Notes under the pieces: model-generated
Told to the model about the DNA's origin: nothing
The model's database searches: none
What the model saw: only the letters and a program-made list of their open reading frames with translations
From: Nitrospinota bacterium
Lineage (GTDB): Bacteria; Nitrospinota_A; UBA7883; JACRGQ01
Assembly: GCA_016200345.1 (NCBI GenBank)
Contig: JACQEX010000058.1
Span: 1 to 53,233, forward strand
Reading direction: 5' to 3'
DNA: 53,233 bases
Made by a program: the position numbers and the translations under genes
Shown: one piece after another, positions 1-53,233 of the stretch
Layout: the number at the start of each line of letters is the position of its first letter
How positions within the stretch are numbered: position 1 is the stretch's first letter

Positions 1-57
1 AAACACAGGGCCGTCGCGGAATTGCGGAAAGAACTGGCGGATTTAAAAAATTATTAA
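1..57 (+). CDS. 3' end of an upstream gene, probably an ECF-type RNA polymerase sigma factor (partial)
   Basis: Frame 1 reads KHRAVAELRKELADLKNY*, resembling the end of sigma region 4 (..RKHRA..LR..L). Sigma factors are recalled to precede the following membrane-protein family. Only 18 codons visible. Confidence 0.45.
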   Translation, partial: KHRAVAELRKELADLKNY

Positions 58-67
58 AGGAGTTTTT

Positions 68-517
68 ATGTTTGGAAAAATGAGGTGCGACGACAAGAAA
101 AAGTGCGGCGAGGCGGGCGTTTTCTGCGGGTGCAGGTGCGCCTTTGGAATCGCAATCGCGCTTTTGTTCGTTTTTGTTTTCGGATACTTCGTACAACTGC
201 TCTGGAACTGGATAGTCCCGTCGGTTTTTGCGACCGTCGGAAAACTGGCCTACCTTCAGGCCGTGGGGCTTGTTGTTCTAACGCGCCTGTTGTTCGGGCA
301 TTGCGGAAGGCACGGGAGCCACGGACGATGGGGCTACAAAAAGCACGGCCACCATCACCACGACGACGATTGTTGCGGCGGCGAGAAGGAGGACGAATCG
401 TGTTGCTCCGCCCAGGACTGGAACCACTACGACGAATGGTGGAAGAAGGAGGGGGAGGAGTCGTTCAAGAAATACGTCGAGGGCGTGAAGGGAAGCGAAT
501 CAAATCCCCCTGCGTAG
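68..517 (+). CDS. Small membrane protein with His/Cys-rich C-terminal tail
   Basis: AAGGAG RBS; two hydrophobic segments with the conserved-looking LLWNW..P..F...AVGL..L.RLLFG motif; tail HGHHHHDDDCC...CC. Confidence 0.8.
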   Translation: MFGKMRCDDKKKCGEAGVFCGCRCAFGIAIALLFVFVFGYFVQLLWNWIVPSVFATVGKLAYLQAVGLVVLTRLLFGHCGRHGSHGRWGYKKHGHHHHDDDCCGGEKEDESCCSAQDWNHYDEWWKKEGEESFKKYVEGVKGSESNPPA

Positions 518-525
518 GTCTGTTC

Positions 526-557
526 CGGTGGGTGCGGCCTAAAGGCCGTGCCCACCG
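526..557. repeat. Single REP-like palindrome (family A)
   Basis: CGGTGGGTGCGGCC-TAAA-GGCCGTGCCCACCG hairpin; ends match the termini of the family A elements. Confidence 0.8.
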
Positions 558-584
558 TTTTATGTTGTGGGTGCGCCACCCTCT

Positions 585-750
585 GGTGGGTACACCCTTT
601 AGAGTGTACTTCGGCAGGCCGACAGAATTATTGTCGGCAACCTTCATCAGAGTAGCAGTGATGCGCGCTCCGATTTGGAATGCACAAGAATATAACCGTT
701 TACTGCCGCCGCTTGCGCGGCAATGCACAGCCTAAAGGCCGTGCCTACCG
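585..750 (+). repeat. Multi-hairpin REP/REPIN-like element, family A copy 1
   Basis: Begins GGTGGGTACACCCTTTAGAGTGTAC, ends CAATGCACAGCCTAAAGGCCGTGCCTACCG; both ends nearly identical to 17584-17680. Confidence 0.85.
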
Positions 751-842
751 AAGGCCAATCTACCTCCAATATTCATTGGGGAGGGACGCCAAAAGTCGCT
801 ATAATATCCTCCTAGAGAAAACAAACATTAGGAGGGTGCAAA

Positions 843-1379
843 ATGAGAAAAAGCGTTTTGCCGCTAGTATTGGCGGTTGTTCTTTTTACGTCGCCCGGTT
901 ACGCCGCGGACGAGGGCCTGCCCAACGGAACGCCCGCGCCAGAAATTTCCGGCCAGTATTCCGGCGGCAAGGAGTTTACGCTTGGAGCACTTTCCAAAAA
1001 TACGAAGGTGCTGGCCTTTTTCTCCGTTCGCACCACCACTTACGGCATATACCTCGCCAAAATTGCAAAGGTCGAGAGAAAACATCCCTCGATGCAGTTC
1101 GTGGCCGTGAACGTTGGCCCGGACACCTTTGCCGCCATGCTGGGTTCCGTAAAGATGCTAAAGGACAGGCCGTCCACGTTTGCCGTGGCGCCAGCCTCGA
1201 CTAGGGAGTCGTACAAATTCGAGAAGTTCCCGTACACCGTATTGTTGGACGAGGACAACAAGGTGGTTAAGTCTTTTTCCGGGGACCACGACGTAAGTTT
1301 CGACAGATTGGAAAAGGCGCTTATGCAGAAGGAAGTACACTCCGACATGAACGGGGCCTTTGACGAATTGGACAAGTGA
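843..1379 (+). CDS. Exported thioredoxin-fold (TlpA/redoxin-like) protein lacking CxxC
   Basis: Signal peptide; G..APEISG, FVAVNV and FPYTVLLDEDNKVV are typical of TlpA/AhpC-TSA folds; no Cys in the ORF; AGGAGG RBS. Confidence 0.7.
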   Translation: MRKSVLPLVLAVVLFTSPGYAADEGLPNGTPAPEISGQYSGGKEFTLGALSKNTKVLAFFSVRTTTYGIYLAKIAKVERKHPSMQFVAVNVGPDTFAAMLGSVKMLKDRPSTFAVAPASTRESYKFEKFPYTVLLDEDNKVVKSFSGDHDVSFDRLEKALMQKEVHSDMNGAFDELDK

Positions 1380-1398
1380 AAAAAAGGATTGTCGCGGT

Positions 1399-1427
1399 TT
1401 GACATGGTCTTGACCGCCGATTAAAAT
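1399..1427 (+). promoter_or_regulatory. Sigma70-type promoter for the M16 peptidase operon
   Basis: TTGACA (1399-1404), 17 nt, TAAAAT (1422-1427). Confidence 0.6.
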
Positions 1428-1435
1428 CAACGGCT

Positions 1436-1465
1436 CCCGCAACGGTGCGGGTGTTTTAATTTTTT
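1436..1465 (+). terminator. Terminator-like hairpin
   Basis: CCCGCA-ACGG-TGCGGG followed by TGTTTTAATTTTTT. Confidence 0.4.
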
Positions 1466-1482
1466 AGGAGAATCCAGCTATT

Positions 1483-3045
1483 TTGAAAGTGTGCGAAGTA
1501 ATATCAGGCGGAATTATTCGGACGGCCTCGGCCTTCTTCATTCTTATTTCATTTCTCGCGTCCCCGGTTTTTGCCGGAACGCCAAACGGCGCGGCACCGT
1601 CGCTGGAAAACAGCGTCAAGGAATTCAAGCTGGACAACGGGCTGAGAATACTAGTCCTTCGTCGCTCCGGCTCCCCGACGTTTGCCGGTTACATCCGGTT
1701 TTTGGTCGGCGGGGCGGACGAGAACGCCGGGCAGTCCGGGGTCGCCCACATATTGGAGCACATGCTTTTCAAGGGGAGCGAGCGAATCGGCACCTCGGAT
1801 TTCTCCAAGGAAAAGCCCCTGATGGACGAGGTCGAAAGAATCGGCGCCGAGATGGACACCGAGCGCAGGAAGGGAAGGCTCGCGGACAGGGAGAAGGTTC
1901 GCGCGCTTAAGGAGAAGCTGGAAAAAGCGATGGAGACGGAGCGCAAGTTCGTCGTGGAGGACGAGATAAGCGAAATTTACCAGCGGTTCGGCGGCTCCGG
2001 GTTCAACGCCTTCACCGCGAAGGACACCACCACCTACGTCATAAAACTTCCGGCCAATAAATTTGAGCTTTGGGCCTGGCTGGAGTCCGACCGGCTTAGG
2101 TCGCCGATATTGCGCGAGTACTACTCGGAGCGCGACGTGATAATGGAGGAGCGAAGGCGTAGCGTGGAGGATCAGCCGGAGGGCGAGCTTTACGAGCGGA
2201 TTTTGGCCTCCGCGTTCATAGCGCATCCGTACGGCGTGCCGGTCATAGGCTGGGAAAGCGACATAACGCTGATGCCGCTGGACTACGTTAAAAAATTCCT
2301 CAAGACGTATTACTCGCCGAACAACATGGTGCTTGTGGTAGTTGGGGATCTGGACCCGGACTACGTCCACGAGACGGTGAAATCGTATTTCGGCGACATC
2401 CCGCCCCAGATTATCCCCCCGCGAACCGCCACCGTGGAGCCGCCGCAGAACGGCGAGAGGAGGATAGAGGTGGAGTTCGAGGCGAACCCGCAGGTGATGA
2501 TTGCGTGGCACAAACCGACGTTTCCGGACAAGGAGGCCGTGGTTCTGGACGTGATTGACTTCATGGCCACCTCCGGTCGCACGTCGAGGCTTTATAAATC
2601 CCTCGTGTTGGAAAAGGGGCTTGCCGTATCCGTCGGCGGTTTCGACGCGCCGGGGGAGAGGTACGACAACGTATATATTATTCAGGCCACGCCGAGGCAA
2701 CCGCACGCCACCAACGAGGTTGAGGCGGCGATTTACGACGAATTGGAAAAATTCAAGACGACTCCGCTCACAGAGAAGGAGATGCAAAAGGTGTTAAACG
2801 GCATGGAGGCGGACTACCTGAGAAAATTGCAGTCCAACTCCGGCCTCGCGCACTATCTTTCGGAATACGAGATAGTGACCGGGGACTGGCGGAACATGAC
2901 GCGGTATCTGGACGAGGTTAGGAAGGTGACGCCGGAGGACGTGATGAATTTTGCGAAGAAATATTTTGTGAGGTCCAACAGGACGGTGGCGACGCTGGTT
3001 CAAAAACGCGGGCCGTCCGCCTTGAACGGGGGGGGCGGCAAATGA
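1483..3045 (+). CDS. M16 (pitrilysin/insulinase) family zinc peptidase, catalytic subunit
   Basis: HILEHMLFKG (HxxEH), NAFT..D.T.Y, ER..I.EERR, HPYG.PVIGW; signal peptide. Confidence 0.93.
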   Translation: MKVCEVISGGIIRTASAFFILISFLASPVFAGTPNGAAPSLENSVKEFKLDNGLRILVLRRSGSPTFAGYIRFLVGGADENAGQSGVAHILEHMLFKGSERIGTSDFSKEKPLMDEVERIGAEMDTERRKGRLADREKVRALKEKLEKAMETERKFVVEDEISEIYQRFGGSGFNAFTAKDTTTYVIKLPANKFELWAWLESDRLRSPILREYYSERDVIMEERRRSVEDQPEGELYERILASAFIAHPYGVPVIGWESDITLMPLDYVKKFLKTYYSPNNMVLVVVGDLDPDYVHETVKSYFGDIPPQIIPPRTATVEPPQNGERRIEVEFEANPQVMIAWHKPTFPDKEAVVLDVIDFMATSGRTSRLYKSLVLEKGLAVSVGGFDAPGERYDNVYIIQATPRQPHATNEVEAAIYDELEKFKTTPLTEKEMQKVLNGMEADYLRKLQSNSGLAHYLSEYEIVTGDWRNMTRYLDEVRKVTPEDVMNFAKKYFVRSNRTVATLVQKRGPSALNGGGGK

Positions 3046-4451
3046 GGCGTTTTGTTTTTGCACTTGCGATGTTGTCGTTCATTTTGCCGGTCGCCTCTTT
3101 TTCCGCCACCGTTGATCTGTCCGCGCTTAAATATCCGCAGTTGAAGTTTAATCCGCCCAAGCCGGAGCGCGTGGTTTTAAAAAACGGGATGATTCTTTAC
3201 CTGTTGGAGGACCACGAGTTGCCGGTCGTGGACATTGGGGCGATGGTTCGGATTGGAAGCGCGTACGTCCCGGCGGAAAAGGCGGGCCTTGCGGAGATTA
3301 CCGGGCGCCTTTGGCGCGCCGGCGGCACAAAGAGCCTGGCGCCCGGCGAGTTGGACGAGCGGCTGGAGTTTATGGGGGCGAGCATCGAGACCTCAATCGG
3401 GGCCGAATCAGGCTCCGCGAGCATGAAGATAATGTCCAAAAACCTCGACGAGGGGCTGAGGCTCTATGCCGACGTAATTCGGAATCCGGCGTTCGACGAA
3501 AAACGGTTTGTCGTGTTGAAGGAGCAGGTGGCGGACGGACTGCGACGGCTGGAGGACGAGCCGGACGCGCTGGTTGACCGGGAGTTTCACAAGCTGTTGT
3601 TCAAGGGTCATCCGTTCGGCGTCTCCCCGACCTTAAAATCGGTCGAGGGGGTTTCGCTGGAGGACTGCAGGAGTTTTTACCGGGAGCATATCGGGCCGGA
3701 AAGTTTCATGATTGGCTTGACGGGCGATTTTAAATCCGCCGACATAAAGGCGCGGTTCGAGAAATTGTTCGCCGGATGGGGGCGCGCCCCCAAGAAATTT
3801 GGCAAAATTCCCCCCGTCGCCGACGTCGGGGCGAGCGGAATTTATCTTTTGGACAAAAAACTTCCGCAGACTGCGATTCGCATCGGGCACCTCGGCGTGA
3901 GCAGGAAGGAGGCGGATTTTCAGACCGTGCGCGTTATGAACTACGTTCTCGGGGGCGGCGGTTTTTCCTCGCGTCTCATGAAGGACGTTCGCTCGGTGCG
4001 GGGGCTTGCCTACTCGGTTTGGTCGTATTTCTCGGGCGGAGACTCGGACAAGGGGGCGTTTATGATCGGGGGCGAGACGAAGGCCTCCACGACCGGCGAG
4101 TTCATAAGCGTTTCGAGGGATTTGGCTCGTGGGATGGCGGAGCGCGGCGCCTCGGCCTCGGAGGTCTCCGGGGCAAAAGAGGCGATAGTCAATTCGTTCA
4201 TCTTTGCCTTTGACAAGCCGACCGAGATAACCGGAAAATACATGTGGATGGAATATTACGGAATTCCCAAAAATTACCTAGAGACTTATAAGGACGTAGT
4301 TCTCTCCCTCACCCCCGGCGAGATAAACGAGGCCGCCCAAAAAAGGATTCACCCTGAAAAGTTTTTAATCGTCGTGGTCGGCGACAAGAGGGTGGTCGGC
4401 CCGCAACTCGAGAAGCTGGGGCCGGTTAAATTGCTGGAAGGGGCGGAATGA
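3042..4451 (+). CDS. M16 family peptidase, non-catalytic partner subunit
   Basis: M16 fold motifs (LKNGM, GGGGFSSRL..VR..RGLAYSV); no HxxEH; ATGA overlap with the previous gene. Confidence 0.9.
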   Translation: MRRFVFALAMLSFILPVASFSATVDLSALKYPQLKFNPPKPERVVLKNGMILYLLEDHELPVVDIGAMVRIGSAYVPAEKAGLAEITGRLWRAGGTKSLAPGELDERLEFMGASIETSIGAESGSASMKIMSKNLDEGLRLYADVIRNPAFDEKRFVVLKEQVADGLRRLEDEPDALVDREFHKLLFKGHPFGVSPTLKSVEGVSLEDCRSFYREHIGPESFMIGLTGDFKSADIKARFEKLFAGWGRAPKKFGKIPPVADVGASGIYLLDKKLPQTAIRIGHLGVSRKEADFQTVRVMNYVLGGGGFSSRLMKDVRSVRGLAYSVWSYFSGGDSDKGAFMIGGETKASTTGEFISVSRDLARGMAERGASASEVSGAKEAIVNSFIFAFDKPTEITGKYMWMEYYGIPKNYLETYKDVVLSLTPGEINEAAQKRIHPEKFLIVVVGDKRVVGPQLEKLGPVKLLEGAE

Positions 4452-4903
4452 AAAAAAAGTTTAAGGAGATTTTGCACACCATTCTGCACGGCAACGGCAC
4501 CCCGCACGACGTGGCGTTTGCGAGCGCGCTGGGCATCTTCATCGCTTTTTTCCCGATTATTGGAACGCACACGGTGCTGGCGCTGGCCCTTGCCTGGGTG
4601 TTTCGCGTCAGCCCCGTAATCACGCTCGGCGCCTCGTGGGTCAACAACCCGTGGACGATCGCCCCCATTTGCGGGGCCACTCTTTACCTTGGCGTTTTGG
4701 TCACGGGCGCGGACATCAGCGAGGTTACGATTAACTGGGGTAGTCTGCACTGGGAGGCGTTTCTTCAAATTATAAAAATCATCGGCGTCCCCTTCGTGGT
4801 CGGGGGCCTTTTGGCCGGCGCGGTTTTGTCGGTTGCGACATATTTCATCGTTCTACGCGCCGTCAAGGTCTACCGCTCTAGAATCACGGCGCCAACGCAA
4901 TAA
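4448..4903 (+). CDS. DUF2062-family membrane protein
   Basis: TPHDVA...ALGIFIAFFP..G.HT and W.NNPWT..P motifs. Confidence 0.85.
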   Translation: MKKKFKEILHTILHGNGTPHDVAFASALGIFIAFFPIIGTHTVLALALAWVFRVSPVITLGASWVNNPWTIAPICGATLYLGVLVTGADISEVTINWGSLHWEAFLQIIKIIGVPFVVGGLLAGAVLSVATYFIVLRAVKVYRSRITAPTQ

Positions 4904-6174
4904 TGGACCACATTTTCCGCTTTGGTCTGTTGATAGGCCTGCTTGGTTTGTCGGCCTTTTTTTCCGCGTCCGAGGTGGCGTTTTTCTCCCTTTCCCAAAG
5001 TCAGATAGGTTCGCTTAGGGAGACGGGGGGCAAGGCGGGCGAGCTGGCCGCGCATCTTTTGGAAAGGCCGAGAAAACTTCTGGTGACCATTTACATCGGC
5101 AACGAGCTGGTCAACGTCTCCGTTGCCGCCGTGTCCACGATGCTTGCCCTGCATTTTTTTAGCTCCGAATTGGCGGCGCTTGCGGTCGGCCTCAGCGCGT
5201 TCTGCCTGATGGTTTTTGGCGACATATCCCCAAAATCGTTCGCGTTTAAATATTCGCGCGAATACGCCCTTTTTGCGGCGCGCCCGTTGTCGTTTTTCGC
5301 GAAAATCGTGGAACCAGTCCAGAGTGTCATCACGTCGGCCACCAACCGTCTTCTAGCCTTGTTCACACCGGCCGGGGAGTCCGCCCATGCGGGTCTAACG
5401 GAGGACGAGTTCAGGGCCATCCTTCACCGCGGCGAGGACAAGGGCATCTTGGAAAGCGAGGAGAAGGAGATGATTCTGAACGTGTTCGAGCTTGGCGACA
5501 CGAAGGCGACCGAGATAATGACCCCGAGGACGGAGATATTCGCGCTCTCGGCGGACGACGGCGCCGGCACGATAATCGAGCGCGCGCGCCGGTCTAACCA
5601 CTCGCGCATTCCAATCTGCGGGAAAAATATCGACGAGATAATCGGCGTGCTTTACACGAAGGACCTTCTTTCCCAAAACGTGGAGACGGCTGACTTAAAA
5701 ATCGGCGGACTTATTCGCGAGCCGTATTTTATACCGCACACGAAAATGGTGGACGAGCTTCTGCGCGAGTTTCGGAAAACAAAAAGGCACATGGCGATTA
5801 TAGTCAACGAATTCGGCGGCACCGAGGGGCTGGTCACCATGGACGACGTTCTTTCCTACGTCGTGGGCGACGAGTCGCAGGCAAAGGGCGCGGACCAGTT
5901 CGCGCGGGTCGGCCCCGGTCTTTACCTTGTGCCGGGCCGTATGGCGGTGGAAATTTTCAACGACCGGCTGAATAAAAACATTTCGCAGGAGGACGTAGGC
6001 ACGGTGGGAGGTTTTGTGTTCCACCTGTTCGGCAGGGTTCCGCGATGGGGGGAGTCGGTGGACCACGACGGAATGCATTTCACCGTGAGAAAGATGAGGG
6101 GCGCGATTATTTCCGAGCTGTTGGTCGAGGTTCCGGAGAGGCCGCAGGGCGCGCATAACGGCGGGGGCGGGTGA
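4903..6174 (+). CDS. CNNM/HlyC-CorC family (DUF21-CBS-CBS-CorC) Mg2+/Co2+ transporter
   Basis: SAFFSASEVAFFSL, IGNELVN, IMTPRTEI, HSRIP, AIIVNEFGGTEGLVTMDD. Confidence 0.93.
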   Translation: MDHIFRFGLLIGLLGLSAFFSASEVAFFSLSQSQIGSLRETGGKAGELAAHLLERPRKLLVTIYIGNELVNVSVAAVSTMLALHFFSSELAALAVGLSAFCLMVFGDISPKSFAFKYSREYALFAARPLSFFAKIVEPVQSVITSATNRLLALFTPAGESAHAGLTEDEFRAILHRGEDKGILESEEKEMILNVFELGDTKATEIMTPRTEIFALSADDGAGTIIERARRSNHSRIPICGKNIDEIIGVLYTKDLLSQNVETADLKIGGLIREPYFIPHTKMVDELLREFRKTKRHMAIIVNEFGGTEGLVTMDDVLSYVVGDESQAKGADQFARVGPGLYLVPGRMAVEIFNDRLNKNISQEDVGTVGGFVFHLFGRVPRWGESVDHDGMHFTVRKMRGAIISELLVEVPERPQGAHNGGGG

Positions 6175-7439
6175 TGGCGTTTACGACCATGCTGGCTCTG
6201 GTTTTTTCGTGCATAGTGATGGAGGGATTTTTCTCCGGCACGGAAATAGCCCTTATTTCGCTCAACCGGCACAGGCTCGCGCACAGGGTCGAAAGCGGAA
6301 ACATCGCCGCAATATTGCTGGAACGGCAGTTTCGCTTCCCGGCGAACCTTTACGCCACCACCTCGATAGGGACGAACGTTTCTGTCGTTACCGGGACGGC
6401 GGTGATGACGGCGTATCTAAGCGAGTTGAAATTTCGCGACGCGGATTTTCTGGCGGTTCTCGCCATATCGCCGCTTACGTTGCTCTTTGGGGAAATATTC
6501 CCGAAGGCGTTTTTCCAGAAATGGGCCGAGAAGGCGTCGTACGCCGCCATCTATCCGCTGATAGCCGCGCAAAAGATATTCGCGCCCGTCAGGATAGTAA
6601 GCGCCGGCATCGCGCGTTTAATAATGTCCGCCTTCGGGATTGACGCGAGCCACGACCCGCGCTCGATAACCCACGAGGAGATAAAGAGCATATTCGCCGC
6701 CGAGAGGAAGGACATGGACCTGCATCCGGAGGAGCAAAAAATCATCAACAGAATTTTCGGCCTTAAGCATATAACCGTGGAGCAGTGCATGGTGCCGCTT
6801 ATTCACCTGACGGCGTTGGAAAAAAAAGAGCCGATGTCCGCCGTCCGCGCGAAACTCGAGGAGTCGAAGTTCTCCCGCCTCCCCGTCTTCAGCGAAAGGA
6901 TATTCAACATCGTCGGAGTGATAAACGCGTTTGACGTCCTAAGGTACGGCGACACGGCAAAGACGGCCGCCGACCTCGCGCGCCCCGCCTTTTACGTGTA
7001 TAAAAAGAAGAAGGTGGACGACCTGATGCAGGAGATGCAACGGGCCGGCGTGCAGATGGCCGTGGTGGTCAACGAGTATTCCGACGCGATAGGGATAACG
7101 AGCATGGAGGATCTCATGGAGGAGATTTTCGGCGAGATACAGGACGAGTATGACAAGGAGCAGGAGCAACCGCAGGCGCGGGAAATAGGGCAGGGGAGAT
7201 GGCTTGCCGACGGCGCGGTCGAGGTTGATTTTCTGAACGAAAAATACGGCCTAGGCCTTCCCAACGGCGATTACGAGACGCTCGCCGGATACGTGCTGAC
7301 CTTGCTGGACAGGATTCCGCGCAAAGGCGAGGCGGTGACGCACGGGGATTTTAAATTTGTGGTGAGGGACGCCACGGAGCGCGGGATAAAATCGCTGGAA
7401 ATGACAAAGATTATCAGGGAGAAAAAGGAAGTTGGCTAG
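6171..7439 (+). CDS. Second CNNM/HlyC-CorC family protein
   Basis: EGFFSGTEIALIS, FGEIFPK, FSRLPVF, EDLMEEIFGEIQDEYD, YETLAGYV. Confidence 0.93.
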   Translation: MMAFTTMLALVFSCIVMEGFFSGTEIALISLNRHRLAHRVESGNIAAILLERQFRFPANLYATTSIGTNVSVVTGTAVMTAYLSELKFRDADFLAVLAISPLTLLFGEIFPKAFFQKWAEKASYAAIYPLIAAQKIFAPVRIVSAGIARLIMSAFGIDASHDPRSITHEEIKSIFAAERKDMDLHPEEQKIINRIFGLKHITVEQCMVPLIHLTALEKKEPMSAVRAKLEESKFSRLPVFSERIFNIVGVINAFDVLRYGDTAKTAADLARPAFYVYKKKKVDDLMQEMQRAGVQMAVVVNEYSDAIGITSMEDLMEEIFGEIQDEYDKEQEQPQAREIGQGRWLADGAVEVDFLNEKYGLGLPNGDYETLAGYVLTLLDRIPRKGEAVTHGDFKFVVRDATERGIKSLEMTKIIREKKEVG

Positions 7440-8475
7440 AATATCCGCGAGTGACGCGCTGGCGCTTTTCCAAGAGAGCGACCTTTTGGGGCTTGGGCAA
7501 AGGGCGGACGAGGCTCGAAAACTGCTCCACGGGGACGGCGTCGTAACCTACATCATAGACAGAAACATAAACTACACGAACATCTGCGTGTCCGGCTGTC
7601 TTTTTTGCGCGTTTTATCGCACGGCAAAGTCGGGGGAGGGGTACGTTCTTTCCTCGGAGGAGATTAACGAAAAAATCGCCGAGACAAAAGATGTGGGCGG
7701 GGTGCAAATTCTCATGCAGGGGGGACTGCACCCAACGTGGAGGATAGGGGAATACGAAAAAATGTTGCGCGAGATAAAGGCCGAGCACGAAATACATATT
7801 CACGCGCTCTCGCCGCCGGAAATATGCCACATTGCAGAGTTGAGCGGACTTTCGATAAAGGAGACGATTTCTCGCCTAATCGAGGCCGGTTTGGACTCCA
7901 TACCGGGCGGGGGCGCGGAGATTTTGGTGGACCGCGTGCGCTCGAGGCTAAGCCCCAACAAATGCAACGCTGACAAGTGGCTGGAGGTTATGCGCTCCGC
8001 GCACGGGCTGGGGCTTAAGACAACCGCAACGATGATGTTCGACCACATAGAGACGCTCGAGGAGCGCATTCGCCATATGGAGAGACTGCGCGAGTTGCAG
8101 GACGATACGGGCGGCTTTACGGCCTTCATCCCGTGGCCGTTTCAACACGGGGCCACGGCGCTGGGCAAAAGCGGGGTCGAGAAAAAAACCGGGTCGCTGG
8201 ACTATTTGCGGACGCTTGCCATAAGCAGGATAATGCTGGACAATATACCGAACATACAGGCGTCGTGGGTCACGCAAGGCTCCAAGGTTTCGCAGATGGC
8301 GCTGTTTTTCGGCGCGAACGACATGGGTAGCACGATGCTTGAGGAAAACGTGGTGAGGGCGGCCGGGGTTTCCTTCCGTCTTTCGGAGAAGGAGATTCGC
8401 GGGATTATAACCGACGCCGGTTTTGTTCCGCGCAGGCGGACGCAGGCTTACGCGCTCCTTCCGGAACCGGCATAA
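7432..8475 (+). CDS. mqnC: Cyclic dehypoxanthine futalosine synthase (radical SAM, CofH/MqnC family)
   Basis: DRNINYTNICVSGCLFCAFYR (CxxxCxxC), QGGLHP, SIPGGGAEIL, QASWVTQG, GANDMGSTMLEENVV. Confidence 0.9.
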   Translation: MARISASDALALFQESDLLGLGQRADEARKLLHGDGVVTYIIDRNINYTNICVSGCLFCAFYRTAKSGEGYVLSSEEINEKIAETKDVGGVQILMQGGLHPTWRIGEYEKMLREIKAEHEIHIHALSPPEICHIAELSGLSIKETISRLIEAGLDSIPGGGAEILVDRVRSRLSPNKCNADKWLEVMRSAHGLGLKTTATMMFDHIETLEERIRHMERLRELQDDTGGFTAFIPWPFQHGATALGKSGVEKKTGSLDYLRTLAISRIMLDNIPNIQASWVTQGSKVSQMALFFGANDMGSTMLEENVVRAAGVSFRLSEKEIRGIITDAGFVPRRRTQAYALLPEPA

Positions 8476-8515
8476 ACGTGCGGTTTGGGGCGGTTTGAAA
8501 AATGACGGTTGTATT

Positions 8516-8592
8516 TGTCACCCCGGGCTTGACCCGTGGTTCATTTCCGTTGAAATTTAGGTAATGGATCCCGCATCAAGTGCGGGATGACA
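8516..8592. repeat. Palindromic element, family B (RPE/MITE-like), copy 1
   Basis: TGTCACCCCGGGCTTGACCCG...TGGATCCCGCATCAAGTGCGGGATGACA; terminal TGTCA/TGACA; second copy at 46588-46665. Confidence 0.85.
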
Positions 8593-8630
8593 GTAGGGCG
8601 GGTTGATTAATATTTTTGGAGGCAATTGGT

Positions 8631-9164
8631 TTGAGACGATTATTAGTAACGGCAGTTTTATTTTTGCTGGCGTCGTCCGCAGTATCGTGGGCGTACGACA
8701 AACCGAGCGTGAAGGAGGGGGTCTCCGACGTTTCTCTCGCCCTTTCGGGCCAGACATACAGCGCCAACGGTTCGTCGCTCAGCGTCGTCCAGGCGTCCGG
8801 CTCATACGGATATTTTTACTCCGATAAAATGGAGGTGGGGGCCATTGCCGGGATGCTGGGAATGCAAAACCCCAAGAACAACATAAACGTTACCACCATC
8901 GCGCCGTTCGTAAAACTGCATTACGTGGATCCGAAGTCGGATCCGAACATGATTCCGTACCTGGGAGCCGACGTGCTTTTGGGCAACCTCGATTTTGGCG
9001 GCATTTCGCCTTCGATGATTGGGTTTGAGGTTCTTGGCGGAATGGACTTCTTCGTAAAGAAGGACGTAGCGCTTGGAATAGAGGCCGGGGCGAGTTTTTT
9101 CACCATATCGGGCGTGGGCGGCACTGGGTTCGCCATTCGCGTTCCGTTTAAGATATTCTTTTGA
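8631..9164 (+). CDS. Small outer-membrane beta-barrel protein
   Basis: GGAGG RBS before TTG 8631; signal peptide; amphipathic strands (PYLG); C-terminal Phe. Confidence 0.75.
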   Translation: MRRLLVTAVLFLLASSAVSWAYDKPSVKEGVSDVSLALSGQTYSANGSSLSVVQASGSYGYFYSDKMEVGAIAGMLGMQNPKNNINVTTIAPFVKLHYVDPKSDPNMIPYLGADVLLGNLDFGGISPSMIGFEVLGGMDFFVKKDVALGIEAGASFFTISGVGGTGFAIRVPFKIFF

Positions 9165-9166
9165 GC

Positions 9167-9316
9167 ATGGGCCACGGAGGTTTCTCGCCCTATCCCTACA
9201 TCGCCGTCGTGGTCGCGGTGATTGTCGTAAATATTTTTCTGCTGGTGCGTTTTTTGATAAAGGCCTCCAAGTGGGGGGCCGCCCCGCGCGACGACAAGGA
9301 GATTTCGCCGAAATGA
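9167..9316 (+). CDS. 49-aa single-pass membrane protein (not in the ORF track)
   Basis: ATG 9167 to TGA 9316: MGHGGFSPYPYIAVVVAVIVVNIFLLVRFLIKASKWGAAPRDDKEISPK; fills the gap exactly and overlaps rfbC by ATGA. Confidence 0.65.
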   Translation: MGHGGFSPYPYIAVVVAVIVVNIFLLVRFLIKASKWGAAPRDDKEISPK

Positions 9317-9858
9317 ATTTCATTAAATCCGACATTCCCGAAGTCGTGCTCGTCGAGCCGAAAGTTTTTCCGGACGGACGCGGATTTTTCATGGAAACTT
9401 GGAACGAGCGAGTTTTCGCCGAAAACGGCGTCGCGGCGAAATTCGTGCAGGACAACCAGAGCAAATCCGTTCGTCACACGCTGAGGGGCCTTCACTACCA
9501 GGTGAGGCAGACGCAGGGAAAGCTTGTAAGGGCGCTCTCCGGCGAGGTGTTCGACGTGGCGGTTGATTTGCGGAAAAACTCCCGGCATTTCGGGAGGTGG
9601 GTCGGCGCCGTCCTTTCCGGCGAGAATAAAAAAATGGTCTGGGTGCCGCCGGGATTCGCCCACGGATTTTTGGTGTTGAGCGAAACGGCGGAGGTGGCCT
9701 ATAAATGCACCGATTTTTACGCGCCGGCCAACGAGAGGTCGCTGTTGTGGAACGACCCGCGCCTGGCGATAAAATGGCCTTTGCCGTCCGGGGCCGAGCC
9801 GATTCTTTCGCCAAAGGACGCCGCCGGAGCGGAGTTCTCAAAGGCGGAATATTTTTAG
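9313..9858 (+). CDS. rfbC: dTDP-4-dehydrorhamnose 3,5-epimerase
   Basis: D.RGFF.E, FVQDNQS.S, LRGLHYQ, QGKLVR, PPGFAHGF; AAGGAG RBS before ATG 9313. Confidence 0.95.
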   Translation: MNFIKSDIPEVVLVEPKVFPDGRGFFMETWNERVFAENGVAAKFVQDNQSKSVRHTLRGLHYQVRQTQGKLVRALSGEVFDVAVDLRKNSRHFGRWVGAVLSGENKKMVWVPPGFAHGFLVLSETAEVAYKCTDFYAPANERSLLWNDPRLAIKWPLPSGAEPILSPKDAAGAEFSKAEYF

Positions 9859-12335
9859 TTGCCGTCCAATAGAACGCCCCACCGGGTTTTATAGCCGAGG
9901 CTGTTGTTTTTTCCGCCCATGGAATAAAAGTTCTTTCCTCCGCCGAGGTGGAAAAGGAAACCGAAGCTTCCCAAATCGCGCGCCGGCTCGTAGTTGCCCC
10001 GGCCCTGGCCGTGCTCCTTTAGGTGGTATTCGTCGTCGCCTCCGATATTCGAGAGCACGCCTATGCCGTTGTCGTTTCCCGCGCCTTGCGCGATGACGCC
10101 GGAAATATATTTGTCGTTTCCTCCGTTGTCAACGAGGAACCCCACTCCGAAGTCGTGGCCGCAACCCTGCGCCACTCCAAAATCCGCCAGAAATATGTTT
10201 CCCCCCTCGCCGTCCATTAGAATTCCCGCCGACTGGTGAATCCCCGCGCCCTGCGAGTAACGCCCGGAAATATAGCGGTCGTTCCCCTTGCGGTCGTCGA
10301 GTATGCCAAGCGAAAACCAGTAGCTCGCCCCCTGCGCAAAATAGTCCGCGACGTACGTGTTGTTCCCCTCCGCATTGAAGAGGACGCCAATCCCGCCGGA
10401 CGCGCCGAGAAAGGACTCCGAGGGGCGCAGGCCGAAACCGAACCCCTGCGCCATCGAGACGTAGGATTTGCCCGGAGCGCGAAAATCTTCGTACAGCCCC
10501 CCCGCGAAATATTTGTTGTTTCCGGAAACATCTACGAGCGCGCCCAAGCCTTTCACGTACCCTGCGCCCTGCACGAAGAAGTTGCCGTAGTAGGAGTTGT
10601 TCCCGCCGACTTCCGCCAGTATTCCCACGCCAAAACTCGCCGCGCCTTGGGAGAAGGTTGAGGAGACGTACTGGCCGTTGCCCGCCAAATCAACCAATAC
10701 TCCGACCCCGAGAATTCCGACGCCTTGGGAGTGGCTTTTTGCCATGTACCGATGTTTACCCTCGAGGGCGATTAAGAATCCGCCTCCTAGCAGTCCGGCC
10801 CCATGCGCAAAATCCTCGTTTGTGGAATACAGGTCGTCGCCCGCAATGTCTATCACCACCGAAAACGGAATTTGCCGCGTGCTCCCGCCGGCGTGGTTGA
10901 AGTATTTGTCGTTTCCGCCAAAGTCGAGAATTAGCGCGGAGTCCTCGGTGTAGACGTTGTCCCCCGTGCCGCCGATAAACACGCGGCCCGCCGGAGTGTC
11001 AATTTCCGTCAGGTTGTCCTTTTCATGCACCTTCCATCCCTTCGGATAATATTCAAGCTTGCCGGCTTTTTTGTCCAGCTTTTCCAGCGTCTTCAAATCT
11101 ATCGCCCGCGCGATCTCCGCCGATGCGTTGAGAAGGCGCGGAAGATCCATCTTCAGCACGAGCTTGAAAAAACGGAGGAGGCTGGTTTCTTGGTCGCGCT
11201 TTTCGGCGTCGGTTTTTTCCCGTTTCTCGGAATTATAATCCTCGACCAGAAGCTTGGGCGCCGTCTGGTATAGGAAGTCAATCTCCTCGTCGGTGAAAAC
11301 GGAGAGCACCGCGGAGCGTTCGGAATTTGCGTGCTGTATGGCGTTAACCAGTCTTTCGACGTATTCGGTCATGTCCTTTGGCGGTTTGGCCTCCTCCGGC
11401 TTTGGCGGGGCGTACGTCATGTCCAACTCCTCCATCCCGGTTTTTATAAGCCCGGCAATATCATGGTTCGTTTTGTTGAACGTGTCCTGAAGGCGGTCGG
11501 TTATTTTCCGGGCCACCACCGGCAAATCCATCGGGTGGTACATTATGTAATTGACCTCCTGCAGGCGGAACGGGTTGTAGTCCCCGTTTTTCATCAGCAT
11601 CGGGCTCACCACCTTGTCCGCCTCGTTGCGAAACTCTTTGAGGATTCTGGCGAACTCGCCGGTGAGACCCTCTTTTTCCAACACCCCGTTCAGCAATGAT
11701 TTGCCCGTTACGGAGGTTTTCTTTTCCAGGTCGGGGTGAGGTTTTAAAATCGTCCGGGCTTTGGGGTAGGGTTTTATCTCGGCGCGTATCTCCATAGCGG
11801 AGCCGTCGCGCAGGACGCGTAGTTTTACCTTTTCGCCGGGGTGTATTTTGGAAATCGTAATTCGGAAGGAGAGCAGGACGTTGTTGTCCTTCACCTCAAT
11901 CGGCTTGCCGTTTACTCCGACGATTAGGTCCCCCTCGCGAAGCCCGGCTTTTTCCGCCCCGGAGTCCGGCATGACTCTCGCCACCTCCACAGCCTGCAAC
12001 TCTGCCCCGGAGCCTTGCTCCTTGGGCGGTTTGGCGGGGAGCTTCATGGCGATTCCGAGCCACCCCTTTTTTTCCAAATCTTCCTGATGTTCGAGCAGAC
12101 CCTCCCATTCCGCGGCGGTTCCGAACAGATTTGAAATACGCGACATGTCGGCGTTGACCTCGGAGCCAAAACTTTTCATGTCGGCTCCCTGATAGTCGTA
12201 GACTTTGTTCACTTCCTTCGGGCGTTCCGCCTGCCCGGCCCACGCGTGGTTGGAAACGGCAAGGGAGATTATCGTGAAGAATATCAGCAAGGCAATGTTC
12301 AGGTAGGTACAAGGCAGAGGCCTTGTACCCACCAA
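9855..12335 (-). CDS. Exported PDZ-domain protein with C-terminal Gly-rich repeat solenoid
   Basis: GWLGI...AEKAGLREGDLIVGVNG (PDZ); many G.G.L.D..GND.Y....QG.G repeats; signal-like N-terminus; start uncertain. Confidence 0.8.
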   Translation of the reverse strand: MVGTRPLPCTYLNIALLIFFTIISLAVSNHAWAGQAERPKEVNKVYDYQGADMKSFGSEVNADMSRISNLFGTAAEWEGLLEHQEDLEKKGWLGIAMKLPAKPPKEQGSGAELQAVEVARVMPDSGAEKAGLREGDLIVGVNGKPIEVKDNNVLLSFRITISKIHPGEKVKLRVLRDGSAMEIRAEIKPYPKARTILKPHPDLEKKTSVTGKSLLNGVLEKEGLTGEFARILKEFRNEADKVVSPMLMKNGDYNPFRLQEVNYIMYHPMDLPVVARKITDRLQDTFNKTNHDIAGLIKTGMEELDMTYAPPKPEEAKPPKDMTEYVERLVNAIQHANSERSAVLSVFTDEEIDFLYQTAPKLLVEDYNSEKREKTDAEKRDQETSLLRFFKLVLKMDLPRLLNASAEIARAIDLKTLEKLDKKAGKLEYYPKGWKVHEKDNLTEIDTPAGRVFIGGTGDNVYTEDSALILDFGGNDKYFNHAGGSTRQIPFSVVIDIAGDDLYSTNEDFAHGAGLLGGGFLIALEGKHRYMAKSHSQGVGILGVGVLVDLAGNGQYVSSTFSQGAASFGVGILAEVGGNNSYYGNFFVQGAGYVKGLGALVDVSGNNKYFAGGLYEDFRAPGKSYVSMAQGFGFGLRPSESFLGASGGIGVLFNAEGNNTYVADYFAQGASYWFSLGILDDRKGNDRYISGRYSQGAGIHQSAGILMDGEGGNIFLADFGVAQGCGHDFGVGFLVDNGGNDKYISGVIAQGAGNDNGIGVLSNIGGDDEYHLKEHGQGRGNYEPARDLGSFGFLFHLGGGKNFYSMGGKNNSLGYKTRWGVLLDGN
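12302..12333. repeat. Single REP-like palindrome (family A)
   Basis: GGTAGGTACAAGG-CAGAGG-CCTTGTACCCACC hairpin. Confidence 0.8.
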
Positions 12336-12752
12336 TTAAAACTCCAGATTGCTGAAGAAGTGGGGGACTTCCCGGCCTGCGGACGCCGGGGAGTCGGAGC
12401 CGTGAACGGAGTTTTTCTCCATGTCCACGGCGAAGTCTTTTCGTATCGTTCCCGCGTCCGCCTTCTCCGGGTTCGTGGCGCCCATCAGTTTTCGCCAGTC
12501 GGCGATTGCGTTTTCTTTCTCAAGCGTCATGGCGATAATCTGGCCGGACGTCATGTATGAGCAGAGCGAGCCGAAGAAAGGCCTGGCCGCGTGCTCTGCG
12601 TAAAACCCCTCGGCCTGCGCCTTGGTGAGCCTTATCTGCTTCATCGCGAGGATTTTGAACCCGTTTTGGAGAATGCGGTCGATGATAAGCCCCTGTTTGC
12701 CCCGCTCCAATCCGTCCGGCTTGATCAGTCCCAAAGTTCTTTCGATTGTCAT
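12336..12752 (-). CDS. ndk: Nucleoside diphosphate kinase
   Basis: ERTLGLIKPDG, GATNP..A..GTIR, NSVHGSDS. Confidence 0.97.
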   Translation of the reverse strand: MTIERTLGLIKPDGLERGKQGLIIDRILQNGFKILAMKQIRLTKAQAEGFYAEHAARPFFGSLCSYMTSGQIIAMTLEKENAIADWRKLMGATNPEKADAGTIRKDFAVDMEKNSVHGSDSPASAGREVPHFFSNLEF

Positions 12753-13621
12753 ATTTTAAACTCGTCTATAAAGGTGTTAATGTCGCGGTTCTTGTCCGCT
12801 TTTGCCTTTTGGTTGATTTTTTTTAAGTTTTCGACCAAGGTGGGGCGTTGTGTCTCGAAGAAAATTCCGCTGTAAAGTTTTCCCGCGGGCGGGTTTACGG
12901 CCTTGTCCAGGGCCGACACGAGGTTTGATTTGTCGTGGTCGGCGGGAAGGTCTATGAAGGAGTCCTTGAAAAAATCGAATGTGTCCACCTTGTTGAAGGT
13001 GAGGCACGGCGAGATGATGTTCACGAAGGAAAATCCCTTGTGCGATATCGCCTGCTGGACGGTTTGGGAAAGGCCCTTCGGGTCGCCGGAAAAACCCTGC
13101 GCGACGAACGTGGCGCCGTAGGTGAGGGAGTAGGCAAGCGGGTTTACCGCCGCCGGGTCTGGCGTTCCGAACGGCGTCAACGTTCCCACCGTGCCCGGGG
13201 TCGAGGTGGGGGAGGCCTGGCCTTTTGTGAGGCCGTATACGTGGTTGTCCATCATCACGCAGGTAAGGTCGGTGTTTTTTCTCGCCACGTGGGGAAAGTG
13301 TCCCCCGCCGATTGAGAACAAATCTCCGTCGCCGCCGAACACTACAACTTCCAAGTTCGGATTGGCAAGCTTGACGCCGGATGCGACCGGTAAAGACCTG
13401 CCGTGCAGGGAGTGAAACCCGTAGGTTTTTAGGAAGTAGGGGAGCCTGCTCGAACAGCCGATGCCGGAGACGCAGACGGTGTTGTCTATCGTAAGCTTAA
13501 GCGCCGCGAACGCGTTTTGAACCGCGTTAAGAACGCCGTAGTCCCCGCATCCGGGGCACCACACGACACGGATGTCGCTTTTATAATCCTTTGCCTTTAA
13601 GGTTTCGGCGGTGGCGGTCAT
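12749..13621 (-). CDS. korB: 2-oxoacid:ferredoxin oxidoreductase beta subunit
   Basis: WCPGCGD, GIGCSS, LHGR, GGDGD..SIGGGH, YGLTKGQASPT. Confidence 0.9.
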   Translation of the reverse strand: MTATAETLKAKDYKSDIRVVWCPGCGDYGVLNAVQNAFAALKLTIDNTVCVSGIGCSSRLPYFLKTYGFHSLHGRSLPVASGVKLANPNLEVVVFGGDGDLFSIGGGHFPHVARKNTDLTCVMMDNHVYGLTKGQASPTSTPGTVGTLTPFGTPDPAAVNPLAYSLTYGATFVAQGFSGDPKGLSQTVQQAISHKGFSFVNIISPCLTFNKVDTFDFFKDSFIDLPADHDKSNLVSALDKAVNPPAGKLYSGIFFETQRPTLVENLKKINQKAKADKNRDINTFIDEFKI

Positions 13622-15345
13622 TACATTGCCTCCTTAATTTTTTCCAGAATTTGCTTTGGCGAGAACGGCAGTCCGCCGTATATCGGGTAGCTTATCGGGT
13701 TAATGCCGGTTTTCCCGCGCAGTATCTCGGCGAACTGCCCCTGCTTGTTGACCTCCGGGACGAGTATTTTTTTGCAGGTCGCCGCGAACGCCAAAATCTG
13801 CTTTTCTTGCAACGGCCAGACCAGTTTGGGATGAAGGGCTTTCACCTTCAATCCCTCTTTACGGGCCATGTTGACCGCCTCGCGCACCGTGCCGAGCGTG
13901 GAACCCCAGCTAATGACGCCGACGTCCGCCTGTCCTTCCCCTTGCACCTCGGGGGCCGGGTAAAAATCAACCACGTCCTTCAGTTTGCCGAATCGTTTAT
14001 CCAGCATTCTATTGTGGTCTTCCGGCGTAAAGGAGGGGGCGGAGCTTTCAGCGTGCTCCAGCCCTGTGGAGATGTAGGCGCCGCCCGGGTCGCCCGGTTG
14101 CGACATCGGCGATATGCCGTTTTCGGTCAGCTTGTAACGCAGGTATTTGTCGCTTCCGTTCGGCTTGTACCTGTCGCGGTTGATTATCTTGTATTTTTTC
14201 GGGTCGGGCCGCGCCACCGATTCCGTCCTGAAGCCGAGCGAGCCGTCGGTTAGGAGAATAACCGGAATCTGGTATTTTTCGGCGAGGTTGAAGGCGTCCA
14301 CCGCCAGGTCAATCGCGTCCGCCACGTTCTCCGCGGAGAGAACGATGCGCGACGCGTCGCCGTGGCCGCCGTGGACCGCCATGAAGAGGTCGGACTGCTC
14401 GTGTTTGGTGGGGAGGCCAGTGGAGGGGCCGCCGCGCTGAACGTCCACGATGACGCATGGAAGCTCCGCCATCGAGGCGTAGCCCAGAAGCTCCTGCATC
14501 AAAGAAAGGCCGGGGCCGGAGGTGGAGGTCATGGCCTTCGCGCCCGCGTATGACGCGCCCAAAACCTGCGCGAGCGACGCCATCTCGTCCTCGGCCTGAA
14601 CAAGCGTTCCGTCCCTTTTCGGAAGCGCGGACGACATATAGTTTGCCACCTCTGTCGCCGGCGTAATCGGGTACGCGCTGAGGAAATTGCAACCGGCAAT
14701 CATGGCGCCAAGGCCCGCCGCCTCGTTGCCGGAGATGATGATGACGTCCTTGCCGGTTTTGTTCCCGAGCCCCATCGTGTAGGGGTCTGTCTTTTTGTAA
14801 TTTTCCTTCATGTAGTTTTCGCCGGACTCGATGGCCTTTAGGTTTGTGTCCACGACGGCCTGGCCCTTCTTGCCGAATTTCTGGCGGATTAGCTCCTTCA
14901 AGTCCTCTTTGGCGATGTCGAACATGTACGAAAGCGCGCCGAGCGCGACCATGTTTTTTGCCCTGTACATGTCGAGGTCCTTCTTCGCGATTTTTGACAT
15001 CGGAAGAGGGTAGGTGACGACGCCGTCCATCTTGACTTCCTGCTCTATGTCGCCGCCGGGGAAGTCATAAATAAGAACGGTGCCGGGGATTAGCTCCTTT
15101 TTGTTTTTGTCCAACGCCTCTTGGTTGAACGCGCAGAAGACCTGGAATCCGGTTCCCTCGGACAAAATCTTGTCCTTGGAGAAGCGGATTTGGTACATGG
15201 CGTATCCGCCCCTTATCTCCGCCGGGAATGTCTTGAAGGTCAAAACCTCCAATCCGGAGCGACAAGCGGCCTCGGCCACCATGTCGCCGGCGCTTATTAT
15301 GCCTTCTCCGCCCTCGCCGCCGATTCTGATAATTAAGTCGCTCAT
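13621..15345 (-). CDS. korA: 2-oxoacid:ferredoxin oxidoreductase alpha subunit (gamma-alpha fusion)
   Basis: GGEGGEG, AEIRGG, YPITPATE, QAEDE, TSGPG, QRGGPSTGLPTK.EQSD. Confidence 0.9.
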   Translation of the reverse strand: MSDLIIRIGGEGGEGIISAGDMVAEAACRSGLEVLTFKTFPAEIRGGYAMYQIRFSKDKILSEGTGFQVFCAFNQEALDKNKKELIPGTVLIYDFPGGDIEQEVKMDGVVTYPLPMSKIAKKDLDMYRAKNMVALGALSYMFDIAKEDLKELIRQKFGKKGQAVVDTNLKAIESGENYMKENYKKTDPYTMGLGNKTGKDVIIISGNEAAGLGAMIAGCNFLSAYPITPATEVANYMSSALPKRDGTLVQAEDEMASLAQVLGASYAGAKAMTSTSGPGLSLMQELLGYASMAELPCVIVDVQRGGPSTGLPTKHEQSDLFMAVHGGHGDASRIVLSAENVADAIDLAVDAFNLAEKYQIPVILLTDGSLGFRTESVARPDPKKYKIINRDRYKPNGSDKYLRYKLTENGISPMSQPGDPGGAYISTGLEHAESSAPSFTPEDHNRMLDKRFGKLKDVVDFYPAPEVQGEGQADVGVISWGSTLGTVREAVNMARKEGLKVKALHPKLVWPLQEKQILAFAATCKKILVPEVNKQGQFAEILRGKTGINPISYPIYGGLPFSPKQILEKIKEAM

Positions 15346-15370
15346 TAAAGAGTTCCTCCATCTTTCATTA

Positions 15371-16249
15371 TTATTTCCCAGATTTTAAAACTTTTTGAAT
15401 TGTTTCGCCAATATCCGCCGGGCTCACGCAGACGTGAATGCCGGCCTTTTGCATGGCCTCCATTTTTTCCTTTGCGGTTCCCTTGCCACCCGCGATTATG
15501 GCCCCCGCATGGCCCATTCGCCTCCCCGGGGGCGCCGTCTGGCCGGCTATGAAGCCGACAACCGGTTTTTTAACGTTGTTCTTGATGTAGTCGGCGGCCT
15601 CCTCCTCCGCCGAGCCGCCAATCTCGCCTATCATCACTATCGCGTCGGTGTCTTTGTCCGCGTTGAAAAGTTTCAGCGCGTCGGTGTGGTTGGTGCCTAT
15701 CACCGGGTCGCCGCCTATGCCGATGCAGGTGGACTGGCCGATGCCAAGCGCGGTCAGCTGGCCCACCGCCTCGTAGGTAAGCGTGCCGGAGCGGGAGACG
15801 ATGCCGACCCGTCCTTTCTTATGGATGTGTCCCGGCATGATGCCGATTTTGGCCTCGCCGGGGGTGATGATTCCGGGGCAGTTCGGCCCTATTAGCCGGG
15901 AATGGCCCCCTTTAATGGCGTTAAAGGCCTTTACCATGTCCTGCGCCGGGATTCCCTCGGTTATGCAGACGATGAGTTCTATCCCCGCGTCGAACGCCTC
16001 CAAAATCGCGTCCGCCGCGAAAGGGGGGGGGACGAATATCATGGTGGCGTTCGCCTTCGTCTCTTTAACGGCGTCGCGCACGGTGTTAAAAACCGGGATG
16101 CCCTCCACGTTTCCGCCCGCCTTGCCGGGGGTTACGCCGCCGACCACGTTTGTTCCGTAGCTTTTGCAACCAAGCCCGTGAAAGGTTCCCTCCTTGCCGG
16201 TAATGCCCTGTACGATGAGTCTTGTCTGATTCCCTACCAATACGCTCAT
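15371..16249 (-). CDS. sucD: Succinyl-CoA synthetase alpha subunit
   Basis: [35 protein letters not shown]. Confidence 0.97.
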
Positions 16250-16253
16250 GTCG

Positions 16254-17417
16254 CTATCCTTTCAACGCCGCGACGGCCTTTTGGGCGCCGTCTTTCATGC
16301 TTGAGGCGATTATGAATTTGAGGCCGCTTTCGGCAAGTATCTTTTTCCCCTCGTCCACGTTTGTCCCCTCCATACGGATGACAATCGGGATTTTAATGTC
16401 AATTTTTCGCGCGGCGGAAACGACCCCGTTAGATAATCTATCACATCTTAAAATCCCGCCAAAGATGTTGATAAATATGGCCTGCACAGATTTATCGGCG
16501 ATGATGATTTTAAGGGCCTCCTCAATCTGTTCCGCGCTTGCCCCGCCGCCCACGTCTAAAAAATTAGCCGGTTCGCCACCAGAGTGTTTAATAATATCCA
16601 TTGTCGCCATGGCGAGTCCCGCGCCGTTGACCATGCATCCGATGTTGCCGTTTAGCTTTATGTAGTTAAGGCTGAATTTGGAGGCCTCTATCTCCAAGGG
16701 GTCTTCCTCGTTGAGATCGCGGTATTCCATAACCTCTTTGTGGCGGAACATTGCGTTGTCGTCATAGGCCAGTTTTGCGTCCAACGCAAGGATTTTTCCG
16801 TCCTTGGTTTGAACAAGGGGGTTTATCTCCGCCATTGAAAGGTCTTCCTTCTCATACATGGTGTAAAACTTTGATATAAAAGAGACGACAGCTCCAATCA
16901 TCTCCTGCGGAAAGGCCAGCCCGTAGGCTATCTGCCTGCACTGGTAGGGCATAATGCCGACCGAAGGGACTACGACGACCTTGATGATTTTCTCGGGGGT
17001 TTTCTCGGCCACTTCCTCGATTTCCATACCCCCTTCGGTGGAGGCCATGATGACGTTTTTGGAAGACGCGCGGTCTAGGACTATGCCAAGGTATAGCTCG
17101 CGTCCGATTTTGCAACCGTCCTCGATAAGGAGCTTTTGAACCAATTTGCCGGACGGCCCGGTTTGGTGGGTGACAAGGGTCATGCCGAGGATGGCTTTGG
17201 CCTGGGCTTCCGCCTCGTCCGCCGAGAAGGCCAGTTTTACGCCCCCCCCCTTGCCGCGTCCGCCGGCGTGAATTTGAGCCTTTACCACGACCGGGTACCC
17301 GGCCAGTCTTCCGGCCAGTTCCCGCGCGTTATATGCGGTTTCGGTGCAAAAGCCGTCCGGCACTGGTATGCCGTGTTTTCGCAGAACCTCTTTCGCCTGA
17401 TATTCATGAAGCTTCAA
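16254..17417 (-). CDS. sucC: Succinyl-CoA synthetase beta subunit
   Basis: [45 protein letters not shown]; TTG start at 17417 after GGAGG. Confidence 0.97.
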
Positions 17418-17540
17418 ATCGCGTCCTCCGTCTCGTTTATTGCCTGCCCAGCGCAAGGGGCGAATGTGACCAACCCAAAGATGGTGAGAATATCAAATTT
17501 TGGGGTGTTTCGCAAGGGTTGGAAAGGGGAGGGAACTGGC

Positions 17541-17570
17541 CTCACGCGAAGCCGCGAAGAACGCGAAGAG
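17541..17570. repeat. Tandem ~9-mer arm (CGCGAAG x3), family C-like
   Basis: CTCACGCGAAGCCGCGAAGAACGCGAAGAG; first 19 bp identical to 41115-41133. Confidence 0.7.
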
Positions 17571-17583
17571 GAAGGACTTAGTT

Positions 17584-17680
17584 GGTGGGTACACCCTTTA
17601 GGGTGTACGTCGGCCTGTAAAGGCCGGGGAATTTATTGCCGCTTGCGCGACAATGCACAGCCTCAAGGCCGTGCCTACCG
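17584..17680 (+). repeat. Family A multi-hairpin element, copy 2
   Basis: GGTGGGTACACCCTTTAGGGTGTAC...CAATGCACAGCCTCAAGGCCGTGCCTACCG. Confidence 0.85.
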
Positions 17681-17760
17681 TTCTCATTCTCCGATGGAGA
17701 CACCGTTCACGGTATTAATATATTTCACGGGAATGATAAAAGAAAAACAGTCCGAAATAA

Positions 17761-18630
17761 CTACTGGGCCGGGACGGGGGAGGGCGCCGGCGTAGGTAGG
17801 GTGATGTCGGAGGTGCCCAGCTCGGGAACCCTTGTCTGGCTGTTTTCCTCGTTCTTTTTCTTTTCGTAGAGCAGGATAAGGCTTATGCGCCTGTTCCGGG
17901 CGTCCTTCGGGTTTTCCTTTATGTACGGCTCGGTGTCGGCGTAGCCCACGACGCGCGCGATTCTGTACGGGTCTATTCCGTCCGCTTGAAGCTCTTTGCG
18001 CGCGGCCGAGGCCCTCATCGTTGAAATCTCCCAGTTGCTTATTCCGTTTGCGCTGTAGGGGGTGGAGTCGGTGTGGCCCTCGACCGCGATTCTGTTCGTG
18101 GTTTCCTTGATATTTTCGGAAATGAGGCCCAACACCTCTTTGGCGCGTTCGGTCAGCACCGCGCTACCCGGCTCGAACATCGGGTTTCCCTCCTTGTCCA
18201 CTATTTGGATTCGGATTCCCCCCTCGAAGACGTCGAGCACAATCTGATTCTTCAGCTTCTCAAACCTGGCCCCCATTTGGGCCTGGATTTTTGTGGAGAT
18301 GTCCTCCATCGTCATGTCCCGGGTCGTCGCGCCTTTGGCCATGTCCTTATGCGTTTCTCCGCCCGGTTTTTGCATCACGGCGGGCGCGCCGGAAAGAACG
18401 GACGAACTTCCGGCCTTGAAAATATTAAACTCCTTAAAGTACTCCGCCATGACGATGCGCTTTTCCGGCGAGACCATGGCCAATAGCCACAGCAAAAGGA
18501 AAAACGCCATCATCGCGGTCACGAAGTCGGCGTAGGCCACCTTCCAAGAGCCGCCGTGCGCGCCGGCGTGGCCCCCCTTTTTTATCTTCTTTATTACGGT
18601 GGCCTTGTCGCCCTTTTTTGCGTCGGACAT
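17761..18630 (-). CDS. motB: Flagellar stator protein MotB
   Basis: HGGSWKVAYADFVTAMMAFF; OmpA-like C-domain (EGHTDS, NWEIS..RA, NRRI). Confidence 0.95.
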   Translation of the reverse strand: MSDAKKGDKATVIKKIKKGGHAGAHGGSWKVAYADFVTAMMAFFLLLWLLAMVSPEKRIVMAEYFKEFNIFKAGSSSVLSGAPAVMQKPGGETHKDMAKGATTRDMTMEDISTKIQAQMGARFEKLKNQIVLDVFEGGIRIQIVDKEGNPMFEPGSAVLTERAKEVLGLISENIKETTNRIAVEGHTDSTPYSANGISNWEISTMRASAARKELQADGIDPYRIARVVGYADTEPYIKENPKDARNRRISLILLYEKKKNEENSQTRVPELGTSDITLPTPAPSPVPAQ

Positions 18631-19487
18631 TATTTCTTAATCTTGGCCATTGCGGCCTCGACCTCCTGGAAGGTGGGACGCTGGGAGCCGGGTATTACGC
18701 GTCTGCCGAACTCAACGGCGACCTGCGGTGCGTCCCCGCGTACGAACGCGACCAGAATTATTTTGAGGACGCCGTAGTATTGGTGGTCCTCGTGGGCCAG
18801 CGCCTCCAGCGCCTTCGAGATGGGGCCCACGTATCCGTAGCACAAGAGCACGCCCAAAAAGGTGCCGACCAGCGCCGCGCCGACGTGGTGGCCCAGCACG
18901 GAGGGGGGCTCGTCAATTTTGCCCATGGTTATGACGACGCCAAGCACGGCGGCGACTATTCCAAGGCCCGGGAGCGCGTCCGCCACGTTTGCTACCACGC
19001 GGGAGGGGGTCGTGGCCTCGTCGTGGTGCGAATCCATTTCAGCGTCGAGCAACGACTCCAAATCGTGGTGTGAGATGGTGGTGGACATGATGGTCCGCAG
19101 TGTGTCGGTGATAAAGTACATGGCGTGGTGGTTGTGGAAAAGTTTGGGGTATTTGGGGAATATCTTGCTTTTGTCCGGCTTTTCCACGTCCTCTTCGATG
19201 GAGATTAGCCCCTCGCGGCGAATCTTGAAGAAGATTTCGCTCATCAGCATGAGTATTTCGAGGTAGTCGGCCTTGCCGTAGGTCTTGCCAGAGAAGAGTT
19301 TTTTGAGGTCGGCAAGCACCAGCTTGATTATCTTGGCCGGGGCCTGGATGATGAACCCGCCAAGCGCAGCCCCGCCGATGATTACAAGCTCCGCCGGCTG
19401 GATAAGCACGGAAAAGTTTCCCTTTTCCATGGCGTACCCGGCCAAGACGCACCCTATTACTACGATGGCGCCGATTACAAACGTCAT
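18630..19487 (-). CDS. motA: Flagellar stator protein MotA
   Basis: QPAELVIIGGA, RREGL..IE, DALPGLGIVAAVLGVV.TM, ALVGTFLG, AVEFGRR. Confidence 0.95.
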   Translation of the reverse strand: MTFVIGAIVVIGCVLAGYAMEKGNFSVLIQPAELVIIGGAALGGFIIQAPAKIIKLVLADLKKLFSGKTYGKADYLEILMLMSEIFFKIRREGLISIEEDVEKPDKSKIFPKYPKLFHNHHAMYFITDTLRTIMSTTISHHDLESLLDAEMDSHHDEATTPSRVVANVADALPGLGIVAAVLGVVITMGKIDEPPSVLGHHVGAALVGTFLGVLLCYGYVGPISKALEALAHEDHQYYGVLKIILVAFVRGDAPQVAVEFGRRVIPGSQRPTFQEVEAAMAKIKK

Positions 19488-19500
19488 TTAAAGTCCTTCT

Positions 19501-20010
19501 TCATTCGTCCCTCTTTTTTCGCATCAACTCTCTTTGTCTCGAGAACACATAGTGCACTATGCGGTCTCGTATATCTTCGCTCATCGGGAGGTAGTTTAGC
19601 AATAGCCCCCCGTCGGCGTACCTCAAAACTTTCGCTCCGATGTACAACGCCAAGGGGGTGGCCGATGGGAGGAGGGTTTTTATCTCCACTAGGGCGTCCA
19701 CTTGGAACTGCTCCTGCCCGTAAATCTTTATTCCTCCTCCGCTAATTTCGACCCTCCTATAAGGAAGCTGGCTAAACTCGCCGTGCTCCTTGTGAAGAAG
19801 GGTCAGAACCGCGTCCAGCTTCGCATCCAGCACCCTTAACCAGGTCTGAAGTACTTTATCGTCAAGTTCCGGTAAATCCTTTACTTCCGTCAGTTGAATA
19901 TCCGTGGCCATCCTCGTGCCAAGGCGTTCCTCCCCCTCCGAGAGGGGGGTCAAAGTGATGGGTATAAACGCCTCCACGCAGGAATAGGAGCCGTGCAGAG
20001 AATTATCCAT
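19501..20010 (-). CDS. PilZ-like domain protein
   Basis: LDAKLDAVL helix, VEISGGGI, and RDRIVHYVFSRQRE C-terminal helix typical of PilZ proteins; no RxxxR motif. Confidence 0.7.
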   Translation of the reverse strand: MDNSLHGSYSCVEAFIPITLTPLSEGEERLGTRMATDIQLTEVKDLPELDDKVLQTWLRVLDAKLDAVLTLLHKEHGEFSQLPYRRVEISGGGIKIYGQEQFQVDALVEIKTLLPSATPLALYIGAKVLRYADGGLLLNYLPMSEDIRDRIVHYVFSRQRELMRKKRDE

Positions 20011-20189
20011 CTACCTCCCAGCCGCCTTTCGCATGCCATATTCATACATAAAGCGGGGAAAACTGCAAGCAAACTATCTGGGGGGCGCGTAGGGGGTTGG
20101 GTAGGGCCTTAATGTCTAGGAATATTTTAATGCGCGTATTATACGCTAGCATGAGATTGACGGGAGGAATTAAACAGAAAGATTTAAGA

Positions 20190-20351
20190 AGCGTATATTT
20201 TCCGAGTATGAAAAATAGTTTTTATTGGTCGTCCACTGCCTACGAGGTCTATCAAGACCGCGTGTTGGTCGTCTTCTTTAACGATGGCAACGTCGGCCAC
20301 ACCGGCAAGAACGACGCAAACTACGCCCGTTGCGTCCGCCGCTGACAGTGA
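20190..20351 (+). pseudogene. Fragment of a DUF1566 (Lcl C-terminal, CLec-fold) domain, DGR variable-region-like
   Basis: FP...FYWSSTAY......VVFFNDGNV....KND.NYARCVR matches the DUF1566 C-terminus; the rest of the domain is absent. Confidence 0.7.
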
Positions 20352-20364
20352 GCCGATTATTTGA

Positions 20365-21519
20365 TTAACTGGCGCTTTCCCTCAAATATTTTAGAAAGGC
20401 TGGAAGGTTGCAGGATATGCGGTGCTCGTCGCCGGATGACCGACTGGTTTGAGATATAAGGAAGCTTCTCGAGGCTTTTATCATTTCCGCCGTTTTATCC
20501 AACCGCGCCATGTCCGCTGGCGACGGCGAAGACGTCAGTTTTATTTCGACAGCCCACAGTTCTTTTCCGAAGTCCAAGACCAGGTCTAATTCGTGTTGGT
20601 CGCTTGATCTGAAGTGGTAGGCGTCGACCTTCCGTCCAATCGCCGAAAGCTCCCCCAACGCCTGCTCAATGACGAAGCCCTCCCAGCTCGCGCCGACCCA
20701 TGGTTGCGCCATCAAGGTGCGCTCGTTTGGTACGTTAAGCAAGGCATGAAGCAGGCCGCTGTCACGCCAGTAGACCTTAGGCGTTTTAACAAGGCGCTTA
20801 CGGATATTGGTTTGAAACGACGGCAACCGTCTTATCAGGAAAGCGCCCACCAAGTAATCAAGGTACGTGTTGACGGTATGGTACGAGAGACCAAGGCTTT
20901 GACCAACCTGTGAGGCGTTCCAAGCCTGTCCATGAAGTGCCGCCAGCATGCGAAGCAGACGATCCGTAGTTTGCGGTTTTGATGGCAGGCCCCATGCCGG
21001 CAGGTCGCGTTGGGTTAAAAGCGAAACGTAGTCTTGTTGCCATCGCGGATACTGCTTTGGAACCAGCACTCCGCCGTCCGGGTATCCCCCGCACATCCAG
21101 CGTCTCGCGCCCGAATCTTTCGTTTTCAACTCTGTTATGAGAAACGGGGTCAACTCCACCAACGATAGGCGTCCGGCAAGAGATTCCGAAACCTGAACCA
21201 TAAGGGAAGGGGACACGGATCCAAGTAGAAGAAATCGTCCGTTTCGTTTGCGCTTACTATCTATGGCTCCGCGTAGGCGAGAGAATATGTCGGGCCAAGT
21301 TTGGGCCTCGTCCAATATCACCATGTCCTTCCCGTCCGCCAGACGGTTCCACTCAAGATCCAAGCGAAGGCGTTCGGAATTTTGCTCTAGGTCAAAATAG
21401 AGTCCCCCCATCGACCGAGCAAGGGTGGTCTTTCCGCATTGGCGGGGTCCAACTAATGCCACTGCCGGGCTGGAGTCCAGCCGCTCAACGATCTGCAGGC
21501 GAACCAACCTATTAATCAT
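20365..21519 (-). CDS. AAA+ ATPase (AAA_14 plus DUF4143)
   Basis: GPRQCGKTT, ILDEAQ, LLGS, ESLAGR, GGYP, KRLVKTPKVY..DSGL, ELDLV...VEIK. Confidence 0.92.
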   Translation of the reverse strand: MINRLVRLQIVERLDSSPAVALVGPRQCGKTTLARSMGGLYFDLEQNSERLRLDLEWNRLADGKDMVILDEAQTWPDIFSRLRGAIDSKRKRNGRFLLLGSVSPSLMVQVSESLAGRLSLVELTPFLITELKTKDSGARRWMCGGYPDGGVLVPKQYPRWQQDYVSLLTQRDLPAWGLPSKPQTTDRLLRMLAALHGQAWNASQVGQSLGLSYHTVNTYLDYLVGAFLIRRLPSFQTNIRKRLVKTPKVYWRDSGLLHALLNVPNERTLMAQPWVGASWEGFVIEQALGELSAIGRKVDAYHFRSSDQHELDLVLDFGKELWAVEIKLTSSPSPADMARLDKTAEMIKASRSFLISQTSRSSGDEHRISCNLPAFLKYLRESAS

Positions 21520-21526
21520 GCCATGT

Positions 21527-21554
21527 ATTATAGAATATAATTTCTATTTTGCAA
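21527..21554 (-). promoter_or_regulatory. Sigma70-type promoter of the ATPase gene (likely leaderless)
   Basis: Minus strand TTGCAA, 16 nt, TATAAT, ending 7 nt before ATG 21519; no RBS. Confidence 0.55.
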
Positions 21555-21687
21555 CAATTGTCAGGCGTTGCGTTCTTAAGTATCGAGGTCGAGGGTGAGG
21601 AGTGACCGAAAACGTAGTTCGTGTGACTAATGCACTACCGCCTCACCCACGCTGGTATCCGCGGATAAAGCGGGGTAGAATCATGAA

Positions 21688-23238
21688 ATGCGAAATAAAA
21701 ATGTTCCGGTGGTGGTTCTTTGCATACTCGACGGGTGGGGGCATAATCCCAACGAATATGGCAACGCAATAAAAGCGGGCAAAACGCCGAATTTTGACGT
21801 TCTGAACGACAAATATCCGCCCGTCCTAGTGAACGCGTCCGGCGAGGCGGTCGGCCTCCCCGAGGGGCAGATGGGCAACTCCGAGGTGGGGCATCTCAAC
21901 ATCGGCGCCGGAAGGGTGGTCATGCAGGAACTCCCCAAAATAAATTCCGCCATCAATAACGGCTCATTCTTTTCCAATCCCGTAATCACCGAGGGGATGC
22001 AAAAGGCGCGCGACGCCGGGGCGGGATATCACCTTGTCGGGCTTTTGTCCGACGGCGGGGTGCACAGCCACATCGGCCATCTGGAGGCGTTCCTCGAAAA
22101 GGCCAAAAGAGAGGGGCTTACCAAAGTTTACGTCCACGCGATGATGGACGGGCGCGACACCTCGCCCACGGCTGGCGCGGAATACATGGCGCAACTTACA
22201 AACGTGGTTAATGAAAAAGGCGTCGGGAAAATCGCCGTCGTATGCGGACGGTATTACGGAATGGACAGGGACAACCGCTGGGAGCGCGTCCAGAGGGCCT
22301 ACAACGCGATGGTTCGCGGCGAGGGGGCGCTTAAGACCAACCCCGTGGCGGCGCTTAAGGAATCGTATGCAAAGGAAATCACCGACGAATTTATAGAGCC
22401 GACCGTGATTGTAAACTCCCACGGAGCGCCGGAGGGGATTATACGAAAAGGGGACGTGGTCCAATTTTTCAACTTTCGTTCCGACCGCGTGCGCGAGATG
22501 GTGCGCGCGTTGAACGACGACGATTTTAAGGGGTTCGACAGGGGCGCAAAACCGGGGGTGCATATTTACTGCATCACGGAATACAGCGAGGATTTTGACC
22601 TGCCGGTTGCGTTCGACACGCGCCCGCCGAAAAACGGGCTCGGCGAGGTTTTTTCAACTCTCGGCCTTAAACAGTTTAGGACGGCGGAGACGGAGAAATA
22701 TCCGCACGTGACGTTTTTCTTCAACGGCGGATTGGAGACCGTCTACGAGGGGGAGACGCGCAAGATGGTTCCATCCCCGAAGGTGGCGACATACGACCTT
22801 CAGCCGGAGATGAGCGCCGTGGAGGTTACGGACGGCGTTGTTTCCGCCGTCATCGGAAACGAGTACGACGCGGTTATAGTGAACATCGCAAACGGAGACA
22901 TGGTGGGGCACACCGGCGTTTTTCCCGCCGCCGTGAAGGCTGTGGAGACCGTTGACCAATGCGTCGGACGGATTATGGATGCGGTGAACAAGGTCGGCGG
23001 TTATTTGGTTTTAACGGCGGATCACGGCAACATCGAGGAAAAGCTGGACAAAAATAACCAGCCGATAACGGCGCACAGCACCAACCCGGTTCCGCTTTAC
23101 GTTTACGGGCCTCGGCCGGTCGTGATGTCCAAAACCGCAGGGGCGTTGTGCGACGTCGCGCCGACGGTGCTGAAGCTGATGGGAATCAAACAGCCGCCGG
23201 AGATGACCGGCAGGCCGCTGTTTGATTTTGCGTCGTGA
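21688..23238 (+). CDS. gpmI: 2,3-bisphosphoglycerate-independent phosphoglycerate mutase
   Basis: ILDGWG, GQMGNSEVGH, SDGGVHSH, AETEKYPHVTFFFNGG, DMVGHTG, TADHGN. Confidence 0.97.
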   Translation: MRNKNVPVVVLCILDGWGHNPNEYGNAIKAGKTPNFDVLNDKYPPVLVNASGEAVGLPEGQMGNSEVGHLNIGAGRVVMQELPKINSAINNGSFFSNPVITEGMQKARDAGAGYHLVGLLSDGGVHSHIGHLEAFLEKAKREGLTKVYVHAMMDGRDTSPTAGAEYMAQLTNVVNEKGVGKIAVVCGRYYGMDRDNRWERVQRAYNAMVRGEGALKTNPVAALKESYAKEITDEFIEPTVIVNSHGAPEGIIRKGDVVQFFNFRSDRVREMVRALNDDDFKGFDRGAKPGVHIYCITEYSEDFDLPVAFDTRPPKNGLGEVFSTLGLKQFRTAETEKYPHVTFFFNGGLETVYEGETRKMVPSPKVATYDLQPEMSAVEVTDGVVSAVIGNEYDAVIVNIANGDMVGHTGVFPAAVKAVETVDQCVGRIMDAVNKVGGYLVLTADHGNIEEKLDKNNQPITAHSTNPVPLYVYGPRPVVMSKTAGALCDVAPTVLKLMGIKQPPEMTGRPLFDFAS

Positions 23239-23244
23239 TAATTT

Positions 23245-23345
23245 CGGTAGGTACAGGGCCTCAGCCATGTACTTGTTGCCCCGAAGTGGCAAGAATTCAT
23301 CATGCCTTCGGCATGAAGTACACACTAAAGAGTGTGTACCCACCG
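23245..23345 (-). repeat. Family A multi-hairpin element, copy 3
   Basis: Reverse strand CGGTGGGTACACACTCTTTAGTGTGTAC...GGCCCTGTACCTACCG. Confidence 0.8.
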
Positions 23346-23359
23346 GGGGGGCACTTGCA

Positions 23360-25168
23360 ATGAGGGCGCCGGAAACTCTTTCCGATTTTATTTCCGCGCT
23401 CGAATCAGCGGGCGAATTGGTGCGAATCCGCGAGAAGGTCAGCCCATTGCTCGAAATAACCGAGATAACCGACAGGGTCTGCAAAACCCCCGGCGGCGGC
23501 AAGGCGCTCCTTTTTGAAAACGTGGAGGACTCCTCCATGCCGGTGCTTATAAACGCGTTCGGTAGCGACAACAGAATGAAAATAGCTTTCGGCTCCTCCC
23601 CGCGCGAAATCGCGGCAAAAATTGAAAAACTCGTAAAGACGGCGCCGCCCGAGACGCTGGGGGATAAACTAAAACTTCTGGGGACTCTTCTAGACATTAG
23701 AAAAACACAGCCGAAAAAAATATCCGGCTCCGCCCCGTGCCAGGAGGTCGTGATGACCGGCGCGGACGTGGACCTCAACAAAATCCCGGTTTTAAAATGC
23801 TGGCCCAACGACGCGGGGAGGTTCGTAACCTTTCCGTTGGTTTTTACAAAATCGCTGGACGGCAGGCGGAACGTCGGGATGTACAGGCTCCAGATTTTCG
23901 ACAAGAACACGACCGGGATGCACTGGCACATACACAAGGACGGCGCGCATAATTTTCACGACTACAAAAAGGCGGGTAAACGAATGCCGGTCGCCGTCGC
24001 AATTGGCACCGACCCGGCCACGACCTATTCCGCCACGGCGCCCCTGCCGAGGGGGGTGGACGAGCTGATGCTCTCCGGCTTTATTCGCAACAAGCCGGTG
24101 CGAATCGTAAAATGCAAGACGATTGACATGTGGGTTCCGGCGGACGCAGAGATAATTTTGGAGGGATACGTTGACCCCGCCGAGCCGTTTCGGATTGAGG
24201 GCCCGTTTGGCGACCACACCGGCTATTACTCGCTCGCCGACTACTACCCGCTGTTTCACGTTACGGCCGTCACCACGCGGAAAAATCCCGTTTATTTCAC
24301 GACGATTGTCGGTAAGCCGCCGATGGAGGACTGCTACATGGGTCGCGCCACCGCCGATATTTTTCTTCCGCTGTTGCAGATGGTGAACCCGGAGATAACC
24401 GGCATGGATTTACCGTGGGAGGGGGTTTTTCACAACTGCGTTGTCGTCTCGATGGAAAAACAATATCCCTACGCCGCGCACAGGCTGATGAACGCCTTGT
24501 GGGGCGCGGGGCAGATGAGCTTTGCAAAGATGATATTGGCCGTTGACTCCGGCGTGGACGTGCGCGACCACGGCGCGGTCTTTAGGAATTTGCTGAATAA
24601 TTTCGACGTCGCCGAGGACCTTTTTTATTCCAAGGGGGTGCTTGACGTTTTGGACCATTCGTCGCCGGACGCGATGCGCGGCTCCAAGCTTGGTCTTGAC
24701 GCGACGTCTCGCGGGTCTGCGGAGAAGGCGAGAAACAGGCCGCAGTTAATTCCCGTTGACGAGCAGGTGATTCGGCGGGGGTGCGAGGCGGCAGATCTAA
24801 AGTCATTTTCCGTGCCCGAAAAGAACACGGCAAATCGCGTTATAATATTCTCCGTGGACAAGCAAAACGGCGGTAAGTCAGCGGTGGAAAAGTTAATGGA
24901 TGCTGACGTGGGGCAAATGGCGAACATCGCCGTAATCGTGGACGCCTCGATTAAGGCAGGGGAGCATTCCACCGTCGCTTGGAAGCTTTTTAACAACACC
25001 GACCCGTTGCGCGACATCGTAAAAACAAAATGGGGCCTTCTGCTGGACGCGACAAAAAAAACGCCGGCCGACGGCCACGACAGGGAATGGCCGGACGACA
25101 TAGAGATGGACAAGACCACGAGGGAGAGGGTTGACGCACTCTGGCCCAAGCTGGGGGTTGCGGGATGA
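23360..25168 (+). CDS. UbiD-family (prFMN) decarboxylase, menaquinone/futalosine-pathway type
   Basis: GGKALLFENV, NVGMYRLQ, EGPFGDHTGYY, GKPP.ED, LWGAGQMSFAK; duplicated C-terminal domain; start at ATG 23360. Confidence 0.9.
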   Translation: MRAPETLSDFISALESAGELVRIREKVSPLLEITEITDRVCKTPGGGKALLFENVEDSSMPVLINAFGSDNRMKIAFGSSPREIAAKIEKLVKTAPPETLGDKLKLLGTLLDIRKTQPKKISGSAPCQEVVMTGADVDLNKIPVLKCWPNDAGRFVTFPLVFTKSLDGRRNVGMYRLQIFDKNTTGMHWHIHKDGAHNFHDYKKAGKRMPVAVAIGTDPATTYSATAPLPRGVDELMLSGFIRNKPVRIVKCKTIDMWVPADAEIILEGYVDPAEPFRIEGPFGDHTGYYSLADYYPLFHVTAVTTRKNPVYFTTIVGKPPMEDCYMGRATADIFLPLLQMVNPEITGMDLPWEGVFHNCVVVSMEKQYPYAAHRLMNALWGAGQMSFAKMILAVDSGVDVRDHGAVFRNLLNNFDVAEDLFYSKGVLDVLDHSSPDAMRGSKLGLDATSRGSAEKARNRPQLIPVDEQVIRRGCEAADLKSFSVPEKNTANRVIIFSVDKQNGGKSAVEKLMDADVGQMANIAVIVDASIKAGEHSTVAWKLFNNTDPLRDIVKTKWGLLLDATKKTPADGHDREWPDDIEMDKTTRERVDALWPKLGVAG

Positions 25169-25995
25169 TGACGCACAGAAACGGGGACGCCGGGGAGCTT
25201 CCGCCGCTGTTAAAAAAAATATTGGAGAACAAGGCGGACGAGGTTCGCGCGCGCAAGCGGCTTGTTTCGCAAGACGACATAAAAAAACGGTCGGCGGACG
25301 CGCCACCGGTCAGGCCGTTCGCGGGGAGCGTCCTTGCCTGCGAGTCGCGCCATAAAATCATCGCCGAGATAAAGCGTTTTTCGCCCGGCTCCTCAAAATT
25401 AAGGCGCGATTTCGACCCGCGCCGCATCGCCGAGGGCTACGAGGCATCCGGCGCCGCCGCGCTTTCGGTTCTTGCCGACACGGTCTTTTTCGGCGGCTCT
25501 CTCTCGATAATGTCCACGGCGCGGGATGCGGTCTCCCTGCCCGTTCTTTGCAAGGAATTTATAATTGACCCGTTTCAAATTTACGAGGCGCGCGCGTACG
25601 GGGCGGACGCGGTGCTTCTGATGGTCGTAAATTTTCCCGACAAGGAGCGGTTCAAGGAGATGGCGGACGTGGCGAAGGACGCCGGTCTGGAGGCGTTGTT
25701 GGAGATAAGCGACGAGGCCGATTTGGAATATCTGCCGAGGTCGCGCCCGAGCGTCATCATCAACAACAGAAATTTCAGGGATCCGGACTTAAAGGTGGAC
25801 GTTGCCACGACCACGAGGCTCGCGCCGCTCATCACCAACCCCCGCATATTGATAAGCGCGAGCGGGATACAAAGCGCCTACGAAATGGAGGAACTGCAAA
25901 AGTCGGGAGTCGACGCCTTTTTAATCGGAGGGCGGCTTATGACCGAGATGGACCCCGCCGCAGAGCTGGCCCGTCTGCTCGGGAAGCACAAATAA
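25165..25995 (+). CDS. trpC: Indole-3-glycerol phosphate synthase
   Basis: IIAEIKR.SP, ALSVL.D..FFGGS, PVL.KEFIID..QI.EAR..GADAVLL, INNRN, SASGI. Confidence 0.9.
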   Translation: MMTHRNGDAGELPPLLKKILENKADEVRARKRLVSQDDIKKRSADAPPVRPFAGSVLACESRHKIIAEIKRFSPGSSKLRRDFDPRRIAEGYEASGAAALSVLADTVFFGGSLSIMSTARDAVSLPVLCKEFIIDPFQIYEARAYGADAVLLMVVNFPDKERFKEMADVAKDAGLEALLEISDEADLEYLPRSRPSVIINNRNFRDPDLKVDVATTTRLAPLITNPRILISASGIQSAYEMEELQKSGVDAFLIGGRLMTEMDPAAELARLLGKHK

Positions 25996-26005
25996 AACAG
26001 CACAA

Positions 26006-26059
26006 TTAACCGTTTCTTAACGTCAACCCCACAATCCTTTAATATCGCCCGGATACAAT
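26006..26059 (+). promoter_or_regulatory. Pho-box-like direct repeats plus -10 element
   Basis: TTAAC 26006, TTAAC 26017, (degenerate 26028), TTAAT 26039 in 11-bp phase; TACAAT at 26054, 10 nt after the last repeat. Confidence 0.6.
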
Positions 26060-26089
26060 AGCCGCAATGCTAATCAATTTGGCAAGCAT

Positions 26090-27189
26090 ATGAGTAGTGA
26101 TAGAAAAACCTCCGAGACCGTCGTTTCATTTAACGACGCAAGGCCGTTGGAAACCCTTTTTACGCGGCTTGGTTGCGGATTCGGGCAAAACGTGTCGGTG
26201 GAGAATCTTCCATTTGCGAACGACGACGTAAGCATCGGCACCGAGAGCGAGTTGCAGACCTCCGTTCAGGGAAACGCCAACGACGTTGATTTGCCGCAGA
26301 CGATAAGGCAGTCCACCTTTTTTTCCAATCTTTACAAGCGAGCCTCAAGCGGAGAGACTAACAAAAAACCGATAAACAAAATAGAAAGGTATCTGGCCCG
26401 CGCCCCAGAAAACACGTGGGAGAACAGCTGGGTGCGGTTTCCCCGCCGGTATCTTTCGCCGTATGCCCAAAAAGTTCTCGGGCGCGATTTGTTGCTGGAC
26501 AAGGACGACCCGGCCTCCGGGTCGAGAAAAGACTCCGGGAAATTCGTTTTTCTTCAGGAGGGGGAGGAGTGGCTCAGGCTCCCGGTTAGCTATCTGTTAA
26601 AGTTGTCGCTCGCGGACGCGGTGGGGGACGGGCAGTTCTCCGTTTCAATCCGGAACAGGGGTGTGGCAATGCTCGACAACTTCCTAAATGACAACACCAG
26701 CCCGGAGACGCACTCTTTCTACTTGGCGCCTTCGGGTCAAAAAGTGAACGCCCCGCAGACGGCGGCCGACGAGTCGGCGCTGAGATTTTTTGTCTCCCAG
26801 CTCGCCGTGTTCTACGCCAACGAAAAGCTTGGGCTTGGCGCCAACAGGCAACGCGCGGTGGTTTACAACTCGCCGCATCCGCCCGTTCGGCAGAGGGAAT
26901 TGAACGACCTCGTGCCGGACTCCTTTGCCACGAGGTTCTTAGCAGAAGCTATTTAAACGCCGTGATAAAACTCCGCGACGCGGGGATAATAACAAGGAAT
27001 CTCGTGGTTCTGCCAAACACCTCCAACATCGCGCTTGCCAACAACGGAACGCACGTGAGCATTGGTAGCGCGATGATGACGAAGGCCATGGCAAGTCCGG
27101 GATCCGGACTCGGGCCGGGACACGAAAAATACGCGGGAGACCTGGCGAGGCGCTTGGGCGTTTTCAAAAGGCCAACCGACGGCCTTTAA
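26090..27189 (+). pseudogene. Broken conserved hypothetical protein, possibly carboxylate-amine ligase (GCS/GS-like) superfamily
   Basis: ORF 26090-26956 continues in another frame from about 26923 (LCHEVLSRSYLNAVIKLRDAGIITRNLVVLPNTSN..NNGTHVSIG) and ends abruptly after EKYAGDLA; GTESELQ and GTHV motifs. Confidence 0.65.
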
Positions 27190-28562
27190 CCGCTCTGCAC
27201 CCCGAGTTTAAGGAAGGGGGGAGAAATTTTATTCATTACCTCGCCCTGCGCCAGCTTGATTTAAAAGAGTTGCAACTTCGTCTGGCCCGCCACGGATTGT
27301 CTTCGCTTGGAAGATGCGAGTCCCACGTGTTGGACAACATCCGGCAGGTGGCGGATAGAATAAGCGATTCGCTGGGCATTCGCGGCGTAAGGCAAAAAAA
27401 GGCAAAGCGCGTTTCTTCCAAATTAAAGCCGCTTACATTGCATTCCGCCGAGGATATTTTAAGCCGCCACACCCGCGATTTATTGGGCAAAAAGCCTTTT
27501 GATAGAAACGTTTATATAATGGTCACGACGCCGCTTAAGGTGGATTTCAGCCCGACATGGGTCAGAAAGGCGCTTCGAGCCGGCGCGAATTTGTTTCGCG
27601 TCAACTGCTCCCACGACGCGGTGGCGGATTGGAGCGAGATTATCAAGACCATCCGGCAGATGTCCTCGGAGTTGGAAATTCCGTGCAGGATATTTATGGA
27701 TCTTGCCGGGCCAAAAATTCGAACGGCGTCCCCGGAGCCCAAAAAACTTTCCACCGGCGACTTCATTAGCCTCGTGGCGGAAATACACAACAAGAAAAAA
27801 GACGTTTTATGCAGTCTGCCGGAGGCGCTGAAGTTCGTGATGGTGGGGGAGAGGGTTGTGTTTGACGACGGAAAAATCAGTGCCGTGGTCGTGGGAAAGG
27901 ACGTCAACAAGGTTGATTTGGAAATTATAAGGACTCCGGGGCCCAAGGTAAAATTAAAGCGCGAAAAGGGGATTAATTTTCCGGACAGCCTGATAAGCGT
28001 ATCCGAGGTGACGGAACAGGATTTAAGAGACCTCGAATTTGCCGCCGTTCACGCGGACATCATCGGCCTGTCGTTTGTTCAAAGCCCGGAGGCGATTCGA
28101 AAAATTCGTCGCGAGATATCGGCGCGCACGACCCGTACCCTAGGCATAGTGCTAAAAATTGAGACGCAGGCGGGGTTTAGGGAGTTGCCGAAACTGCTCT
28201 TCGAGGCGATGCGCGAGTATCCGGCTGGCGTAATGATAGCAAGGGGAGACCTTGGCGTGGAGGTGGGTTTTGAGCGAATGGGGGAGGTTCAGGACGAGAT
28301 ACTCTGGCTTTGCGAATCGGCCCACGTGCCGGTGATATGGGCGACGCAGGTGCTGGAAAACCAGGCCAAGACCGGGATTCCGTCGCGGGCTGAGGTGACG
28401 GACGCGGCGTCGTCGGTGCGGGCCGAGTGCGTGATGTTAAACAAGGGGCCGTTTATAGACGAGACAATTCGCTCGCTGGACGACATATTGAAAAGGATGG
28501 AGGCCCATTCCCACAAGAAGCGGAGCGTCTACCGCAAGCTGAAAGTCGCAAAGTTGCTTTAG
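27147..28562 (+). CDS. pyk: Atypical pyruvate kinase (N-terminal helical extension, no C-terminal regulatory domain); 5' end apparently lost
   Basis: RVNCSH, DLAGPKIRT, KGINFP, KIET, MIARGDLGVE, WATQVLE, PSRAEVTD, CVMLNKG. Family-like N-terminus LHPEF...RNFIHYLALRQLDL lies upstream of the first TTG (27270) with no ATG/GTG/TTG back to TAG 27066. Confidence 0.8.
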   Translation, partial: EALGRFQKANRRPLTALHPEFKEGGRNFIHYLALRQLDLKELQLRLARHGLSSLGRCESHVLDNIRQVADRISDSLGIRGVRQKKAKRVSSKLKPLTLHSAEDILSRHTRDLLGKKPFDRNVYIMVTTPLKVDFSPTWVRKALRAGANLFRVNCSHDAVADWSEIIKTIRQMSSELEIPCRIFMDLAGPKIRTASPEPKKLSTGDFISLVAEIHNKKKDVLCSLPEALKFVMVGERVVFDDGKISAVVVGKDVNKVDLEIIRTPGPKVKLKREKGINFPDSLISVSEVTEQDLRDLEFAAVHADIIGLSFVQSPEAIRKIRREISARTTRTLGIVLKIETQAGFRELPKLLFEAMREYPAGVMIARGDLGVEVGFERMGEVQDEILWLCESAHVPVIWATQVLENQAKTGIPSRAEVTDAASSVRAECVMLNKGPFIDETIRSLDDILKRMEAHSHKKRSVYRKLKVAKLL

Positions 28563-28569
28563 TCGGAAA

Positions 28570-29031
28570 TCAGCCTAGAAAAAACTGCAATTCGGTCAGG
28601 TAATGTTTCGGGTTTCCTTTGAAAACCATCCCCGGCCCTTTGATAAATATCTCGCGCGTCGGCAAAAGCACCTTAAGGTTGTTGTGCTCCACGTGTTTCA
28701 TGACAATTTTATACGCCTCGTCCAGTTCCTCGTACGGCCCTTCGTGAATCAGACTGAGGCATTTCCCGCCCGATAATGTGCGGATATTCGCCCCTTCGTG
28801 TTTGAAGCGCGCGGAAACCGGGATGCACGTCTCCACGTCGGCGTCGTCTTGTTTTAGCTCCAAGTCATAATGTAGATTCATCGCCGGGCCAGAAACGTGT
28901 TTTGTCACGATTCGTCCAAGATTTTTACAAACTTCCCCGGTTTTTTTGTACGGGCCTTTCCATCTGACGGAAACAACGGTCAACGGCGAGACAACTTTTT
29001 CCACGATTTCACAAACGGAATGGTTCGGCAT
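28570..29031 (-). CDS. GyrI-like small-molecule-binding protein
   Basis: HEGPYEEL..AY, PTREIFIKGPG....NP..YLTELQF; AGGAGG RBS before ATG 29031. Confidence 0.85.
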   Translation of the reverse strand: MPNHSVCEIVEKVVSPLTVVSVRWKGPYKKTGEVCKNLGRIVTKHVSGPAMNLHYDLELKQDDADVETCIPVSARFKHEGANIRTLSGGKCLSLIHEGPYEELDEAYKIVMKHVEHNNLKVLLPTREIFIKGPGMVFKGNPKHYLTELQFFLG

Positions 29032-29119
29032 ATCAAAGTCCCTCCTTGACAAAAATTAAGCCAGCATTACTAAAATGGCACACACTCTGCGCCCACTCTA
29101 CCAATCCCCATTAACGGAG

Positions 29120-29509
29120 TCAATCGTCCTTTGGGTCCAAAAGAATCGTTTTTAGACCCGACACGGTTTTTTCGACTTTTTTCAAATCACCGCGCCGTCC
29201 TTTTTCCGGTTTGATGGTGAGTCGCTCAAGAATTGACGTTGCCTTTGTCGTCTCGGATTTTTTAAAGACCCTTCTCCGATCGGCCTTTTGTTGGGCCAAT
29301 TCCACGGCTTCCATTATTTCCAGGATGTCGCGCTCCATGTTTGACGATATCGCGTGGCATAGCTCTTTGCTTGTGGAACGCAGGTGGTGAAGGTATGCCA
29401 GCAGATTTTTGGTCTTTGCCAGATAGGTCGGGTTTTCCTTAACGTCCGCTTTTTGTTTTGCGGCGGCCGTCTTTTCCGGCTTCTTAGCCGAAGTTTTTGC
29501 CTCGGTCAT
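29120..29509 (-). CDS. Small basic helical hypothetical protein
   Basis: ATGA overlap with the upstream tmk-like gene; Lys/Arg-rich KPEKGRRGDLKKVE motif. Confidence 0.75.
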   Translation of the reverse strand: MTEAKTSAKKPEKTAAAKQKADVKENPTYLAKTKNLLAYLHHLRSTSKELCHAISSNMERDILEIMEAVELAQQKADRRRVFKKSETTKATSILERLTIKPEKGRRGDLKKVEKTVSGLKTILLDPKDD

Positions 29510-30258
29510 GCGGTCTTGCCTCCCGTTTTAACTTTTTTAGCCGATGTTTGTTTTACGCTCGGTGTTTGCGCGGGACGCAAAATTCCCTCGATTTTGGCCT
29601 GCAACTCGTTTGTTATGGTGCGCGTCAGCCTGTTTCCGTTGATGATTTGAAACCCGTAGGTGTCTTTCATCGCGGTGAAGGTCTGCCTCAATTTAGTCTG
29701 GTATTGTATGAAACACTCGTATCGGTCGCCGGAGCGGCGGATGTCCATGCCGGACTCCCAGTAATCCAGCACTAGGTTTTTTCTAAGGTTTCTTTCGGCC
29801 AGAACCTTCGGCGGCACCTGAAGGTAAAACACGGCGTCCGGCACCAGCGCAATTCCGTAAACCCCCTTTATCCACTGCTCGTTTTCGCCCCGGACAATGT
29901 CCCGAGCCATCAGCGTGTAGATGTATCTGTCGGCAAGCACGACGAAGCCTGAGCGAAGCCCGGGAATAATCCTGTTTTCCAGCTGGTCGGCAAAGTCGGT
30001 GGCGTAAAAAAGGCTGTGCGTTATCGGGCTCATTACGTTTCCCTGTTTGGCGCTCTCCAACTCCTCGCCTACGAGCGTGGAGCGTTTTAGGCCGACCGTT
30101 ACGGTGGGGTAGCCGATTCTTTCGAGCCAGTTGCTTATAAGGGAAATTTGGGTGGAGCGCCCCGATCCGTCGGAACCCTCGATGACGATGAGCTTTCCCG
30201 TCAGCTGTCTTGTGTCCATCGCCGGCAGTCCGCGCCCGTAGAAATTTCGTTCGGTCAT
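29506..30258 (-). CDS. Thymidylate-kinase-like protein B (P-loop GSDGSGRST)
   Basis: GKLIVIEGSDGSGRSTQ, LADRY; NMP-kinase fold. Confidence 0.85.
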   Translation of the reverse strand: MTERNFYGRGLPAMDTRQLTGKLIVIEGSDGSGRSTQISLISNWLERIGYPTVTVGLKRSTLVGEELESAKQGNVMSPITHSLFYATDFADQLENRIIPGLRSGFVVLADRYIYTLMARDIVRGENEQWIKGVYGIALVPDAVFYLQVPPKVLAERNLRKNLVLDYWESGMDIRRSGDRYECFIQYQTKLRQTFTAMKDTYGFQIINGNRLTRTITNELQAKIEGILRPAQTPSVKQTSAKKVKTGGKTA

Positions 30259-30947
30259 TTATTGTCCCTCCATTTGTATTTTGGCAGGTCAATTTTATCG
30301 CGGATGATTTTTCTAAGTTTTTCCTGCTGGACGTTGGGCGACTCGGTGCCGTCCACAAGGGTGAAGTCAAACTCCTTGGCCATGCTTAAGTATTCGTTGT
30401 AAATTCCGGTTTGGAAAATCTTGAAGCTTTCCTCGGGGTCGTTTGAAAGGCCCAGGTCCATCCCGGCCTCGTGGTATTTTAGCTCAGGCCTGCCGCTTAA
30501 AATACGGTCTATCGCGGTCTCGATGGGAAGTTTGAAGAAAAATGTGATGTCGGGCTGGCGGACGAAGCCGTAGAGCGTCCTCAGCCACTCCTTGTCGCAC
30601 CCGCGCATGGCGTCGCGCGCGAATGCCGTAAATTTATAACGGTCGGCAAGCACTATGTATCCGGCGCGGAGAAGGGGCAGTATCTGCCGCTCGTACCTGT
30701 CGGCAAAATCGGTGCAGTGAATAAGCGAGAACGTGGTTGGCGTCAAAAGTTTTCTTTTTTTCCCTTTTCTTGTGGCGTCCTTCACGAGGTCGGACGAGTT
30801 CCACTCGGTAAAGGCGACCTTGTACCCCTCCAGTTCGAGCCATCGTTTTATAAGGTGGATTTGGGTGGATTTGCCGGAGCCGTCCATTCCCTCCACGGCG
30901 ATGAGCTTGCCGGCGATTTCATGATGAAAGTGCGTTTGTAGGGTCAT
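30255..30947 (-). CDS. Thymidylate-kinase-like protein A (P-loop GMDGSGKST)
   Basis: GKLIAVEGMDGSGKSTQ, LADRY, PDITFF. Confidence 0.88.
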   Translation of the reverse strand: MTLQTHFHHEIAGKLIAVEGMDGSGKSTQIHLIKRWLELEGYKVAFTEWNSSDLVKDATRKGKKRKLLTPTTFSLIHCTDFADRYERQILPLLRAGYIVLADRYKFTAFARDAMRGCDKEWLRTLYGFVRQPDITFFFKLPIETAIDRILSGRPELKYHEAGMDLGLSNDPEESFKIFQTGIYNEYLSMAKEFDFTLVDGTESPNVQQEKLRKIIRDKIDLPKYKWRDNK

Positions 30948-30957
30948 TTATATTTTC

Positions 30958-32466
30958 CTATTCCAAAACTAATTTTAATTGAAAAACTTCCTCGAAGAGG
31001 TCGCATTTCCTTGCCAGCTTCCATTTCTCTATCAAAAGGTCCCCGGATCCCTCAAGGGCCAGGGACGCCTTGCTTTTTGTCAGATCCAAACGGAATTTCT
31101 TCACAATTCCCTCGTGCTCCGTGTCCATGGCGTCGGCAAGCCTCAAAAGCGCGGAGAGTTTCGTGGTCGCGGCTTTTCCCGCGGTGGAAAGAGCCGCAAA
31201 GCCCTCGTGTCTTTCCGTGGGCGAGGCCATCCGGTGGTACCGCGCGATGTTTGCGACTACGGCCTGTTGTTCCTTGTTAAGGCCGATAATCGGCGTGGAG
31301 GAAAGCAGGTAGTAGGTGTGCTTGTGGTGTTTTGAAACCCCGATGAAGGAGCCCACGTCGTGCAGAAGGGCCGCGGCCTCCAGTAGAACGCGGTGTTCGC
31401 CGTTAAGTCCGTGCAGTTCTTTGGTCGCGTCGAACAACATCCCGGAAAGCCGGGCCACGGTTTCGGCGTGCGACTCGTCGTATTGATATTTTTTTCCGAT
31501 TAATCTTGCCGAGGAGAGGGCCTGCTCGCGCTGGATTCCCTTTGTCCCGGCGTATATGCCGCCCCACAGGTCCAGCAAAACTCCATCGCGCAGTCCGACG
31601 TACGGAACGTGAACATTCTCCACCTCCGCCAACTTTGCGATTCTTTGAAGGACGATTGCGGCGGGGAGGATTACGTCCGCCCTGTCGGGTCGCAGGCCAA
31701 TTTCTCGGATTCGCTCCTCGAAGGAGAGGTTTTGAAGTTTTTTTACCAGAGAGTTTAGGAGGGGGAGGGGGATGACCTCGTTCGAGTCGCCGCCCATCTC
31801 GTCCTTGCACAGTCCGCCCATCGTCTCTATGTTTCCGCCGGTGCCGACGCAAAGGTCGATTTTTTTGGGGCCGATAGCCTTTTTAAAATCCTTTTTTAGG
31901 CCGCCAACGTATTCCTGCACCATTTGCGCGAATTCCTTTTCGTCGGTTTTTTTCCCCTTCAACTCGCAAATCAGCCTTACCGTTCCGATGTCGAGGCTGA
32001 CTGACGACGCTATTTTTTCGTTATCCGTCAGGGTAATCTCAACGCTCCCCCCGCCAATCTCGACCAACAGCGCGGTTTTCTGGCGCGTGTCCATCTTGTT
32101 TTGGACCGCCAGGTTTATTAGCCTGGCCTCCTCCTCGCCGCCGATTATCTCGACGTCAATCCCCAGGTTTTTTTTGGCCCGCGCCACGAATTGCGCGCCG
32201 TTTTTTGCGTCGCGAAGGGCGCTGGTGCCTACGGTTTTGGAGAGGACGACGCCGTAATTGTTCATAAGGCCTTTAAACCTTTCCAGCGCCTTTAACGCCC
32301 CGTCCATCATTTTTTCGGAAATCTGGTCGTTTGAGAACACGTCCTGCCCCAAACGAACCGCCTCGCGCGCGCGTTCGACGACCTCCATGCGCCGATTTTG
32401 GTCGGCGTTTGCGATGATGAGCCTAATGGCGTTCGAGCCTATGTCAATTCCAGCAATGGCCGGCAT
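30958..32466 (-). CDS. ppx: Ppx/GppA exopolyphosphatase with C-terminal HD domain
   Basis: IDIGSNAIRL, VRLG, GTSALRDA.N, GEEEARL, EIGGGS.E, RADVILPA, GLRDG, LLHDVG....HHKH. Confidence 0.93.
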   Translation of the reverse strand: MPAIAGIDIGSNAIRLIIANADQNRRMEVVERAREAVRLGQDVFSNDQISEKMMDGALKALERFKGLMNNYGVVLSKTVGTSALRDAKNGAQFVARAKKNLGIDVEIIGGEEEARLINLAVQNKMDTRQKTALLVEIGGGSVEITLTDNEKIASSVSLDIGTVRLICELKGKKTDEKEFAQMVQEYVGGLKKDFKKAIGPKKIDLCVGTGGNIETMGGLCKDEMGGDSNEVIPLPLLNSLVKKLQNLSFEERIREIGLRPDRADVILPAAIVLQRIAKLAEVENVHVPYVGLRDGVLLDLWGGIYAGTKGIQREQALSSARLIGKKYQYDESHAETVARLSGMLFDATKELHGLNGEHRVLLEAAALLHDVGSFIGVSKHHKHTYYLLSSTPIIGLNKEQQAVVANIARYHRMASPTERHEGFAALSTAGKAATTKLSALLRLADAMDTEHEGIVKKFRLDLTKSKASLALEGSGDLLIEKWKLARKCDLFEEVFQLKLVLE

Positions 32467-32483
32467 TTTTCACTTCCTTTCAA

Positions 32484-32547
32484 ATTATAACGAGAATACA
32501 CAAAAATCGGTTAAGGAAGCGTTAAGGGCGCGTTAGCGAGCCGTTAA
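32484..32547 (-). promoter_or_regulatory. Four Pho-box-like direct repeats plus TATAAT upstream of ppx
   Basis: Plus-strand GTTAA/GTTAG at 32510, 32521, 32532, 32543 (exact 11-bp period; TTAAC/CTAAC on the minus strand); minus-strand TATAAT at 32484-32489. Confidence 0.65.
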
Positions 32548-34400
32548 ACAAGGAAGCGCCCCACGCGCGCGATGAAATCATAACCATCCCCCTTTTTGCT
32601 TATAAAATCGTTTCCTCCGAGTCTGAAAACTTTTTCGCCGGTTTCCAAATCCGGTTTGGCGGTTATGGCCAACAAAGGAATCGCGTCAAATTTGTGGTTT
32701 CCCCTCATTTCCTTCAACAGCTGAAAGCCGTCCATGACGGGCATGAAGACGTCGGCTATTACCAGATGAAAGGCGAAGGTGTTTAGCAGTTCAAGCGCCT
32801 CGGCCCCGTTTTCGGCCTCCTTTACCTCCACGTTCAGCGGTTGCAAATATTCCTTGTAGATGGAACGGGAAAGCGGATCGTCGTCCACCAGCAACACCAA
32901 CGGTTTTACAAGGGGAAGCGATGCGTGAAAAACGCTCCCTTTCCCGACGGCGGATTCCACGGTTATGGCGCCGCCGTGCGCCTTCATGATGTCCAGCGAA
33001 AGCGGGAGGCCGTAGCCCGTGCCCTTCTCGCCGGCGGTGCCGGTTGTGGCGGTTTTATGCTCCAACGAAAAAATGGTCTCGATGGATTCCGGCGGGACGC
33101 CGACACCGTCGTCGGACACGGACAGGGTGGCCGGGTTGTCATGCTGGGTGAAGACGGTTATTGTTCCGCCGGGCTTGCTAAACTTGATTGCGTTTGTGAG
33201 GAGGTTTTGAACCACCTCGTAGTACAGCACCTGGTCCGCATAAATTCTTGTTTTTGGCCTCACCTCGTTTTTAAGGGCAAGCCCTTTTTTCGAGGCTATC
33301 GGGCCGAGGTTGGCGAACGCCTGTTCCACCACGGAATAAGCGTCCATAAAAACCTTTTTCAGGCTAATTTTTCCGGAGCGAAGTTTGTTGATGTTCAGGA
33401 CGTCGTCAATCAAGCGCGCCATGTTTTCGGTGTTTTGAATAATCAGCTCGACGAATCCGCGAACCTCCTCCACGTTCCCCCTGCCCAGGTTGTCCTTTAT
33501 TATCTTAAGGAACCCGGAGACCACCGAAAGAGGCGCCCGAAGGTCGTGCGCGACGAGCGAGACGAATTGATCCTTAAGTTTAATGGCCTGCTCGGCCAGT
33601 TCCTTGGCCTCCGTCAAACTTTGCTCTATTATTTTGCGGTCGGTTATGTCCTGCGTTGTTCCGGCAAGTTTTATGGCGACGTCCATGTCATCGTGCATGA
33701 CGCTTGCCTGGACGTGCACCCATCGCAACTGTCCGTCGGGGAGGATTATCCTATATTCGCAGGTGTACGGGATTTGTTTTTCCAAAGCATTTTTGATGAT
33801 TTTTACCAAGCCTTCCTTGTCCTGCGGGTGGACTTGTTGTATGAACCTTTCGAAGGTGATTTTCGCCTCGTTGGGAGAGAGGCCAAAAATGCGGTAGTGC
33901 TCGTCTGACCAGGTTGTTTCGTTTGTCCTGAGGTCGCGTTCCCAGTTTCCCAAATGCGAGAGCGAGGCGGCGTATTTAAGCTGTTTTTCGCTCTCCCTCA
34001 GCCGTTGCTCGATTTTTGTTTTGTAGAGGGTGATTTCCAACGCTATTTGAAGCTCTTTTTCCTCGAACGGTTTGAATATGTACCCGAACGGCTCGGTAAT
34101 GGAGGCCCGTTTTAGCATCTCGTCGTCGAAAAAGGCGGTTAGAAATATCACCGGGGTGGGGAGCAGTTTTTTTATTTTATTCGCGGTTTCTATTCCGTCG
34201 TACTTCCCCTTTAATATTATGTCCATAAGGATGACGTCCGGCCTCAACTGCGTCACCTTCATCATCGCCTCCTCGCCGGTGGAGGCGGTTCCGGCGACGG
34301 CGTAGCCGAGTTTTTCCACCGTGCGCTTTATGTCCATGGAGACGATAGTCTCGTCCTCCACGATTAAAATCCTTGGCCGCATCTTAAGTTCCTTCGTCAT
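32544..34400 (-). CDS. Hybrid histidine kinase (REC-PAS-HisKA-HATPase-REC)
   Basis: ILIVEDE..LMDI; PAS (WSDE.YRIFG, VHP.D); AHDLRAPL; NLLTNAIKFS; GTGYGL; C-terminal REC. Confidence 0.93.
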   Translation of the reverse strand: MTKELKMRPRILIVEDETIVSMDIKRTVEKLGYAVAGTASTGEEAMMKVTQLRPDVILMDIILKGKYDGIETANKIKKLLPTPVIFLTAFFDDEMLKRASITEPFGYIFKPFEEKELQIALEITLYKTKIEQRLRESEKQLKYAASLSHLGNWERDLRTNETTWSDEHYRIFGLSPNEAKITFERFIQQVHPQDKEGLVKIIKNALEKQIPYTCEYRIILPDGQLRWVHVQASVMHDDMDVAIKLAGTTQDITDRKIIEQSLTEAKELAEQAIKLKDQFVSLVAHDLRAPLSVVSGFLKIIKDNLGRGNVEEVRGFVELIIQNTENMARLIDDVLNINKLRSGKISLKKVFMDAYSVVEQAFANLGPIASKKGLALKNEVRPKTRIYADQVLYYEVVQNLLTNAIKFSKPGGTITVFTQHDNPATLSVSDDGVGVPPESIETIFSLEHKTATTGTAGEKGTGYGLPLSLDIMKAHGGAITVESAVGKGSVFHASLPLVKPLVLLVDDDPLSRSIYKEYLQPLNVEVKEAENGAEALELLNTFAFHLVIADVFMPVMDGFQLLKEMRGNHKFDAIPLLAITAKPDLETGEKVFRLGGNDFISKKGDGYDFIARVGRFLV

Positions 34401-35854
34401 GCATTTTTGTTGAACCTTATGCGAATCGTCGTTTTTTCGCCGCGTTCAAAATCAATTGTTCCCTGTAGCTGGTCTTTCACCAACTGCGTCACCAAATCCA
34501 GCCCGAAACTCCCGACGTCCCCGACGTCCCTTCTCATGCCCACGCCGTCGTCCTCCACGAGGATTTCAACCGCTCCGTCCGGCGATGAAGAGGCGGTAAT
34601 CCACGCGTTCCCCTTTTTTCCGCCCGGGAACGCGTGCTTAATGATGTTCGTGACAAGCTCGTTCATCACAATGCCGCAGGGAATCGCATAGTCGGCGCCA
34701 AGCGAAACCCCTTCGGCGCTGACGGTGAACTTAATTTTATCTTTGCCGACCCCCTCGTACCCTTTTGCCAAAGTCGAGACCATCTCGCTGAAATACTCTC
34801 CCATCATGATATCTGAAACGCCGCCGGGTTTGTAGAGTTTTTCGTGCAACAACGAGATGGAGCGCACCAAAGCCTCGCTTTCCTTAAACTGCTCCAAATC
34901 CTTGGGGTCTTTTATGTTCCTCGACTTAAGGCGCAGGATGCTTGCGACAATTTGCAGGTTGTTTTTCACCCTGTGGTGAATTTCGCGGAGCAACAGCTCT
35001 TTTTCCTCGTACTGTCCTCGTAAAATTTCCTCGTCCCTCATTCTTTCGGATATCTCCGCGCCAAGCCGTTCGTTCGCCGCCGTAAGGTCGGCGACCCGTT
35101 CCCTGACGGTGCGCTCCAGGTTTTCCTTGGCGGATTTAAGCAGGTTTTCGGCGACCTCGCGGTCCGCCATCTCGTGAAGAAGCTCGTCGTATGAGTTTTG
35201 CACGTTTTTGGCCATCGGCCTGAATATGAACAACGCCTCCATGATCAGCAGTGAAATGGCGAAAAGGGTGACGACGGTCTGGCTGTTTTTTAGTTTGGTT
35301 ACGCGCTCGTCGGCCCTTTTTTGGAACTCGAACACGGTCATGTTCATCAGGTCAAGAAATTGCGGCGAGGCCTCGACAATTTCTTTTAATGGAGGGGATG
35401 AGAGGGGAATGGCGCCGGAATCTGAGGTTTTAAGGAGAATCAGTTTTTCCAGCCCGTCCTTGACGTTTTGGAAATACGGGTTCATCTCGGCAAAATAGCC
35501 CTCGGCTTTTTTGTCGGTGTTTTTCGGGAGGCCCAGCGCCTCGTTTCCGTTTTGTAGTCCCGCCTGAACCGTTGTCCATTCGTCCAGCGAGGCGCGGATT
35601 GTCCCTCGATAAATCTCAATCTCCCCCTTGTCCGTGGTCTGCGCGAAAAGCAGGGCGGTTTTTGTGAGCTTTTGCGAGAGCATTCGTTGACGTCCCGAGA
35701 GGTTGATTAAATTCGCGTCCGCCTCGTTCTGGTGGATGATGAGCCGGGTTGTGACGTGGCCGAGAATGACCAGCGTGGCGATGAGCGAAAGGGCGGCGAC
35801 GTAGCGGATGGTTATGTATTTTAACTTATGTATTCTGGAAAAATGTTTATCCAT
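34397..35854 (-). CDS. Membrane histidine kinase with NarX/PilJ-type sensor and HisKA_2 core
   Basis: Two TMs; INLSGRQRMLSQK (P-box-like); EIHHRVKNNLQ; ELVTNIIKHAF; DDGVG. Confidence 0.9.
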   Translation of the reverse strand: MDKHFSRIHKLKYITIRYVAALSLIATLVILGHVTTRLIIHQNEADANLINLSGRQRMLSQKLTKTALLFAQTTDKGEIEIYRGTIRASLDEWTTVQAGLQNGNEALGLPKNTDKKAEGYFAEMNPYFQNVKDGLEKLILLKTSDSGAIPLSSPPLKEIVEASPQFLDLMNMTVFEFQKRADERVTKLKNSQTVVTLFAISLLIMEALFIFRPMAKNVQNSYDELLHEMADREVAENLLKSAKENLERTVRERVADLTAANERLGAEISERMRDEEILRGQYEEKELLLREIHHRVKNNLQIVASILRLKSRNIKDPKDLEQFKESEALVRSISLLHEKLYKPGGVSDIMMGEYFSEMVSTLAKGYEGVGKDKIKFTVSAEGVSLGADYAIPCGIVMNELVTNIIKHAFPGGKKGNAWITASSSPDGAVEILVEDDGVGMRRDVGDVGSFGLDLVTQLVKDQLQGTIDFERGEKTTIRIRFNKNA

Positions 35855-36953
35855 TTACGTAGTTGCGCGTAATTCGCGGGCCGGAACCCATCCGGCACAA
35901 AACCTCGTAGGATATCGTTCCAGTAAGCTCCGCCAGTTTTTCGGCGGAGGTCTCCTCGTGCCCGCCGCCAAGCAGAACGACCTCGTCCCCCGGCTTGGCG
36001 CCGGAGCACTTGCTTAGGTCCACCATGAAATTATCCATGCAGACCATCCCGAGTATCGGGACGGCCCTTTCGTTTATCACCACGCTCCCTTTGTTCGACA
36101 AAAGCCTGTTGACCCCGTCCGCATACCCGCCCATGACGACTCCGATTTTTTTAATCCTCGGCGTTATGTAGGTGGCGCCGTATCCGACGCCCTCTCCCTG
36201 CTGGACGTCCTTTACGGAAAGGAGTTTGCTCGTGACCGTCATAACTTCCTCGAACTCGACGCCTTTGGTCTCGGAAGGCGGATACCCGTAAAGCGAAATT
36301 CCCGGGCGCACCATGGTGAAGTGCGACGGCTTGTGGTTGATTACGCCGCCGCTGTTCGCGGCGTGGACGTAGGTCGGCGCAAGGCCCGCGCGTCTGGCCT
36401 CGGCAAGCACCGCGTTGAACCTCATCAACTGGTGGTCGGTCTGCGGCGAGCCGAGGTCGGCGGAGGAGGCGAGGTGCGTCATGATTCCCTCCACCTGGAG
36501 GTTTTTGAGTTTTACCAACTGCTCCAGCGCCTTCGCGCTGTCCGACATCGTCCAGCCGATTCTTCCCATGCCCGTGTCGAACTTTATGTGGATTGGAATT
36601 TTTCTGGCCTTCTTTTTTCCGATTTTGTCCAACTCCCTCGCGGAGTCAACGCTGAACACTACGGGGGTCAGCCTGTATTTAACGGCGTCCTCGGCTTGGT
36701 CGGGGAAAATGCCGTCCAGCAAAAGAACGGGGGACGCGATTTTTTCTTGGCGGATGAGAATTCCCTCGTCCAGCGTTCCCGCGCCGAGGACGGGGGCGCC
36801 GAGCTTTAGGGCCTCCTTTGCCATCCTTATCATTCCGTGGCCGTATGCGTCGGCCTTTATCACCGGAAGGACGGCTACGTTTTTGCCGACGATCTGTTTT
36901 ATTGACTGATGGTTTCGCCTGAAGGCCCCAAGGTCAATGCTCGCCTTTAGCAC
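35847..36953 (-). CDS. alr: Alanine racemase
   Basis: VIKADAYGHG, HIKFDTGMGRIG, HAANSG, VRPGISLYG, GYADG, CMD, GTISYE. Confidence 0.96.
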   Translation of the reverse strand: MLKASIDLGAFRRNHQSIKQIVGKNVAVLPVIKADAYGHGMIRMAKEALKLGAPVLGAGTLDEGILIRQEKIASPVLLLDGIFPDQAEDAVKYRLTPVVFSVDSARELDKIGKKKARKIPIHIKFDTGMGRIGWTMSDSAKALEQLVKLKNLQVEGIMTHLASSADLGSPQTDHQLMRFNAVLAEARRAGLAPTYVHAANSGGVINHKPSHFTMVRPGISLYGYPPSETKGVEFEEVMTVTSKLLSVKDVQQGEGVGYGATYITPRIKKIGVVMGGYADGVNRLLSNKGSVVINERAVPILGMVCMDNFMVDLSKCSGAKPGDEVVLLGGGHEETSAEKLAELTGTISYEVLCRMGSGPRITRNYVNG

Positions 36954-36957
36954 AGGG

Positions 36958-38349
36958 CTATTCCCCCATGTCCGTTTCGAACGACGGCGAGTCGTACGAC
37001 GCGGCGTCGAATCTCGTGCACTCCTTGTTGAAGGCGAGTTTGACGGCGCCCACGGGGCCGTTTCTCTGCTTTGCGATTATGACCTCGGCCAGCCCCTGCA
37101 CTTCCAGCTTGTCGGGCGAGTAGTATTCCTCGCGGTAGACGAACGCAACGAGGTCGGCGTCCTGTTCTATGGAGCCGGATTCGCGGAGGTCGGAGAGTTG
37201 CGGCCTTTTGTTGGTGCGTTCCTCAACTTTTCTGGAGAGCTGTGAGATGGCGATGACCGGCACCTTAAGCTCGCGCGCCATCGCCTTCAGCCCCCTCGTG
37301 ATTTCGGATATTTCCAAGACCCTGCTTTCCGGGTGTCCGCGCCCGGTCATAAGTTGCAGGTAGTCTATTACGATCATGTCCAGCTTGTTGTCGGCCTTTA
37401 GGCGGCGCGCCTTCGCGCGGATGTCCAGCACGGTCTGCATGGCGCCGTCGTCTATCGTTATGGCGGTTTCGTACAGTTCGCCGACCGCCTGCGTGATTTT
37501 GGGCCAGTCGCTGTGCGCCAGGTAGCCGGTTCTGATTTTGTGCATGGATATTCTGCTGAGCGACGAGATGATTCTAAGGACGAGTTGCATCGCGGACATT
37601 TCGAGCGAGAAAAAGGCGACGGCCTTGTTGTGCCTCACGGCGAGGTATTCCATGATGTTTATGCAGATGGCGGTTTTTCCCATCGAGGGTCTTCCGGCCA
37701 TTATTATCAGGTCGCCCGGCTGGAAGCCCGCCGTCATCTCGTCGAACTTCGACCATCCGGTCGGGAGGCCGGTGATTAGCTCCTTTCTCTCGAAAAGTCG
37801 CTCGATGTCCTTTATGGTCTCCTTGACGATTGTCTTAATGTCCTTCGCGTTTTCCTTTAGCCTGTCCTGCGCGAGGTCGAAGATTAATTTTTCGGCGCGG
37901 TCTATTATGTCGTCCACGTCGTCGGAGTCCTCGTAGCCGAGGTTCATCACCTCGCCGGCGGTGACCACGAGTTTTCGCAGGAGGGCCTTTTCCTTAACGA
38001 TTTTTGCGTGGGTGCCGACGTTGGAGGCGGTGGGGGTTAGCTCCGCCAGTTTTGCGAGGTAGTCTGTTCCGCCGACGTCGTCCAGCAGTTTCTTTTTACG
38101 AAGATGCTCCGAGACGGTGATGATGTCCACCGGCTCGTTTTTTTCGTAAAGCTCGATGAAGACGCCGTAGATGAGTTTGTGGGCGGGCTTGTAAAACTCC
38201 TCGCCGGTCTTTAGAAAATCAAGGGCCTTTCCCAGGCCCTCGTTGTCGAAGAGCACCCCGCCAAGGACGGATTGTTCCGCCTCTATGCTGTGGGGCGGAA
38301 CCCGTCCCGCCCCCGTTGCGACGCCAAGGGGATGGGGTGCGAATGCCAT
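36958..38349 (-). CDS. dnaB: Replicative DNA helicase
   Basis: PPHSIEAEQSVLG, GRPSMGKT, FSLEMS, IDYLQLM, SQLSR, SDLRESGSIEQDAD, KQRNGP. Confidence 0.97.
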   Translation of the reverse strand: MAFAPHPLGVATGAGRVPPHSIEAEQSVLGGVLFDNEGLGKALDFLKTGEEFYKPAHKLIYGVFIELYEKNEPVDIITVSEHLRKKKLLDDVGGTDYLAKLAELTPTASNVGTHAKIVKEKALLRKLVVTAGEVMNLGYEDSDDVDDIIDRAEKLIFDLAQDRLKENAKDIKTIVKETIKDIERLFERKELITGLPTGWSKFDEMTAGFQPGDLIIMAGRPSMGKTAICINIMEYLAVRHNKAVAFFSLEMSAMQLVLRIISSLSRISMHKIRTGYLAHSDWPKITQAVGELYETAITIDDGAMQTVLDIRAKARRLKADNKLDMIVIDYLQLMTGRGHPESRVLEISEITRGLKAMARELKVPVIAISQLSRKVEERTNKRPQLSDLRESGSIEQDADLVAFVYREEYYSPDKLEVQGLAEVIIAKQRNGPVGAVKLAFNKECTRFDAASYDSPSFETDMGE

Positions 38350-38361
38350 TTTTCCGTCAGC

Positions 38362-38859
38362 CTACTCGGGCTGTGCCTCGGAGTCTTCCTGCGGCTCCAC
38401 GGCCTTTTCCTCGGCCTCCGCCTGGATTTCCACGGTGAATTCCGCGGTCACCTCGGGGTGGAGTTTTATGTGCATCTTGTGCTCGCCGACCGTCTTAAGC
38501 GGCATGTCCATGTGTATTTTGTGTTTGTCTATCTGGAAGTGGCGGTTGTTTATCAGCTCCTTCGAGACGTCGGACACGGTTACGGAGCCGAAAAGTTTGC
38601 CCTCCTCGCCGACCTTGCGGACGAACGTAAGGCGCACCTTCGAAAGCTCCGCGGCCTGCGCCTCGGCGTCCGCCTTCAGAGCGGCAAGGCGCTTGGCGCG
38701 GTTTGCGAGGTGCTGTTCCATCGCCTTTAGGTTTCCGGAGTTCGCCTCCACTGCAAGCCCCTGCGGAAGAAGGTAGTTTCGGGCGAAGCCCCCCTTTACC
38801 TTCACATGTTGTCCTGCGTTGCCAAGTTTTTCCACGTCTTCTTTAAGTATCAAGTCCAT
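38362..38859 (-). CDS. rplI: 50S ribosomal protein L9
   Basis: LGNAG..VKVKGGFARNYLLP, GKLFGSVT. Confidence 0.96.
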   Translation of the reverse strand: MDLILKEDVEKLGNAGQHVKVKGGFARNYLLPQGLAVEANSGNLKAMEQHLANRAKRLAALKADAEAQAAELSKVRLTFVRKVGEEGKLFGSVTVSDVSKELINNRHFQIDKHKIHMDMPLKTVGEHKMHIKLHPEVTAEFTVEIQAEAEEKAVEPQEDSEAQPE

Positions 38860-39842
38860 TTGTTTTCCTCCTTTACGCCCGCCGGTCGGCGAACTTTTCT
38901 AAAATCAAACCACAAGTCAAAAAGCCCCGCAATCGCAACCGCCAAGGCCACGAACGGTTGTAATAATATCAAAAGATAGACTATAACGCGCAGAAATTTG
39001 GGGAACCTTATTTTTTCGAACAAATACTGCACGATGTAGATTCCGGCCACCGAATAGACCAGAGACGTGACCAGCAGAAGGTTCACACCGAAAATCCGCG
39101 ACGTCTCGCCCGGATAAAGCGTCATGGCAAGCCCCGCGATGAACAGATAAACCATGGAGTCCGGCGGGTACCATGACGCAAGGTTCTCCGTGTCCTCCCC
39201 GTCCTGCAGAAACGGCCACCTGGCCCTGACGGCCTTGAACGAGGCGTAGTTGACGATGCCGAACATCAGGTAGCAGGTTATGGTGAGACCGGGAATAATG
39301 TTCACAATCCATTTTGCTATCGCCGGGGTGTTGTTCACCAAATATGCAAGTTGTTCCTCCTGAATCCCCGCCTTTTTATAGGTGTTTACGACCTCGGCGA
39401 GCATCAATTGCGCCGCTTTCGTAAGCTCGTTAAACAACCCGCCAAACTGGCCTCCCACGGCGAAGGCAAAAAACAGCGCCGTTCCCGTTAACGAGACCAG
39501 CGTCGCCGTCATAACCACCTTGTTCAGCCCGGCGCGACGGGAGATGTATTTGGACATTACCAGCGCCATTGCTCCGTAGCTTAGGAAGTAAAAGACCGCC
39601 AATCTGGGGTCGGTGACCAGCGCCACAACCAAGGCCGAGAAAAACGTCCCGGCCACGGCCGCTGTCTGGCCGAACCTAAAAAACGCGTAAATAATCGGCA
39701 GGGGGGAGAACGGGTTTAAAAGGCCACCCAGCACGGGGACGTAGAACAACGAGAGAAAAAGCCCGGCGCTGAGCGCGGGGGCCGCAACTCTCCCTAAAAT
39801 CACCCGATAGGGGAGGGGCGCCTTGGCTATGGTCTCCGTCAT
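38850..39842 (-). CDS. DUF2232 (YybS-like) membrane protein
   Basis: Multi-TM; GLFDLWFDFRK C-terminus; typical position between rpsR and rplI. Confidence 0.85.
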   Translation of the reverse strand: MTETIAKAPLPYRVILGRVAAPALSAGLFLSLFYVPVLGGLLNPFSPLPIIYAFFRFGQTAAVAGTFFSALVVALVTDPRLAVFYFLSYGAMALVMSKYISRRAGLNKVVMTATLVSLTGTALFFAFAVGGQFGGLFNELTKAAQLMLAEVVNTYKKAGIQEEQLAYLVNNTPAIAKWIVNIIPGLTITCYLMFGIVNYASFKAVRARWPFLQDGEDTENLASWYPPDSMVYLFIAGLAMTLYPGETSRIFGVNLLLVTSLVYSVAGIYIVQYLFEKIRFPKFLRVIVYLLILLQPFVALAVAIAGLFDLWFDFRKVRRPAGVKEENKWT

Positions 39843-39874
39843 CCGTCAGTCCGTCTCTGAGTGTCTATCGGTTT

Positions 39875-40129
39875 TCAGGTTTCCAGCGTGAACGGCAAAA
39901 GGGCGATGTTCCGCGCGATTTTTATCGCGGAGGTCACCTGCCTTTGGTGCCCGGCGCAGTTGCCGCTGACCCTGCTGGGAATTATTTTCCCGCGCTCGGT
40001 GGTTAGCGCCTTTAGCGTCTTGAGGTCCTTGTAGTCTATGAAGTGGATGTTGTCCATGCAGAACCTGCAGACCTTTTTCTGGTTGAAGACTTTCTTTTTG
40101 CGTCTTTTGACGTCTTTGCCGTTTCTCAT
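39875..40129 (-). CDS. rpsR: 30S ribosomal protein S18 (Zn-binding type)
   Basis: [28 protein letters not shown]; GAAAGGAG RBS before ATG 40129. Confidence 0.96.
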
Positions 40130-40183
40130 TTTTTCATTACTCCTTTCAATTCGGTCGGCCAATGGCCGCCCATATTTCTGTTT

Positions 40184-40594
40184 TTAGAACGGAACCTCGT
40201 CGTTGCCGCCAGGCGCCTCGTTGTCGGGGGGCGGGCCGTCCTGCTGTCTGGAAGGCTTGCCGCCTCCGGGGCCGGAGGAGAGAAATTGCACGGTCGAGGC
40301 GGTAACCTCGATTTTGGATTTCTTTTCGCCGTCCTTTTCCCACTGCCGGAGTTTTAGTCTTCCCTCGACAAAAACGGGACTACCTTTTTTAAGGTACTCC
40401 GCGCACGCCTCGGCGGACTTGCCCCAGACGTTCACGTCTATAAAAAGGACCTCCTCTTTCTTGTCCTCGCCGCCGCCGAACTTGTTGTTGACGGCAAGGC
40501 CGAGGCCGCAAACCGCCATTCCGGACGGGATGTACCTAAGCTCGGGATCCCGCGTGAGGTTTCCCATCAAAAGCACCCTGTTAAAGCTTGCCAT
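40184..40594 (-). CDS. ssb: Single-stranded DNA-binding protein
   Basis: NRVLLMGNLTRDPELRY, VFVEGRL, acidic C-terminus DEVPF. Confidence 0.97.
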   Translation of the reverse strand: MASFNRVLLMGNLTRDPELRYIPSGMAVCGLGLAVNNKFGGGEDKKEEVLFIDVNVWGKSAEACAEYLKKGSPVFVEGRLKLRQWEKDGEKKSKIEVTASTVQFLSSGPGGGKPSRQQDGPPPDNEAPGGNDEVPF

Positions 40595-40608
40595 AACTTT
40601 GGCCCGCC

Positions 40609-40968
40609 TTAGTAGCGGCCGCCTCCGCCTTCTTTATTGCCGTAGGTGGACGGCACCTCGGAGGAGGGGCGCAAAAGGGTCTGCGGATTGTGGTTGACGG
40701 TGATGAATTTAAGCACCGACTCGTTGAGGTTTAGGTTGCGCTCGATTTTTGCCACGGTCGGGCCGGTCACGGTGTAGTGCATGAGGGTGTAGTACCCGTA
40801 GCGCGACTTGCCGATTGTGTAGGCGTTTTTCTTTTTGCCCCACTGCTCGATGTGTTCGACAGTGCCGCCTTCCTTCTCGACGAAGGCCTTTAGGTCGTTG
40901 GTGATTTGAACAACCTGGTCCTCTGTTTTTTCAGGCTCGACTATATAGACGCACTCGTACTTTGGCAA
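40609..40968 (-). CDS. rpsF: 30S ribosomal protein S6
   Basis: YE.VYI..P, WG.K..AY.I, GYY; TTG start after AAGGAGG. Confidence 0.95.
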   Translation of the reverse strand: MPKYECVYIVEPEKTEDQVVQITNDLKAFVEKEGGTVEHIEQWGKKKNAYTIGKSRYGYYTLMHYTVTGPTVAKIERNLNLNESVLKFITVNHNPQTLLRPSSEVPSTYGNKEGGGGRY

Positions 40969-40973
40969 AACGT

Positions 40974-41020
40974 ACCTCCTTTTGGTTATAGCCCCAGGTT
41001 TCCAAGAACCGGAGCAAGGT
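40974..41020 (-). promoter_or_regulatory. Putative S6:S18-binding rpsF leader hairpin
   Basis: Minus strand CCTTGCTCCGGTT-CTTGGA-AACCTGGGGCTATAACCAAAAGGAGGT: stem with a CC-containing internal loop whose base overlaps the RBS. Confidence 0.55.
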
Positions 41021-41115
41021 TAATAAGCCCGCCATATCTGCCCAATAGGGCGGGTGTAAGTGGGGAATTGTACCCCCATGCGCCCCCAAAAAGCAATTAA
41101 AATGGGCAAATTTTC

Positions 41116-41349
41116 TCACGCGAAGCCGCGAAGGGTGGAAATTCTTAAATCGCCCCTTTTTTCAATCTTTGAAATTCCATCCTGTCTAATGCCAATTTGG
41201 TCTGCCATGGCTTTTTGTGTCAGGCGTCGCTCTTGCCTCAATTCGCGCAGTGATTTTTCCTCTTCAATGAGTTCATGGGTGCGCGACTCCACTTTTTTGC
41301 GCCTTGCGGCCCCAATAGCCGCCAACTTCTGTTCCAATGTGCTTGCCAT
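41116..41349 (-). pseudogene. Truncated XRE-family HTH (HigA-like antitoxin), no cognate toxin
   Basis: LRELRQERRLTQ..MA...GIRQDGISKIEKRGDLRISTLR then stop inside a repeat arm; AAGGAG RBS. Confidence 0.75.
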
Positions 41350-41417
41350 CGCTGTTTCTCCTTTACTTTTTAGACATGGACAATCCCACTTCGCGGGAGA
41401 ATGCAGGAATTCTGTAC

Positions 41418-41521
41418 GCCACCCCCGCCTTAGCGGGCAAACATTTCTCCCTTTACCCAATCTGCGTTAATCTGTGAAATCTGCGGATTATTATTCCGCC
41501 TTCCTTGGCGACTTGGCGGTT
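41418..41521. repeat. Cluster of family C core and tandem ~9-mer arms
   Basis: GCCACCCCCGCCTTAGCGGGCAAA core (cf. ~48843 and ~53197); AATCTGCGTTAATCTGTGAAATCTGCGG; CCTTGGCGACTTGGCGGTT. Confidence 0.65.
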
Positions 41522-41523
41522 AG

Positions 41524-42006
41524 CTATTTCTTTGGGATGTTTTTGACGAGCAAAAGCTCCTCTATGCGGTACAGATGCACATAGTCGTGCATAAGAAGAT
41601 GCCGAATCGCTATATAAGGGGTAAAACTTTTAAAATTCTGGTGCGTGGCGTTCTTGCGCCAATCCTTCGGCCTAAGCTGTTTTATTAGCCCCAGAAGGGT
41701 CTTTCGGTCGCGCGTGAATTTTTTGAGCGACTCCTTGAGGTCGAGTTTCATAAGCTCGTCGGGCGGCGTGGTCGTGCCCGGCACATAGGATTTAAACTCC
41801 GGCGTCTTCTCGGTCAAAAACTTGCGTATTCTTCCAATCACCAGCGTCTCGACTTTTGCAAAATGGACGGCGTGCTCGTGGGCGCACCATTTGCCGGGGA
41901 CGCGATGCTCGTTTAAAAGTTCGGCGTCCACGTTTGCAACCAAGTTGCGCAGGATGCGCGGAGTTTTTTTAAGGGCCGAGAGAATGTCATTAATGTCGTT
42001 GTTCAT
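41524..42006 (-). CDS. DinB/YfiT-family protein
   Basis: PGKWCAHEHAVH and HDYVHL.RI metal-binding His pattern. Confidence 0.85.
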   Translation of the reverse strand: MNNDINDILSALKKTPRILRNLVANVDAELLNEHRVPGKWCAHEHAVHFAKVETLVIGRIRKFLTEKTPEFKSYVPGTTTPPDELMKLDLKESLKKFTRDRKTLLGLIKQLRPKDWRKNATHQNFKSFTPYIAIRHLLMHDYVHLYRIEELLLVKNIPKK

Positions 42007-42055
42007 TTTTTCCTCCGTAATAATTTAATTTTCAACGCCGACATGGAATCTCTTT

Positions 42056-42146
42056 GGTGGGTACGGGCTTTAGCCTGTACCTTGGTGCGGAGCAACAATG
42101 TATCGCCCTTTCAGGCCGATGTACACACTAAAGTGTGTACCCACCG
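42056..42146 (-). repeat. Family A multi-hairpin element, copy 4
   Basis: Reverse strand CGGTGGGTACACACTTTAGTGTGTAC...GTACAGGCTAAAGCCCGTACCCACC. Confidence 0.8.
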
Positions 42147-42198
42147 GGGAGGAGCTTACGCGACAGATCCGCATCTGTTAAAAGTTAACATTCTCTAG

Positions 42199-43200
42199 CT
42201 AAAGAAGCTCGGCTATCTGAACCGCGTTTAAGGCCGCGCCCTTGCGTATGTTGTCCGAGACAATCCACATGTTGAGTCCGTGTTTAACCGTGGCGTCGCG
42301 CCTTATGCGCCCGATGAAAACGTCGTCCGTCCCGGCCGCGTCTATCGCCAGCGGATAAGAAAAGTTCGCCGGGTCGTCCACGACCTTGCAACCGGGGGCC
42401 TTGCTCAAAATTTCCTTCGCCTCCTCGGGCGATATGTCCGACTCGAACTCCACGTTTACGGATTCGCTGTGGGCGTGAAACACCGGCACGCGCACAGCGG
42501 TGGGGCTGACCAAAATCTCCGGTGCCTCCATAATCTTGCGCGTCTCGTTCACCATTTTTTGCTCTTCCTTCGTGTATCCGTCCGGGTTAAACACGTCAAT
42601 CTGCGGCAGACAGTTGAACGCTATCTGGTGCGGGAACGCCTTTTTTTTAACCGATTGAAACGAGTAGAGCGCGCGAACCTGGTTGTTAAGCTCGTTTATA
42701 CCCTTTTGCCCCGCGCCGGAGACCGACTGGTAGGTGGAGACCACGATTCTTTTTATTTTTGCCTTTTTATGAAGCGGGTTTAACGCCACCACCATCTGGA
42801 TGGTGGAGCAGTTTGGGTTTGCGATTATCCCCTTGTGCAGTTTGATTGCGTGCGCGTTCACCTCCGGCACCACAAGCGGCACGCCGGCGTCCATTCGGAA
42901 CGCGGACGAGTTGTCTATCACCACCGCGCCGGCCTTCACCGCGTGCGGGGCGAACTTTTTGCTCCTCTCGGCGCCCGCGCTAAAGAGGGCTATCTCAATC
43001 CCCTTGAACGAATCCTCGGTAAGCTCCTCGACGGTCACTTCCTTCCCGTTGAAGGGGAGTGTTTTTCCGGCCGAGTTGGCGGACGCCAGCAGGCGTATGT
43101 TGCCGACGGGGAATTTTCTCTGCTCCAGCGTCTCTATCATCTCGTTGCCTACGGCTCCGGTGGCCCCGACGACGGCCACGTTTTTCAATTTTGTTGTCAT
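42199..43200 (-). CDS. asd: Aspartate-semialdehyde dehydrogenase
   Basis: [52 protein letters not shown]. Confidence 0.97.
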
Positions 43201-44264
43201 GCCAGTTCCTTAATAATAAGTTCGCCCATTTGCGTGGTGGTTACCTTTGCGGTCCCCTCCGAATAGATGTCCGCCGTGCGGAACCCTTTTTCCAAAACTC
43301 TTCCGACCGCGTTTTCAATCTCCCGCGCCGCCTTGGAGTTGCCAAACGTCAGCTCCAGCATCATCCCCATAGAAAGGATGCTCGCTATCGGGTTGGCGAT
43401 TCCCTTGCCCGCGATGTCCGGCGCGCTACCGTGTATCGGCTCGTACATCCCTTTTTTGCCGTTGAGCGAGGCCGAAGGGAGCATCCCGATAGAGCCTGTC
43501 AGCATCGAGGCCTCGTCGCTCAAAATGTCGCCAAAAAGGTTCGGCGTAAGCATCACGTCAAACTGCTTCGGGTTCCTAACTAGTTGCATGGCGGCGTTGT
43601 CCACGTACATATGCGAGAGTTGCACGTCCTGATAATCCTCGTGCGTCTGCGTTACCACCTCGCGCCAAAGCTCGGTGCATTCCAGCACGTTGGCCTTGTC
43701 CACGGAGCAGACTTTTTTCGAGCGTTTGCGGGCGATTTCGAACGCGACCCGCGCGATACGCTCTATCTCCGGCGTGGTGTAGACCATCGTGTTCACGCCG
43801 CGTTTACCGCCTTCGTACTTCTCCACGCCCCTCGGCTTGCCGAAGTAGATGTCGCCGGTCAGCTCGCGAATAACAATAATGTCTATCCCCTCGACGTACT
43901 CCCTTTTAAGGGTGGATGCGCCGACCAATGGTGCGAACATTTTCGCGGGGCGGATGTTGGCAAATAGATCAAGCCCGGAGCGAAGCCCCAAAAGGCCGCG
44001 CTCGGGGCGCACGGAATAATCCAGCCCCTCCCACTTCGGGCCGCCCACGGCTCCGAGGAAAACGGCATCCGCCTTTTTTGCCTTCTCCAAACTTTCGGGG
44101 GGCAGGGGCGTGCCGAACTTGTCGTACGCACCGCCGCCCGCCGGGGCCTCGACGAACTCGAAACCTATCTTGTATTTTGCGTCAACGACCTTTAGGACTT
44201 TTACCGCCTCCGCGGTTACCTCCGGGCCGATGCCGTCTCCGGCGCAAAGCGCTATTAACGGCAT
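43197..44264 (-). CDS. leuB: 3-isopropylmalate dehydrogenase
   Basis: [51 protein letters not shown]. Confidence 0.97.
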
Positions 44265-44265
44265 G

Positions 44266-44787
44266 TCATTTGCCCGATGGGGATACGAGGCCCATCTTTT
44301 TTTGGACGGACGCCATGAGTCCGCCGGCCTCGATTAGTTGTTGCATGAATGGCGGAATCGGCGCCGCCATGTATTTCTCGTTTTTGGTTACGTTTGTGAT
44401 TTCCCCGGTGTTCATGTCCACGGTTATCTCGTCGCCGGGCCGGATTTTGTCCGGCGCGTCGGCGGACTCGAAAATCGCAAGCCCCATGTTGAAGCAGTTT
44501 CTGTAAAAAATCCTCGCGTAGGATTTGGCTATCACACAGCTTATCCCCGCGGCTTTGATGGCGACCGGGGCGTGCTCCCTGCTGGAGCCGCAACCGAAGT
44601 TTTTCTTCGCGACGATTACGTCCCCCTTTTTCGCATTCTTGGCAAAATCCGGGTCGGCGTCCTCCATCACGTGCTTTGCAAGCTCGGCGGGGTCGGAGGT
44701 GACCATGTATCGCGCCGGTATGATGGCGTCGGTGTCTATGTTGTCGCCAAAAATGTGCGCCTTGCCCCTCAATATTTTGTCGCTCAT
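44266..44787 (-). CDS. leuD: 3-isopropylmalate dehydratase small subunit
   Basis: [30 protein letters not shown]; ATG 44787 overlaps the leuC stop. Confidence 0.95.
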
Positions 44788-46046
44788 AGCACGTCCTCCG
44801 GGGAGCAGATTTTTCCCGCTATGGCGGTGGCGGCGGCGACGGCGGGGCCGGCGAGGTATATCTCGCTCTTCCTGTGTCCCATGCGCCCGACAAAGTTGCG
44901 GTTCGTGGTGGAGAGGGCCTTTTCCCCCTCGGCCAAAATTCCCATGTGTCCGCCGAGGCACGGCCCGCAGGTGGGGGTGCTTACCACGGCGTTTGCGTCC
45001 ATAAACACGTCGAACAACCCGGCGTTCATCGCCTGCTTGTAAATAAGCGGAGTCGCGGGGATTACGATGAGCCGCACGCCCTTGGCGACTTTTTTGCCGC
45101 GCAAGATTTCGGCGGTCACTTTTAGGTCCGAGTACCTGCCGTTGGTGCAGGAGCCGATTACGACCTGGTCGATCTTAACCTCCCCGACCTTGCTGATGCC
45201 GCGCGTGTTTGAGGGGAGGTGCGGGAAGGCGACCATCAGCTCTATGTCGTCCGCGTTTATGTCGAATTTTTCCGAGTAATTGGCGCCGGGGTCGGATGCG
45301 TAGTACTTCGCCTCGCGTTTAAAGCGACCGTTCACATATTCTTTGGTGACCGCGTCGGCGGTGAAGATGCCGTTCTTTGCGCCGGCCTCTATCGCCATGT
45401 TGCAGATGGTGAACCTGTCGTCCTGCGTGAGGTGGCCTATCATGTCGCCGGTGTATTCCATCGCCTTGTAAAGCGCGCCGTCCACGCCGATTTTTCCGAT
45501 TATGTATAGGATTACGTCCTTGCCGCCTACCCATTTTCGCGGCTTGCCCTTTAGGTTGAAAAGCATCGTCTCTGGAACCCTGTACCATGCCTCGCCGGTT
45601 ATCATGGCGGCGGCGAGGTCGGTGCTTCCCACGCCGGATGCGAAGGCCCCCAACGCGCCGTAGGTGCAGGTGTGGCTGTCGGCGCCGATTACGAGGTCGC
45701 CGGGGCCGACCAACCCCTTTTCGGGAAGGAGCGTGTGCTCAACGCCCATCGTGCCGGCGTCGTAGAAGTTTGTTATCCCGAACTCGGCGGAGAAATCGCG
45801 CACCATCTTAACCTGCATTGCGGACTCTATGTCCTTGTTGGGCGCGAAGTGGTCTGCAACGAACACGACGCGCTCCTTGTCGAACACCTTTTTTGCGCCG
45901 ATTCTGCGGAACTCCTTGATGGAGATTGGCGCGGTGATGTCGTTTGCGAGGGCTATGTCCACCTTGCAGTTGACGAGCTGGCCCGGTTTTACGGACTCCA
46001 ACCCGGCGTGGTCGGCCAAAATTCTTTCGGTAATTGTCATTTTCAT
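44784..46046 (-). CDS. leuC: 3-isopropylmalate dehydratase large subunit
   Basis: [43 protein letters not shown]. Confidence 0.95.
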
Positions 46047-46337
46047 ATTGTCTTCCATTATAAGTGAGCGGGGATTGTACCATAATAGAATAATTTTGGA
46101 ATACCCTTGATTTTGGGTTGAGTCCCGTTATGGACGGATAAAAGTCATTGAATATCCCCCTGAAAAGACGCAGAATCAAACGAGGATAGTTGCCGTTTAA
46201 AAGTTGGATTACAAGGAACTGGACCCCGTCGGCATCCTTGGGCTAGTTATTTACCTTGAGGCTCTGATTTAAGTCTACAAGGTCTAAACGGTTCATGGGG
46301 CTCATGTCCGGGGTGACAAAAAGGAAGGACGGGCAAA

Positions 46338-46562
46338 ATGAAGGAATTGGTCGAAAAAGCGCTGGAAGAGGTCAGGCCGATACTTAAGCGAGACGGCGGC
46401 GACGTGGAGCTAATCGGGGTCAACAACGAGGGGGTGGTGCTGGTAAAATTACGCGGCGCCTGCTCCGGTTGCCCAAGCGCGGGGATGACGCTTAGGAACG
46501 GAATCGAGAAGAAAATCATGGAACGCGTTCCGGGGGTTAAGTCTGTACAATCAATAGGATAA
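46338..46562 (+). CDS. NifU/Nfu-like C-terminal domain protein (Fe-S carrier)
   Basis: VRP.L..DGGDVEL, GACSGCPS...TL..GIE. Confidence 0.92.
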   Translation: MKELVEKALEEVRPILKRDGGDVELIGVNNEGVVLVKLRGACSGCPSAGMTLRNGIEKKIMERVPGVKSVQSIG

Positions 46563-46587
46563 GTCTAAAAAGCAATGTAAAATCTTT

Positions 46588-46665
46588 TGTCATGCCAGGC
46601 TTGACCCGGCAACCAGTTCCTCTAAAGATTAGGGAAATGGATCCCGCATCTAGTGCGGGATGACA
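46588..46665. repeat. Palindromic element, family B, copy 2
   Basis: TGTCATGCCAGGCTTGACCCGGCA...TGGATCCCGCATCTAGTGCGGGATGACA. Confidence 0.85.
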
Positions 46666-46697
46666 ACCGAGGGAAGAATTTTAAATTTGGAGGTTTG

Positions 46698-47762
46698 GTG
46701 AGCGATCATAAAAAAGAAGAGATAATGCTGGCCCTTAGGTCGGTTATATACCCCGGTTTTGACAAAGACATTATAACCCTCGACATGGTGGAGGAGTTCA
46801 CCGTGGACGGCGAGGCGATTGAGGTCGTGATGAAACGGCTTAACGCCGAGGAGCCGGTAAAAAAGGGCATTGTTGAGGGGATTGCAAACTCCCTTAAACC
46901 GCTAGGCTATGCCCCGACCGTCCGTTGGGGCGGGGAGGGGGGGCACTCCCACGGTCACGAAGGGCACGACCACGGTAAGGCCAAGGCCGAGCCACCCCCC
47001 AAAAAGGCCATCGAGGGGGTGAAACATATCGTCCCCGTGGCAAGCGGAAAAGGGGGGGTTGGGAAATCCACCGCCAGCGCAAACCTTGCCGTCGCCCTGG
47101 CAAAAAAAGGCGCCAAGGTCGGACTGCTGGACTTGGACGTGTACGGCCCCTCGATACCGACGATGTTCGGGTTGGACGGACAGCACGCGGCCACCGACGA
47201 GGGGAAGCTCATCCCAATCGAGCGGTTTGGCGTAAAGGTGATTTCCATCGGCCTTTTATTGGACAAGGGGGCGCCGCTAATCTGGCGCGGGCCGCTTGTG
47301 GCCCGTTTGGTGAAGCAGTTGTTTTACGACGTGTCGTGGGGCGAACTTGATTACCTGATAATGGACCTTCCGCCCGGCACGGGGGACGTGCAACTTTCGC
47401 TAATCCAAAGCCTGCCGATATCGGGCGCGGTGGTTATAACGACCCCGCAGGACGTTGCGTTAAAGGACGCCGAGAGGGCCGTAAATATGTTTAGTCAAAC
47501 CGAAACAAAGGTGCTGGGAATCATTGAAAACATGAGCTATTTCATCTGCCCCCACTGCAAGAAGGAATCGAACATTTTTGGCCAGGGGGGCGGACTAAAA
47601 GAGAGCAAGAGGGCCAACGTCCCGTTTTTAGGGAGCATTCCGCTGGAGGGGAAAATTGTGGACACCGGCGACAGGGGCGAGCCGATTGCCCTTGGAGACG
47701 GCGAGATAGCAAAAATATTCGCAGGCCTTGCCGACAATCTTTCCAAATCGCTGGCCGGGTGA
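46698..47762 (+). CDS. mrp: Mrp/ApbC/NBP35 Fe-S cluster carrier ATPase
   Basis: SGKGGVGKST, D.DVYGPS.P, WRGP, DLPPGTGD, TTPQ, ENMS..CPHC; GGAGG before GTG 46698. Confidence 0.93.
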   Translation: MSDHKKEEIMLALRSVIYPGFDKDIITLDMVEEFTVDGEAIEVVMKRLNAEEPVKKGIVEGIANSLKPLGYAPTVRWGGEGGHSHGHEGHDHGKAKAEPPPKKAIEGVKHIVPVASGKGGVGKSTASANLAVALAKKGAKVGLLDLDVYGPSIPTMFGLDGQHAATDEGKLIPIERFGVKVISIGLLLDKGAPLIWRGPLVARLVKQLFYDVSWGELDYLIMDLPPGTGDVQLSLIQSLPISGAVVITTPQDVALKDAERAVNMFSQTETKVLGIIENMSYFICPHCKKESNIFGQGGGLKESKRANVPFLGSIPLEGKIVDTGDRGEPIALGDGEIAKIFAGLADNLSKSLAG

Positions 47763-47765
47763 GGG

Positions 47766-48764
47766 ATGGCAAAGAAATCGGTTAAGGTCCCGGTCAATCT
47801 CGGGCAGATGTTGATTGTCTCCTTTCCGGGGTTTTCTTGGAACCCCGTTTTGGAGGAGGTTGTTTGCAAGCGGAAGGCCGGGGGGGTGATTTTCTTCAAG
47901 GAGAACGTGCCGCCGTCCCTAGCGGAGCTTAAAAAATTTAACGCAAAGATTAAAAAAGAGGGCCTGCGCGCCTCCGGCATTATCCCTTTCATAACGGTGG
48001 ACGAGGAGGGGGGGCGCGTTTCGCGTCTTCGGCACCTAATCGGCGAGCATCCACCGGCGATGGAGGTCGGCGCAAAGGGGCCTGCGGAGGTACGGAAAAA
48101 TTATCTGTCGCTCGGCAGGAAGGTTCGCTCGGCCGGGTTTAACCTAACGTGGGCGCCGGTGTTGGACGTGCACACAAACGCGCAAAACCCCGTAATCGGC
48201 AACCGCGCTTTTTCGTCCGACCCCGCCGTGACGGCGGAGTGCGGCGCGTCGGCTATAAAGGGGCTTCGCTCGGCGGGGCTTTTCACATGCGGCAAACATT
48301 TTCCGGGCCACGGGGACACCTTTGCCGATTCTCATCTGGAATTGCCGGAGGTGGAGACGGAGATCGGCGTTTTGCGCGAGAGGGAGCTTGTCCCGTTTAA
48401 ACGGGCGGTTGCGGAGAAGGCCGATTTTTTCATGTCGGCCCACGTTCTTTATAAAAAGGTGGACGCCAAAAATTGCGCCACGTTCTCGAAAAAAATATTG
48501 ACCAACCTTTTGCGGCGCGAGATGGGCTTTAAGGGGCTTGTCGTTACGGACGACCTGAACATGAAGGCGGTTGGCGGCACGATGAGGGAGCGCATAAAGA
48601 GGGCGTTAAACGCGGGGGCGGACGTTTTGCTCGTGCGCGACGAAAACCCCGTTGCGTTTATGGATACGTTCGAGGCGTTGATCCGCGATGGTGGAGTTGA
48701 TTTGGGGAGGATACGCGAGTCCCTGCGCCGAATCAGGCGAATCAAAACCCGCCTTAAAAGCTAA
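47766..48764 (+). CDS. nagZ: Beta-N-acetylhexosaminidase (GH3)
   Basis: VDEEGGRVSR, APVLDV, KHFPGHGDT..DSH, TDDL.M. Confidence 0.92.
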   Translation: MAKKSVKVPVNLGQMLIVSFPGFSWNPVLEEVVCKRKAGGVIFFKENVPPSLAELKKFNAKIKKEGLRASGIIPFITVDEEGGRVSRLRHLIGEHPPAMEVGAKGPAEVRKNYLSLGRKVRSAGFNLTWAPVLDVHTNAQNPVIGNRAFSSDPAVTAECGASAIKGLRSAGLFTCGKHFPGHGDTFADSHLELPEVETEIGVLRERELVPFKRAVAEKADFFMSAHVLYKKVDAKNCATFSKKILTNLLRREMGFKGLVVTDDLNMKAVGGTMRERIKRALNAGADVLLVRDENPVAFMDTFEALIRDGGVDLGRIRESLRRIRRIKTRLKS

Positions 48765-48768
48765 GTTC

Positions 48769-48916
48769 AACCACGAAAAACACGAAAATACACGAAAGGG
48801 GGAAGTATTGTCCTGCTGACGCATGGAATGCATAAAAAAACTCCCCCGCCTCAGCGGGCCATATTTTATATCGCGTCCCAGCGACCTTTTCGTGTATTTT
48901 CGTGTTTTTCGTGGTT
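48769..48916. repeat. MITE-like element, family C, with perfect 29-bp inverted arms
   Basis: AACCACGAAAAACACGAAAATACACGAAA (48769-48797) and its exact reverse complement (48888-48916) around a 90-bp core. Confidence 0.9.
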
Positions 48917-48925
48917 CTCCCCCGT

Positions 48926-50170
48926 TTAGACGGCGACGGGGATGTTTTTCGTAAGCAGGCCGATTGCGTCTATGTTCCACGTTCCGGGGAGTTCGCTGTT
49001 TTTTATCACGCCGTAAATCGGGATGTTGTTGTCGTCCGACAAATCCACGTCAATATGCGGGGAGACCGGCGTTTTTGACTTTGAGTTGAACACCACGCGC
49101 ACCTTCGGCCTTGTGGAGCCTTTTGTGGATGTCTCCACCACCACGGCCACAAATCCGCTGGAGAGCGTCACGATGGTGCCGGTGGGGTATACGCCGAGGG
49201 TTCGGATAAAGTGCTCCACGAAATCCCTTTTAAAATGGTAGGTGCTCCATTCATAAATTTTTTGAAGCGCCTCGGTGGGGCTCATCCCGTCGTGGTAGCA
49301 CCTGTTGGCGGTCAACGCGTCGTAAACGTCCACAATCGCCCCCATGAGGCCGATGTTGCTAATCTCCGCCCCCTTCAGCTTGTGCGGATAACCGCTACCG
49401 TCGAATTTTTCGTGGTGTTGCATTATCACGTTTTCCGCGCTTGACGAGATGCCGTCGTAATTCTTAAAAGCGTTCCTCGCCAGCAGGACGTGGGACTTCA
49501 TGACGTCGAACTCCGAAGGGGTGAGCTTGGACGGTTTGTTGAGTATTTCTTTGGGAATGAACATCTTTCCCAGGTCGTGCAAAAGCGCCCCCACGGCGAC
49601 CTGCTTGGTTAAATCCTTCTTAAACTTCATCGCCTTGCAAAAAGTCGTCATCAGCGTGCAGACGCTTACGGAATGCTGGAATGTGTAGGCGTCCCTGTCC
49701 CTAATCTGGTTCAGGCAGAGCAGGGCGCTTGAATTGTTGAAGATGGAGTCCACCAGGTCGTCAACCACCTTGTCCACCACCCTGTGGTCAATCTGTTTTC
49801 CATTTCTTATGGATTCCATGGTGTTCGTTATGACGGTCTGCGCCTCTTTCCTGATGCCGCCGGCCCTTTTAATTTCTTGGACAAAGCTGGATTCCTCCAC
49901 CTTGGCCGGTTCCGTGCCGGAGATGTCGAGGACGGCCTTTTCGGTCATGGCCTTCGCCTCCTCGGCGGTCGGGGCGTCGCTTATGTCGTCCCCCTTCGAG
50001 GTATCTATGTAGACCTCGTGAATTCCGTGCTCGAGGATTTTCGTTATCATTTTGTCGTCGGTCAGCATCAGCGACCGGCGCATGAAAGGAATTTCAAGCC
50101 ATCCCTGGTCGAAGTCGTGGATAAAAATCCCGGGCTTAAGGCGCTCAACCCGTACCTTCTTAATCACCAT
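48926..50170 (-). CDS. HD-GYP c-di-GMP phosphodiesterase with DUF3391-like N-terminus
   Basis: YTFQHSV, LLHDLGK, HHEKFDGSGYP, IVDVYDALT..RCY, GVYPTG. Confidence 0.93.
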   Translation of the reverse strand: MVIKKVRVERLKPGIFIHDFDQGWLEIPFMRRSLMLTDDKMITKILEHGIHEVYIDTSKGDDISDAPTAEEAKAMTEKAVLDISGTEPAKVEESSFVQEIKRAGGIRKEAQTVITNTMESIRNGKQIDHRVVDKVVDDLVDSIFNNSSALLCLNQIRDRDAYTFQHSVSVCTLMTTFCKAMKFKKDLTKQVAVGALLHDLGKMFIPKEILNKPSKLTPSEFDVMKSHVLLARNAFKNYDGISSSAENVIMQHHEKFDGSGYPHKLKGAEISNIGLMGAIVDVYDALTANRCYHDGMSPTEALQKIYEWSTYHFKRDFVEHFIRTLGVYPTGTIVTLSSGFVAVVVETSTKGSTRPKVRVVFNSKSKTPVSPHIDVDLSDDNNIPIYGVIKNSELPGTWNIDAIGLLTKNIPVAV

Positions 50171-50182
50171 TCGGTTATTCTA

Positions 50183-50794
50183 TTACTGCATCATCCAGTT
50201 TCGGCACAAATCTAGGTACATCCCGAGGATTTTTTTGTTCGTCTCCGTCATCTCCTCGAAATGCGCGGCAAATTTTGTGCGCCTCGCGTCGGACAAATTT
50301 CTAATTACCTTGACGCTTTGGCTTTTAATCTCGCCCAAGCCGCCCGCGTTGAAGGTTAGCGCAATTTTACTTTCCTGCGTTATTGTGGTGGCGTTCATGC
50401 CTTGAAACGAGATTCCGGTTAGGCTCAGGTCGCTGATGACAAAAACCTCTCCGTTTGTGCTCGTTCCGCCGACGGACGCCGGGATGACGCACTGGAACCT
50501 CTCGCTTTGCCGGAGGGTTTTCATCATCATCGCGTTGTCGTCGTCCCCCTTTAGCACGAAGAGCATTCCGGTTTTTTGAAGCGAGTCAATGAATACTACC
50601 GAAATCCTGTAAAAGGTCCCCTTTTCCTCCAGGCTGATTATCTGAACCTCGCCCGGCCTAAGCTGGACGGAGGTGTCGTCCAACTGGTCCGTGATCAGGT
50701 ATCCGACGTTGTTGGTGAGCTTCCAGCCGACTATCGGCGCCCTGGGTTTTTTACCCGTTATCTCAAACGTGACGACTTTTCCGATTTGAAACAT
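50183..50794 (-). CDS. PilZ-domain (YcgR/flagellar brake-like) protein
   Basis: LRQSERF (RxxxR) and DLSLTG (DxSxxG). Confidence 0.8.
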   Translation of the reverse strand: MFQIGKVVTFEITGKKPRAPIVGWKLTNNVGYLITDQLDDTSVQLRPGEVQIISLEEKGTFYRISVVFIDSLQKTGMLFVLKGDDDNAMMMKTLRQSERFQCVIPASVGGTSTNGEVFVISDLSLTGISFQGMNATTITQESKIALTFNAGGLGEIKSQSVKVIRNLSDARRTKFAAHFEEMTETNKKILGMYLDLCRNWMMQ

Positions 50795-50803
50795 GATTTC
50801 CCG

Positions 50804-51532
50804 TCAACCCCTGCAGAGGTCGTAATATTTTTTTATCTTGTCCGCCTGTCCGGACGAGTCAACCTCGAAAACCACGCCGAAGAGATATTTCCCCTCGTTC
50901 AATTTCGAGTTTTTTACCATCGCCTTGATGTTTTTTACCTCGGTGCCGTCCGCCAAGACCGAGGAGAGAGCGATAATTTCCCCCGCCTTGCAACCGAGGT
51001 CCTTGTCAAACCCTACCTTGGCGCCGGTCGGGGTGAAGTCTAAAATTACGCCGTTGAATTTCGGGGATTTTCCGCCGACCTCGGCGTCCACGCACATCAC
51101 GGTCTTTACGCGCTCTATGGAGCGGAGCGAGCGTTTCTCGACGGAGGTCGGATACTCGAGGGCGATGAGCGACACCTTTTTGTGAAAGCGAAGAAACCAC
51201 GTCTTAAACCCGTATATTATCCCGTCGTAAAGAAACCTGACCGCCACGGTGGAGTTGAACTCCGGAAGCACCCCCTTGCCTTCGCTCACCGGAACGTCAA
51301 CAAGGATGAAGAACTCTCCCGTGGAGTTGGCGCTACCGGTGATCCGTTTTAATTCCGTCGAAAGCCCCTTGTTAATGTTTGGAGGCTTCTTTAAGCCGCG
51401 AAAATGGGTGTTGTATTTTTTTCCCGCCCATTCGATGGATAAAATATCCCCTACGGTTAGAATTGACTCCAACGCCTGGCCCGCCTTGCTGGCGGTGTCA
51501 GCGGCGTTTTGTTGCGCCTCAACAGAGCTCAT
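50804..51532 (-). CDS. PilZ-domain (YcgR/flagellar brake-like) protein
   Basis: VRFL.DG..YGF, LEYP...LRSIER (RxxxR), DFTPTG. Confidence 0.8.
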   Translation of the reverse strand: MSSVEAQQNAADTASKAGQALESILTVGDILSIEWAGKKYNTHFRGLKKPPNINKGLSTELKRITGSANSTGEFFILVDVPVSEGKGVLPEFNSTVAVRFLYDGIIYGFKTWFLRFHKKVSLIALEYPTSVEKRSLRSIERVKTVMCVDAEVGGKSPKFNGVILDFTPTGAKVGFDKDLGCKAGEIIALSSVLADGTEVKNIKAMVKNSKLNEGKYLFGVVFEVDSSGQADKIKKYYDLCRG

Positions 51533-51687
51533 TTGCCGATTCCATCCTCATCCGTTGCGTTGTTATCAAGAATTATTCAACGACCAACCCAGCCCAGTCT
51601 ACCAAATTTGCCAAACGGGGGGTTATAGATTTATGGGTGGTCGAATGGGTGGGTGAAGTTCCCCGGCGTGGTATAATTTCCCCCATT

Positions 51688-52602
51688 ATGCGCGTGGTTG
51701 TTGTAGGAGCGGGGGCCGTGGGTGGATATTATGGCGCCAAGCTTTCCATGGCAGGACACGAGGTATATTTCGTCGCTCGCGGCGAACATCTGGCCTCGAT
51801 TAAACGCGATGGGCTGGTGGTGGAAAGTTTCAACGGAGATTTTACCGTCCGTCCCGCGGGCTCCTCTGAGCACTTTGAGCGGATGGGCGGCGTTGATTTG
51901 GTTCTCGTCTGCGTAAAGAGGGGAGACACCGCAGACGCGCTGGGCGCGATTGCCGGGCAGGTGGAAAACGAAACCGTCGTAATCTCGCTTCAAAACGGCC
52001 TCGACGCCGACAAGGAAATGGCCGCCGTCGTGGAACCCTCGCGCATAGTCGGCGGAATAGCATTCATAGGCTCCGCGGTTTCCGCGCCGGGGAGAATAAG
52101 GCACACCGCAAGGGGGGTCGTAACCATCGGCGAGGCCGACGGCTCGCAATCCGAAAGAGTCCTAAAAATTCAAAAAACTTTCGAGGACGCCGGAATCCCG
52201 TGCGCCGTCTCGCCCGACATCGTCGGCGCGAAGTGGGACAAGCTTATGTGGAACGTCGGTTTCAACGGCGTTTGCGCCCTTACGCGCGGCACCGTTCACA
52301 AGGTGCTGGACCACGCGCCGACGGCGGATCTAGCGCGGTCGTTGATGGAGGAGCTTGTCGGCGTGGCGGACGAGCTTGGGATAAACGTAAACCGTTCGCT
52401 GGTGGACAAATACATCGTGAACACACGCAAAGGGGGGGACGTGACCCCGTCCACGCTTCAGGACGTCATGCACGGAAAAAGGACGGAAATAAAATACATG
52501 AACGGCAAGGTGTGCGAGGAGGGGAGAAAGACCGGCTATCCCACGCCGTATAACGACGCGGTTTTCGCGCTGGTCTCCGCCTTGGACGAGATGCGGAAAT
52601 GA
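51688..52602 (+). CDS. panE: Ketopantoate reductase family protein
   Basis: MRVVVVGAGAVGGYYG, SLQNG, W.KL.WN, STLQD...GK.TE; extended -10 TGGTATAAT just upstream. Confidence 0.9.
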   Translation: MRVVVVGAGAVGGYYGAKLSMAGHEVYFVARGEHLASIKRDGLVVESFNGDFTVRPAGSSEHFERMGGVDLVLVCVKRGDTADALGAIAGQVENETVVISLQNGLDADKEMAAVVEPSRIVGGIAFIGSAVSAPGRIRHTARGVVTIGEADGSQSERVLKIQKTFEDAGIPCAVSPDIVGAKWDKLMWNVGFNGVCALTRGTVHKVLDHAPTADLARSLMEELVGVADELGINVNRSLVDKYIVNTRKGGDVTPSTLQDVMHGKRTEIKYMNGKVCEEGRKTGYPTPYNDAVFALVSALDEMRK

Positions 52603-53087
52603 GCCTTCGCGACAAGGTGGTTTTTATAACCGGCTCCTCTTTTCTGGCGTCGCAGGCTTGCGTGCCTCACCTTAAACGCTCGACCAATCCGCACATCCTA
52701 ACGCTTTCGCCGCCGTTGAACATGGACGCCAAATGGTTCGCCCCCCACGCCGCGTACACCATATCGAAGTACGGGATGAGCATGTGCGCGCTGGGAATGG
52801 CGAGGGAGTTTTCGGCGGAGGGAATAGCCGTCAACTGCCTTTGGCCCCGGACGACTATAGCCACGGCGGCCATAGAGTTTAATTTTCCCGAGGCCGTTTT
52901 GCGCGCCTCGCGCAAGCCGGCGATAATGGCGGACGCCGCGCGCGTTATTTTAACGAGGGACAGTCGCGCGGAGACCGGCAAATTTTTTATTGACGAGGAA
53001 GTCCTGCGCGGGGCCGGGGTTACAGATTTTGAAAAGTACGCCGTCGCGCCGGGAACGCCGCTTTTCCGCGACCTCTTTTTGAACTAA
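52599..53087 (+). pseudogene. HSDL2-like SDR oxidoreductase with a large in-frame internal deletion
   Basis: VVFITGS joins directly to SFLASQACVPHL..S.NPHILTLSPPL; the GxxxGIG and NNAS segments are absent; YTISKYG catalytic motif retained. Confidence 0.8.
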
Positions 53088-53118
53088 ATTGGATAACCGC
53101 CAAGAAATACGGGGAAAG

Positions 53119-53233
53119 AACCGCGAAAAACACGAAAATACACGAAAGGGGGGAAATTGGGGCCTGCTGACGCATGTAAAAAAGTGAGAACTACCCGCCA
53201 CTCCCCGCGATAGCGGGCAAAAAGTTCTATCCC
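53119..53233. repeat. Family C element, second copy (runs off the window end)
   Basis: AACCGCGAAAAACACGAAAATACACGAAAGGGGG..CCTGCTGACGCATG..CCCCGCGATAGCGGGC, matching 48769-48860. Confidence 0.85.

Follow-up and report, generated by a model that had tools for sequence, protein, structure and literature searches.

The window, that is, the whole stretch of DNA analysed here (53,233 nt), carries two convergent gene units, each preceded by direct repeats of TTAAC with an 11-bp period. It was analysed together with a comparison set of 80 related loci, giving 1.29 Mb searched on both strands. The features of the locus are as follows:

26006-26010 and 26017-26021, + strand: left array, a pair of exact TTAAC boxes with 11-bp spacing
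26039-26043, + strand: TTAAT, possible fourth-position box of the left array
26054-26059, + strand: TACAAT, candidate -10 of the left promoter, 10 nt after TTAAT
26090..26956, + strand: gene X, fragment 1, ending at a frameshift (residues ~14-297 of relatives)
26893..27159, + strand: gene X, fragment 2, in a different frame (matching residues ~292-395 of relatives)
27147..28562, + strand: pyruvate kinase gene, from a ~500-aa branch of the PRK14725-like family
28570..29052, - strand: GyrI-like small-molecule-binding protein (Pfam, 38.2 bits; cut-off 26)
29120..29509, - strand: small basic protein, 129 aa, unnamed family (local HMM)
29506..30258, - strand: rPPK3-like subunit, a TMK-superfamily paralog
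30255..30947, - strand: cPPK3-like subunit, predicted catalytic subunit of a PPK3-type polyphosphate kinase
30958..32466, - strand: exopolyphosphatase Ppx/GppA with HD-type domain III, first gene of the operon (Pfam)
32489-32484, - strand: TATAAT, candidate -10 of the right promoter, 20 nt past the last box
32510..32547, - strand: right array, four 11-bp-phased boxes, TTAAC (32547-32543), CTAAC (32536-32532), TTAAC (32525-32521) and TTAAC (32514-32510)

The gene list of the earlier note was right in outline, apart from the pyruvate kinase gene, which is truncated at its 5' end. The GyrI-like gene, which had been counted as a member of the module, has relatives in 0 of the 80 related loci and is not a conserved part of it; the 67-nt gap before it holds promoter-like and terminator-like sites, and the gene is probably a separate unit.

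Phased TTAAC boxes in the window and in related loci

The left array begins 10 nt past the trpC stop codon, its third phased position reads CCACA and is no box, and the ATG of the left unit follows at 26090. TAATAT at 26040-26045 is an alternative left -10. In the right promoter, a repeat search recovered a 16-nt unit in 3 copies at 11-nt spacing, and the Ppx ATG lies at 32466, downstream of TATAAT. Two histidine kinase genes lie directly upstream on the same strand as the operon (32544-35854), and box 1 overlaps the stop codon (32544-32546) of the first, a hybrid kinase (REC-PAS-HisKA-HATPase-REC); the other is a HisKA_2 kinase. Both score below the cut-off of the PhoR model, which is uninformative as to their partner regulator. 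The phased repeats thus stand where the earlier note had placed them, its right-hand coordinates being the + strand starts of GTTAA/GTTAG; of its four right-hand repeats, three are exact TTAAC and the other, CTAAC, carries one mismatch. A consensus promoter scan called neither site, as expected for promoters with no -35.

The exact pattern TTAACN6TTAAC occurs twice in the window (both strands) against a mean of 0.15 per shuffle, with 2 of 100 shuffles reaching that number, and both matches are intergenic and oriented toward the downstream gene. When one mismatch is allowed, the excess in the window is weak (6 found versus 2.35 expected; as many as 6 arise in 3 of 100 shuffles). Across the 80 loci and the window, 12 exact TTAAC pairs are spaced at 11 bp, whereas each of the other 29 spacings from 6 to 35 yields 0-4 pairs (mean 1.1). 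Every one of the 12 precedes either a phosphate-related unit or X:

upstream of ppx-PPK3 operons: window, L001, L002, L052, L059
at the heads of pstS operons: L064, L070, L033
upstream of a PhoB-like gene: L065 (TIGR02154, 273 bits; cut-off 296)
upstream of a PHP phosphoesterase gene beside phoBR: L052, L065
upstream of X: window

The window and 9 loci contribute these pairs, several of them at orthologous promoters, so that about 7-8 cases are independent. PstS of L064 and L070 exceeds the TIGR00975 cut-off, and the L033 operon reads porin-pstS-pstCAB-phoU-ppx. Three-box arrays are likewise most frequent at spacing 11 (11 arrays versus 0-6 at other spacings) and include the X promoters of L073 and L078 as well as a PstS-like gene of L022, where the ppx promoter carries TTAAC-N6-GTAAC; phased boxes also stand at the phoB-like genes of L065, L052 and L067. 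Exact 5-mer self-matches in 22 ppx upstream regions peak at 11 nt, with 33 matches; 200 shuffles gave a mean of 3.65 (sd 2.4) and never more than 14, and a coding control gave 0. An 11-nt self-match is absent from 7 of the 22 regions, and in only 8 does one contain TAAC.

Conservation in orthologous promoters, a check suggested by the earlier note, is evident at both sites. The ppx promoter of L001 aligns with the right array box for box (TTAAC, CCAAC, TTAAC, TTAAC), the flanks diverging while the boxes stay aligned, and that of L002 likewise has four phased boxes; L001 and L002 come from the two closest genomes, both Nitrospinota MAGs. X orthologues with an upstream region of their own have phased TAAC-type boxes, 4 in L073 and L078 and 2 in L016. 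The gap between last box and -10 is 10-12 nt in the left promoter, L001 and L002 (in the last, laid out like the left promoter, 10 nt separate the box from TACACT) and 20-21 nt in the right promoter, three phoB-like promoters and the L016 X promoter, so that the spacing is non-uniform overall.

The arrays closely resemble the cyanobacterial SphR Pho box, described in an excerpt of PMC1906773 as CTTAACCT, an 8-bp unit repeated at least three times with linkers of 3 bp. They share with it the TTAAC core, the 11-bp period, the tandem direct orientation and the placement of three to four units ahead of phosphate genes, but occur in another phylum, have G/C rather than CT after the core and are known from sequence. 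As in PhoB promoters of Escherichia coli, direct repeats of 11-bp units precede a good candidate -10, where they may adjoin the -35 region or stand in for it, and the phoB-like genes of related loci bear TTAAC boxes, as in autoregulation. By contrast, the core differs from the E. coli CTGTCAT (PMC4415409, in part), and the last right box lies 20 nt from the -10, not ~10 nt; the E. coli Pho box is placed 10 bp upstream of the -10 in the same excerpt of PMC1906773. The earlier description of the repeats as Pho-box-like holds, given that they are kept in L001 and L002 and recur before pstS operons and a PhoB-like gene elsewhere.

A different OmpR-family regulator responding to another signal could bind the boxes, in which case the operon would not be phosphate-controlled. 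Direct repeats of 11 bp are common across the OmpR family (general knowledge; PMC4415409, in part), such a regulator could partner the two upstream histidine kinases, one of which ends within the first box, and phoB, phoR, pst and phoU genes are all missing from the gene annotation of the 53-kb window. Yet L001 and L002 keep the array although both kinases are absent there (no match at E<1e-8); ppx is preceded by a divergent CHAD gene in the former and by an unrelated ORF in the latter. The same box pair also precedes pstS and phoB-like genes in other loci. We consider this explanation unlikely, though not negligible. The protein binding the boxes would instead be a phosphate regulator, and expression would be phosphate-dependent.

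Gene X and the pyruvate kinase gene

The left unit, taken in the earlier note for a working one, is the deletion relic of two genes, both of which have probably lost their function. Mapping by tblastn with 12, then 7 relatives showed that the window keeps the front 45% of X, a family of ~800 aa; between its two fragments a ~70-nt deletion has removed ~24 codons, with 6 columns that are invariant in alignment A1, and no X sequence past residue ~395 was found in the window. None of the tools supports the description of X as ligase-like (0 hits in Pfam, 0 in NCBIfam). The first ~33 codons, start codon included, are gone from the pyruvate kinase gene, in which TTG 27270 is now the earliest in-frame ATG/GTG/TTG. 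Its best NCBIfam match is NF011314, the long pyruvate kinases of PRK14725, at 507.9 bits in two stretches, below the 642 cut-off for full-length membership; unlike that model, with 614 positions, the branch to which it belongs lacks ~130 residues. In L028, L070 and L072, full-length PRK14725-type members have a PPK3 operon nearby.

The junction between X and the kinase is out of frame and removes ~420 X codons together with the ~33 kinase codons. Because the remaining kinase body aligns without gaps to residues 34-503 of its nearest relative, P0377 (504 aa), at 69% identity, any decay would be recent. The same observation speaks for an alternative in which the lesions are artefacts of assembly or binning and, in the organism itself, the left promoter drives a working operon with both genes undamaged; the window does resemble a metagenome-assembled contig. 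Against this stand three separate lesions (the ~70-nt loss, the frame change and the junction), none at a homopolymer, and the exact 288-aa and 410-aa truncated products, recorded on 4 contigs each, albeit in assemblies that are possibly non-independent. We regard an artefact as improbable and retain the deletion relic.

The predicted ppx-PPK3 operon and its neighbourhoods

The first protein of the right unit has the Ppx/GppA domains (PF02541, 173.5 bits; PF21447, domain III, 95.6 bits), scores 232 bits against TIGR03706, under the 307-bit cut-off, and is 67% identical over its full length to its L001 counterpart. The two TMK-like genes that follow overlap by 4 nt and encode proteins 38% identical to each other. 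By match score, both group with Sulfolobus tokodaii STK_15430 (2plr/5h70), not with canonical dTMP kinases: the cPPK3-like protein matches it with E=1.1e-61 (211.5 bits) and the rPPK3-like protein with E=2.4e-38 (135.1 bits), whereas other TMK chains reach at most 52.8 and 48.5 bits, respectively, canonical thymidylate kinases standing at ~1e-13. The cPPK3-like protein is 66-84% identical across phyla. In its paralog, the first D-R-Y is D-Q-L, with Gln for Arg, and Arg replaces the Walker-A Lys (49 of 49 sequences), while the second D-R-Y triplet is invariant; a basic G-K-K-R stretch occurs in the catalytic paralog only.

PPK3 (cPPK3/rPPK3) was described in Sulfolobus in 2024/2026. According to the relevant parts of PMC12995831, two TMK paralogs beside ppx form this heteromeric polyphosphate kinase, the Sulfolobus orthologs have PPK but no dTMP kinase activity, STK_15430 (PDB 5h70) is named as a cPPK3 homolog, and rPPK3s have the DRX arginine replaced; the rPPK3-like protein of the window keeps its second D-R-Y. 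PPK activity has been demonstrated for the Sulfolobus enzyme only. The earlier note had left all members apart from Ppx without an assigned role, a statement superseded for the two TMK-like genes by this match, from which the window pair would be predicted to have kinase activity and to form a heteromer.

The operon of Sulfolobus acidocaldarius reads SixA-PPX-cPPK3-rPPK3-CHAD in the same source. Common to it and the window are ppx followed by two adjacent TMK-superfamily paralogs, of which the first matches cPPK3, and SixA, CHAD and Pst genes as neighbours, here in related loci. The window differs in being bacterial, with Nitrospinota MAGs as the nearest genomes, in lacking SixA and CHAD, in the third small conserved gene after the rPPK3-like gene, and in an rPPK3-like protein with a Walker-A Arg that keeps one D-R-Y triplet. 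In the main text of PMC12995831, the terms 'promoter', 'PhoB' and 'Pho regulon' do not occur.

The small basic protein, whose start overlaps the rPPK3-like stop by 4 nt, is a conserved, unnamed third gene alongside the pair, present in 64 of the 80 loci (local HMM) and directly after the rPPK3-like gene in 55. Its family has an invariant K-P-x-K-G-R-x-K-D motif; searches returned no Pfam or PDB match for the protein, and no Pfam family is common to more than 5 of 45 members. An assignment to CHAD was rejected (hhalign probability 0.3%).

The two genes of the pair lie side by side in 79 of the 80 related loci; Ppx immediately precedes them in 29 and follows within 4 kb in 25, and in the window it adjoins them. 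Neighbours include SixA (33 of 80 loci), CHAD (26), PhoB-like (14), PstB (14), PhoR-like (13), PhoU (12), PstS (8) and PPK2 (4) genes, and L064 is arranged as phoB-phoR-[boxes]-pstSCAB-phoU-ppx-cPPK3-rPPK3-small-CHAD-SixA. Co-occurrence, which had been put forward as a check, is thus borne out by the company of Ppx, SixA, CHAD, Pst, PhoU and PhoBR genes, and the postulated phosphate/polyphosphate module finds its counterpart in many genomes where pst, phoU, phoBR, CHAD, SixA and PPK2 genes adjoin the set. These neighbourhoods also bear on whether the two proteins are nucleotide kinases acting on dTMP or other nucleoside monophosphates and merely located beside ppx/gppA. Pfam and NCBIfam label both proteins as thymidylate kinase, with E-values of roughly 1e-18 to 1e-23, one protein reaches 83.0 bits against the TIGR00041 cut-off of 83.25, the P-loop and D-R-Y motifs are present, and activity of PPK3 has been demonstrated outside bacteria only. 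Nevertheless, the far closer match to the S. tokodaii cPPK3 homolog, the lack of dTMP kinase activity in the Sulfolobus orthologs (PMC12995831, in part) and the polyphosphate and phosphate genes around the pair render such an identity highly improbable.

Proposed regulation of the operon

That the repeats are functionless chance matches is scarcely credible: TTAAC is short and its one-mismatch excess in the window small, but the enrichment is sharp at exactly 11 bp, and the boxes are conserved in orthologous promoters and placed before phosphate genes. We think it likely that a Pho-box promoter drives the PPK3 polyphosphate operon and that a like promoter fronts the wrecked X/kinase pair. A PhoB/OmpR-family regulator encoded outside the window would, once phosphorylated, bind head-to-tail to the four phased repeats, which would extend into the -35 region; from there it would recruit RNA polymerase to TATAAT, switching on a translationally coupled operon of ppx, cPPK3, rPPK3 and the small conserved protein. 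Ppx would liberate phosphate from polyphosphate, and the catalytic and regulatory subunits of PPK3 would shuttle phosphate between polyphosphate and ADP/ATP. The left promoter, of the same kind, would now precede X and the kinase as fused out of frame by a ~1.4-kb deletion, a further ~70-nt deletion having occurred within X. The finding is real and is largely accounted for by known biology, namely, PhoB-type promoters and the PPK3 operon.

Phased repeats and gene content of the window

The earlier note had placed TTAAC boxes with an 11-bp period at two promoters, and these positions are borne out in the sequence. The right promoter does carry four phased boxes, as claimed, but one of the four is CTAAC rather than TTAAC.

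Promoter elements and predicted genes of the two units
26006-26010 and 26017-26021, + strand: TTAAC boxes of the left array
Third phased position of the left array, + strand: CCACA, no box
26039-26043, + strand: TTAAT, followed after 10 nt by TACAAT (26054-26059)
26090, + strand: start of the first ORF downstream of the left array
32547-32543, 32536-32532, 32525-32521 and 32514-32510, - strand: right array, TTAAC, CTAAC, TTAAC and TTAAC
32489-32484, - strand: TATAAT of the right promoter, 20 nt past the last box
32466, - strand: Ppx start codon
Left unit, + strand: 288-aa ORF without family, 75-aa ORF in a different frame, 430-aa ORF with a pyruvate-kinase barrel
Right side, - strand: Ppx/GppA (502 aa), thymidylate-kinase-like proteins (230 and 250 aa), basic protein (129 aa), GyrI-like protein

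Box 1 of the right array, the farthest from the start codon, shares bases with the stop codon of the hybrid histidine kinase upstream. A repeat search returned a 16-nt unit in three copies with 11-nt spacing. The exact pattern TTAACN6TTAAC occurs twice on the two strands of the 53-kb window, solely at these two sites, compared with a mean of 0.15 in 100 shuffles, 2 of which reached two matches; with one mismatch allowed, the excess is slight (6 observed versus 2.35 expected).

Stop/start overlaps of 4 nt link both kinase-like genes and the small gene, and the end of Ppx lies 10 nt from the first kinase-like gene; accordingly, all four belong to one operon. The GyrI-like gene, previously proposed as a member of the module, is not assigned to it here: the 67 nt between this gene and the operon contain promoter-like and terminator-like sites, and it has no relatives in the 80 related loci analyzed (best 80 of 522). 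No pst, phoU, phoB or phoR genes are present within the window and no tRNA genes were found in it, whilst Rfam searches yielded nothing at E ≤ 0.1 in 25000-33500 and nothing at the gathering score across the window. A defence system was considered and rejected, as PADLOC models gave weak matches only, the best of them (4.6e-07) with a candidate model that has no name. The region 32544-35854 (- strand), which adjoins the ppx promoter on its upstream side, encodes 2 kinases, the hybrid histidine kinase of 618 aa (REC-PAS-HisKA-HATPase-REC) and one of 485 aa of the PilJ/HisKA_2 type, both scoring below the PhoR model cut-off and neither found beside the operon in the 2 nearest relatives (loci L001 and L002). 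Farther away, an AAA_14/DUF4143 ATPase gene (20365-21519, - strand) stands isolated between motility genes and an iPGM gene, with long gaps on either side.

The right unit and its relatives

In Sulfolobus acidocaldarius, two "thymidylate kinase" genes beside ppx encode a heteromeric polyphosphate kinase, PPK3, consisting of a catalytic (cPPK3) and a regulatory (rPPK3) subunit, within an operon SixA-PPX-cPPK3-rPPK3-CHAD; S. tokodaii STK_15430 (PDB 5h70) is a cPPK3 homolog, and the DRX arginine is replaced in rPPK3s (available sections of PMC12995831; preprint, 10.1101/2024.08.28.610084). Against the STK_15430 chain, the kinase-like proteins of the window score E = 1.1e-61 (the first, over 208 residues) and 2.4e-38 (the second), the best canonical thymidylate kinases reaching about 1e-13. 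Hence, the two proteins, which the earlier note had left without an assigned role, match PPK3 subunits. The catalytic-type paralog retains G-S-G-K-S-T, two D-R-Y triplets and a basic G-K-K-R stretch. In the rPPK3-like paralog, Arg replaces the Walker-A Lys (49 of 49 aligned sequences), the first D-R-Y has become D-Q-L and the basic stretch is absent, with the second D-R-Y kept. Judging from its sequence, the right unit is an operon for polyphosphate metabolism of the PPK3 type.

The cPPK3-like family is highly conserved, with 68-84% identity among the best 120 of 8000 scored proteins. A single scan of species-representative genomes produced 557 pattern matches, 522 of which encode a relative; the 80 best of these, at 66-79% identity, were retained. 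The 522 confirmed stretches show that PPK3-type operons span many bacterial phyla. The 2 nearest relatives, at 79% and 74% identity, are Nitrospinota MAGs carrying the operon, whereas the genome table of PMC12995831, as available, assigns no PPK3 to its 4 Nitrospinaceae genomes and 1 to many Nitrospirota. Of the best 80 of the 522 loci, 79 have the second paralog after the first, and the contig of the remaining one stops 19 nt past the first gene. The ppx gene immediately precedes the pair in 29 loci, and in 25 it is located at most 4 kb downstream.

Co-occurrence, assessed in the same best 80 of 522 loci by tblastn with representatives verified by Pfam/NCBIfam, joined the PPK3 pair to SixA-like (33 loci), CHAD (26), HHH_5 (19), PhoB-like (14), PstB (14), PhoR-like (13), PhoU (12), PstC/A (12), PstS (8), PHP phosphoesterase (5) and PPK2 (4) genes. 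Locus L064 displays the order phoB-phoR-[boxes]-pstSCAB-phoU-ppx-cPPK3-rPPK3-small-CHAD-SixA. The helix-hairpin-helix (HHH_5) protein (~174 aa), whose gene separates SixA from the cPPK3-like gene in 19 of these best 80 of 522 loci, mainly from Geobacteraceae (L009, L014, L015, L023, L024, L026, L027, L032 and others, at about 9450-10000), is absent from the operon description in the available text of PMC12995831.

Several loci show irregularities. A frameshift divides the rPPK3-like genes of L013 (10729-11398) and L072 (10826-11502), and pstS lies in 2 ORFs in L033 (3038-4124), reflecting either assembly error or decay. L072 (CAVTBR010000002.1) is recorded as Candidatus Bathyarchaeota archaeon, and its cPPK3-like protein, 67% identical to that of the window, is encoded among Ppx, CHAD-SixA fusion, pst and phoU genes, which could be explained by horizontal transfer or by a binning error.

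Relatives of the small 129-aa protein were detected with a local HMM in 64 of the 80 loci (best 80 of 522), 55 of them encoded directly 3' of the rPPK3-like gene. An alignment of 45 members contains invariant R, K, G, R and D residues within a K-P-x-K-G-R-x-K-D motif near the C-terminus. The protein has no match in Pfam or among PDB sequences; its identification as a short CHAD protein was rejected (hhalign probability 0.3%), as was a lead from the Atlas to bAvd (0.81), the score of which lies beneath the meaningful level. The main text of PMC12995831, as available, contains none of the terms "hypothetical", "promoter", "PhoB", "Pho regulon" and "Nitrospin".

Gene X and the pyruvate kinase

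The 288-aa ORF (26090-26956) has no match in Pfam or NCBIfam. It belongs to a family, X, for which 1.84 billion representatives yielded 318 relatives at E ≤ 0.001; members of full length have about 715-825 aa. A profile of 33 full-length relatives matched nothing among PDB sequences better than E = 0.17, no Pfam family is common to more than 2 of the 33, and the ESM Atlas holds X in unnamed clusters only. Without a recognizable family or solved relative, the description of this ORF as "ligase-like" is therefore unsupported.

Seven full-length relatives match the window at residues ~14-297 (26105-26926) and, in another frame, at residues ~292-395 (26893-27159), the sequence past residue ~395 being absent from the window; 12 shorter database entries show the same pattern. 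Between the 2 pieces, ~24 codons are gone and the frame changes, the lost stretch including 6 columns invariant in the alignment of the 33 full-length members. Pyruvate-kinase homology begins at 27144-27162 in the third frame, with no in-frame ATG, GTG or TTG before 27270. Ten kinase relatives of 490-518 aa align in one piece from residues 23-40 through their ends, and the nearest (P0377, 504 aa) aligns over residues 34-503 without gaps at 69% identity. An internal deletion of ~130 aa in the kinase can thus be dismissed, the shorter length being a trait of the ~500-aa branch. Four contigs are on record for the exact 288-aa product and 4 for the exact 410-aa product, which makes a one-off assembly error less likely. 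The simplest reading of the alignments is that a deletion of ~1.4 kb fused X codon ~385 to codon ~34 of the downstream kinase gene, out of frame. The left unit, as its reading frames indicate, is a relic, with X broken and the kinase 5'-truncated, and probably not the working co-regulated unit proposed in the earlier note.

Apart from the window, X is present in 4 and a PRK14725-like pyruvate kinase in 3 of the 80 loci (best 80 of 522). Full-length PRK14725-type kinases of 617-640 aa are encoded a few kb from PPK3 operons in L028 (11878-13791), L070 (822-2744, with TTCAC-N6-TTTAC upstream) and L072 (5257-7110). The neighbors of X in Geobacteraceae encode phosphatidylserine-decarboxylase-like, Lgt-like, GH3-family adenylating, DUF2062 and, weakly, DUF6134 proteins (L061:1009-8425; L073:3336-7833; L028:14115-14876), and in database entry P0059, an X fragment is fused with PF02666. 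As pure conjecture, these neighbors and the Pho-box-like arrays could reflect a remodelling of membrane lipids during phosphate stress.

Phased boxes in related loci and their reading as Pho boxes

The array is kept at the ppx promoters of both nearest genomes: in L001, the boxes TTAAC, CCAAC, TTAAC and TTAAC align with the window array box for box, and L002 has TTAAC, TTAAC, TCAAC and TTAAC. In L001, a CHAD gene (7540-8334, - strand), which has no counterpart in the window, is divergent from ppx, so that the boxed intergenic region may serve both genes. Across the window and the 80 loci (best 80 of 522; 1.29 Mb, both strands), 12 exact TTAAC pairs occur at spacing 11, versus 0-4 at each of 29 other spacings between 6 and 35 (32 in total; 3 at spacing 22 and 4 at spacing 33). 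Because several of the 12 pairs represent orthologous promoters, the independent cases number about seven or eight.

Genes headed by exact TTAAC pairs at spacing 11
ppx: window, L001, L002, L052, L059
pstS: L064, L070 (PstS above the curated cut-off)
porin-pstS-pstCAB-phoU-ppx cluster: L033
PhoB-like gene: L065 (273 bits; cut-off, 296)
PHP phosphoesterase, divergent from phoB-phoR: L052, L065
X: window

A strict search, allowing no more than a single mismatch over all 3 boxes, recovered the right array of the window only. Under a looser criterion (at most 1 mismatch per box and 2 overall), 11 three-box arrays were found at spacing 11 versus 0-6 at spacings 7-16, including one at a PstS-like gene in L022 and those at the promoters of X in Geobacter argillaceus and a relative (L078 and L073; CTAAC, TTCAC, GTAAC, TTAAC, 73 nt upstream of the start). 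The X gene of L016 is preceded by ATAAC-N6-TTAAC and, after 21 nt, TACAAT. Exact 5-mer self-matches were also counted in 22 ppx upstream regions, excluding near-duplicates (L050, L053, L069) and loci in which phoU continues into ppx (L064, L070, L074, L033, L041). They peak at 11 nt with 33 matches, where 200 shuffles gave 3.65 on average (sd 2.4) and 14 at most, and the coding control gave 0; 15 of the 22 regions contribute, 8 of these with a TAAC-containing word, and 7 do not.

In FCPU426, the PHP-family metallophosphoesterase gene divergent from phoB-phoR (L052:6662-7414, L065:5721-6425, L067:5202-5903) is associated with TTAAC-type pairs at both divergent promoters. In 13 of 19 Geobacter-type loci (L009, L015, L023, L026-L028, L032, L056, L061, L062, L073, L078, L079), a GTTACA-N5-GT(A/G)AA-like direct repeat with 11-bp spacing lies before the SixA/HHH_5-PPK3 operon, 100-240 nt upstream of its first gene; this pattern was picked post hoc and has 37 matches over all loci on both strands.

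The cyanobacterial SphR Pho box is built from at least three 8-bp copies of CTTAACCT joined by 3-bp linkers (PMC1906773, in the part available), and the window boxes match it in core, period and tandem orientation. They also fit PhoB boxes in general, which are direct repeats of 11-nt units according to the accessible part of PMC4415409; polyphosphate genes are usual Pho-regulon members (PMC4415409 and PMC6713934, both as available). The spacing between the last box and the -10 element falls into 2 classes one repeat unit apart, namely, 20-21 nt (window right promoter, three phoB-like promoters of candidate division FCPU426, L016 X promoter) and 10-12 nt (window left promoter with TTAAT counted, L002, L001). 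Promoter and operon each represent, as predicted here, an established type, the one being a Pho-box promoter and the other a PPK3 operon. We infer that a phosphorylated PhoB-type regulator would activate transcription when phosphate is limiting; phosphate would then be set free by Ppx, and PPK3 would transfer phosphate groups from polyphosphate to ADP or from ATP to polyphosphate.

From a limited literature search, three points seem to be unpublished: the link between a Pho box and PPK3, the small third gene with its conservation, and the occurrence of X and of the PRK14725-like kinase at PPK3 loci. In vitro, the Sulfolobus PPK3 synthesizes polyphosphate only with a PEP/pyruvate-kinase ATP-recycling system (PMC12995831, available sections). 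It is conceivable, if quite improbable, that bacterial PPK3 is a three-protein machine, comprising the catalytic subunit, the Lys-to-Arg pseudo-kinase and the small K-P-x-K-G-R-x-K-D protein, within a wider Pho-controlled set with X and a dedicated PEP-using pyruvate kinase, which would hold ATP/ADP high enough for polyphosphate synthesis, much as in the Sulfolobus assay. If true, this would constitute an undescribed phosphate-regulated route from PEP to polyphosphate. Nothing in polyphosphate biology is overturned by these observations. They would connect PPK3, characterized only in an archaeon, to the bacterial phosphate-starvation regulon and provide a concrete candidate operator sequence for a little-studied phylum; as PPK3-type operons usually include an unnamed third gene, their regulation and a possible extra subunit are of interest.

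Follow-up and report, generated by a model that had tools for sequence, protein, structure and literature searches.

The four-gene cluster ppx, A, B and S of Nitrospinota bacterium contig JACQEX010000058.1 is best read as a bacterial PPK3 operon (probability about 0.8), in which an exopolyphosphatase gene (ppx) is followed by a catalytic cPPK3 (A), an rPPK3-like subunit (B) and a small basic protein (S). The assignment of function is by homology and gene context. The window, meaning the whole stretch of DNA analysed, measures 53,233 bases and is the whole contig. The definition of PPK3 comes from a single archaeal enzyme, and the family was reported from "few bacteria" (PMC12995831, available in part, as for all statements from it below). 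In Sulfolobus acidocaldarius the enzyme is heteromeric and consists of Saci_2019 (cPPK3) and Saci_2020 (rPPK3), whose operon includes ppx, SixA and CHAD genes, CHAD being named PPK-associated (PMC12995831). Saci_2019 forms polyphosphate (polyP) from ATP, and ATP from ADP and polyP; Saci_2020 is inactive alone and boosts activity, with a maximum at a 1:1 ratio (PMC12995831). The dTMP kinase (dTMPK) proper of S. acidocaldarius is described as a third paralogue encoded elsewhere, the ADP and polyP sites of PPK3 as swapped relative to PPK2, and most PPK3 genomes as lacking PPK1 and PPK2 (PMC12995831). This work was released as a preprint in 2024 (bioRxiv 10.1101/2024.08.28.610084) and as a JBC paper in 2026 (PMC12995831). 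In the literature the subunit names rPPK3, cPPK3 and SaPPK3 were found in the PPK3 sense only in these two publications, "rPPK3" having an unrelated meaning elsewhere. The idea of a two-subunit polyP kinase is already published for archaea and hence is not new (PMC12995831). The activity of the bacterial members is predicted by transfer from the archaeal assays across domains.

The arrangement of ppx, two thymidylate kinase-like (TMK-like) genes and a gene for a small basic protein, first proposed in a sequence-only reading, was recovered in the ORF list of the window as four co-directional genes, all on the minus strand (Table 1). The stop codon of ppx and the start of A are 10 nt apart in the junction sequence, and the A/B and B/S junctions are each a 4-nt ATGA overlap, on the basis of which S is predicted to be translationally coupled to B. 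The hairpin downstream of S is a possible operon end; 13 terminator-like sites were counted in the scanned stretch versus 8.2 ± 2.8 in shuffles, and since the promoter and terminator scan barely exceeds the shuffles, the operon boundaries are only suggested. Within the window no tRNA was found, no Rfam family reached its gathering score and no third Tmk-like ORF was present. CHAD and SixA genes were also absent from the window, which holds S instead.

Table 1. Features of the predicted PPK3 operon, with positions in the 53,233-base window
Feature	Position	Strand	Description and basis
ppx	30958..32466	(-)	502-aa ORF; long-form Ppx/GppA-family exopolyphosphatase with C-terminal domain III (HD-like); Pfam
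A (TMK-like, predicted cPPK3-type catalytic subunit)	30255..30947	(-)	230-aa ORF; Pfam Thymidylate_kin, PDB match
B (TMK-like, predicted non-catalytic rPPK3-like pseudokinase)	29506..30258	(-)	250-aa ORF; Pfam Thymidylate_kin, AF2 fold
S (basic protein)	29120..29509	(-)	129-aa ORF; coupled to B; no Pfam family
Terminator-like hairpin and T-run	29077..29093	(-)	27 nt past the S stop codon; weak evidence

The ppx product matched the Pfam families Ppx-GppA (E 8.9e-51) and Ppx-GppA_III (E 3.9e-27). It scored 232 bits on the NCBIfam exopolyphosphatase model TIGR03706, for which the cut-off is 307, and matched the pppGpp phosphatase model weakly. A and B both matched Pfam Thymidylate_kin (E 1.6e-19 and 2.7e-18, respectively) and are 38% identical to each other (81 of 212 positions, E 4e-53), a similarity far beyond chance. 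The strings TDFAD, VLADRY and GMD, on which the two had been called mutually similar paralogues, lie within their alignment. Neither protein matched the PPK2 profile (Pfam PF03976) at E ≤ 0.01.

The P-loop of A reads G-M-D-G-S-G-K-S in the translation, and the further active-site residues are Walker A Lys26, D102-R103-Y104 and a basic lid of R148, R153 and K157. Every one of 81 A sequences has Lys26 and D102-R103, and the three lid residues are at least 99% conserved. An additional conserved basic patch is formed by K56, K61, K63, R84 and R87. These conserved basic residues form a putative positively charged cleft, as in cPPK3. Positions with at least 90% Lys or Arg number 17 in A versus 10 in B, which matches the description of cleft residues conserved in cPPK3 and not in rPPK3 (PMC12995831). 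The top PDB sequence match of A (residues 13-220) is 2plr/5h70, the protein STK_15430, at E 1.1e-61, whereas canonical Tmks in the PDB gave 3.3e-13 or weaker. STK_15430 is a cPPK3 homologue (PMC12995831). The score of A on the dTMP kinase equivalog TIGR00041 was 83.0 bits, 0.25 under the cut-off of 83.25. The T-R-E-P-G-G stretch of canonical Tmk, as seen in the Thermus Tmk rows, is replaced in A by an invariant E-W-N-S-S.

The P-loop of B reads G-S-D-G-S-G-R-S, the Walker A lysine being replaced by Arg34. B retains DRY (residues 110-112) and the lid residue R156, and its C-terminal tail is basic and disordered. The change from Lys to Arg, which the sequence-only reading had singled out, is conserved in 78 of 78 B sequences; DRY is present in 77 of the 78. 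In the tree the lysine is always replaced by Arg or, in 7 of 81 rows, by Cys, and rows with the Walker A lysine and rows without it split at one branch (support 99/97). Fourteen pocket residues show no variation among 22 B sequences (E27, G28, D30, G33, R34, D110, R111, R119, R123, R156, W167, E168, G170 and D172). The AF2 model of B has a pLDDT of 91.3, and its best PDB folds are 2plr, 4nzy and 5h70 (TM by target 0.87-0.92). B matched STK_15430 at E 2.4e-38 and canonical Tmks at 6.7e-12 or weaker, scored 71.3 bits on TIGR00041, below the cut-off, and carries G-L-K-R-S in place of T-R-E-P-G-G. By score gap only, A and B would thus fall in the Saci_2019/STK_15430 clade, apart from canonical dTMPKs.

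In one respect B departs from the archaeal regulatory subunit. The rPPK3s are described as lacking the arginine of the DRX motif (PMC12995831), whereas B keeps it; B may therefore not be the equivalent of Saci_2020, or may not be inert. The combination of Lys-to-Arg with a retained DRY appears to go beyond what the available part of PMC12995831 reports. For a variant, P0280, in which the Walker A lysine is kept and N-K-Y stands for DRY, a homology search gave relatives from Margulisiibacteriota, Acidobacteria and Vicinamibacterales and none from Sulfolobales.

S contains 22.5% Lys and Arg (pI 9.74), in agreement with its earlier description as Lys/Arg-rich. A disordered N-terminal tail rich in Lys, Ala and Pro is followed by three predicted helices, and the motif K-P-x-K-G-R-x-K-D-L, invariant in the S family, lies at residues 100-109. 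In all 21 family rows the tail, 7-58 residues long, carries a net positive charge, and some homologues contain K-P-x-x-like repeats. Besides S, 11 homologues were found in a set of 5.8 billion proteins. The S profile matched in 13 of 80 related loci, every time within the A-B cluster, so that S is not a general component of the PPK3 system. The lineages that carry it, a subset, belong to at least seven bacterial phyla, with one archaeon in addition. Other recurrent clusters of small ORFs 3' of B were rejected as out-of-frame within ROK genes, S being the sole real one. No Pfam family at E up to 1 was common to more than two of 21 S-family members. CHAD (Pfam PF05235) did not match S at E up to 1, nor did the S profile match the CHAD ORFs of the loci. 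Foldseek with the AF2 model of S (pLDDT 86) gave no PDB match at E ≤ 0.001, and among ESM Atlas features the highest score, 0.81, stayed under the lead level of 0.9. A complex prediction of A, B and S (residues 25-129), with S as the partner and run without controls, gave no answer for or against an interaction (score 0.00, mark 0.32). S represents a helical family lacking known Pfam or PDB-fold relatives, beyond what is reported in the accessible part of PMC12995831.

In 77 of the 80 related loci B comes after A; a contig end cuts the remaining three. Of the 77 A/B junctions, 39 show the 4-nt overlap again and 64 fall between -20 and +20 nt. Five polyP gene types were searched for within about 6 kb with seed profiles made for this work. 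PPX was found in 32 loci, a ROK-family kinase in 30, CHAD in 12, SixA-like in 9 and PPK2 in 1; at least one of the five occurs in 48 of the 80 loci and none in 32. The linkage of the pair to polyP genes is therefore not peculiar to this contig, and the refuting outcome named in the sequence-only reading, a pair without such linkage elsewhere, did not arise. The CHAD genes come after B or S in all 12 cases, and in one locus (L014) the PPK2 gene stands immediately after S. A natural A-B fusion occurs among the representatives as a single protein of 460 aa (P0133), and three further proteins (P0142, P0156 and P0186) fuse A, a degenerate B and Ppx-GppA domain III. The divergences of A and B are correlated (Mantel r 0.86, a value that none of 1000 permutations reached), although shared genome history alone would give such a correlation. 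The fusions and this correlation would support a hetero-oligomer of A and B indirectly. At least 575 matching stretches were found in bacterial and archaeal contigs taken from one genome per species, and all named relatives are annotated as dTMP kinase.

The closest known system is SaPPK3. Both have adjacent paralogues of the dTMPK fold next to ppx, one with a complete active site and basic surface and one degenerate, and CHAD and SixA-like genes occur in the cluster in loci related to this one (PMC12995831 for the archaeal side). Unlike SaPPK3, the present locus is bacterial, is known here from its sequence and carries S in the place of CHAD and SixA; CHAD proteins, like S, can stand after B. 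B differs from the rPPK3 of SaPPK3 in its Walker A Lys-to-Arg change as well as in the DRX arginine (PMC12995831). The closest solved relative of both A and B is STK_15430/ST1543 of Sulfurisphaera tokodaii (2plr, 4nzy, 4rzx and 5h70, deposited as dTMP kinase), which is archaeal and was solved without a partner subunit; at the Walker A lysine it differs from B. The fold, P-loop, DRY and lid architecture of A and B are those of canonical Tmk (PF02223, TIGR00041), from which they differ in falling below the equivalog cut-off, in the replaced dTMP-site stretch and in being encoded as a polyP-linked pair. Against solved Tmks the E-values are weaker than against the cPPK3 homologue by about 48 orders of magnitude in the case of A and about 26 in that of B. 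The two-domain class II PPK2 of P. aeruginosa (PA3455) resembles the pair only in how it works, an inactive P-loop module oligomerising with and activating an active one (PMC12995831); its layout is mimicked by the A-B fusion P0133, but PPK2 is a different family. For S an analogy, with no homology claimed, may be drawn to AlgP, the histone-H1-like protein of polyP granules in Pseudomonas aeruginosa (PMC9239181, available in part), the point of resemblance being the low-complexity basic tail of S, rich in Lys, Pro and Ala. Unlike AlgP, S has a short tail at its N-terminus and a conserved helical domain with its own motif, and AlgP is not described as encoded beside a PPK3.

It is quite unlikely that A, or A together with B, is an ordinary ATP:dTMP kinase beside ppx by accident. 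Such a reading agrees with the Thymidylate_kin matches, with the narrow margin by which A misses the equivalog cut-off, and with the dTMP kinase label in the PDB titles of the closest solved relative and in the source names of the relatives; the margin and the labels also count against the PPK3 reading. Both proteins nevertheless stay under the cut-off, the T-R-E-P-G-G region is replaced in both, the Walker A lysine is absent from every B sequence, and polyP genes are repeatedly found near the pair. In Sulfolobus the orthologue of A gave no dTDP, and the earlier S. tokodaii work measured ADP formation only (PMC12995831). Still less probable is the phosphorylation of another nucleotide, either guanosine polyphosphate alarmones or an NMP or NDP with polyP as donor, with the Ppx/GppA enzyme acting as GppA. 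The ppx product belongs to the Ppx/GppA family with a score below the exopolyphosphatase-only cut-off, and SaPPK3 took GDP at reduced activity, but ADP and ATP are the preferred nucleotides of the characterised homologue (PMC12995831), polyP-specific neighbours (CHAD, PPK2) and kinases fused to Ppx domain III occur elsewhere, and the window shows no gene of the RelA/SpoT type. The alarmone-type substrate offered by the sequence-only reading thus found no support, while its proposal of a catalytic A and a regulatory B acting on polyP rather than dTMP agrees, by homology, with the archaeal experiments on Saci_2019 and Saci_2020 (PMC12995831) and with the closeness of A to STK_15430. Its A/B heterodimer would hold as a two-subunit enzyme and not as a simple heterodimer, the archaeal oligomer being an alpha2-beta2 tetramer (PMC12995831). 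Against the PPK3 reading stand also the 32 loci that carry none of the five gene types, the PPK2 gene of L014, the restriction of S to 13 loci and the DRY of B.

A more tentative reading, held with rather low confidence, is that B is a pseudokinase which binds a ligand (a nucleotide or the polyP chain) and sets the processivity or direction of A, a solution different from that of archaeal rPPK3. The invariant pocket, Lys-to-Arg aside, the nearly universal DRY, the restriction of the replacement to Arg or Cys and the described lack of the DRX arginine in rPPK3s would all fit it. However, fold stability or an interface between subunits may also account for the conserved pocket, conserved basic residues are fewer in B than in A, and the contrast with rPPK3 is drawn from the text of PMC12995831 and not from the Saci_2020 sequence.

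As a PPK3, A would bind ATP or ADP at the P-loop and polyP in the basic cleft at the dTMP position, by homology to the Sulfolobus enzyme, and would catalyse the reversible reaction ADP + polyP(n) <-> ATP + polyP(n-1), probably favouring the regeneration of ATP at low energy charge. B, a paralogue lacking the Walker A lysine, is expected to transfer no phosphate and would activate A through a hetero-oligomer. PPX, encoded directly upstream, would cleave polyP from the chain end, and this gene order is proposed to place synthesis or use of polyP and its degradation under co-expression. S may, speculatively, be an accessory whose basic tail and conserved Lys/Arg motif tie the enzyme to the polyanion or to granules of polyP. 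A broader proposal, itself doubtful, is that bacterial PPK3 is a three-part system unlike the archaeal prototype. It would comprise a ligand-binding pseudokinase B of one ancient origin (Arg or Cys for the Walker A lysine, with DRY and the lid preserved) and, in a subset of lineages, a dedicated partner S that recruits polyP or granules or else primes or caps the chain. The family would be far wider in uncultured bacteria than reported, above all in Verrucomicrobiota, where a ROK kinase and a Ppx of the short form are joined to it.

The name tmk appears to be wrong for A and B. With at least 575 matching stretches, the rarity of PPK3 in bacteria is to be revised, and the "dTMP kinase" annotations of the A/B type probably stand for a common route of exchange between polyP and ATP in uncultured soil and freshwater bacteria, carriers of which include lineages used in phosphorus-cycling models. 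Leads on regulation are provided by the Lys-to-Arg pseudokinase subunit, by S and by the link to a ROK-family kinase, which may be a polyP glucokinase.

The ppx gene, two adjacent thymidylate-kinase-like (TMK-like) genes, A and B, and the gene of a small basic protein, S, are arranged in this order on the minus strand (see table). The gap between ppx and A is 10 nt, and ATGA overlaps of 4 nt each are present at A/B and B/S. Proteins A and B are 38% identical across 212 positions (E 4e-53), with the P-loop reading G-x-x-G-x-G-K-S in A and G-x-x-G-x-G-R-S in B. S contains 22.5% Lys+Arg and has a pI of 9.74. The sequence-only reading had described this four-gene layout at the same coordinates, the mutual similarity of A and B with their Lys and Arg P-loops, and the Lys/Arg-rich character of S; its observation is correct in every detail. 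No PPK1, PPK2 or third Tmk-like gene was found within the 53-kb window, which is the whole contig, and no tRNA genes or Rfam families at the gathering score were detected in the same contig (1-53233).

Several other genes flank the operon. S is followed by the gene of a GyrI-like small-molecule-binding protein; the 67 nt between them contain a terminator-like hairpin and a promoter-like site, and this gene is probably a separate transcription unit. Immediately upstream of ppx, and in its orientation, are two sensor kinase genes. A regulatory link between them and the polyphosphate (polyP) operon is possible; similar proteins are only sporadic in related loci. On the plus strand, a pyruvate-kinase-like ORF matches NCBIfam NF011314 (614 positions) only at profile positions 356-611, and two ORFs in other frames lie upstream of it. 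The stretch 26090-28562 may hold one long pyruvate kinase gene broken by a frameshift, or else separate genes.

Genes and ORFs of the ppx-A-B-S operon and its surroundings
Feature	Position	Strand	Description
288-aa ORF	26090..26956	+	No family
75-aa ORF	26962..27189	+	Between 288-aa and pyruvate-kinase-like ORFs
Pyruvate-kinase-like ORF	27270..28562	+	430 aa; TTG start
GyrI-like gene	28570..29052	-	160 aa
S	29120..29509	-	129 aa; without Pfam match
B	29506..30258	-	250 aa; Pfam Thymidylate_kin E 2.7e-18
A	30255..30947	-	230 aa; Pfam Thymidylate_kin E 1.6e-19
ppx	30958..32466	-	502 aa; Pfam Ppx-GppA E 8.9e-51, Ppx-GppA domain III
Hybrid sensor kinase	32544..34400	-	PAS/HisKA/HATPase, two receiver domains; 77 nt from ppx
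Second sensor kinase	34397..35854	-	PilJ-N/HisKA_2

Among all PDB chains, the best match of A is ST1543 (STK_15430) of Sulfurisphaera tokodaii, labelled 'probable thymidylate kinase' (entries 2plr, 4nzy, 4rzx and 5h70; E 1.1e-61, 211 bits, residues 13-220), and canonical Tmks come next, from 3.3e-13. B matches STK_15430 at 2.4e-38 versus 6.7e-12 for canonical Tmks. The NCBIfam dTMP-kinase equivalog has a cut-off of 83.25 bits, which neither A (83.0 bits) nor B (71.3 bits) reaches, and the T-R-E-P-G-G stretch of Thermus Tmk is replaced at the aligned position in both proteins. The sections covered of Hofmann et al. (J Biol Chem 2026, PMC12995831; preprint 2024) identify Saci_2019 and Saci_2020 of Sulfolobus acidocaldarius, 'thymidylate kinases' beside ppx, as the heteromeric family-3 polyphosphate kinase PPK3. 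There, Saci_2019 is the catalytic subunit cPPK3, and Saci_2020 is the regulatory subunit rPPK3, which is inactive alone and activates Saci_2019 with an optimum at 1:1 in an alpha2-beta2 complex. The reaction runs in both directions, with ATP formation from ADP and polyP favoured. Neither protein made dTDP; a third paralogue, encoded at another place in the genome, is the real dTMP kinase of the organism, and STK_15430 is named as a cPPK3 homologue (PMC12995831). The inference of a catalytic plus regulatory pair acting on polyP rather than dTMP, as put forward in the sequence-only reading, is essentially this mechanism and, on those sections of the paper, was therefore essentially already published. 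As a bacterial PPK3 operon, the locus belongs to a kind of system already known. From homology and gene context, polyP and ATP, and not dTMP, are likely (about 0.8) to be the substrates of A and B.

The genome_contigs set (one genome per species) was scanned with an alignment of A relatives; at least 600 stretches matched, at least 575 were confirmed, and the best 80 of these were taken as related loci. These 80 belong mostly to Verrucomicrobiota MAGs. The other hosts are Ignavibacteria, Terriglobia and Acidobacteria, Sumerlaeota, Anaerolineales, Deltaproteobacteria, Bdellovibrionales and Goldiibacteriota, together with two archaea (Thermoplasmata and Methanoliparum). A B-type gene directly follows the A-type gene in 77 of the 80; in the remaining three (L004, L040, L042) the contig ends just after A. 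The A-B junction is a 4-nt overlap in 39/77 loci and lies within -20 to +20 nt in 64/77; in 11 further loci the first in-frame start is situated upstream, and the gap measured there may differ from the true one. Neighbours were typed by Pfam for 32 neighbouring ORFs, followed by seed searches across all 80 loci. These detected PPX in 32 loci, ROK-family kinases in 30, CHAD in 12, SixA-like histidine phosphatases in 9 and PPK2 in 1; at least one of the five occurs in 48/80, and with the seeds used none was found within about 6 kb in the other 32. The usual order is ppx-A-B-(S)-CHAD-SixA outside Verrucomicrobiota and A-B-ROK-short Ppx within them. In the latter, the ROK-family sugar kinase gene after A-B (L013, L015, L022-L024, L029, L030, L034-L037, L044, L045, L047-L049, L054, L056, L059, L062, L064 and others) is mostly followed by a short Ppx/GppA of about 310-335 aa. 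A possible role for the Verrucomicrobial ROK enzyme is that of a polyphosphate-dependent glucokinase working in connection with PPK3. In the Goldiibacteriota locus L014 a PPK2 gene lies directly after S (L014:7964-9013), so PPK3 and PPK2 are able to coexist in one cluster. The Methanoliparum locus L060 encodes a CHAD-HD fusion protein after B (L060:7482-8867).

A full-library search with B gave 8813 matches at E<=0.001 and 199 at E<=1e-30, and the 150 best representatives were examined. Natural fusions among these include P0133, an A-B fusion in a single chain of 460 aa; P0142, P0156 and P0186 (650-696 aa), which join A, a degenerate B and Ppx-GppA domain III/HD; and P0256 (1610 aa), in which an inorganic pyrophosphatase domain is combined with a Tmk-like one.

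Across the 80 loci and the window, the Walker A Lys and the D-R of the DRY motif are present in 81/81 A sequences, and the lid residues R148, R153 and K157 are conserved at >=99%. Positions with >=90% Lys/Arg number 17 in A versus 10 in B, and those of A include the patch K56, K61, K63, R84 and R87. Conservation of the Lys-to-Arg change in B, suggested as a check in the earlier reading, is complete, with Arg in 78/78 sequences; D-R-Y is retained in 77/78, the exception being a truncated, gapped row. In more distant representatives the position is Arg, or Cys in one subgroup. The closest structures to the AF2 model of B (pLDDT 91.3) are the ST1543 entries (TM by target 0.87-0.92), followed by canonical Tmks. 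A tree was built from 81 rows (23 A, 23 B and 35 representatives; the long-branch row P0279 excluded), in which one branch separates 40 rows with the Walker A Lys from 41 without, with support of 87/78 under LG+G4 and 99/97 under a site-mixture model. This split fits a single old duplication followed by lysine loss. Distances of A and B are correlated over 78 pairs (Mantel r 0.86, reached by 0/1000 permutations), as is also expected for any two genes with a common genome history. According to the covered text of PMC12995831, rPPK3s have another residue in place of the DRX arginine, which is given as the cause of their inactivity, whereas the B type of these loci keeps the arginine. B may be an orthologue of Saci_2020 that carries another lesion, or it may have arisen as a parallel solution. 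A third degenerate variant keeps the Walker A Lys and has N-K-Y (P0210, P0280, P0293, P0295) or, with P0257 also included, N-K-Y or E-Q-Y instead of D-R-Y; in the tree all five fall on the side of the A sequences, and their named relatives are Margulisiibacteriota.

In the 5.8-billion-protein set, 11 homologues of S were found in addition to S itself (120-142 aa), one of them labelled as from a Nitrospinae MAG. A profile built from the homologues and iterated twice detected an S-type ORF in 13 of the best 80 loci (L001, L002, L005, L006, L009, L011, L012, L014, L017, L019, L039, L057, L058), directly after B in 12 and upstream of SixA-A in L011. The hosts are Ignavibacteria, Terriglobia and Acidobacteria, Sumerlaeota, a deltaproteobacterium, Goldiibacteriota, Verrucomicrobiota and a Thermoplasmata archaeon. 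In these 80 loci, S is the only small ORF found to recur after B. L43, R44, K103, G104 and D108 are invariant in the family, and the N-terminal tail is net positive in 21/21 rows. The AF2 model from the 21-row alignment (pLDDT 86) has helices at 27-73, 84-96 and 106-123, with the common motif K-P-x-K-G-R-x-K-D-L in the loop preceding the last helix. The family has no consistent match in Pfam, no Atlas lead scoring >=0.9 and no match to PDB folds at E<=0.001. As described in the covered sections of PMC12995831, the PPK3 neighbourhood analysis was based on COG and CDD domains; a domain-less ORF like S would probably not register in it. The S family, the Lys-to-Arg, DRY-retaining second subunit, and the wide spread of the PPK3 family among uncultured bacteria, with its Verrucomicrobial A-B-ROK-Ppx layout, are absent from the PPK3 literature as covered, and are regarded as leads. 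From its position and charge, S is proposed to assist the kinase as an accessory directed to polyP or to granules; the closest parallel, drawn by analogy and not from homology, is AlgP, described in the covered part of PMC9239181 as a basic-repeat protein on Pseudomonas polyP granules.
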